Positions 1 through 64,000 of a DNA stretch of 64,000 nt are shown here, in pieces. The notes beneath the pieces are model-generated. The model did not search any database, was not told the origin of the DNA, and saw only the letters and a list, made by a program, of their open reading frames with translations. A program made the translations under genes and the position numbers. Source of the DNA: Pocillopora damicornis (lineage: Eukaryota); the NCBI RefSeq assembly GCF_003704095.1, contig NW_020847757.1:1-64000 (forward strand). The letters are read 5' to 3'. How positions within the stretch are numbered: position 1 is the first letter of the stretch; every line of letters starts with the position of its first letter.

Positions 1-1621
1 GGAACGAGGATGTCTCCACGCGACCGGCTCTCGCACGCGTGTGTCTAACGCTCTCTACAATCATAACCTCGAGGTTGGCTACACGTAAGCTAAAAAAATT
101 TATAAGCTTCTGGAGCGTTTTGTAATTGTAAGGACAATTTTGCCACTGATCCCTTAATGGAGTCAAAGCATTGTCCTGCCATCTGCTCGACGTTAGCCAG
201 TTTGTGAAACGTCGTCACGCATAAGATTCAATGCAGCTCAGCCGTTGCTGGTGGTCTTGCCATGCAACGCTTTTCTGTAAGACCAAACAACAGCTAATGA
301 GTTTCTTTCTCCAAGAATAAAACGTTTTGTATAAGTTATAGAAATACCTCTTTGTTTTCATGCGTCTTATTTTTTCCCACTTTACGTTCTCATCATTGGG
401 TCACGACCTGTCGGCGACGTCTACCGGCGGTACTGAAAAATGATCTTTCTATCTTTCGAAACCTATTGAGTGGTGTATGATTACTATAAAGGGGATTTAT
501 TTTTTTTCAAAATTTTTTTTAGATATGATTATTTTTGGCCGTCACCTAAGAATTCCCACCAAAAAATCATGACCGTCCATACACCTCATGGTGAAATTTC
601 GAAGTCTTCGACATTAGGTCAGAAAACATCAAAAACAACTAAACTATTCGTTACATTGGTGGTATTGCGCAATATAAATGTCACATCATGGGTTTCCCAC
701 ATACCACGGAGTTTTACTTGTAAGATATAGTGAAGGAGGCCTAATGATCAGCTCAGATCGGTAAGCTTTCCTAAAATTTACAGGCAACTTTGATCAATGA
801 TCCCGATGAAAAAGAGACAAAATCATTTAGTAAGGTATTCGAACCGAAAAGTATATAAGAATGCTGACTGAAATCGGTGACGGATAAAACAAGAGATGCT
901 TGATAAGCACATTGTTGTCAGATTGCGTCATATTCCTTCTTAACATTGATTTTGTTCTTTACATGATTGAAAACTAAGAAACGTATCTCCTTTGACTCTT
1001 AACGACCGTCTCGAACGTTAAGTATATCACAAATAACACGAATTTGCTCCGGAAACGATGCGACGTGCAGTTTTTCAGTTGCATCTGCATATATTTCCGG
1101 GTTACGGTAAATATTCAGAGCCTGTTCTTTGATCAGAATTGAATTAGATAAAGTGTTCTGCTCACTTTGTCTGAAGAATATGTACTCACCATTCTATACA
1201 CAACAGTTTAGCCGTGACAGCATCATAAATTGTAAGTTAAAGACTTAGTGAGCAAGGTCCATGGAGTCACCTTCGTTACTGATGTCTGCAAGTCGTGTGT
1301 GGCTAGTCTTACAAATCCCATCGTACTTTGTGGGTAAACAAAAGCGCATAGGTATGTAATACGTACAGATTTAACAAGTCAGCCACCGACCTTTTTTTAA
1401 ACTGGCATCCGATTTCAAAAAGTCTTTTCTCTTTAGCGTTGAACCAGAAGAAGAATCAGAAGAATACTTTCTCGTTCATCAATCGAAAACTGCTCAAAAG
1501 GCAGCCCAGTTCTATTCAATTGTGAGTTCTTTTCTAATCCATATTACACATTACCCATAATGGGTGTGTCTTATCGTTTTCCCTGAGCACCAAAGGATTG
1601 CAATAGGTTTGAGCCAGACTG

Positions 1622-1833
1622 TTAACCCTTTCACTCCCAAGATCAAATTAGTAATTCTCCTTGCTATCTGCTGTACAATTCTTATGATGTTAGTTTGGAG
1701 AATTTGGTAATGGATCAACTAATAATCCCATAATTGATATTCTTCTCTATTCTCATCACCTGCCTGCTTGATATTGTATTGATATTGTAAGGAGAAATTC
1801 TCTCTTGGTCACTTGTGGGAGTGAAAGGGTTAA
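1622..1833. mobile_element. TTAA-flanked piggyBac-type MITE (subfamily A)
   Basis: TTAACCCTTTCACTCCCA...TGGGAGTGAAAGGGTTAA terminal inverted repeats, about 210 bp. Related copies at 9006-9217, 11136-11343 (reverse), 38738-38942 and 48435-48645. Confidence 0.85.
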
Positions 1834-2234
1834 TATTAAAGGGAGATTGTACCCCCCCCCTTTGTGTTTTCTAATGTTCTTTTTTATCTTCTTCTTTTCC
1901 AGTCTAAGATTTTCTTTCTTGAAACAAGAGGTTTATCTTTTAGAGTCAAAAAATGTTTGTAGGAGAGTTAGGAAAAGGACAAAGAAGAAGAAAAAAACAA
2001 ATTTGGTCTCAAGAATTCAATGTGAAACACATGATTAGTTGGAGCACTTATGTCTAGAAAGGACTCAAGCCATTCCATCCAATATTGTTATATCATTAGC
2101 TCACTTGTATTTTTTTTAAAACAATTAAATACAAACTTGTCAACCTACAGGCTTTATAATTATCAACTTCAAAATTTTTCTCCTTACCTACTTTTACCTT
2201 GTTTGAAAGGGTAAGAAACTCACAAAGAAAGTAA

Positions 2235-2490
2235 GAGGGTAATTTAGTATTACCAACTGAGTTGATAACATAATTTGGCCACTGTAAAGAGTTTAAAAGC
2301 TGATGTTTCAAGTGTTAGCCCTTCATAATAGTGATTGATGAAGGGCTAACGTTCAAATTGTCAGCTTGTAAACTCTTTATGATGGCCAATTTATGATATC
2401 AACTCAGTTGATAATACTAAAGTACTTGTTGTTGTACTCTCCCACTGACACAGCACCACAGTTTCTTTAGAAAGTTACCCCTTTTATTTA
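2235..2490. mobile_element. Penelope-like inverted-repeat remnant with degenerate hammerhead-like cores
   Basis: Arms at about 2240-2326 and 2338-2425 are reverse complements (caactgagttgata...agctgatgtttcaagtgttagcccttcat / atgaagggctaacgttcaaattgtcagct...tatcaactcagttg). A single-arm relative lies at about 39580-39730. Confidence 0.6.
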
Positions 2491-2942
2491 CAAAAAATAT
2501 GTCAAACAAAGCAAGGTGAATTTTTGTGGTGTTTATAATTTAGATTCCAAGTACAAATTATTCCTTTACATGATAACACATGCATGTCAATTTAATTACA
2601 GCAGTCCAAATTTTTTTACCATTCCCTAATTGTGTGTAATGATATAAATAGAAAACTGCTCCCTAAGTAATGCCTTGTCATTGATTTTATGGTCACATGA
2701 CAAATTCTGGTCTTTTAGAGAAAAGAAATTAACCTTTAACTGCTCTGAGCAAGACTTTTCTTTTTCTTTTCTTAAATAATAATAATCTCTCATTGGCTCT
2801 TAAAATGGATAAACATGTGGTCCATGTTTCTTTTCTTGCGCATATTTAGATCTGGGATCCAGGATACCATAAAATTTTTTAACAAGAGTTCACAACAGAT
2901 CACATGAATCAGTTTATGAGCCACAGAGGTAAATATTGCAGA

Positions 2943-5245
2943 TCACCATCCAGATTCCCACACAGGTTTAGACATGGCTTTCCTCTGTGCAGATCGACTT
3001 GAACCACTGGAAATCCTTGAACTTGCTACACTTGCAGAATCACCAATCATGAAACTGGACTCACTGGAAGAACGTGACAAGTGGGAGACACTTCCTGTGC
3101 TGCTTTTTGCACTGCTTGGTCAGCTTCTTGAGGCCGTTTTTGAATATTGTTTCTGTTTAATATGTTCTTTGAGTAATGAGTCCCGTGATAATGTCCTTGT
3201 TGGTTTGACTGTTTGAAGCCTTTCAAGTAATTTCTGAAAAAAATATTCATAAAATTCTCATAATTAGTTTACCAGCAAATGTGTAGCTTCTAAAAGGGAG
3301 AATTTACAGTCAGATCTTGAGATTTAAAGGGTAAAAAAGAAGCAGTTTCAGTTGCAAAGATTACTAATATTTTCAAATCAACATTGATAGGTTATGAGTT
3401 AAACAAAGTCAAGTGTGGATGAATTTTACTGGCTTTGTGACAAGTAAAAATGTTATGGATAGCACACTTCTGAGGAAAATGTTGAAATTCATAATTGATA
3501 TAAGACCAAAGGAGATAAAAAAAAAAAAAAGAGAAATTCACATCCTCTGATGCTACATATTCCTGTGAGGTCTTCATATTAAGGATTAACTCCCAATCAG
3601 AGGAGCACCAACCTCCCAAAATATGAAACATTTTAAGATATTTGAATTGGAAGCACCTTCCCCTCCCTAAAAAATTGTCAGAGGACAGCTACGTTCCAGT
3701 CTCTCCTCTCAAGTGGAAAGTCATGTAAACCTTGTACATGTGTGCTTATTTCAACAGAGTTTGTATATTTAGGTGGGTTAGGTGGGGACACAATAAGAAT
3801 TAATTTTCATTCATGATTTATTAAGCAAGAAGGGTACTTATTTTTTATGTTTAGGCCAATTAGAGAGGTGGTCATTCAAGGGGGGGCGGGAGAGGGGCAA
3901 TCAATTCAAAGGATTATCATAATGACAATCCACAATCTAAAGAAAAATGTCAATATATTAAACTATCATTCAATTATCATGCAGAGGCCAAGAATTATCT
4001 GGAATTTCCCCTTTTACAGAAAAAAGATGAAAAGTCTTCTCCTGGATATATTATAAACTGTATGTTGGGTGACTGAGATATTTATTCAGTATTTGGGAGA
4101 ATCTTGATTATTACAGAAAATTGGGCATATATGCCCTCATAATGGAACATAAGCCAGTAAAGAGCAATATTTCGTTGATGTCCATTGAAATGAAAAGCAA
4201 GCAAATCAACCAAGGCAATCCATCTTTTGTTTTTTTTATGTTTACGCTTTCAGTGAATCATTTGATGTTGCTTGTTATGCATTAAAAAGTTCTGACCTCT
4301 CAAAATGATGGTTATCATAAAAACAGAGAAAGGTTGGGAAATAGCGCGCCTATTTAACATTCTACATGTTTTAATTTAGTCAAGTAGAGTGAAATACCTC
4401 GGCATATCTTCCTGTACATTGCGAGTGGTAAAAAATGCGTCAGCATTGCATAATTAATTCATCACGCAAAGCATAGTTTTCAAATATTAACGTTGTCAAA
4501 TATTATAAGATAACTATTTGCCTAAGAGTAAGAGGAGTGTTATCGAGTAACAGCGAAGCACAAACAATAAACTTACTGTGTAGATTTTGTCTGGTCAGAA
4601 TTTCGTTTTGCTTTTTTTCTTACTTGAAGGATTTTTTCAAGACTCATAATATCAAAGAGCCACTACAACACTTCTCGTAATACTAACCTGATTTTCCATA
4701 TCTACTTTTCGTTGAAACCTGTATCTGTTGACCTCAGACGAAGTTTGTACCCGTAAGGGTTCTGAAACAAGTTTCCTTGGTTGGGCAGACTTCGGTCTTC
4801 CTCTGTTTCTTGTTATTTCTTTTAAAAGTCTCTTATTTTCTCGATCAATAGCATCTACTGTGGCATTGCTGAAAGACATGTTTTTACGATCTAGAGGCCG
4901 AGGGCGGCGAGACTCGTTGAGATGTACAGCACTTCTTGGTCTCGATCTAGACGCCGAAGACACCGAGGAATGTCTTGAAGCAGTATCGTCGAAGTCTCTG
5001 TCCTTTTGAGTACTTTGCCGATCATCTTTCGAAGTCGGACCTCCACAGGTTTCCTCTGTTTTTGAGCTCTCTGTTGGTTTTTCATTCAGTTTCTCGTTAA
5101 TATCGAGAACGGCTTGAAGAAGGAGATTCAAATCTATCTGATCAGAATTAGGAAGCAAAAAATGCTCCTTTCTGAGACGGTCGTTGGTTTTATCACGACA
5201 TTCGCTCCCCGTAGAACTCCTGCGATGAGGTTCCGTGGACGCCAT
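2943..5245 (-). CDS. CFAP97: Cilia- and flagella-associated protein 97-like (KIAA1430 domain), 2 exons; in-frame TGA at 3120-3122
   Basis: Exon 1 is 5245-4688 (aacATGGCG start, CAG|GTTAGT donor). Exon 2 is 3233-2943 (ttttcAG acceptor, phase 0). The spliced protein reads NMSFSNATVDAIDRENKRLLKEI...SSEVNRYRFQRKVDMENQ|KLLERLQTVKPT, matching the CFAP97 family motif, and ends KPVWESGW*. Confidence 0.85.
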
Positions 5246-5285
5246 GTTTCTTTCCGAACCGTCTTCTTCGGAAACGATAGGTCCG

Positions 5286-5299
5286 GTTACCATAGTAAC
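5286..5299. promoter_or_regulatory. RFX X-box GTTACCATAGTAAC in the CFAP97/TDRD3 bidirectional promoter
   Basis: Matches the X-box consensus GTNRCC(N0-3)RGYAAC and lies about 40 bp upstream of the ATG of a ciliary gene. Confidence 0.75.
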
Positions 5300-5430
5300 T
5301 GCTAACAACGGGCAGAATTGTCTTAGAGCCCAGACTTCTTCCGCGGGGTAAAATCTGAATAAGCGGTCAAATCTATCCTTACAGCGGTTTCTGACTGAAC
5401 AGCCTTCTTGTGGAAGAATTTCGTCGTGGC

Positions 5431-8400
5431 ATGGAGGCAAAGTTGAAAGAAAATGGATGGTGGGTACTCATTTTAAATTGTTGAATATCCATTCTCCTGC
5501 TACATCTGTTTTCGTTCACAAACATGCAGCCTTGCACTTAGCTTTTTGCCTTGCGCGCTTGGTTTTTTTATGCTCATTTAGGCGAGAAAATAGAGAAGTT
5601 GCGGTTTTCTCGTGTGCGCTTCACGCTCAACACATAACTAGATCTGTTGCGCAGATCGCCTTGAAAGCTGTTGTTGTTTCTTTCGATGAAACGATTATTT
5701 CGCCTTCCAGGTTTCTTTCCTCCGAAGGGATTGCAGAGTGTGAAAGGGTTTGCAACAAAGAGAAGCCATCTTACCAGGAGCTCTCAAAGGCAGCCCTTAA
5801 TGTGAGTATTGGAAGCCCAAAACACGTCGAAGGAAACAAAGATGTTGGAAAAGATCTTGTCTTTGCTTTGTTACACGATTGCTCTCTAAACTGATCACCT
5901 CCTTGCTGTATTAATGTAGTCTTTTAATGGTGCTAGACGGAGTTTACTTGTCACAGAAGATTTTAGCCACTGCTCATTAAATATGAACATTTTAAAGTTT
6001 AATGCACTCATGAATCGGCTTGTGACGGGACATCCAGCTAAATATTTTGGTTTGTTTCAATTGATTTTTTGATGAAGCGTATCTCATCTTTTGCCTAGGT
6101 TGTTTTTTCACCACGTAAAACCGTGAAAATCGTGCCTGGTATCCTTGATTTTGCATTTTTCTCGAAATCGCCAATCGATCCCCATGGAAAAAAGTGCAGT
6201 GAATGAATGTTAGAATTTCTCACTTGAAATGGACGTGTGTGTAATGATTCTAAACCATCTGTGGTCGTGAATAATTTGTAAAAACTTAAACCACTGATGT
6301 ATGTATTATCCTCAAATCTAGTACATCATGTATTCCACTGAATTGTTTCCATATTTGCTTGGAATATCAAGGATTATTTGTTATGTACATATGAACACAT
6401 CTAATCTCCTTGTACATCTCCACCTGTACATTGGATGTTATTGCCTTGTGTAAAGCACAGCTGTAAAGGTATCTTGTTTGTCTGTAGAGTGTCCATATTT
6501 GTGAGAGTAACCATGAAATTATTTAAGCTTTCGCTGAAAGCTGTAGGTAGTCCAGTAGATTAACTTGCCTCCAGGAATGAAAAAATTTTCCCTCCTTACT
6601 CCATGCCTGCAAAAATCTCTGACTTCACTATTTTGCCTTTCATTTTTTTTTAGTCTTATCAATGTGATCACTATTATCTAAGTTGTAAGAAATATTTTGC
6701 ACTCTGTGCAGAGAATTGATCTTAAGATTCAAGAGTGAAAAGATTCTGTGAATAAAACAATGAATCTGTCATTCTTTTCATTAATCAATCAGTTTTATTT
6801 TTCCATTTTAGCTGGACTTGAAACAATATGGCATGAAACATCTTCCTGATGACATCAACCGTGGAAAGGTGGAATCAGTAAGTTTATTTTACTGTAAATT
6901 TAATTAAAAAATAAATTTAATTGCTACTGGCAAGGATCCTGAAATCTTGGGAGCTTTAGGTCAACCCTCTGTTTGGCTTGGTCACATTTTGGGAGACCAA
7001 AGGCTGGGCAGGGTCAATTACATTTGGGTTCTTTTTGTGTCTTAGATTAAATTCTCCCTATCAAGTGAGGAGAAATACAGCAGGCATGGGTTTATGACTC
7101 TGACTTGTATAAGTGATCAGCATATAAATTCTCCCCTCAACTTTGATGAATATTCAGGCAGACATTGATGAGAATTAACCCTCTACTAATGTAGCAGACA
7201 GAGGGGACTAACTAGCAGATCAGATCAGATGAAATCTTGGAAGTGAAAGGGTTAAAGCTACACCAAATTCACAGGATTTCTGAACAGTTGGTGTGAAGTT
7301 TTGGCACCTACATATCTACATCAGTAAGATTGAGTAAAATTTTGTTTGAATTTTCAACAGGTCAATGGGCCTATGGTCCTGCAAGTGCAAAAGCTACGAA
7401 ATGTTTCTGCTCCAAAAGCTAACGAAGACTCAAACCATTCACCAAGATTATTGAAGGTTCAGCTGACAGATGGCCATTTGACTTGTAATGGATTAGAAAT
7501 GGCATCCATTCCAAACCTCAGGTACACAAAGAGAGTTGTTGCTTATTAAATGATAATTTAAGCTTGCACATGTAATTTTATTAACCCTCAAACTCCCAAG
7601 ATCTGATTGTTAATTCTCTCCTCTAGCTGCTATATGTTTCCTTGAAAATAAGTTATGAGAATTTGGTATTAAATCAAGATAACACCGTAAACCTGATAAG
7701 TTTGAATATTCTTATCACCTGTTTGCTGGATAATGTTTAGATATAATAGGGAGAAGTTACTTGTTAATCACTCCTGGGAGTTAAAGGGTTAACATGTAAT
7801 TTACTCTTACATGATGCAGTAAAAATGTGATGGGAATAGATAAGTTTATCAGCTACGGGATGTTACCTTGATTTACTATAAAATTCTCCCAGCTCATGTA
7901 GAAGGAAATGCACAGCTTCATGAAGGGAGAATTGAGGATTCAAACAGATTATGGAAGGTTTAGTGTTAAGGCTCTTGACCACTACCAGCCTTGGAACTAT
8001 TCACATATTTCATACTGTAACAATGAAATTTTTCTCACTGGTAGCAGCTTTGTCAGAAAGTTTATTTTGTTTACTTGCGTCACAAAAATGATCTAGAATC
8101 TATTATCCCAGTCCCATTGTGACAGAGTGGCAGGTCCCTGTTAACCCTTAACTCCCAGAGGTGATAAATATGTAACTTTTCCCTATAATATCCATACATT
8201 ATTCACAAAAGAGTGATAAGAATAGGCAATATTATCAGGTAGAAGTCATTATCTTGATCTTACACCAAATTTCCCTAACTGATTTAGAAGGAAATGTGTA
8301 GCAGCTAGAGGAGAGAATTAACAATTAGATCTTGGGAGGTTAAGGGTTAATTAAGCAGCTATGATTTAAGATCATCCTTTTGAGTGCATGGCTGCAAACA

Positions 8401-11400
8401 GTTTAGTCTTGTCAAGTCATGTGAGGAAAATAATTTCCTACAGCTCTTTTACCATGGCTGTTTAAGAAATTTTCTTTCCAATGCAAAATCTTGCCTACAC
8501 GAAGCAAGGGGATAATATTTTTTTTTTACTTTCTGTATGCTGCTGTAGGTATGGAACATGTAATTTTATTATTTGCTAGATTGTAATCATTAGTTGGTAA
8601 AGAGCCATCTAGTTGAAACTTTTTCAATTAACCATTATTATCAAATTGAATATAATAATAATTATTATAATAATAATATTATTATACATTGATTTTCACT
8701 TGATTTGCAAATGAGATTGTGTGATGTGATCATATATTTGTCTTTTGTTCAAACAGCTTATCAATTCCTCCTGGAACCAAGGTTTACTTAACAGGCTCCA
8801 TTACTGTTCAGGAGAGCTTTCTGATGCTGGATGCTAACAACACAAGGGTCTTAGGGGGAGAGGTGGAGAAACTGAAGGAAAAGTGGGAGCTAAATAAGGT
8901 TAGAACTTTCCATATGTTATTGTTCAGAGGTGTCCCTTTTTGGAGTTGTTTTAAGCTTGTTTTTAATTTGAGGTTGTATGCCATTGATTGCAAGTCTACT
9001 ATGAGTCAACCCTTTAACTCCCAAGATCTCATTTGTAATTCTCCTTACTGTCTACTGTACAGTTCTTGTGATGTTAGTTTGGAGAATTTGGTATTGGATC
9101 AACTAATGATCCCCTAATTGATATTTTTCTTTTTTCTCGTCACTTGTCTGCCTGTTATTGTATTCATATTGTAAGGAGAAGTTCTCTCTTGGTCATTCAT
9201 GAGAGTTGAAGGTTTAACATGATTTCACATAAGCTGTATATACTGTAGGTTTATTTTTTGGAAAAATTAAACTTTGGATAGAAAAAATAACAACATATTG
9301 ATAAACGCAATGTAAAAATTTACAAAATTGGACGATTTAATCATTTGATGATTTGTTGAGGGTTGCTTCCATATAAAATGTAAAGATTCTTTGATCTCAA
9401 GTTGGAAACCTCTGGAAGTGTGATATCATGCAGTTAAAGGTGTAAGCAATCAGGAGAACAGAGAGTGTGACATTGCTGAGAATTTTAAAAATGTTTGAAA
9501 TAACTTGGTGCTTGTATGCAGATGTGGAAAAAAGAAACATTTCCAGAAATATCTATAAATTGCTATAATAAACCTCCTGCCACACTTGTGTCTATCCAAG
9601 ATCGTTTTTACTGGCTGGAAGCAAGGGAAGTAGTGTATGTTACTTGTGGGATGGGGGCATCTAGAGAATCAGGTACAAGGCCAATATTACAAAAAAAAGT
9701 TGTTTGTTAAGGAAGGTCAAATCTTCTCATAAAATTGGACATATTTCTTGTGCATTGTAGCTCCTGTAAAACAGGTCACTGAATCAGTTTTAACGAACCT
9801 TTGTCTTTTTCTCCCCTTTTTAGACCTTAGCTAAGCATTCTCGCATGACTGTGAGTGGAGATGGGCCTCCTCCATTTGTTCCTTTCAGTCAAGGAACCCA
9901 ACCAGGAATTGAGAACAGAGGAAGATCAGCAGAGAACACCAAAGGTTGGTTTTTAGTTACAACTCACACTGATGCTCTCCAGGACTATAGGGGGGCATAA
10001 AGATTATAGATGATTTAGCCTGAAACATTTTTGTTGAGTGCTTCAATTTATTTGTTTATTAATTAGCAATATTAATGCAGGCTGGCCCAGTTCAGCTGGG
10101 TTGAACAGGGACTTGCTAACAACATGAACAACAACAACAGCATGAACAACTTCCTCTCTGCAATCAGAGGTTTTCATTTGGTTTAATTCAAATTATGCTA
10201 TATTTTTATTGACACTATATTTTTATTGGCACTAATGGTTGTTGACACCCCTGAACACGAAACTCCAAGGTAATTGACAAAAGGTTTGAATTATCAAGAT
10301 TCTCTTTTTTTGTTGCAGTGAATGGTGTGGTACAAAATAGCACAGAGAAATCAAGAAGTGTACAGAGCAAGGATGGTTTTGGTCCACCCCCAAGATCCAG
10401 AACAGCAGAACATGGACAACATAACAAGCCTGTCAATCAAGAACAAAGGGAAGGTACAGCGAAAAAATTTTCACACAACTCCCGCGATGAACGAACAGAG
10501 AGCAAAAGGCCAAATACTGAAAAAGCAAATGAAAAACTCACATCTGAAGGTAAAACAAGTTTAAGTAATCCCAAAGACAAAGAGACAAGATCTTTTAATT
10601 CAGAACCACACAATAATGAAAGAGCCAGGGAAGGAAATCAAGGAAATGATGACCGACAAAACAATAGAGCAGATCGCAATGAGAGGATGGACAGACCAGT
10701 TGCAAGAGGGCAGCCTCTGAGACCACAGGCAAGTTAAATGATCATTGGGAACTGTTTAAATGCTCTTAAATGTTTGTCTAGAATTATTCTACTTGTGCAC
10801 CCAACATTTGACTTAGTGATATGGCTTCGTTCTAAAGTATAAGAGGGTTAGAATACCCCCCTTTTGGGTGAGAATGTTATAATGTACAGAGATTTATAAT
10901 GGAAACCAATTTGGAAGCATGTGAGATTTTATTTGTTCATTGTCAATTTTTGTTTCAAAGAAAGTAATTTTGAATCTGATAGATGGCTGATTGAATTGCT
11001 CTGGTTTTATTTTAATTGATATAAATTATTAGTTTTAGCTATTAAATTTTTTTTCCCCAAGCAGGATACTAACAGAGGAGGTACAAGACCACGAGGCCGT
11101 GGAGGAAAACGAGAGCCAGCAGGTAAGAGGTTCTTTTGACCCTTTAAGTCGCACTAGTGACCAAGACAGAATTTCTCCTTACACTATTAGTACAATATCA
11201 AGCAGACAAGTAATGAGAATAAAGAAAAATATGAATTAGGGGATTATTGGTTGATCCAAATCCAAATTCTCCAAACTAACATCATAAGAATTGTATGGTA
11301 GACAGTAAGGAGAATTACTGATAAAATCCTGTCATAGGGTTAATAATAACCAATAGATAGGTCTCGCCAAGTTGGATGCAACTTACAAGGTAACAAACAC

Positions 11401-24600: not shown

Positions 24601-24911
24601 GGGTATACTGTGATCAACACACCTGTGTAAAAGAAGTGTCCAAAAATGCTCTTTCAGTGCAAACATAGCATAAAGATCACAATAAGGAGGATATAAATAG
24701 TACGGATATCAAATTGCGAGTCACAATCAGCACCCACAGCTGAATCTTTACCTTTCACCATGCATGTGGAAAAATCCATATTTTGGGATACATCCTTTAT
24801 TCTAATGCATTGGTAGGTGTTTTCAATTTTCTCTATTGAGCAAGCATCTTCTAGAATTTGTACAATTGCATCTTCTTTTTGCTCGCGGGAAATGTTCAAA
24901 CTACCCGCCAT
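21687..24911 (-). CDS. POT1: Protection of telomeres protein 1, 4 exons, about 752 aa, with a ~190-aa N-terminal extension
   Basis: Exons 24911-24752, 24622-23914, 23557-23065 and 22583-21687 sum to 2259 nt. OB1: YTKLADIRANTTVNVFGVVKFFKSPFKTKGSDF and VGDIVRFH. OB2: LTLWDG, DNHVE, IVHGGTICGRG. C-terminal OB: FRCRVK, FVLEDDSG, WLELCIFSY, YRVFDS. Confidence 0.92.
23700..23890 (-). mobile_element. tRNA-related SINE-like repeat in POT1 intron 2
   Basis: Minus strand TGGCTCAGTGGTAGAGCA A-box. Related degenerate pieces at about 22710-22890 and 50455-50600. Confidence 0.6.
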
Positions 24912-25003
24912 TTTGGACAATCAGGATCTTGACAAGAATTCCTTTCGACGAAAGGCTTGAGCCATCAGTAATAGGAAGACTTGTCAGCGTATTCACATTT
25001 AAC

Positions 25004-28000
25004 ATGGCGGATTTGATTAACTTTATTTCAAAGAGGGAAATTGACGCGAAAAAAGAAGAAACTAGGAAAGCAAGAGAGCAAATCCTCAAAAAGGTAAGCC
25101 TCCTCGGTGGTTGATCAATAAAAATGCTTGAAAAATCGAGTCAGTCACGAAGAAATGCCTTCCACAGAAAAGCATCACGTATATCTTATCGAGTGCTTCT
25201 AAAAGTGCTTTTATTTGGCGCGTTAGACAACGGTTGAAGCATAGTTAAACGTTGATCTATCTTTCGTTCAGGCAAAAGGAGACTATGAGAGAGAGCAGTG
25301 GAAAAAGCAGAAGCGCATTGAGAGCGGAGAGACTTCGTGGATGTTACCATCCTTAAGCAATAGTTTGACAGTGGAGGACGACAGCCATAATGATAAGGTA
25401 GTGTACGTAGTTGTTGTCTCACTAACTGTGTTGTTTTCCTTCAGAACACTCATCAGAGTTCTTTATTCTTATTAGTGAAGTCCTTAATAATTATCAATGA
25501 AGTGAGTATGTAGCTGAAAGCTGAGGGAGGCTACTTACTACTAATATGATTTCTAGGAAGTATCCTCCTAATGGGATGTGTCGATAGAGAGGGTAGCACT
25601 TTCACGAATAAATTGAGTATAATGGGGTTGCATTTTCAATAGAGCTACTAGAATGGGGTCACACATCTTCAGGATTTTAGGAATAAGAAAATTCTGGAAT
25701 TTTGTCACCGTTGGCATTGCCAAACTTACATAAGATTGATTGTGTCTATCATTAGGGCTCCAAAGAATATACTATAATTTGGGGTAGGGGCTCTGAGAAG
25801 CCAATGGCACATACCTAGTAAAAAGTGATCAAACCCCCCCCCCTCCCCCGTCCCGCTAAGGCTAAAAGGCTTCAAATCACAACTTACCTGAAGGGTTGGA
25901 AGACTCACATGGCCATGTTAATATTGGTTTAAGTTATGCTTCTGATTAGCTGAGAGGATGGAGTAAGTTTTCTTGAAGAATCACAGAGCAAAGTTATTCA
26001 ATGGAAACATACTCTTTAGGGTGATCAAGATAATCTACATGACTGTTCTATTTTTGAAAGGATAAATCGAAAAAAAAGAAACACAGGAAAGAGAAGAAGC
26101 AAAAAAAGGACAAAAAGGAGAAGAAGGTAAGGATTCCTCAAGCACAGGCTTGGTATTCTACATTTGGCAATGCAAAGGTTACTCAACCTGTTATATAAAG
26201 GCTGCTTTATTAAAAGTCTCATCTCCATGATATCAGGATGAAACCCATTTTATATTACAATGTGTCCTGAGAGTCAGTAGGGTAGCAGAATAGCACATGA
26301 TCAGAGTGAACTTTTTTTTTTCACTTCTCTGTGACCAGTAAATCCTTTGACCCCAAGAGCGACTGTATTAATTTCTCTTTACAATATCACCCCAGATTCA
26401 AACATTAAGGTCATGATCACCAACTAAATAAACTCTTGGTTTTTAAACAAATTCTCCTTGTCAGCATTGTAGGAATGTATAGAGAACAGTATGGAGAATA
26501 TGCATAGTGATGTTAGAGTGTAAAGAGTTAAAATATAGCATGTTCTGTTTCATTATAGCACAAGAAGCAGAAGAAAGATACTAGTAAAGAAAACATGTCC
26601 TCAGATTCGGTAAGTGTCCATCACATGTTTTCTTTTCTTCCCTGATGAAGAGCCAACTATGTCACATGCTCATGTTCAATACCATTCCACTGCATCCTGC
26701 TGTAAAGAATATTCTGCTCACGTAAGGTTGTGCTCCCTCTCACCCATTTCCTTTGCCGTCACCTCTAGGAGTTACAATTAACTGTCAGAGATGTGAACAT
26801 GTAACTTCTCCCTACAATATCCACCATTATCCAGCAATCAGGGTATGAGAATACTCAGACTTATCAGGTAGAAGTTGTGTTGATCTAACATCAATTCCCA
26901 AAACTTAATTACAAGGAATTATGTGGCAGCTAGAAGGGAGAATTAACAATTAGATCTTGGGAGTTCAAGGGCTAATGTCAAATTGATGATGGAAAAATGT
27001 TGAAATTATTCAGTGTCTGCCAGAAAAACTATTTACCTCAACCATTGACACAGGTCTGTAAATAACATACCAGCACACCATTGACAAATTAAAATGTTTT
27101 GTTCTATCTTGTCTGGTAACTGTTTATTATTTGCAGGAGTCAGGAGATGAGTGGGTTGAAAAAGAAACAACTGATTCAGTTACATTGTCAAAACCAGGTG
27201 AAGTTCAGGTAAGTACTTTAAATTTAATGTGATTATTTTGGAATTAATTCTGAGCTTAAGGACAAGTTAATTTTGACTGATTGTGGTGGGAGCTACATTG
27301 AAAAGAAAATGCCTTATTTAAATTTAGAGGTCAAAGGTTGAGTGACGAACCCTGATACAAGAGTAAATATTGCAAAACAAGAGAGAAAATTGAATAAAGA
27401 GGCTCTTGTTTGGTAAACAAATTCTCTTTCTCAGCACCTCAGAAAATGTATAGAGAACAGTATAGAGAATATGCATACTGATGTTTGAGTGTGAAGGGTG
27501 AAGGAGTAACTTGTGTTTTCATTTGCAACAGGTAATGCAACAGCAGCGTGACAGCTGGATGCTGTGTCCACCAGTTACATCAAGCTCCCAAGACCCAGTG
27601 CATCAGGAGGAAGAAGAAGATAAGGGAAGCAAAGATGATGAGGAAACAGAAGCTCTGTCTTGCATTGATCGGGTAAGATAAAGGAACAATTTCTTATTTC
27701 AACTTAATACTCCTTTTTACATGATTTAATATGTGTAAAAAGGGTAGAAGGCTTTTATAAAGAGGGGAATAGGTATAAAAAAGGTTTGGTGAAAATGGTA
27801 ACAATGGAATTTTTTTTTTAAATTGTCTTAAACAAGGTTGATTGACATTTACTTATGTTCAAGACACGTAGCTGTTGTAACAGTAAAAGCGAGACATTAT
27901 CTTTTGAACAGTAAACTTTATTACACGAAAATAAGCTAACAGGATAACATATTAAAACTCAGGTGAAAGTGAAGGTGTAACTGATGAAAAAATGACAACA

Positions 28001-31000
28001 ACCTGACCAAAAGACACCAACGAGGGGGATGAGAAAAGAAAAGAAAAAATGAATTATTAAATGAAAAAATTCCAAAACTAATTAGGCAGCGTTTGAGTCA
28101 TATTACTACAGTCTGTAAAAAAGACTGAGGTCAAACTTATTTGAATTTATTTTAAACTGAAGCCATTTAGATCATGTCGACCGTTAAGAAGTAGTGACAT
28201 TCATTGTTATTATTATTGGCACTCATAGCCAGGACAGCATGCTAAAGAATTGAACCCATACTGGAGAGATGGAGGTACAGGCTTACCATCTGAGAGGAAG
28301 AGTTCACAGGACACCCATCACAAGGAAGGTAACAAAGCTTAGTTAACTCCTTACTAATAAAACCCTTTCACTCCCACAAGTGACAAAAAATTAAAATTTT
28401 CCTCTCAATATCAATACGTTTTCTAGCAGAAAGACGACGAGAAGTGAAAAAATTCTTAATCAGGGGACATTTTTTTCAGTCGCTTTGGTCGCAATTATAG
28501 AACATATGCTCTAACTGGATTAGAAAGGAGCAAATCTCGATCGAGTGTCGTAAAACAAAACCAAAGTTGTCATAGAGTGCTTTCGATTGAGTGTTATAAA
28601 ACCAAAACAAAAGTAACCACAACAGCCAACAACAGAGGAGAGGAAGATACCTTTTAAGAGCCAATGAAAACGTAACGTTAAGACAACCAAACTGCCAAAA
28701 GCGCGGGAAAACGCGTGACTGGTTTTAGTTTTGCATCTGATTGGTTGATAGAGTGGAGTGAGTTTTCTTGACCAATCACACAAGACGTAAAAACAAAGCA
28801 AACCTGGATTACTTTGGACTCTAAATCAAAATGCGTTCTATCTGCCATACAGGATAATAAAGATTATAGCTAGGAGTCCATCAATTTCAAATTAAAAGCA
28901 AGCAAACTACCTCCAGCGTTGGAAAGCGCAAATTACGAGTTGCAGTTGGCTTTAGTTCAGAAGCTAAGGATGCGATGATGGGACAATCGATAGGAAGCAA
29001 AATCAGTACTATACCTGACCAAAACAAACACTCCTTTCAAAGCTTTCTCTCATATGTGATGCAATCCTACATTAGGTGCTGTGCAAGACTCTTTTGAAGT
29101 GTCCTTTACGAAGGTGATCATGACGATACAAGAAAATGCTTGTTATTATCCTCTCTTAGGAAATGCCGGACATTCGTTTAGCAGCGCTTGGTTGAAGAGA
29201 GCTTATCAAAGGGCCAAAGATGAAGCTGAGGAAGAGGGCAAGAAATTGGCTGATATTGTCGCAAAAAGATACGGGGTTAGTCTTTTTTTGGTCAATTTAC
29301 AGGGTCTCAAGCTCAAATTTTGTCCAAGTCGTAATTTAGTGACGTTGTTTTAGTCCACAGAACAAAACTTGTGGAAAGTTGTCAGCAAAAGCCCGCATGG
29401 GAATTCGGAGACCAGTCAATTTATAAGCAGCTCATTTGATGTAGATCCAAATTTTGCAAATACCCCTTTTCCTGGCACTGATGGAAAATCCTTCTTTTTA
29501 TCTCCTTCATAATGTTAGTCTGTACAGAAACTGGAAGCTATGATCAAGGAGGCCGAGGATAGGTATTGCTTCTTTGTTTATTTAAACCTTTTTGGTTCAT
29601 GTATTTTGTAATCATTAAAAAAAAAAAAAAAAAGAAAAAAGAAAAATGGTTGGGCAAAGTTGTCTTCATCAGAAGGTGTACAGTATCGATTGCATGTCGT
29701 AAAACCAAACCAAAGAAACCGCAATGGCCAATCAGAACAAGAGAAAATATCACAAGTAACCACTGGGAACCCATGTCAAATGTACGATATCCGAGCGCAG
29801 GAAAACCCACATGATCCAGTCGCGATTGGTTTTATTTCTTATTGGGATTGATGGGGAGGATGATAAGTTATTTTCTTGACCAATCTCAGTGCACAAAACT
29901 CCTCTTTAGAAATAGTACTAACCGTGATTGAATTTCAGACGCTAAAGAGACAGGGTATCGATGCGACGGTTCTGATATGATTCTTTGTTTGATAACTTAG
30001 AGAAGAAAAGCTTAGAGGAGAGGAATCAAGGAAGAGGGACAGAGAGAGATACAGAGGCGATAGAGAAGGTAGAGACGATCGACATCGTGACAGAGACAAA
30101 GAATGGAGACGAAACCGGGACAGAAGTCCTATGGACAGATATTCTCGGGACAATGGAAAAACTTACAGGTCTACGAGGGAAGAAGATGAAAATAAATGGA
30201 GAAGAAGACCGGAACAAGAGGAGACAGGACGCGAGCGACCTAGAGATGATACAAACAGATTTGCACGTCCTGGCGACTTCGCCGGCGACAACAGGTACTG
30301 AGTTCTGTTGCTGTGATCTGTCACACAAATTCTGATATGAGCGCAGTGGTGACAAAATTCTGGCGAAGAGCCAAAGAGTTTCACTATAATTCCCTGGTCA
30401 TACGAGGGAAGCTGTCGCACGAACTTGTCATAAAGCTGGTACATATTGAGCAGCTTGCCGCAGAGACTAGTTGTTGCAAATTGTCCCTAAGAGTGACTGG
30501 CATCTAATTTCTCCTTAAAACATCACCCTTGAATAAAACACGAAGGTCACGAGAATAAAGAAAATGATTACTAAACAAGGAAGCTCTTGATTGTCAAACA
30601 AATTCTCCCTGTCAGCACCTCAGGAAGTGTGCAGAAAACAGTATGGAGAATATGCATGCTGATGTTAGGATGTGAAAGGTTAAAGGAGAAGTATGTTCCA
30701 CGAAATATACAATTTCGATCTTCGTCGTTTAAAAATATAGGAAATAGAATTCACTACTTTCCCGGTGTGCTATTCTTAAGCGAAAATTTGCCTCAAATGA
30801 GCAACTCAGTAATATGGACGAACACACAAAAGAAATGTGCGCGGTTCCCTGGAAATCGAAAAAAATTAGAAAAGATTGGCATGTTTCGAAGAGATTTCTA
30901 AGGGATAGAGAAAGGAGGTGCGAGATTTAGTTCTGACACAGAGAGAGAGAACACAGAGAGAGAGATAAGAGGTTGCCGAATCAAAAGAATCAGTAAGAAT

Positions 31001-34000
31001 CAAAATGTGTCCACGCTGTAAAATCTTGGGCACATTTAAAGATACTTTTTTGAAACGTTCGGCTGCTGTTTGGAATCTTAAAACGCTGCCAGAATCATGG
31101 TTTCATCTATAATTTTTAATGGCGGAGACTAAAGTAATATATGGTCTCTGGAGTGTAAATCTCCCAGGAAAGTCGACAATGAGGTTTTGAATTGTCATTC
31201 GTTCTCAAAATTTTCACAGGTCATCCTTCGTTGGTAAGTTTAAGCGTCCTGGCTCTTCGACATCCACACCTCAGAGGTCTTCAACTTGGGACTTCGACTC
31301 GAACAAAAACACGATTAAGGAAAGACACTCCTACGACAGACCAAGCTCCAGTTCCTCGGGCGGATGGAGAAAGAAGCCAGATATTGGAACTGAGAAGGGG
31401 TCGCCCCCACTGGAAGTAAAGCGCACCGAGGATAAGGAATCAGTTCCGGAAGTGAAACTGGAACCAGAAACAGACAGCAGCTCGAGCTCTGAGGAAGAAG
31501 TCGAAGAGAAAAAACCAGTTGTGATTCCTGCAAAGAAAATCACAGAAAAAGATTTGAATGACATTGGGGCGAAGATTGTTAAGGCGGAAATCATGGGAAA
31601 CGAGGTGAGCGTTGAAAATCTCAATATTTTGCCGGCTTCAATACATGAAAGTAGTTTCTTGAAGTGTAAGCTTTTCAGTAATAAAGTAGCCGACTTAAAC
31701 AACTTGACAGACTGTGCAAAGGGAAACGTGTTAGATTAAGAGGTCATTTCACGCAAGGCGATCCGTTCTTGCGACACACTGTTGTTGGGTTAGCGCTGTA
31801 GTGACAATTTAGCTTCGTGTGACGTGGAGAATTTCTTTGTTTATCTTTGTTCTCGCAATAGAATTTCGTCAAACTGCTTTCACCTCGTGTCTGTTCGCAG
31901 CGAGAAAATGATTTGCAGCGACTTGGAAATACATACTGAGGGCTTTGTTGCATAGATCTTTTCCAGCGACTTTCAACTCAAGAAAATGCTCAATTAATGC
32001 TGTCGTTTCAAATTTGCTGACATTTTTAGCTGCTTGGTTAGTTTTGCTTTTAATGGATGGACATCTTCCGAAAATTCCCCAGGATTTAGCAACTAAGTTG
32101 AAGGCCCAGCTGGAAGAAATGAGAAAAAACAAGAAACTTCAAGAAGCGCAAGTGGAAGGAAGCAGTACAACGGAGGAGCAGATGGTTTTATTAACACGAA
32201 CCGATGCGACAGGAAATGTGTGGCCAGTGGAAATGACAGCTGAGGAAACGAGGGGAGGACGAAAGAAGCGACGAAAGGTAAAAACATTAGGGAGAACTGC
32301 TAACTAAAAATTTTTGTTACACTTTCGTTTGTTGAAACATGCGAATGCCACTTCACAGTTTTTCCTTTATCTACCTTTCGTTGCCGTTCCTTAGTCAATA
32401 GTGTAGACGAGATATCTTCAATGAACACGTATGAGACTTTACAATATTTTTAAGGTTTTTTGATCCCTGAGGTTGTCGTGTTATGGTGTTTCGAGAATTC
32501 TACTGATTTTGAATGAGCTCCACAGCCCTTTTACTCCTAAGATCTGAATATGAATTCTCTGCACTGTCTACCATACGTTTCTTTTAACTGTAGCTCTGAG
32601 AATTCAGTGTGAAATCAAACAATATTCCTTTCTTGACATTTTCCTTTCTTCCCATCACCTCTCTGTTTGAAAAAGAGGTTTCATCGCGAGGAGAAATTTC
32701 TTTCTGCTCATTCTGGGAAGTCAAAGGTTTATAGAGTTTTTCTGTTGCCCATTGTGGAGTTGTTCACACTCGTAGTTGTTTGAGAGCTTGATTTAAAACA
32801 AAACCTGTAAACCGAAAAAGATCTTTTGACCGAACAGCTCTTTGGTATGTATCTATCATTGTTCTTACACAATGTAGGTAGCCACACATGGTAAGGAAGG
32901 CAAAAGAGAGAGGTACTTCGCAGATGACGACAATTATGATCTGAAGGAAATGGTGAGAAGAGAGAAAACGAACTCTGGACGAAATGATCCCATGATGGCA
33001 AAAATGTTCAAGGTAATCAAAGGCACGCAATNNNNNNNNNNNNNNNNNNNNNNNNNNNNNNNNNNNNNNNNNNNNNNNNNNNNNNNNNNNNNNNNNNNNN
33101 NNNNNNNNNNNNNNNNNNNNNNNNNNNNNNNCCGGATTCTCCTGGGTGGAGAGAGGCATGGTGAGAGTAAAGTGTTTTTCCCAAAAACACAACTCAGTGA
33201 CCCAGCCTGGTCTTGAACCCAGACCTCTCGACCCGCAGACCAGCGCAATGATCATCAACCCACCGTGTCTCCCATTAATGATGAAAATGAATTCGATGTG
33301 TTTTGCTGTTTATCATTTCATCCAGAACATAGACAGTTGGCTGCTCAACTTGCACGATGTCGCTTCTGTTTTGAGAACCCTGACATCGCCAAACATCTCA
33401 TTATTGCCATAGGACTCAAGGTGGGGTGAGCTGTGTGTTATTTTAGGCTTATCCCTGTACACCCTAACATCAGTATCCATATTCTCCTTGCTCTTCTCTA
33501 TACGTTTCCTTTATTACTACCAAGGAGAATTGGGTTAATAATCAGAGCTTCTTAGGTGGGTGATCGTTTTCTTTATTCTCATGATCGTAATGAATGACTC
33601 AGCAGTATTACTGTGAGGAGAAAGTAGGCGCTGGTCACTCTTAGGGTTCAGAGAGTTAAGGTAGGGCGTAATGTGCCTGTGCAGGTTAGCAGTAAGTAGC
33701 TACTGTGAGAAATGTTTTAGAATCAGAGACAATCTTTGATATTTTATGATGGGCCAAAACAAAATGGATAACTGTGAAGGAACCGACCTGGAGTCCATCG
33801 TGCGAACTGTTAGTCCACCTCGCCTACCGCATAAGAGATTGTTAAGAATCTTACTTCTCTTTATGTAGACTCGATTTCCGTCGGTTTCTTGAGTCCGGTC
33901 TTTCATCCCCCTCCCCCCGTGACGGGGGGGGGGGGGTAGGGTGAGTGCCGGCTCATTTCTCGAACAGCAGTTAGTAACGGAGTCCACTTTTCATGATGTC

Positions 34001-35814
34001 TACAAGAAAGTGTGTATTTTTCTAGGTTTACCTGGCGCTTCCTCTGCACGAGTCTCTCACAGAAGGTCATTGTCTCATCATTCCAATGCAGCACTGCTCT
34101 GCAGCTACCATGCTGGACGAAGACGTTTGGAGTGAAATTCAGGTTTGGTTTTGAAACGCTCGAATTTATTGGGATATTTAGAATTTTTAAACTTTTCCCA
34201 GATGGGCATTATCGGTTTATTTTTGGTATTCAACGCTTTTGCTATCTCCACACAGATTTACAAAAAAGGCCTCACGAGAATGTTTGAAGAAAAGGTAAGA
34301 AAACGTTAAGCTATCCACACTGTAACTAAGCCTTGAACTCCTGAGATCTCGATATCAATTCTCCTTTCTGTCCTCTATACATTTTCTATCACTTAAACGT
34401 TAAGAATTTGATTCTAAATCAAACAATTTCCTATTGTAGATAAATTTATTTCTTCTCATCACCTTTTTGGTTCATACTGTGTTGATGCTGTAATAGTTCA
34501 TGAGCCAAATCTCAAAAGAGACCTAGAAGGAGAAATTGCTTTTTCGGTCACTGTTGAGAAGGAAGGGGTCAAACCCGGATAAGGAGAATGCAACTGCTTC
34601 TAGTGATCTTTGACATTTGTCAATCAATTGGAAAGCTATCGATTAAGCCTTCTGAACGAAAGTTTTCAGGACAAAAAAATCTGCGGCATGGGCAAAGGAA
34701 AAGTATTCTCGACTTCCGGCAGCCTGTACGTCGTGAAAACGCTGTGCCCAAGCTCCCTGATTATCACCGATTACTGAAGAAATGTTTTATTCTCCTCAAT
34801 TGTGTGCCTGACTTTGAGTTGGGAGAAGTTGAATAGTCAATCTTATTTTACACAGGAGGAGGACGTGGTTTTTATAGAAACCCACAAACAGTTGCGGAAA
34901 CAGCATCACATGATTATCGAATGCATTCCTCTCCCCAAAGAAGTTGGAGATATGTCTCCCGTTTATTTTAAGGTGGGACCCTAAGCCTAATGATTAAAAG
35001 AACCTGTCCAATTCTACAAAAGACTTTCGACTGCGCTTTGGAAATCATTCACAAAATCTTCCATTTTTCAAATATTGATCTTCAATGTTTAAAAATAACT
35101 TTAAAGTTTAAATGCTTACGTGGAATCAAGGAATCTAAGAGAGCAAGCGTATTTCTTTGAAGCTCGAACCGTTTCGAAACTGCAACAAGCGACGGAAGTA
35201 GTCATGGCTCTCCATGGACAGGGCTCCAATGTTATAACAAATTGGCTAGTGGACTCCAGAAACTGGCCCACTTTTGCATGTCCAATGTTTGACCGCTGTG
35301 CCATGCTTCGCTTCGTGATTTACCTCACGATTATGAACCCGAAGTCGCTTTGAAAACCAGCCGTTCTGGCAAGTAAAAGAGTCTTGGCACATAATTGCCA
35401 CAAATAGATTGCGTGTGTGTGTGTGTGTGTGTTAGGTTTACGTCGTTAATTTCTAATAAATCTCATTTGTTTTCCTTCAAACAGAAAGCCATTTTGGAAT
35501 CGGACACAGAATGGGCACAAAACGTGAAATTGGTGGACACAAGGAAGAAAGGACTGCGTGTATCAATTCCTAAGGGTCTTCCATATTTCAGCGTCGAGTT
35601 CGGACTGGATGGGGGATTTGCACATGTCATCGAGGACGAAGCGCTGTTTCCTTTATATTTCGGCAAAGAAATTATCGGGGGTATGCTCGACCTTGAGCCG
35701 CAGAGATGGAGAAATCCGCGGCGTGAGAACTTTGAGCATCACAAGAGAAAGGTGCTGCAATTTGCAGACTGGTGGAAACCTTACGACTGGACACGAAAGA
35801 TAGAAAGAGATTGA
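25004..35814 (+). CDS. CWF19L2: CWF19-like protein 2 (CwfJ domains), at least 19 exons, one or more hidden in the gap
   Basis: Exons 25004-25093, 25272-25397, 26061-26126, 26559-26609, 27137-27208, 27532-27672, 28229-28328, 29160-29275, 29519-29562, 30001-30294, 31220-31604, 32083-32277, 32878-33012, [gap], 33326-33420, 34026-34142, 34256-34294, 34856-34972, 35485-35814. Motifs: [75 protein letters not shown]. Confidence 0.93.
28520..28830. repeat. Dispersed CCAAT-rich repeat family
   Basis: gagccaatgaaa...gcgcgggaaaacgcg...ttttgcatctgattggttg...tcttgaccaatcac. Related copies at about 29680-29890, 35925-36130 and 46340-46550. Confidence 0.65.
33032..33131. other. Assembly gap (100 N)
   Basis: Run of n. 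The flanking CWF19L2 exons are out of phase with each other (0 then 1). Confidence 0.99.
33135..33275 (-). mobile_element. SINE fragment beside the gap
   Basis: Minus strand gcgctggtctgcgggtcgagaggtctgggttcaagaccaggctggg (B-box-like GGTTCAAGAC) followed by gtgttgtgtttttgggaaaaacactttactctcac. Confidence 0.6.
35412..35432. repeat. (GT)n microsatellite
   Basis: gtgtgtgtgtgtgtgtgtgt in the last CWF19L2 intron. Confidence 0.9.
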
Positions 35815-36874
35815 AAGATGTCGTCTAAAATTATATACACGGGATCAAGTGTGCTTTCCAGAGAGACTCAGTCTCTAGTCTCAGATAAGAGACACGAGAA
35901 GCCTCGGTGGAAGGAGTCAAGTTATATTCAGTCGAGTGTCTTTAGCCCAAACGCAAAGTAAACACAACAGCCAGTAAGATAGGAAAGAGTCTGAAGGAGC
36001 CGATGAGAACTCATAATGAAAACAAGTGAGTTGCCTAAAGCGTGAGAAAACGCGAGTGGATAATTTCTCTTGGTTGTAGATTTGATCTGATCGGTGAAGA
36101 GGGTGGCATGATTCACTCAGCTGGGTGAAGCAAGACCACTTAAACACACAAGTCGCTCTTCAAATGCGCCTAGTTATCAGTGCACAGTGCATAACGAGAC
36201 ATGAAAGCCTTGGGAAATGTGACCCTCGGACAATTGGTTTAGAATTAAACCAGGACAGAAGGATTCAATTTATTTATTGCTCGGTACATCGAGTCTATCG
36301 AAAAAAAAGAATCTGGCGAATTTTAATTATAATCAGAGTTCACACCGCTTGAAATAGACATTTGCTAAATTAACAATGTTAATGAAACTTTGAACAGCGA
36401 CAGCATTGAAATAGGCTGTTTATTTCCTTGTGATCTAATTTTTTTCTGCATAAAAGAATGTAGCATGAAGCGCAAACCTCTATCCCATTCTTTTTCCGGT
36501 GGATGAGGGCAACGCGGCCTTAGGGAACGAGAATTCATGTACAATTCATCATGCGCTTGTCGATTTTAAATATCTTCGGTTTTATAAAACATACAGTATT
36601 TCCCGTGACAGAAGTGAATTACTTTGTAAAGAAACAAAATGTGAAAAAAATTTTAATGCGAGATAGTTAAAAACAGCGATTCGAAACACATGAAGTTCAG
36701 CGCTTTTGAGAATTTGCTTTGACATGAATAATATTGCGAGACCTTACCGAATACCTGTCCCTCGACAGTTCGATTATCGCCAATAATTTCACGGAAAGCT
36801 GTGACGCTTTAAAATAACTTAAAGATAGTATCATTGTTTTTCTTTTCGGTACCTCACCAAACGGTAATTTTCCA

Positions 36875-39800
36875 TCACATTCCATTGTATGCCGGCCCCC
36901 CACCCCCCTCGGGAACTACCCAGTCGATATTCTGTCTGGGATCTTTAATGTCACATGTCTTGCAGTGCAGACAGTTCTGGGCGTTAATTTGCAACCTCAT
37001 TCCATCTCCCTCCTCCTTGGGGACATATTCATAGACCCCCGCGGGGCAAAATCTCTGCTCGGGTCCGTCGTAAATCGCCAGGTTTATATCGACGGGTACG
37101 GAGTCATTCCGTAGGGTTAAATGCGCCGGTTGATCCCCCTCGTGGTTTGTTCCGCTGAGAGCAACAGAAGACAGCAAATCAAAGGTAACTTCTCCGTCGG
37201 GTTTAGGGTACTCGATCGCTTTACATTCTTTGGCGGGTTTTAAGTGTTCCGCATCAGGTTTGCCGTTTTTCAGTGTCCATGGCTCCTTGCCGCGAAATAT
37301 GTAATAGAAAATACCCGTATACAACATGGTGCCATATAGACCCAAGGGGCTGTGGAAAGAGGGTCTTATGTTGCGCACGCTCTCAAGTTCCTTCCAGATC
37401 CAGCTCTCCTTTAGCCGTGACTCGTATGAATTCACAAGCAGGCCTGACACAGAAAAGGAAAGACACACGATGTGACTTTGAATGATTGCAGTGAAAAGGG
37501 GTACTAAAAACCCGACAATGGGATTAAAACAGATAAAGAGTTATCAAAATTAAATTACAAATAATGACTTCACTCTTTCACTCTCATGATCTCATTAGCA
37601 AAATTCCTCCATGTCAACCATACAATTCTAATGATGGTAGTTCGAAGACTTCGGTATTGGATTAGTTAATGATCCCCCAAGGCATATTTTGCTTTATTTT
37701 TATCACTAATCTGCTTGATATTGTAAGGAGAAGTCCTACCTTAGACCCTCAGGGGAGTTAAAGCAGTTAAAGCAGTGAAGACAATAAGAAAATAACCTAA
37801 CGTGACAAATTGTATGCCATGGCAGCAAATAGCGAGCGATCACCCGCAACTGTGCTAAAAATCAGGTTTTGACTGGCAAAAGTTTCAATACCTGGTTGGA
37901 CATTTTTACAGGGCATTTGAGATCCAGTGTAAAAAAACGTTTTGTCCCATGAGATAGGCTTCTTGTCAGGTCAAAACTACTCGTGGACAAATGACTTTCT
38001 AATCGACAAAAACTTTTTACCGGCTTTTTTCCATACTGCAAAACGTTAATGAAATAAATTTTTAGTCAACTCTTCACCCTGTGTAATATTCAATTTTTTA
38101 TTACCGTTAAGACTGTCCCAATCAAATTTAACTTACTTTCAAGAAAGAGAATTCAGTACAAATACCTTGTGTATCACAGGGAAAATTTTCATCAGTTATT
38201 GCTTCAAATACACTTTCTGCTGCAAGCATGCCAGACTTCATTGCAGTGTGGGTTCCCTTGATCTTTGGAACATTCATGAATCCAGGACTACAGCCGACAA
38301 GAAGACCACCAGGAAAGGCCAGTTGGGGTATAGACTGAAAATACAATGATTAAATAATGAAAATAGAATAAATAAGAAATCACAAGATAGGAGGTCATTG
38401 GAAAGGGCCTAAAGAGTTTGATAAAAATGTTCCAACCTGATATCCACCCTCGTTGAGTGCCCTTGCACCGTAGGCTATCCGTTTGCCTCCTTCAAATGTT
38501 GGCTTTACTGAGGGATGAAGCTTGAAACGCTAGAGTGCAACACATAATCAATTAATAGGATCACTTTGACAAGAACTGAAGGACCTTTGCTCTGGGCACA
38601 AAGCTGTAAAAGACACTAGCATGAAACTTAGAATTCCACCAGGCCATAAATTTTTTTAATTCATGCTTTCACCATGTGTGTATATGTACTTCATCAGAAC
38701 TGAGCATCCAGACTCACATGTGTTCTTGGTTTGTTTCTTTAACTCCCAAGATCTCATTAGTAATTCTCCTTACTGTCTGCCAAATGATTCTCATTATGTT
38801 AGTTTGGAGAATTTAATATCAGATCAACTAGTAATCCCATAATTGGTATTTTTCTTTATTCTCATCACTTGTCTACATGATATTGTTTAGATATAGTAAG
38901 GAGAAATTCTGTCTTGGTCACTCATGGGAGTTAAAGGGTTAACTCCTTACAGTATTTTATATCCTCTGTGTTATTCTCTAGACATTTCCTAAGGTGCTGA
39001 CAAAAATAATCAAACTTTCCTTATTTAGAGTACATGCTAAAAAGTAAAAGACAAAATTTGTATGACACAAGTTACCTGAAATTCTTTGAATGGGTACAAA
39101 TAGGGATTGCTGTAATCCAATCCAACCTAAACCAGAAGAAAAGATACCATGTCATAAAAACATTGAAAACCAAAAATTTACTATACTGGTAGACACAAAA
39201 TGCCACCATTTGCAATTGCCTGGACTGCTGAAAGCTGAATTTCTTGTGATGTCCATTTGTCATCCACTTACCACAAAACCAGCAGCAACCAAAGGTGTTT
39301 CCTCATCAAGGTGATACAGAAATGAACCTCCATATGTAGTTTTATCCTGTTAGAGAAAAAATTAAAAAAATCCTCATAGGGAGTCTCTTGGAGATAACAT
39401 GAGTCTTTAAGTTTTATTAAAGATCACATTCAAGAGTGCATCACACGATTCAGATAATTTCAATCAAAACATACCAGAGGCCAGCCAACAGTGTGCTCTA
39501 CTCTTCCAGGATGGTGTTTCTCAGGAGCTACTTCCCAAAGCTACATAAAAACAGCCTTGCATTAGATACTATATAACTTATGGCTTTGACTAAGGGCTAC
39601 CACTCAAAACTTCAGCTCTTGAAACTCTTTACGATTGGCCTGTGTCCATTATCAACTCAGTTGATAATATCAAATCATCTGGTAATACCAAGCCCCACAT
39701 AGCACCACTGTTTCTTTGAAAACTAACACTTTTTAAATGAGTTCTAGGTCTATGTAATGAACTAAAATCACTACTTTGATTATTCAATTGAGGTTAATGA

Positions 39801-42800
39801 GGTTTATAAACCACTGCAGCAAATTTTAAGAAGCTAATAATTTTAGGAGTCACCCTTTGCCTTTCACTGGTGCAAAGTGTTGCAAGGTTAGTGATCACAC
39901 TGTCAGATATCAACTTTTCACAATTCATTTTGATCTCTCATGTACTGTTTAAAGCTTTAAGTGGATAACCAACTCGATGCTTCACTTTCTTTCTGGTAGA
40001 GCACAGCACTGATGGTTTTGATCATGCAAGAAAATAATTGTTAATACTTTAACTCCCTGAAGAGATATACATGTATCTTCTCCCTACAATATCCATACAT
40101 TTGCCAGAGAAAGGGTTACAAGAATGCCTAAACTTATCAGGTGAAACTTGCTAACTAGATCTAACACCAAATTCTGGTAAATAATTTACAAGGAAATGTC
40201 TAGCGGTTAAAGGGAAAATTAGAATCAGAGCTTAAGGGTTACAACCAGCCAGAAATCCTTGTCCAAATATACAGAGCTAAAAGGGATACACCCAAAAATC
40301 TTGAGAGACCAATAAAGAAATATGAAGAACACCAACTTATTACTTAAACTACAAGTCAAGAATTACCTCTTTGAGCCCAATGGCATATGTTTGTGGATCA
40401 CAATTTTCTCGCAGGTTGAACTTCTTGTACAAGTTCTTGGCCAGATAGCCATGACATCCCTCACCAAATATGGTCACTTTTGCATGAAGTTCCATGCCTC
40501 GCTCAAATGTTGGCTGTGATTGAATGCATACACCATCATCAATTCTCACATTGATCTCATATTCTCAAAACAGTCTTTATAGTGAATGTACGACAGAGAG
40601 TTAGGAGAATTTTCAATAAGATCTTGAGTCAGAATACTGACCACAATGACCACTCAGCCTTATCTTTCTATTTTCAACCTTGCTAATCCTCAGTTCCACT
40701 ACATTAAGAATTCCCTTTTACACAGACCATTTCTATCAAACACAAGTAAGCTACTGTTATGATAGCATTCTTTCATGGTGCATCGTGCAGGTTGAAACAT
40801 CTGCTTACCTTAGGAGCACCATCTTTTTGGATACCAACATCATTTGTAGCAATTCCCTTAATGCTGCCATCATCATGATACAGCACCTAGCAATGGGTCA
40901 TGAGGACAAATTCAAAACTAAAAATAAAAACATACCATTCTGATACATGTTACGTTGACTTCGACCCTTTAATTCTCTTAAGTGATTAACATGTAACTTC
41001 TCCCTTTAATATCCATACGTTATCCAACAAACAGGTAATGAGAACAATCAAACTGATCAGGAAGAAGTTGTTAAATTTATCATCTCATCCACTCTACAAA
41101 TTCTGGGCAAGATTCCTACTAAGAGTGACAACTCACTTCACTGGCTGCATATCCAGGGTATATTTCCACACCTAATGCTTCAGCTTGCTCACCCAGCCAA
41201 CGAACAACATTTCCAAGACGTACAATGTAGTTACCATGGTTGTACATGGGCAGCCCTGATGAAATAAGGAACCAAAAATCTAGATAATCAAACATCATTG
41301 TCATCATCTCTTTTAAATCTAATGAAGCTATTCCAGGTTACAAAACACTGTTTATAGTATCGTTTTGTGAGGGGAGGGGGGAAGAGAAAGAGAGAGAGAC
41401 AGAGAGAAGAGATTTCCAATGAAGGAGTCCCTATTAGGAGGTTTGCAGTGTCAAAACCATGCCCTTGTGCTCAATTTGCATTTGCTACTTCACAAACTTT
41501 GTTTCCTTCCCTCCCTTCCATTTTATGGTAAAAATATAAAATCAACATGCAATTATGCCAGTGTACTTTTGACAGGTAACTGTGGGTGTGCTGAAGTTTG
41601 GTAATCATGGCCACCACTGTTACTTTAAAGTACACCTATCCTCCCATGATCTTGACAAAGTGTTTTTAGATAGCACTTGCTTAATAGTGACTCCTACTTT
41701 AGATCCAGTTGCTTGTGTACATATCTCACCTGGCAGTATGGGGACAGGAATCCTTCCAGTCTCTGTGAGAATTGCAAATTTATCCTCCTTTACCAGTGTA
41801 TTGAGAGGTGCCTAGTAAAGCAGAAAGCAATTTAATAAAAACCAAAGCAAAGAAAAAAATCCTTATTCCTTAAAATATGGTTTAATTTCAAACTTAAGCA
41901 TTTTGCTATAGATGACATAAGAAGTTTGAGCAATTTGGTAAAAATTATTCAAATGAAGATCTCAAGGAAAACAGATATTTTTTTTTAACATTAACAGAAC
42001 ATTGGAATAAGTTTGCTGAAATTTCTTACTCTGATGGTAATAGTTCCTCCTTCCAACTTTATTCACATGCATCAAACAGATCAGGACAACATGACAACCA
42101 AGAGGCAAGATTTTTGTATAACCACAAAATTCACCACATACACTGTTCTTTGATTAAAGCAAACAGTGGCCAGGAAATTGATCACAGTTGGACTAAAGCA
42201 TTGTTTAAGAATATTATGAACTAAAACAAAAATCTTTTCCCCAAGTTATCAATGAGGAGTTCTCTTCGCAAAACACTTAAAATTGTTTCATTTGGTTCTT
42301 ATAGAAAAGTGTAGCACCAAGAGAGAGTAATTACAGGTTAGTTCAGATCCTAGGAATACAAGGGCTAACTTACCCCTTTGTCTTTCCAGTCAGGAATAAG
42401 TTCATTAAGTGCTCTTGGCTCCAGGCAGGCGCCAGAGAGAGTGTGCCCACCTGAAACAAGGGATTTTAATGAAAAGTGAACTCAATAAAGTGAAAAAATT
42501 AAAGAACAAATTGTGGATTAACCGTGCTGTCCTTTCTACCAATGAGATGAGAATGACAGCTGCACCAGAGTTTACTTACAATATGTATGTGTCTGAAAAA
42601 TGCAAATTTGCACTTGTCTTAGGAGGGGTGGATAGGGGGTGTGAATGAGGGGTGTCCCAGAATCCCGTCCGTCTCAGTAACATACGTCGGCCGATCAAAA
42701 AAACAAAATATAAATTTATTTTTCTCACATCTCTTCAATGTGGCTCAAAGGGCTGAAAAATGTTACTTTAAATGGTTAAGCAATCCCATTAAGCGTGCGA

Positions 42801-43377
42801 TTAATGTAATGCTCAATTCAAACGTAGCAAAGACAGAAACAAGAAAAAGAGTGCGGAAATCCTACCGATTTCGGCAGCTTTCTCGACAAGACAAACTCTA
42901 AGTTCTTTCCCTGTTTCTTCAGCCAATTGCTTTAGTCTGATTGCTGCTGATAAGCCTGCCGGTCCTCCACCAACTATAACTACATCGGCTTCGTCCGAAA
43001 ATCTCTCCATGTCTACTTCTGCAAAAATATCAAATACAGTTGCGTCTGACATAGTGGGAGCACAGTACTGCGTTAATCTATGTCACAGAGTAAAGCAATA
43101 AAATCACCTGGTGAAGCAATACTTGAAAATTAAGAAAAGTAAAACATTACCTTTCCATCTTGGATCAGTTTCTCGCGGTACGACGGTGTAATGAGTCGTT
43201 AGTTTGGGTACAGCTTCACTTGAGCAAAGTCTGTTATGTAAGACTGGTCGCAAGGCTAAAAGAAGTGACAAGAAGACGAACACCATAAGATCAAGCGCAG
43301 TGTGGCAAAAAACGAACGAACGACTTTGTACCTCTGTGCCCACTTTTGCCAAGACTCAAGACACGATTGTTCCACAT
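36875..43377 (-). CDS. ETFDH: Electron transfer flavoprotein-ubiquinone oxidoreductase, mitochondrial, 14 exons
   Basis: Phase-consistent exons: 43377-43344, 43255-43151, 43018-42866, 42450-42374, 41811-41730, 41255-41137, 40886-40809, 40513-40367, 39540-39475, 39346-39272, 39126-39076, 38529-38437, 38334-38166, 37443-36875. FAD motif [40 protein letters not shown], and the 4Fe-4S region RFCPAGVYE...[13 protein letters not shown]...[12 protein letters not shown]. Confidence 0.97.
38738..38942. mobile_element. piggyBac-type MITE (subfamily A)
   Basis: ttaactcccaagatctcattagtaattctcc...atgggagttaaagggttaa. Confidence 0.8.
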
Positions 43378-43785
43378 GTGTGCGTTGATCAATAGTAGAG
43401 AACCAAAGTTAAGGAAAGTGTGATATGAAAGTCCATCGATGAAGATTATCAACACAGGAAACACGCAACAATCCAAAGGTCGAACTTTGCGCACGTAGAG
43501 TTGTGCGTTATACCGCTGAGTAAAACATCTTGACCGAAGAGAAAACGAAGTTTTACGAACGGTTCACGACTGTAACACGAACCTCAACGAATAAACAAGC
43601 TCCGACAACAATATTATTTTGATTGGGAAATTGAAGACTGGAACGTTTCGAAGTGAAAGTAACAAGAGGAAACGAACGATTTGTGGCTTGATTTTCCTTC
43701 CAACTCTATGATTTAAGGAACAATTATTCCGCGCGTTGACTTATTACGCGCATTGATTTTGCGTGGCATAAGTACTTTGCTTTCA

Positions 43786-48189
<4,404 letters not shown>

Positions 48190-48434
48190 AAACTGCACGT
48201 TTCGAACGCTCGATCATGGCAATTAAAGGAACTTAATGTGTCAAGACTAACAATGCGTCTCTCAGGTCGCGTTTATACTAATTTAAACGAATTCGAAAAG
48301 GGACAACAAAAAAAAGCTAGATTTATTGATATTTTCTGTTTTCACTTTTAATTTTAATAATGGAATTAAGTTATTGAATAATTAAGTAATGTTACCATTC
48401 ATTGAATTTTGAATGAAGGGAAGAAAGCAAAACG

Positions 48435-48645
48435 TCACCCTTTGACTCCGAAGATCTTCTCTCAGTGGTTCCTCTCACTGTCTGTTATACAATTCTTATG
48501 TTGTCAATTCGGAGATTTTTTTGCTGGATCAACCAATAATCCCTTACTGATATTTTCGTTTATTCTCATCACTTATCTGCTGATATGGTATTGATATAGT
48601 AAGAAGAAATTCTGTCTTGGTCATTCCTTGGAGTTAAAGGGTCAA
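48435..48645. mobile_element. piggyBac-type MITE (subfamily A, decayed) between TMEM184C and bZIP A
   Basis: tcaccctttgactccgaagatc...ttggagttaaagggtcaa. Confidence 0.75.
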
Positions 48646-49057
48646 GTCTACGCTAGAACAGATAAGGCCGTCAACCGCAGCTATTTATAAACCAAACCAT
48701 CAATTACAGACCGAGTTTATGTAATTCCTTCAAATATACACACGTAAACACACACGTTCTTTTAAACTGAAAGTGTTACGTCACGTGAAACACTCTGTCG
48801 AGTTCCGTCTCCTATCGGCTGTGTACTCGTTATAAAAGCAAAGGTTGTATATTTAATGAGGAAGTCTCATTGCCACCTTGTTCTACGTCGTGGTATAACT
48901 TTAGGATGCTAAGTGTAAGTATTCGTACCTTCAAATAATTTCAGTCGCACGCACACATTATTTAATTACGTGATTTATTAGTTGACAGTGGGAACGTCTA
49001 TGCTTTCACGCCGGCTAATACAAAATGAATACTTTTGTTTTTTTTTTCAAAGAGAAA

Positions 49058-51478
49058 CTATTGCCAAGGAAGCGAGCGCTGTTGTTGCCGCTGATGTTGA
49101 ACCATGAAATTTGCCAGCATCATTTTTAGCATGGCATTTTCTTTCTCAAGTTCCTCCATCTTCCTTGCGACCAAGCGATCTTTGTCTCTCTTCGCTTGCC
49201 GAGATTTTCTCGCAGACATATTGTTGCGTGATCGATTTCTCCAGTATTTCTCATCTTTGCATTCATCCGGGACAGAGTACCTGCTTCTTTTCCATTTCTG
49301 ATCAGAAACGCAATCAACAGAATCTAGGTTGTTCCTATCCTTTGGGTAAGAATGAGGAGAAAAATGACATTCGAAGGTGGCAACCTCTGTTGGAGAAGGA
49401 CCGTAAGCATGTCTAGGTTGTACAGGGTTGAAAAACGTAACAGCAGCACCAACTTGACAATCCACACCTGCGTTCCTGTATGACGTCATCATATTACGCT
49501 GGTGATCCTCTGCAACATTTGTCTGTGAACCTCCTTCTGTTTGAAGAGATGAATCCAGGTTCTCAAGCCAATCAATGGCAGAGGAAGCCATATCGAGTCT
49601 GGTAAGTTCAGGTGTCAGTTGGAAATCGCAGTCGACATTAAGGGGGCTGTATAACTGAAAGTCATAGTAATCCTTGCCGTCGTCTGAGAAGACCGTTGAA
49701 CAGGGTGAACTTCTACTTGATACATTTTCGGGAGATGGCAAATTTTGACAGAATCTTTCTCTGCCTGTCAGAGGGGTATAAAAGAAAAATTGAAAGATTG
49801 CGTGCGTTGAATTTTTATACATTGTAGAACCCAAATTGTTAAAGCTAAACTGAAACATTTTCTACCCTTCTCGACCTTAATTCTGTACTGAACATACGAG
49901 GCCAAGGTTTCCTCAAACACCAAGCTTACTTTTTAGTCTGACCTCTTTGTACTAGTCTCGTGTGCTCAAGCGGAAAATTAAAATCATCAACCTTTTTTTG
50001 AGGTTATGCTTCAGAGATACGACGCTTGAATCCCGAAATCTCCAATTTCTGCGTAATACTTATTCTAAAATTCAAGAAAGACGCATTTTTAAGTCGAGTA
50101 GTTCCATGAAACTGTTATTTTTTAAAACCTGGTCCTTTCATCGTCCACATAAAATTTTTAAGTGTCACTTTAGTTTTCGTTTATCGTTGATTATTTAATC
50201 GGCATCTTCAGTTTTCTTGAAAGTGAGGAGAATTTATGGTCTCATCATTCATGGGAGTGAGTGGGATTAAAGTCTTTGTGCATGGCGTCATTTAGAGAAG
50301 TACTTTGTGTTAAGGTATATATGGTCAGGATCTTCGAACTCTCACATTCCACACGCTTAAAACAACATAACCATTGCATGTTTTCGAAGGACAGCATTAA
50401 ACCGGCTCCCGCAATAAAAAAAATAGATGCTTTAAAATTTAGAGAGAGGTTTTAATGCTCGTTTTGTCACGAGTGTGCGACTAAAAATCCGACCCCCAAG
50501 AGGATTCCAATTTCACATCTCCGGTTTTGGCACACCTTTGCACTGCCTCGATTAAGGACCAGAGAGGTCTTTGATGGACAAGGCCATGTTACTAATCAGC
50601 CAAATACTTTTCCTTCTTTTTGCAGCTATCAAAACTTTATTTTGGCTTTCCTTTTTGGTAGATATTCTAATATATGTCGACCAGCCCTCTTGTTTCGCGG
50701 ATTTGTTTTTGTTCCTGGTCAACAATCCGTAAAATTATTATGAATGGATACATTTTAAAAACCTGGTTTGCAAATCATTTACGAAGACCTTTAATATCAA
50801 GTGAAAGCTTCGAACAGGCAAATTGATGCTGACTCTAACGAAAATAGAATAAAATACACTGCTTGCATACTGTTCGGCGCCATGGTGAGACAATATTTTA
50901 AGTTTTGATCATGAGACATTTTAATTTCGAAAAACTCAAATCAGGGCCGCCCACACTATTCGGATTTTTGCATAAATTGGATTTATTGCAAAGTACTTCA
51001 CGCAAATGGGAGTTTTTAGTTTAGTTTCGTGGACTGTTACAAAACCTAGCAAAATTAATTTGTCCACCGTAAACCGTAAATCGTGTGCACAAGGAGCTAT
51101 GTCTTTGCCGATATCTTATGAAATTTATCTGGGATCCAAGATAATTAGCGAGGACTTTAATCTATTGTTTTACAAAAACTAGTTTTTTAAAAGTTGGGTT
51201 GTCGTACGAATTAACTTTAAATACTTGACGAAGGCTTAGGTTGTCAAAGAAAATAAATTCGGTTTTGTTCAGCCACAAAAATAAATAACATGTGGTGGAA
51301 TGAGATTGTTTTGACCAAGGTTCTTCACTCGTGATAGTTGGGAGTGCCTGCATGAATAGGATGAACTGCTCTCCGGGAAGGCATACGAAATTTCTAGCTG
51401 AGCTGTTGGATAAAGTTATCCCTCTTTTTAAACTACTATAATACTAACATTACCTGGGATGAATTTACGTGCGGCCAT
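49058..51478 (-). CDS. PAR-type bZIP transcription factor A (TEF/HLF/giant-like)
   Basis: Main exon 49764-49058 (ctgacAG acceptor, phase 1) encodes VPDECKDEKYWRNRSRNNMSARKSRQAKR plus zipper MEELEKENAMLKMML. Two candidate phase-1 first exons: 51478-51454 (MAARKFIP, CAG|GTAATG) and 50883-50871 (MAPN, A|GTATGC). The first-exon choice is tentative. Confidence 0.85.
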
Positions 51479-54018
51479 TTTTGAATTCTTGTAGTGGCTG
51501 CCTTAGTAAGATATCGTCCGTCGAGGCTTTGATCATCAACAAAAGCTATGACTTTTCAGCTTTTATTTGGAAGGTTCGAAGATATGCATAACTTGATGAC
51601 TAAGAAAAAAAAGTTGACAATTGTAAATGGGCATGGTTGAAATAAATTCAAAGAATTGGACACCTTTCTCCGGACTGATTTCCCTCGAGTATTTAAAATT
51701 CATTTATTGTTTTCATTTTGCTGGACTAGTGGTCTAGAGAACGAGACGGTGTAAACATTCAATTTGACGCCGTGGGCGTTAATATGCAGATAAGACGAGT
51801 AACATGGAGCTAAAAGGCAAACATTTATGTTCTGACATTGAGTCATTTGTTAGAAAAACTCGATTATGTCCGGAGACGTCTGAAACTTACCGAAGATGAC
51901 ACGAAACTTGCCGAAGATGTCATCATCATTAACATCCTTTTGTTTAGTAGTGCAGGTGAAAAAAAAATTGAATGCCAATAAGATCAACGTAGACCTATAA
52001 TTTACAAAAATATTGATTCTCATATACTGATTGAACAGAGACTAATAAATAGGCACCCGTATTTATAGAATTTCTCTTCGAGTGTTCGACTCAAAATATC
52101 ACGAGTGAAATGGTTATCCTGTTAGACGTATTTGCCAAATGTCTCATTCTTCTCAGGGCACCCACCTCTTTTGGATAGTTGTTTTGCTGTCCGAAAGTAT
52201 TTCTAGTGTCTCGAAGGGTCAACACAAACTGGTCTCTAGTTCGGCCTCCTCTCTCACGAGTAAGGGTTTGACCGATGCGTATCGACTTTTCTTCACTCGT
52301 ATCAATTCGGATTTGTTTTACGCGACAAAAATTTTTCATATGCGGCGGTCAAGGCTCTGATAGTTCGAATCTTTCCGCGCCATGGGCCTATTTCTTCAAA
52401 GTCACGGTAACATAACGAGCCCAAAAATATATTTTGAAATCGAAATCTAAAGAGTGGTGAAGCTGGCTCTGACGCTCTAACCAACCATTCATTTTCTCAA
52501 TTTTCAAAACTTTTTAAAACCTATCTTGAAGGGAAACAGAATAGTTTTACGAGCCCGTTACGTTACCTGAACCTTCGAGAAACCAAAGTGGGCCCTAGGT
52601 TCGATCCTGTGGGGAGCGAAGTAGTTCGGACGAGTGTTTAAACTGTCAGCGGAAAAAGACAGAGAGTTCCACACAGCAGGCTGACTTCGCTGAAAGAAAG
52701 ACTGCTCATAGTCTGGTCAGATAGTTTACACGTGCATAACTACTATCAGAATTTTAGCCTAAGTCCATGAATCCTTCATTTACAGATGATAAATGGCGGG
52801 AAAATTTGTGGTCGTTTCATCACTGTTATGGTGACATTAACGAAGGACAATGTAATTTCGAATGAAGTTGATTTTTCTAATATAAAATCATAATCTTTTA
52901 ATCGAATAGTGATCATCCTTATCGAATGAAAATTATGTTTGTTCGCGTGACGTTGAATGTAATATCGAATGCCGGAAATTATTTTTTTTTTCAACGAATT
53001 GGAATATTTCCAACGGCTTAAAATCCACAATTTATCAAATGCCAATATTCTTAAAGAATAACGTAAATCATTGATCTGATGACATTTCTCACAATTCATG
53101 GAGGGAAATGAAACAGATGAAAATATCGAAATATCGAAACCGCCCAAGGTTAGAGATCATCTTTAATAGGGGCTTTCCCTGGATAAGAACAGTACTGTGA
53201 AAAAAGATAATTGAAAATTTAGACGAGGAAGTGCGAGATGGAAAAGTTCTGTGAAATGGGAGTGTAAAAAAAAAAAATAATTCAACGGTTGAGCACGTAA
53301 TAAATGCAGTAGTAAACGGCTTACTGAGATACTGAAAAGTGTTTATCTTATAAATTTGATATCGCCAATCACTGCTGAAAGACCTACCCGCATGTTACCC
53401 GCCTTTCGTACCACTCCACTCTTCCGTCAAGTTGTTGAGGGAAAAGGAAAGCGTTTCTTGTCAGTGAAGGAACAAGATGATACATGGTTGCTTGAAGTTA
53501 TGGAATTTATCTTCGGGTGTTCAACGCGATATCTCACGCGTTCGGCGCTGCGTTCACATGCCGTGCTGAAAACGTACCCACTATCAGTGTAATCTGTAAT
53601 CCCGGACGATGGGGGGAATCCTAGTGTCGAACGCAGTCAATTTCGAGATAACAAAAAAACATTTTTTCCATAAAAAATACAGCAGCACCAAAGAACAAAG
53701 GTAAACGCGCAACCAAAACAGAACGGCTGACTGCAATGTGCTGTTAGAGTTTATAAGAATGTCAATTTGGGAAAAAAGTTCAGCGAAATTTAACGGAAAG
53801 ACCTGTGAATGTGCTTTCCTCCTTTCCTCTCCAAAGACCGCCTATTAATTTGCTACCAAAGTCTTACTAGTTTGTAAAATTTCATGGTTATCGAGACAGG
53901 ACACCCAATTTTAACTGTCTAACCACAGGCTTGACAGCCTTTCTTCACGAGGACGGTCATGTGTTGTGGTTTTAAAGAACGATTTGTATTGCATAAGCCG
54001 AAACCAAAAGAGAGGCAA

Positions 54019-54411
54019 ATTACATAATCGTGCGTGACACGGCAGATATTAGATAAGATTGCTCCAATCTTCGGAAAATGGACTTCAACTTAATAGAAAA
54101 TTTCGATGATAATTAAATTTTTGACTTTAAAACCTGATCGCTGCTAAATTGCCCGCATAGAAATTGGATCGCGGAAAGCTCAGTCACGCGCTTCGAAGTC
54201 ACGACATTCCCCTAGACACGTGTATCGTCACACGTGGTTCGTTACACATAAATTTGCAATGTGACTACGTCTAAGCTGAAGAAACCGGAAACGTGAGATC
54301 CAACGTGAGTTTACCAACGTCGACCAATCAAATGTCTTGTTATGTAATACATTACATAAATGTTTGAAATTTAATTGATTCACACTCCTTTGTAATAGAA
54401 GCATGCACGTG
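54019..54411. promoter_or_regulatory. E-box/D-box cluster upstream of PAR-bZIP B
   Basis: CACGTG at 54217, 54231 and 54406. D-boxes ATTACATAAT at 54019, GTTATGTAAT at 54339 and ATTACATAA at 54351 (the last two form an inverted pair). CCAAT near 54324. Confidence 0.7.
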
Positions 54412-54549
54412 TCTCTCGTTCGTAAATAAACTACCGGCGAAATAATTGTCACCAGTGTAGTCTTGAAGAGTCACCGAGTCATCGCGAAACTAGTTAGCGA
54501 GCGATTCAGATCTTGTGGCAGATTACCTTACGAGACGCCGTCAAAACTC

Positions 54550-56677
54550 ATGGAGCTGCTTCAAGCACATGGAATTGAAAATTTTCACATTTCGGGTGAG
54601 AATATAAAATTTTGCTAAATATTCGTGCTGTACTCTTGCGAACTGCCCGTCCACACATGGGGCGGTCAATTCAAAATAATAATTTACATCCGATAAAACA
54701 ACAGTTTTCAATGGGGTACATTTTGCACTGGTATGAACGAAAATGAAACTGTCACTCGTGTTTAAAATTATTTTGGTGATGAGTTGAATGAAATATCGCC
54801 ATCCGACGAGCTTGAAAAACCCTCCGGATCAAAGTCCTTTACTACATTAGGATATTCCTGGTAATTTTTTTTAGCTGCAGTCAGGTATAACGTGGTGCGT
54901 GCATTGTTACATCAGAGCGCGAGCCTTATTTTAAGGACAGCCCTACGTTTATGTTGTATCAAAGTGTAAATCTCTTATAGTCTTTTAACCAATGTCTGTG
55001 GCGAAAGATTTTACTTAATAAAATTAATATATTGCATCAACTTTGTCTCAACAAAGTTTTAATGGTTAACATGGCAAAAAAACCGCGTAACTAAAAGGCA
55101 GAACACCTTTACACGGTACTCTTAAATTGTGGCATGGTAGTTAACAAAAATTTGGTCATTGTCGAAGTAGTTCTGAAGAATTCTGAAGAATTCTGACCTG
55201 AGGAAGGAAATACGCCCCTCCATCTCTTTCTCAATGAAGCAAAGTTTAACAAAACACTTTCAGGTTTACAACAATAGACCAAGTTCGTTTGAAACAATTT
55301 CCAAAATCATGTGGCATTTGTTACTTAAGAGTATGGAACGTATTTCCATTTGAACCGGAGAACAGTTTTCTACAAGTTCCTTAGAAGTTTGTAATTAATT
55401 ATTTCAGACAGAGGGTATAACAGTAGTGTCCATTCCTGACCCTCAGTGTAGAAGTGCTGCTTGTGGGCGGTTTCTTTGCGTGTTCAGTTTTGTGAAAAGT
55501 TGGGAACAACACTAGCAGTTACAGAGGACGACGCGGCTGACGCAATTCAGAATGTTCTTACATGATAATGTTTTATTGAATCTCAGTACAATACAGAGCT
55601 ACTTATCACAGCCACACCTAGCTGATTCATATTTGCGCTGTTGCCTCTTCGGTGCTCTTATTTCAATGTCCAAAGTTAATGTGCTCACCTACTTTTATCT
55701 TCAATTCAACAGAGAAGAACATGTCCGGGTTTGATGATGACGAAGACAGCGGTTTAAGCTCATCTCCTTCCTCTCCCGGTGTAGCGGACAATGAAAGCGA
55801 TCCACAGTTGTTTGGATTTGAAAATGAATTGAGTTCGAATCTTGTGGATGCCCTCAACACGTGCCTCTTTGACGGCGAATTTCCCAGTAAACTGTATACT
55901 CACATAAAGATCAAAGAGGACGGCGACGATGAGCCCTGGCAAAACGTTGCCTTTCCGGGTCAGCTTAGACACGATGTAGCTTCGCAATCACTCGGTAATT
56001 TATCCAGTTTATCGAGTGATTTCTTTGAGGAACCTTTCAAGTTATTGGACGATTTATTTGAGCCTTCAACTAGTGGAAAAGTCGACTATGAACGGTCAGG
56101 AAAACTGCCGTATCTCACTGAGGATAGTTTGAAGGAACCATGCCCTGATTACTCGTCGAATGATACTACTGACACTATTACGAACATTGTCGAAGAGCCA
56201 GCGATCGAAGTCGTTTGTTCTTCGGAAGATATTCGACGGAACTCACTTAAGCGCAAACTCAGAACTCGCAACAAAATCAGTGTTATCACTGATCACAACT
56301 ACGTGAAACCGTTAGATGCAGCTGCTGAGGCTAACAGTGAGTTCGGTGATGATGATAAGATTACAGTGTCTGAAGATACAGAAGCGGAAGAGGAAGAAGA
56401 TGATGACGACGAGGATTTTCAGCCAACTTGTTCAGCAAAGAAATCACGCCGCGCCTCTCCAAACCCTAGCACAGGTAGAGACCAAAAGTACTGGGAACGA
56501 AGGAAAAGGAATAATTTGGCGGCAAAACGATCACGCGAAGCTAAACGAGCCCGCGAAATTGCGGTCGCCAAAAAGACTTCAACCCTAGAAAAAGAGAACA
56601 ATACTCTGAGAAGGCAGGTTCAGAGACTGAAAGCGGCAATCTCTAAAGCTGAGAAAAAACTGCGCGCTATGGTGTAA
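54550..56677 (+). CDS. PAR-type bZIP transcription factor B (TEF/HLF/NFIL3-like)
   Basis: Main exon 55713-56677 encodes RDQKYWERRKRNNLAAKRSREAKRARE plus zipper TLEKENNTLRRQVQRLK. A candidate in-frame first exon is 54550-54595 (MELLQAHGIENFHIS, G|GTGAGA, phase 1). The alternative start is the ATG at 55721. Confidence 0.88.
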
Positions 56678-59573
56678 CAATGTTAGTCACTTTTAGAAGG
56701 ACATATGAGTATATTTTCTCCCAATTTGCTCGTTACGTTGCGTTTTATTAAAAGGAAATTGCGTTCCATATTAGTTCAATATTCTTTCAGGATGTAAAGA
56801 TTAGTTATTCTCAGCGCTATAGTTTATGTATTCATCATGAAAAATTCATTCTTAATGCGTCAGGGAACGCTTGTCGTCTGTGAAACGCTTGGTGTAGTAT
56901 TCATGTTCAGATGTATCCTTCAATCCTGTGTAAATATATCGCGACTTTTGAACAGTATACGGGCTGGACTTTCTTTGACTCGTATTCCCATTTAAGGAAA
57001 ATTAAGGCTCAAAGCGCTAAAATCGTGGTTACATGCACGATTCAATTTCACTTGGTCAGAGAAAACTCCCTCTGTAAACCTGACTACTTGGCGAGGTAGG
57101 AATGTGGCAACCTCGCTTCCAGGTGTCGTGTTAACCTCGAGATGGTGAGATTGGTTGGGTTGAGAGAGATTAAAAGTATCTGATTCGAAGCACCAGAAAG
57201 GAACTTAAATCACGCTTCTAAATTTTAGATCTCGAGCACCTCTAACTGTATCGCTGGTAGCTAAATAGCCTTATTATTGGGGACGACAATTATGTTGAGT
57301 TAACAGACGGACTTGGAGTGAAACTGAGTAACGACAGTGCGAAGATAGCGCGGATCACAGCACTCGCAAGAAGCTTGGGTAAACCAAGCAGACACCATCT
57401 ATACCGGCTTTTTCCTCCTATCTATTCAGAGGAGACAATCCACTTGACCTTCCTTGTCTATCGTGCACTTTCCTTGTCGCTTGGTTCTGTGAAGCAAAAG
57501 CTTGCGCAGCGCTCCTCAGTAGTAGTTAATGAAGATGGAAACACTTGCGCAAGTTAGCTGGTTTGCTTTCAAGCAACTAATTAGTTTCGAAGTATATTGG
57601 CGCAGTACGGAACCCCAAATTTAAACTTCTACCAGAAAGTGGCTATATTATCGCGGCAAAATGCGCAAGGAGTTCGAAGTGCGTGGACGTCGGCACCGGC
57701 AAGCTTGAAGAATTTCATGCCAGGATTAATTTTACGTAACGTGGCAATTTTATAGAAGCTTCTGGTGTTCGGTCTTTTTGATAACTTTCCTAACCCAAGC
57801 ACAGTTTTTAACTGATAGGCTCAAAGTAGTTCAAAAAACAAAGTCACGGGTATTCCGGCCTTAACTCTTCGGTCAAGGAGAGAATCGCAAGCAAGGGTGC
57901 CGGCCGAACACCAATGACCAGGTCATTGTAACTCACTAAACAACTATTTCGCGAGGGAAAAACAAACAAACCAACAAACAAAGAGAGCAATTTCTGGGTA
58001 GCTATTTGTGTTTCGGATTTTGAAAAAACATTTGAAATAACACTGGGCCTTCAAAGAATAACTAATTTTGCCCTTTGTTTAAGAATCCTCTCAGTCTCTT
58101 TTCGGCCAATTTAAAAGTTTGCAGGTGAGATTTGTTGCTTTCCTCTAGAAAAATCTTTTCCGCTTAGCTTCCTAGTTTACGGCAAAACAATTTGTCTTGA
58201 AAAATCAACCTTTAAACAGGCAAAAATAACTTAGATATCCAGGTTAGCCAGCGTCCACCGTTGGATGCAAAACGGATCGAGAAGGAGCCAGACAATAAGG
58301 ACTTATGGGGGAAGATGGCGGAAGAGGATAGGCCGATACGCACTCCTCCTCCATTTTCAGAAGGAAGGTAAAATTCAAGCGGGCCGATTATCCTCCACTC
58401 TTTCTTTCCCTTTCTCCCTCTTACGAACCCTTTGACCCCTAGAAGTGACCAGCGTATGATTTCTCCTAACTTACACTTGCATCACCCCTGAATGAAACAT
58501 GAGAATTAAGGTATCGATCACTAACTAAAAAGCCTTTTAATGGTTAAAGAAATTCTTCTCGTTAAAATGTTCATTCTGATGTTAGGGTGTTAAGTGATCC
58601 AACTGCAAGTAAACAGCTTGGCCGAGGAAGGTCTGGGTTCAAGACAAGTACCCAGACTAGTGAATGGTTTCAGTTCGTTTACCGACAGAAATGACCAGAA
58701 ATGCACTTCTCTACGTTTTGAAAACACATTTTTTAATGAATGCTGTCAATCACCTCCTCAGCTTTTCCGACAAACATCTATTGTGCCTCGTGTGACTAGT
58801 GGGAAATTACATTGGTTTTGATTCTTTACGCACAAAGATTTTTCTAGAACTTTAAATAACGCACACCTCCACAAAGTGTTTAGGCATTTGCGGTTTCTCA
58901 TGCCTCAAGAAGTTTTGTTTCGTTTTTTTCATTTTGAGGTCTTGTAAGCAGCTTTTTGTGATGCTATATTTGCCTCGTTTCAATTTTTATTTCGAAAGGA
59001 AGCTCAACACGAGTTTCCTTTGCGTAAAACCAGCCACTCGCGTTAAGCGTGGGACGAGTGTTAAAAATCACGTTTTTGCTTCTTCAACACGCAATACCTC
59101 GTGAACTTTATGGTGTGAGGGCAGTGGTGCATGGTGAGTGGCATGATTAGTTCTCACAGGAGCTGTTCAACTTTGCATAAAATTTTGATAATTAAATCGC
59201 AATGAAAGCAAAAACAGGGGAAATTAGATCTAAAAAACAAGAGGACAGACGCTCCACGTAAAACTGTAACTTTGCATGATTTCCCAATTTGATTGAATAT
59301 CACTTGGGTTTAACCAAAAAGTCGATCTATCTTTCTCTTCCGATATCCAGGCTAGCTGAGCACGTTTAGCATGTTTAGGGCGAGAAAAACAAGAATCAAC
59401 CCCGGTTGCCGAGCGTTAACTGGATCTGGACGCGAGAAAACCCGTTTTTCAGAAAAATCCTGGGCGCTTTAAAGAAGCTTTGCGTAACTGTAATAGTTGC
59501 TCAACGTCGTTTGGTGTTAATTTTTTATAATGGAAACTATTCTTGTTCTCTGTGAAATTAAATCATGCAGCCG

Positions 59574-60483
59574 GTTACGTAACTGGTTCGCGGTATCGAG
59601 TTGTAGATGAGTATTCTTGCTTGGCCGAACTCACCAAACCAAATTTTTTTTGCGTGCGCGATTTCATTTGGAACCTATTGTTGCCACGCAATGTGCCCTC
59701 CAGGAACCACTGCTAAAGTGACCTCTTTAGCCTTTTTTGTGGCCAAAAAAAAAAGGTAAAAAAAAAAAAGAAAACCGCTAATATTGCGAAACTGGATCAA
59801 CCGATGTGGAAAGATCTTTGAATGACCTTAAGGTTCAAATTTTTTCCGTTTAGTCACGCATGCCACTTAGGGTCTTACGGTGGTCCGGTAAATGTGATTT
59901 TCGTAAGCCTAGCAATGCAAATTTTAAGGATTTGGAGCTCCTAAAAATATATGTTCTATCAATGCGGTTTTCTCTGCTGATTATTAATGTAAACCCCTGA
60001 AGAGACGGTTTTTTTGTGCGGGTTGCTATTTTTGTGAGAAATAATTGTGGTTGGCCCATCTTTAGGTTGCATGCTCCTGACACAAAATACAAAAACCGTA
60101 TCACGGTCTTTAAATCCGCAAAAAAGAAAATACTTTTGAATGAAATATCAAAGAAACCGTTTCATAGATGTTGGTCTCTGCAGGTTCGATCACCTTCGCC
60201 TAGAACATGGAGCCTAAAAAATTTTACCTCGGAAAAGTAAGACAAAACTAAATCTGCTTTTCGCAAGCGAAATCTGTGGTCAGGATTAAGAGCGATGTGA
60301 AATCCGAAAGAAAAACTTCAAACCACAATTTGGGTAAATTATAGAAATTCAGCCAAATCTTGGCCCACGAAATGTCAAAACAAGTTTGTCTGGGAGATAC
60401 TAACGGCGGAAACTAGATATTTGCTTATTTTGCCGTGAAACTACTGCACGTGAAATCACGTGTACGTCTTCGCTTGTGATTGG
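59574..60483. promoter_or_regulatory. Palindromic D-box and tandem E-boxes upstream of the Grainyhead-like gene
   Basis: GTTACGTAAC at 59574-59583, CACGTGaaatCACGTG at 60447-60462, and a reverse CCAAT (ATTGG) near 60479. Confidence 0.65.
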
Positions 60484-61138
60484 TCTAGCCGTTACGCCTG
60501 AGGAACTGGCACTAATTATCCCATGACGCGTATAGCAATGACGGAGCCAGGCAATAGGAAGAATCACTGGAGTAGGGACGATGAGCTACAATGAAAAATT
60601 CTCCATAATGTCGAATTTCTCGATGGTATCGACAATTTTTAAAAAAAAGATATTAGACTATATCTACTCTGATTTTCTGACAGCTAACTGGAATATCTTT
60701 ATGGCTATTTCTTCTTCTTAATGCATAGGATAAACATATCCCTACCCCCTACTGGTAGGGGATCGGAACTCCTGCTCAACCAGGTTTGCACTAAGAAGCC
60801 GTCGAGACTATCACCGTCAAGCGAGACCAGCATCGTGTGTTGTTATAACTTGTTTTTCGTTTCCAAAGATGTAGATTCAAATATATTTCGTAGCATTTCG
60901 TTTTCTTGGCAGAACATTACCAAAGCGTGAAACCTTCGAGAGCTTCAAGAGGCTGTGAAATAATTTTCTATCGGAGAAAGTCTTGTTTCATTTCGAGAGT
61001 TGTCAGTTCCGGGATAGTCGCGTTAAACAGTAGCTCAACGGGCCGTTGCTTTCGCTTATTTTTCCCTTTCTGGGAGCTGGAAAATCGATTTGAGGAGTTT
61101 GGTTGAGTTTTAATTGGACTGTAAAGGGTCCTCAGTGT

Positions 61139-61494
61139 ATGGATATGGTTGTCAAGATTATGCAGGCCCGCTTTCCCTCTCAATTTGACCAAGAAAAGTA
61201 CTCTACTCCTTTGTTTAAGAATTTACGGGAGAAGGCAAGGAAGAGAACTGCTCACGAAGCGTTTTCTAAAACTGCGGACGCCCTCGATGATCTTGAACTA
61301 GCTCCTAGGATTAAACGTGTCGTTCGGCGGCCACCGCCTGCCTTAACGATATATGTACGCAGAGAGAGCGAGAAAGCGTACAATGCTATAATGCTGGAAG
61401 AAGTAACAGTCGAGAGTTTAAAACTGGCGTTGTCTGAGAAGTACGGCACTCCGTCAGATTCAATCACGAGTTTCGCTCTTCGATGCAAAGAAGG
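61139..61494 (+). CDS. Coding exon with a Grainyhead/CP2 C-terminal (ubiquitin-like dimerisation) domain; the gene probably continues past the window
   Basis: LTIYVRRESEKAYNAIMLEEVTVESLKLALSEKYGTPSDSITSFALRCKEG resembles the GRHL C-terminus (LYVRKE.EEVFDALML..P.LKGL.EAIS.KY..P..I......CKKG). Donor GG|GTAAGT at 61494. In-frame TGA upstream at 61091. Confidence 0.75.
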
Positions 61495-64000
61495 GTAAGT
61501 TGAATTTAATCTCGTTAGAGAGTGGAGATTTCACGATCTTAGTCTTAAATCAAAAATGAAAGGCAGGAAGTGTGTACGAAGGGGAGTATCGAAGTTGTTT
61601 ATTTTTAGTATACTTACGCATGCTAGATGATCGTATGTGCACGAGTTTACGATATTTTCCCCTCGTGAGCTGTCGCTAGTTTTTGCTCGAAACAGCTGAC
61701 CGTGTTTAGTTTGTGTTAGAAGTCATTTTGCTTACTTTGTAGTTCAGTTCTGCAAGGTGAACTATTGAGACGTAAAAGATTTGCATTCTCTCCATATTAG
61801 TCGTAGCGAGTTTTGCGAAACAATAGATTCGATTTTCATTTATATTGCATACTTCAAGGGTTTTGAATTTATTCGAAAAATAAAGCATTAGTTCTCATCC
61901 TCCCTTTCAATTTACGAGGCGCTTCTGAAGCTTATTTTGCGTGTTTGCTGTCATGATTTTTATGGCGTATCTTTCGCTTCACTCACGTTTGCCGGCCTGG
62001 GTTAGCTCATAGTTCATGTTTCTTGGCACGTGGTAACTTGTTATTCCAGTTTCTAACCAGTTTTATTTACACCTCCATTCATTTCTTCGATCGATAAGTA
62101 TTTCTTTCAAATTCTGAGTTTGGCTTTTTGAAGGTTTTTCTTTTTTGTTAGTACTTTTGGTTCGACTGATTAAATCTTGTTTACTGTTGCATTTACTCGT
62201 CAAAGCTGATTGTCGTGTTGATCCGGTTGAAAGGAATGATTCCCAGAACTCGTTACCCTTGTCATGCTATTATATTCGCTTATGGCTTTGTTGTTGACGT
62301 TAATTGTAAATTATTTCATGAAAAAGGCTTTTATTTATCCTAATGAATCGTCGAGATTTTTATGTCAAGGGAGTGAAATCGTGACAGTGCAAGTTTTTTT
62401 TACTGTTGTTGTTTTTAATTCCATCAACAATAACTGACAACGAGATCTCGACGGGTTTTTTTGGAATGTTTCTTTTGAGAGTTCAAAGTTCGTTTGGTTT
62501 TGTGCATTGTTTAGGTGTTTGTGTTGTTATTTTCTAAGTGAAGGCCAACCATTTAATACAATTTCTAAATTATTGTCCCATAAATTTTCATCAAAATTTC
62601 ACGCTCACTTCAGTTCTTGGTCTTCAGATTTTAACAATTAACATTAAAAGTTTGTTTACAACGTCTAGCTATTTTGATTTTTCTTCTTAATGTGACAGTA
62701 GTTTTGTCTTCTTTTTTGTTGTGAACAAATTCCACATTTTGGAATACAGTAACTACGTTTTTAAAACTTCTTGAAGGGTTATACCCTCAGTATTTGCGTA
62801 GGGTAAGATTTGGAACTTTTTGGCCTTGTCTCAGCATGTTTGTGCTGACTATACAATAGTTTTCAATGAACCTCTTCCCTTGCTTCCTGCCTTTTATTGC
62901 AATTAGATATAAATTGTATTATTGGAAAATGCCAAAGTGATGTCTTTTCTACTCTGACAACAACACTGTTTTTGACATGTTGTTAAAATTTTTAAAATTT
63001 ACACTGTCATAATTTGGGAGATGTTAGTTTGCCCGGCAAATTGTTCTTGTTTCATGCAGTAGAAGAGTATCAGTTTGGTACAATAGTAAAAGTTATTTTT
63101 ACCTAGTGCTATTCACAGCATGGCTCATGTGACATGGCCATTTGGAAAAAAATGAAAAATATATGTATTTGCTTCTGCGATATTTCAAAGGAAGGTTGTT
63201 GTGGCTTATTTGACTTTTGTTTTCTTTGTGCCATTCTGTGAATAAGATCTGAATTAAAAGGGATTAATGGAGCAAGTTGGGGCTGTTTGTGTGCATATTT
63301 GTGGTTAATTGACTTAATAGTGCTAAACCATGAGTGTAATGGAATTAGTGTTGATGCTTAAATGTTTTAGTAAGCCATGTGTATAAGTCTGTTTGTCATT
63401 GTACTGTATTTTTAACATGTGTTTATTGACCGCTGGGGGTATTGGAAGGGTTGGAATGAGTAAATAGTACACATTTCAATATCCCACCATTTAATTTCTG
63501 ACTTTGTGATGCAACCCGACATGTATACTTAAATGTGTCCCACAAACAAGTATCATTGCACAAAGTAGCATTGACATGGACTTCATAAATGACAAACTGG
63601 GCAAATTCAATTAGGATGATCTGTTTTGTTTTGTGTCCCCATTGTTTTGAATTTCAAGGTTGCAGTCTGGCAGGTCATGCGCTAATTGGGATATTGACTT
63701 GTATAATTTATCCATGCTCAGTGGTATACTTTAATCTGGGAATATAATCCTTTTGATTGTTGCTGTTTTGATTGTAGCTAATGTTCCTCCTCAGTGCAAG
63801 GCTGACTGGTACAGTACACAGTTTGTTAGCTTTGATTTATGTTCCTTCACTGCATTTAGCATGGTTTACTCTAGTCCAAAAGTATGAAAATAAATTTCTA
63901 GTTATTAATATTTGGGCTGGGGTCACACTTACCCTGGCATCATTCCAAGCTGTGGCTCACAAACATTCTTCTTGCTGTTGACTGTATAACATAAACATAT

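What the first reader, a model, noticed from the sequence alone, without database searches (positions are those of the whole stretch)
48700..62070. Candidate physically clustered clock/light-output module: divergent PAR-bZIP pair plus a Grainyhead-like gene under E-box and D-box control
Seen: two PAR-type bZIP genes lie back to back (A minus, B plus), followed by a third transcription-factor-related gene. Non-coding CACGTG E-boxes occur at 48782, 52729, 54217, 54231, 54406, 60447, 60457 and 62027. D-box cores TTAYGTAA occur at 48717, 54020, 54340, 54352, 57732 and 59575, with variants TTGCRTAA near 50967, 53989, 59020, 59173 and 59480. By eye the first 48 kb has very few such sites. Established: CLOCK:BMAL/CYCLE binds CACGTG, and PAR-bZIP and NFIL3/Vrille proteins bind RTTAYGTAAY. 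Inference: the locus is a self-regulating secondary clock loop, driven by CLOCK and fed back on by its own products, with linkage allowing shared enhancers. Caveat: this block is CpG-richer, which inflates CACGTG counts.
Basis: partly seen in the sequence, partly recalled or inferred. Interest (0 to 1): 0.8.

Follow-up and report, generated by a model that had tools for sequence, protein, structure and literature searches.

The report
Conserved coral PAR-bZIP clock-output cluster
A stony-coral (Pocillopora) gene cluster of D-box-type bZIP regulators and a tiny Grainyhead-tail protein has E-box and D-box promoter sites that are kept across corals and, for one gene, in a sea anemone. This makes it a strong, testable candidate for the day-night (clock or light) output loop of cnidarians.

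Summary
Every listed motif is at its coordinate. The excess survives CpG correction: CACGTG 9 vs 2.0 and TTAYGTAA 6 vs 0.9 on block-only dinucleotide shuffles, and the genome-wide density gives the same expectation.

The signal is not spread over the block. It sits in three conserved regulatory modules:
- the bZIP B promoter (54.0-54.43 kb);
- the promoter of the third gene (60.44-60.49 kb);
- intron 1 of the third gene (62.03 kb).

These boxes are invariant or nearly so in up to eight orthologous coral loci, including Stylophora and Oculina. The core of the B promoter (CCAAT, D-box, E-box, TATA) recurs upstream of the Nematostella B orthologue. Sites 48717, 48782, 52729, 54231 and 60457 are not conserved as canonical boxes.

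RNA contigs set the gene models for A and B. The third gene encodes a 159-aa protein that has only the GRHL C-terminal dimerisation domain. It has no DNA-binding domain.

The cluster is conserved across Scleractinia. It extends beyond the window to a third PAR-bZIP at about 71 kb with the same promoter grammar.

CLOCK binding, feedback and rhythmic expression remain inferred. This is a new member of a known kind (Dbp; vri/Pdp1; the Nematostella PAR-bZIP loop). The scan noted a similar E-/D-box enrichment on another piece of this genome (s1-784401, untested here).

The parts
49058..49764 (-). bZIP A, coding exon 2 (includes the bZIP domain and the stop codon)
   Evidence: Pfam bZIP_2, E 2.2e-8. 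The best solved relative is NFIL3. The splice joint 49763/51453 (GT..AG on the minus strand) appears in RNA contig X14. Orthologues are 72-34% identical, with a conserved VPDECKDERYWRKRSRNNMSAKKSR basic region.
51454..51518 (-). bZIP A, exon 1 with the start codon (ATG 51478-51476). The 5' end is not determined.
   Evidence: An RNA contig piece covers 51453-51518 and is joined to exon 2. The reading frame over the joint was read from the sequence.
53988..54028 (.). Distal element of the B promoter: ATTGCATAAG (D-box/C-EBP-like) plus the D-box ATTACATAAT
   Evidence: TTGCRTAA is kept in 7 of 8 coral loci. TTACATAA is kept in 5 of 8 (alignment A3).
54217..54236 (.). B promoter E-box (54217), followed 8 nt later by a second box (54231)
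   Evidence: The first CACGTG is kept in 7 of 8 loci; L006 has CACATG. The second is CACGTG only in Pocillopora. Elsewhere a degenerate box sits 6-8 nt away (AACGTG in Oculina, CGCGTG in L004) (A3).
54290..54307 (.). Tandem AACGTG boxes (CACGTT on the opposite strand) with a 6-nt spacer
   Evidence: The CGTGA/GTGA cores and the spacing are invariant in 8 coral loci. The spacing also holds in Nematostella. AACGTG and a 6-7 nt spacer match the mouse E1-E2 element (PMC3043000). This is suggestive only.
54324..54330 (+). CCAAT box (CCAATCA) of the B promoter
   Evidence: Invariant in 8 of 8 coral loci and present in Nematostella.
54339..54360 (.). Inverted double D-box (GTTATGTAAT, then TTACATAA)
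   Evidence: The first TTAYGTAA is invariant in 8 of 8 coral loci and present in Nematostella (GTTATGTAAC). The second is kept in 5 of 8.
54406..54430 (+). Proximal E-box (54406-54411) and TATA-like GTAAATAAA (54422-54430) of B
   Evidence: CACGTG is present in all 8 coral loci and in Nematostella at the same place. TAAATAA is invariant in corals. RNA contig 5' ends lie at 54426-54440.
54426..54595 (+). bZIP B exon 1 (5' UTR plus probable start ATG 54550, encoding MELLQAHGIENFHIS)
   Evidence: Exon 1 is spliced at 54595 to 55713 in 4 RNA runs from 4 studies. The exon-1 ATG is in frame, and ATGGAGYTG is invariant. The length 318+18 = 336 aa matches XP_058969162.1 of P. verrucosa.
55713..56677 (+). 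bZIP B exon 2 (remaining coding sequence, bZIP domain, stop codon)
   Evidence: Pfam bZIP_2, E 7e-13. NFIL3 is the best solved relative. The protein is 98% identical to 'protein giant-like' of P. verrucosa and 78% to Stylophora 'Thyrotroph embryonic factor'.
60436..60485 (.). Promoter block of the third gene (G): E-box 60447, second box 60457, ACGTC, inverted CCAAT (ATTGG 60479-60483)
   Evidence: About 50 bp are almost invariant in Pocillopora, Stylophora, Oculina, L002/L003 and L006. The first CACGTG is invariant. The second is CACATG outside Pocillopora (A2; A7).
60869..60874 (+). Conserved start-stop mini-uORF in the G leader (ATG TAG; ATG TGA in other corals)
   Evidence: It lies inside an invariant block of alignment A2.
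61139..61494 (+). Gene G exon 1: N-terminal part and first half of the GRHL1_C domain. It ends at a GTAAGT donor. Exon 2 lies outside the window at about contig position 66.4 kb.
   Evidence: Pfam GRHL1_C, E 1.6e-15, positions 2-54 of 90. The exon is 85-87% identical to other corals. Full proteins of 157-159 aa cover GRHL1_C positions 2-89 of 90 and nothing else. Exon 2 was located.
61990..62090 (.). Conserved block in G intron 1 with E-box 62027 (TTGGCACGTGGTAAC)
   Evidence: The E-box and its flanks are invariant in 5 of 5 coral loci, at the same offset (+880 to +900) from the ATG (A4).
48717..48787 (.). D-box 48717 and E-box 48782 downstream of A: not conserved, no support for function
   Evidence: Alignment A5: neither box is kept, even in the closest unnamed relative L001.
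52729..52734 (.). E-box 1.2 kb upstream of the A start: specific to Pocillopora, no support for function
   Evidence: There is no CACGTG in the A-B intergenic region of Stylophora or L001 outside the B promoter.

Best explanation
The block is the core of a conserved hexacorallian gene cluster in a Pocillopora genome. The gene order is bZIP A (-), bZIP B (+), a 159-aa GRHL-C-terminal-domain-only protein G (+) and, just outside the window, a canonical PAR-bZIP C (-).

B, G and C each have their own promoter-proximal module, built from the same parts:
- one or two CACGTG E-boxes beside a CCAAT box;
- in B and C, RTTAYGTAAY-type D-boxes as well.
G also has an invariant E-box in intron 1.

Most likely mechanism:
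1. A bHLH factor drives B, G and C through the E-boxes. CLOCK:CYCLE is the prime candidate.
2. The D-box-type bZIP proteins made from this cluster bind the D-boxes of B and C and so auto- and cross-regulate them. These would be activator-like PAR members, and possibly NFIL3-like repressor members.
3. The result is a sharp diel (light- or clock-phased) output, as with Dbp/E4BP4 in mammals and Pdp1/vrille in flies.

Shown here: the gene models, the motif excess, the deep conservation of the boxes, their spacing and their position at the transcript start, and the conserved linkage.

Inferred: which proteins bind, the sign of regulation, rhythmic expression in this species, and any feedback onto Clock.
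For: STATISTICS. Block-only shuffles and genome-wide densities agree. The same excess is seen independently in Oculina (9 vs 3.7, 0 of 100 shuffles reach 9) and in Stylophora (7 vs 2.3, 1 of 100). All nine Oculina CACGTG sites lie in the B, G or C regulatory regions.

POSITION. RNA contigs from 4 studies place the 5' end of B exon 1 at 54426-54440. That is 15-35 bp downstream of E-box 54406, 70-100 bp downstream of the D-box pair and about 200 bp downstream of E-box 54217.

CONSERVATION.
- B promoter, alignment A3 of 8 loci whose B proteins are only 38-78% identical: D-box 54340 in 8 of 8, E-box 54406 in 8 of 8, E-box 54217 in 7 of 8, CCAATCA in 8 of 8, TAAATAA in 8 of 8.
- The same order (GTGAG x2, CCAATCA, GTTATGTAAC, CACGTG, TATATAAA, homologous exon 1) lies upstream of the Nematostella B orthologue.
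- The G promoter E-box and the G intronic E-box are invariant in all coral loci compared.
- The C promoter has E-box, D-box, E-box and CCAATCAGAGT in both Pocillopora and Oculina.

SYNTENY.
- Solute_trans_a, A, B, G is seen in L002, L003, L006, Stylophora and Oculina. In Stylophora the A exon is present but unannotated.
- A and B are also paired in L001 and L004.
- B, G, C is seen in Oculina.
- G lies next to the B orthologue in Nematostella.

GRAMMAR RARITY. The pattern CCAAT-N5-25-TTAYGTAA-N30-60-CACGTG occurs 4 times in 234 Mb, and 0 times for the reversed control.

LITERATURE.
- Nematostella model with CLOCK:CYCLE driving PAR-bZIPs; CACGTG enrichment upstream of candidate pacemaker genes; Par-bzip expression altered in the NvClk mutant (PMC11093582; PMC7222589).
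- PAR-bZIP-a and -c are strongly rhythmic (PMC10188108).
- A TEF-like gene is rhythmic in LD and DD in Acropora tenuis (PMC11271600).
- Paired D- and E-boxes occur in light-induced Aiptasia CRY promoters (PMC8097283).
Against: - No expression time series could be examined here. The RNA runs were contigs only, so neither level nor phase is known.
- CACGTG is also bound by USF, MYC/MAX, MITF/TFE and HES/HEY-type factors. TTAYGTAA-like sites are also bound by C/EBP and ATF relatives.
- In Nematostella, candidate pacemaker genes, PAR-bZIPs included, become arrhythmic in constant dark (PMC11093582). The drive may therefore be light rather than a self-sustained clock.
- Tandem-box spacings do not all fit the mouse E1-E2 rule. 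The G promoter has a 4-nt spacer and B has 8 nt in Pocillopora.
- Gene A has no conserved box.
- The conserved promoters also hold other invariant elements (RCGTGAS x2, TCAC, TTTGCAATGTGAC), so other factors act there.
- I could not assign A and B to the activator (PAR) or the repressor (NFIL3/vrille) branch.
Confidence: 0.6

Rival explanations
1. The conserved boxes are functional but are not read by the circadian clock. Under this reading the cluster is a direct light / UV / oxidative-stress (or feeding or temperature) response unit. D-boxes would be driven by stress-activated bZIPs, as in the zebrafish light-responsive module. E-boxes would be bound by USF, MITF/TFE, MYC/MAX or HES/HEY (Helt). 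Expression would be diel only under light-dark cycles.
For: - D-box plus E-box pairs mediate direct light, ROS and UV induction in fish, and occur in light-induced Aiptasia CRY promoters (PMC8097283).
- Nematostella PAR-bZIP-a follows the light cycle directly. Candidate pacemaker genes are arrhythmic in DD (PMC10188108; PMC11093582).
- The G promoter tandem has a 4-nt spacer, which worked poorly for CLOCK:BMAL1 in mouse assays (PMC3043000).
- An extra TGACG element follows the G promoter E-boxes.
Against: - Par-bzip transcript levels change in the NvClk mutant.
- A TEF-like gene stays rhythmic in DD in Acropora tenuis.
- The canonical CACGTG is kept exactly, rather than as a loose CANNTG.
- Degenerate second boxes lie 6-8 nt from E-box 54217 in several species, and the AACGTG tandem has an invariant 6-nt spacing. 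Both resemble E1-E2 elements.
Confidence: 0.27
2. The motif excess is a by-product of an unmethylated, CpG-rich, conserved promoter landscape around developmental transcription-factor genes, and the boxes have no specific regulatory role.
For: - The whole 48-62 kb block has CpG o/e about 1.
- The block was picked after the motifs were seen.
- 48717, 48782 and 52729 are not conserved, and 54231 and 60457 are canonical boxes in Pocillopora only.
Against: - Block-specific dinucleotide shuffles already account for CpG content, and the excess remains.
- 16 kb of other CpG-rich sequence in the window has 1 CACGTG.
- The boxes coincide with the invariant columns of alignments in which flanking sequence is scrambled.
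- They recur in Nematostella.
- The composite grammar is nearly unique in the genome.
Confidence: 0.05

Closest known systems
Nematostella PAR-bZIP feed-forward loop (model of Reitzel et al. 2013, as described in PMC7222589 and PMC11093582)
   Same: The same family of D-box-type bZIP genes in a cnidarian. They are proposed CLOCK:CYCLE targets, and CACGTG enrichment within 5 kb upstream has been reported. The Nematostella B orthologue has the same promoter core.
   Different: I found none of the following in the papers searched: the D-boxes in the bZIP genes' own promoters, base-level conservation between corals and anemone, the gene cluster, or the linked GRHL-C-only gene. I could not establish which named NvPAR-bZIP (a-d) corresponds to B.
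Mammalian Dbp / E4BP4 (NFIL3) D-box loop
   Same: A PAR-bZIP gene driven through promoter and intronic E-boxes, including tandem E1-E2 elements. Its output goes through D-boxes, with an antagonistic NFIL3-type partner (PMC3043000; Mitsui 2001 as cited in PMC8097283).
   Different: Here D-boxes sit in the bZIP genes' own promoters, and several paralogues are physically clustered. In mammals Nfil3 is driven by RRE elements (my own knowledge). The spacing rules fit only partly.
Drosophila vrille / Pdp1-epsilon second clock loop
   Same: Two D-box-type bZIP genes, an activator and a repressor, that are direct CLK:CYC E-box targets and feed back on Clock (Cyran 2003, as cited in PMC7222589 and PMC10188108).
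   Different: As far as I know, vri and Pdp1 are not neighbours. Feedback on Clock is untested in corals. The activator or repressor roles of A, B and C are unknown.
Zebrafish light-responsive module (E-box plus D-box in per2 and cry1a) and Aiptasia AnthoCRY promoters
   Same: Closely spaced D- and E-boxes in a proximal promoter of a light-induced gene (PMC8097283).
   Different: Those are cryptochrome and period genes. Here the module sits on the D-box factors themselves.
Grainyhead / CP2 transcription factors
   Same: Gene G has a complete GRHL1_C (dimerisation) domain, Pfam positions 2-89 of 90.
   Different: G has no CP2 DNA-binding domain, in the protein or anywhere on the contig. The protein is 157-159 aa long and conserved from Nematostella to corals. 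It is a relative that carries only this one domain, not a family member in the functional sense.

Membership tests
PAR / NFIL3 (D-box-type) bZIP transcription factors | bZIP domain of the bZIP_2 type | tested here: met
   Pfam PF07716: A E 2.2e-8, B E 7.2e-13, C E 5.1e-12, all above the cut-off.
PAR / NFIL3 (D-box-type) bZIP transcription factors | Extended basic region K-D/E-x-x-Y-W-x-R/K-R-x-K/R-N-N-x-A-A-K-R-S-R shared with NFIL3, HLF, TEF and DBP | tested here: met
   B reads RDQKYWERRKRNNLAAKRSREAKR and C reads KDERYWERRIKNNVAAKRSRDLRR. A has a conserved variant, KDEKYWRNRSRNNMSARKSRQAKR. NFIL3 is the top solved hit for A and B, ahead of C/EBP.
PAR subfamily proper (HLF / TEF / DBP / Pdp1) | Proline- and acidic-residue-rich PAR domain just N-terminal of the basic region | tested here: inconclusive
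   By eye, C has a P-rich stretch (NPLPITKKAERKF) that resembles the HLF/TEF PAR region as I recall it. B has an acidic run followed by FQPT..AKKSRR. A has VPDECKDE, as in NFIL3. No reference PAR sequences or tree could be used, because the script machine was lost.
PAR / NFIL3 (D-box-type) bZIP transcription factors | Binds RTTAYGTAAY | not testable with these tools
   Needs EMSA, DAP-seq or ChIP.
CLOCK:CYCLE (BMAL) target / clock-controlled gene | Canonical CACGTG in the promoter or an intron, conserved in related species | tested here: met
   54217 (7 of 8), 54406 (8 of 8 plus Nematostella), 60447 (all coral loci compared) and 62027 (5 of 5).
CLOCK:CYCLE (BMAL) target / clock-controlled gene | Tandem E1-E2 element with a 6-7 nt spacer | tested here: inconclusive
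   From E-box 54217, the second box lies at 8 nt in Pocillopora and at 6 nt in Oculina (AACGTG) and L004 (CGCGTG). The AACGTG tandem at 54290/54302 has an invariant 6-nt spacer, but both boxes are non-canonical. The G promoter spacer is 4 nt.
CLOCK:CYCLE (BMAL) target / clock-controlled gene | About-24-h rhythmic mRNA, dependent on Clock | not testable with these tools
   Only contigs of RNA runs were available. Relatives are rhythmic in Nematostella and Acropora.
Grainyhead / CP2 transcription factor family (gene G) | CP2 DNA-binding domain (PF04516) | tested here: not met
   Full-length orthologues of 157-159 aa hit only GRHL1_C. The only CP2 exons in the genome are on contig C3576. A spliced Acropora transcript has a closed 158-aa ORF.
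Grainyhead / CP2 transcription factor family (gene G) | GRHL1-type C-terminal dimerisation domain (PF25416) | tested here: met
   E 7e-26 to 6e-18, covering positions 2-89 of 90. Window exon 1 covers positions 2-54.
Conserved co-regulated gene cluster | The same gene order and orientation in distant species | tested here: met
   Solute_trans_a, A(-), B(+), G(+) in at least 4 other scleractinian species, plus A/B alone in two more. B, G, C(-) in Oculina. In Nematostella only G and B are adjacent, and their order is swapped.

The most novel reading that the evidence does not exclude
The cluster is an ancient (pre-Scleractinia/Actiniaria split) co-regulated clock or light unit, and the DNA-binding-domain-less GRHL-tail protein G is itself a rhythmic output or regulator. 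G might, for example, dimerise at set times of day with full-length Grainyhead/CP2 factors and so gate epithelial gene programmes, or act on the bZIPs. Linkage to bZIP B would then have been kept for hundreds of millions of years because the genes share a regulatory domain. This would add a new component to the cnidarian clock, which lacks PER.
Probability: 0.3. Interest if true: 0.8.

Novelty: new member of a known kind. Interest (0 to 1): 0.58.

Why it matters
Cnidarians lack Period, and the wiring of their clock is an open question. The PAR-bZIP 'second loop' is so far a model, built mostly on expression data from Nematostella.

This locus gives base-level cis-elements that have been kept between reef corals and, for the B promoter core, a sea anemone:
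- an E-box / CCAAT / D-box / E-box / TATA module of about 230 bp in the B promoter;
- matching modules on two neighbouring genes.

The loop therefore becomes directly testable with reporters, EMSA or DAP-seq, and the existing NvClk mutant. The locus also points to a previously unremarked, highly conserved small protein (GRHL C-terminal domain only) as a likely co-regulated gene.

For coral biology, diel control of such regulators bears on calcification, symbiosis and the timing of spawning.

Tried and rejected
1. K-mer rank control (rank of CACGTG and TTAYGTAA among all k-mers of the block, higher-order Markov background) and a bZIP phylogeny. Neither was run, because the script machine was lost. 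I used genome-wide pattern counts and in-window controls instead.

2. Expression level or phase from public RNA runs. All holders were Logan contigs, so only splice joints and transcript extents could be read. Transcript evidence for G and for the B 3' end in this species is therefore missing.

3. Conservation of the boxes around A. The region 3' of A does not align beyond the coding sequence. The exon-1 pattern of A was not found in other loci. No conserved A promoter was defined.

4. Mapping the Nematostella B orthologue (EDO49631) and G (EDO49630) to named NvPAR-bZIPs or to rhythmic-gene lists. There were no hits in papers or supplements.

5. Genome-wide search for the composite CCAAT / D-box / E-box grammar. 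Three other hits lie near a phosphatidylserine-decarboxylase-like exon, near a transaldolase-like exon and in ORF-poor DNA. They showed no evident clock link and were not followed.

6. The Nematostella G promoter has a CACGTG at a similar offset (-658), but the alignment to the coral block is not convincing. I did not count it as conserved.

7. An Acropora genomic locus for G could not be fetched, and the look-ups were then exhausted.

8. Spliced proteins of A, B and G were not joined or typed. Exons were searched by reference, and full-length database proteins (P0015, P0132, P0136, P0143, P0151) were used instead.

9. No complex or structure prediction was run, because no claim here rests on one.

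Full report
SOURCE. The window is the first 64 kb of a 453-kb contig (C4392) of a 234-Mb coral genome. Protein B is 98% identical to XP_058969162.1, 'protein giant-like', of Pocillopora verrucosa. The runs that hold the DNA are labelled coral or marine metagenome. The genome is therefore a Pocillopora. The N run at 33032-33131 was left alone.

OBSERVATION. There is one further CACGTG, at 55858, inside B coding sequence. The window is a mosaic: stretches with CpG o/e of 0.1-0.26 look like methylated gene bodies, and stretches near 1 look unmethylated. The region 48-62 kb is one continuous stretch at 0.93-1.18.

The excess survives correction for this.
- 2000 dinucleotide-preserving shuffles of the block alone: CACGTG 9 vs 2.0 (P 0.0005), TTAYGTAA 6 vs 0.94 (P 0.001), RTTAYGTAAY 3 vs 0.17, TTGCRTAA 5 vs 1.36.
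- Genome-wide density: CACGTG occurs once per 7.16 kb, which gives 1.97 expected. RTTAYGTAAY gives at most 0.40 expected.
- The other 16 kb of CpG-rich sequence in the window holds a single CACGTG.
- CACGTG makes up 9 of 52 ACGT cores inside the block, against 2 of 68 outside.
These P values are post hoc, since the block was chosen because of the motifs. I therefore give more weight to the evidence from other species.

GENE MODELS. I laid RNA contigs from four studies on 49000-54999.
- Gene B. A first exon reaches 54426-54440 at its 5' end and is spliced at 54595 to 55713 in all four runs. The ATG at 54550 in exon 1 is in frame across the joint and is invariant among species. It adds 18 residues, giving 336 aa, the length of the NCBI protein.
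- Gene A (minus strand). A short first exon holds the ATG at 51478. It is spliced to 49764 (one run, GT..AG). The 5' end of A is not defined.
- Both are Pfam bZIP_2 proteins, and their best solved relative is NFIL3, ahead of C/EBP. They belong to the D-box-type PAR/NFIL3 group. Whether each is activator-like (PAR proper) or repressor-like (NFIL3/vrille) could not be settled.
Exons were searched by reference, and full-length proteins came from the databases.

THE THIRD GENE (G). The ORF at 61139-61494 ends in a GTAAGT donor. Its second exon lies about 4.9 kb further on, outside the window.
- Orthologues are 157-159 aa in Pocillopora, Oculina, Acropora and Nematostella. They hit only GRHL1_C, over positions 2-89 of 90.
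- A spliced Acropora transcript contig carries a closed 158-aa ORF.
- The only CP2 DNA-binding exons of the genome are on another contig.
G is therefore a small protein made of the Grainyhead dimerisation domain plus about 65 N-terminal residues. It is not a Grainyhead transcription factor. It is strikingly conserved: exon 1 is 85-87% identical between corals whose B proteins are 38-46% identical.

CONSERVED LINKAGE. I fetched orthologous loci through the B and G proteins.
- The order Solute_trans_a, A(-), B(+), G(+) holds in Stylophora pistillata, Oculina patagonica and the unnamed coral assemblies L002/L003 and L006. In Stylophora the A exon is present but unannotated.
- L006 is probably a complex-clade coral, because its G shares an Acropora-specific signature.
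- A/B pairing also holds in L001 and L004.

A search of the window's own genome showed a third, more canonical PAR-bZIP gene, C, at contig position 70999-71844 on the minus strand, just beyond the window. Oculina has the same B, G, C(-) arrangement.

In Nematostella, G (EDO49630) lies 3.6 kb upstream of a B-like bZIP gene (EDO49631) on the same strand. The G-B linkage therefore predates the split between anemones and stony corals, although the order of the two genes differs.

CONSERVED BOXES. Alignment of the B promoter from eight coral loci has 53% mean identity but sharp invariant islands. In order, these are:
1. ATTGCRTAAG (7 of 8);
2. D-box ATTACATAAT (5 of 8);
3. E-box 54217 (7 of 8), followed 6-8 nt later by a degenerate second box (canonical only in Pocillopora, at 54231);
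4. a tandem of AACGTG-type boxes with an invariant 6-nt spacer (54290 and 54302);
5. CCAATCA (8 of 8);
6. D-box 54340 (8 of 8) and its inverted partner 54352 (5 of 8);
7. E-box 54406 (8 of 8);
8. TAAATAA (8 of 8);
9. the start of the transcript.

The Nematostella B-like gene has the same core in the same order: two GTGAG boxes at the same spacing, CCAATCA, GTTATGTAAC, CACGTG, TATATAAA, and a homologous first exon that begins with M-D-I-L.

The G promoter contains an almost invariant 50-bp block with E-box 60447, a second box (CACGTG in Pocillopora, CACATG elsewhere) and an inverted CCAAT. G intron 1 contains an invariant TTGGCACGTGGTAAC at 62027, at the same offset in five loci. The C promoter reads E-box, D-box, E-box, CCAATCAGAGT in both Pocillopora and Oculina.

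In the 26-kb Oculina locus, all nine CACGTG sites fall in these B, G and C regulatory regions. The expectation is 3.7, and no shuffle of 100 reached 9. The composite of CCAAT, D-box and E-box within about 90 bp occurs only four times in the genome, and never for the reversed control.

BOXES WITHOUT SUPPORT.
- 48717 and 48782 (3' of A) are not kept, even in the nearest relative compared there.
- 52729 has no counterpart in Stylophora or L001.
- 59575 is shared only with Stylophora, which is too close to be informative.
- 57732 and the TTGCRTAA sites at 50968, 59020, 59173 and 59480 have no evidence either way.
Gene A therefore has no conserved E- or D-box that I could find.

MECHANISM. The anatomy matches what is known for D-box-type bZIP genes in clocks.
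- Mouse Dbp is driven through promoter and intronic E-boxes, including tandem E1-E2 elements with 6-7 nt spacers and AACGTG as the second box (PMC3043000).
- Fly vri and Pdp1 are CLK:CYC targets.
- The published Nematostella model has CLOCK:CYCLE driving PAR-bZIPs. CACGTG is enriched upstream of candidate pacemaker genes, and Par-bzip transcripts are altered in the NvClk mutant.
- PAR-bZIPs are among the most robustly diel genes in Nematostella.
- A TEF-like gene cycles in LD and DD in Acropora tenuis.

I therefore think the following is most likely (0.6). B, G and C are driven through their conserved E-boxes by CLOCK:CYCLE. The D-boxes in B and C let the cluster's own bZIP products auto- and cross-regulate.

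The main rival (0.27) keeps the elements functional but assigns them to a direct light, ROS or stress pathway and to other bHLH factors. That fits the fish light-responsive module and the loss of rhythm in constant dark in Nematostella. Chance or CpG artefact is unlikely for the conserved boxes (0.05). It is probably the right reading for the non-conserved ones.

JUDGEMENT.
- Supported: the enrichment, the promoter location and the conservation it asked for.
- Not shown: 'driven by CLOCK', 'fed back on by its own products' and 'shared enhancers'. Each gene has its own proximal module.
- Corrections: the third gene has no DNA-binding domain, and the cluster has a fourth member outside the window.

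In kind this is a new member of a known class, the E-box-driven D-box bZIP loops. Three features were absent from the papers I searched: the D-boxes on the bZIP genes' own promoters, base-level promoter conservation between corals and Nematostella, and the ancient linkage to a GRHL-tail-only protein with invariant E-boxes.

A similar E-/D-box enrichment was noted by the scan on another piece of this genome (s1-784401). I did not test it. In passing I saw that other PAR-like bZIP loci here are also rich in CACGTG upstream.

Noticed in passing
outside the window: contig C4392 70999-71844 (-), = L009 6999-7844; promoter at L009 8190-8260: A third, more canonical PAR-bZIP gene (C; 281-aa ORF with KDERYWERRIKNNVAAKRSRDLRR) lies convergent with gene G. 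Its promoter reads E-box, D-box, E-box, CCAATCAGAG, and this is conserved in Oculina.
   Followed up: yes
window 60869-60874: A start-stop mini-uORF (ATG TAG here, ATG TGA in other corals) lies inside an invariant block of the G leader. It may control translation.
   Followed up: no
window 1-64000 (2-kb bins): CpG o/e is sharply bimodal: 0.08-0.26 against 0.7-1.2. This looks like mosaic gene-body methylation. The transcription-factor cluster lies in one 14-kb unmethylated-looking domain. That domain starts right after the Solute_trans_a gene and ends inside G intron 1, at about 62.5 kb.
   Followed up: partly
window 54596-54999 (B intron 1): In all four RNA runs, intron 1 of B is also covered by contigs, at 2-54% of the exon-1 contig depth. 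This may be unspliced pre-mRNA or DNA carry-over. It would explain the high word shares (0.7-0.84) of the RNA runs.
   Followed up: no
window 52077-52264 (-): A low-depth RNA contig (run X1) lies between A and B, upstream of a TATAAATA at about 52065. It could be an alternative 5' exon of A or an unannotated transcript.
   Followed up: no
G000 C1689:99750-100780 (L017 6159-7184) and C883:277940-283660 (L019): Other PAR-like bZIP loci of the same genome are also rich in CACGTG. One has 4 sites within 1.8 kb upstream of the bZIP exon (C1689). Another has 6 sites in 9 kb (C883), against about 1.3 expected per 9 kb. Two further bZIP hits lie 17 kb apart on contig C580.
   Followed up: partly
G000 C1725:44595, C2707:316117, C3501:110810: These are the only three other genome matches to the composite CCAAT / D-box / E-box grammar. 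Nearby ORFs look like phosphatidylserine decarboxylase and transaldolase exons. No clock link is evident.
   Followed up: partly
L011 (Nematostella DS469508.1) 21040-21095 and 21380-21490: There are two D-box plus E-box pairs (36-38 bp apart), about 385 bp from each other, upstream of the Nematostella B-like gene. Only the proximal pair aligns with the coral promoter. NCBI annotates this gene only as a 68-aa partial protein (EDO49631), although a 324-aa ORF is present.
   Followed up: partly
L007 (Stylophora LSMT01000120.1) 5022-5045 (-): The A-type bZIP exon is present but not annotated in the Stylophora assembly record. Reverse-transcriptase-like ORF fragments lie beside it.
   Followed up: no
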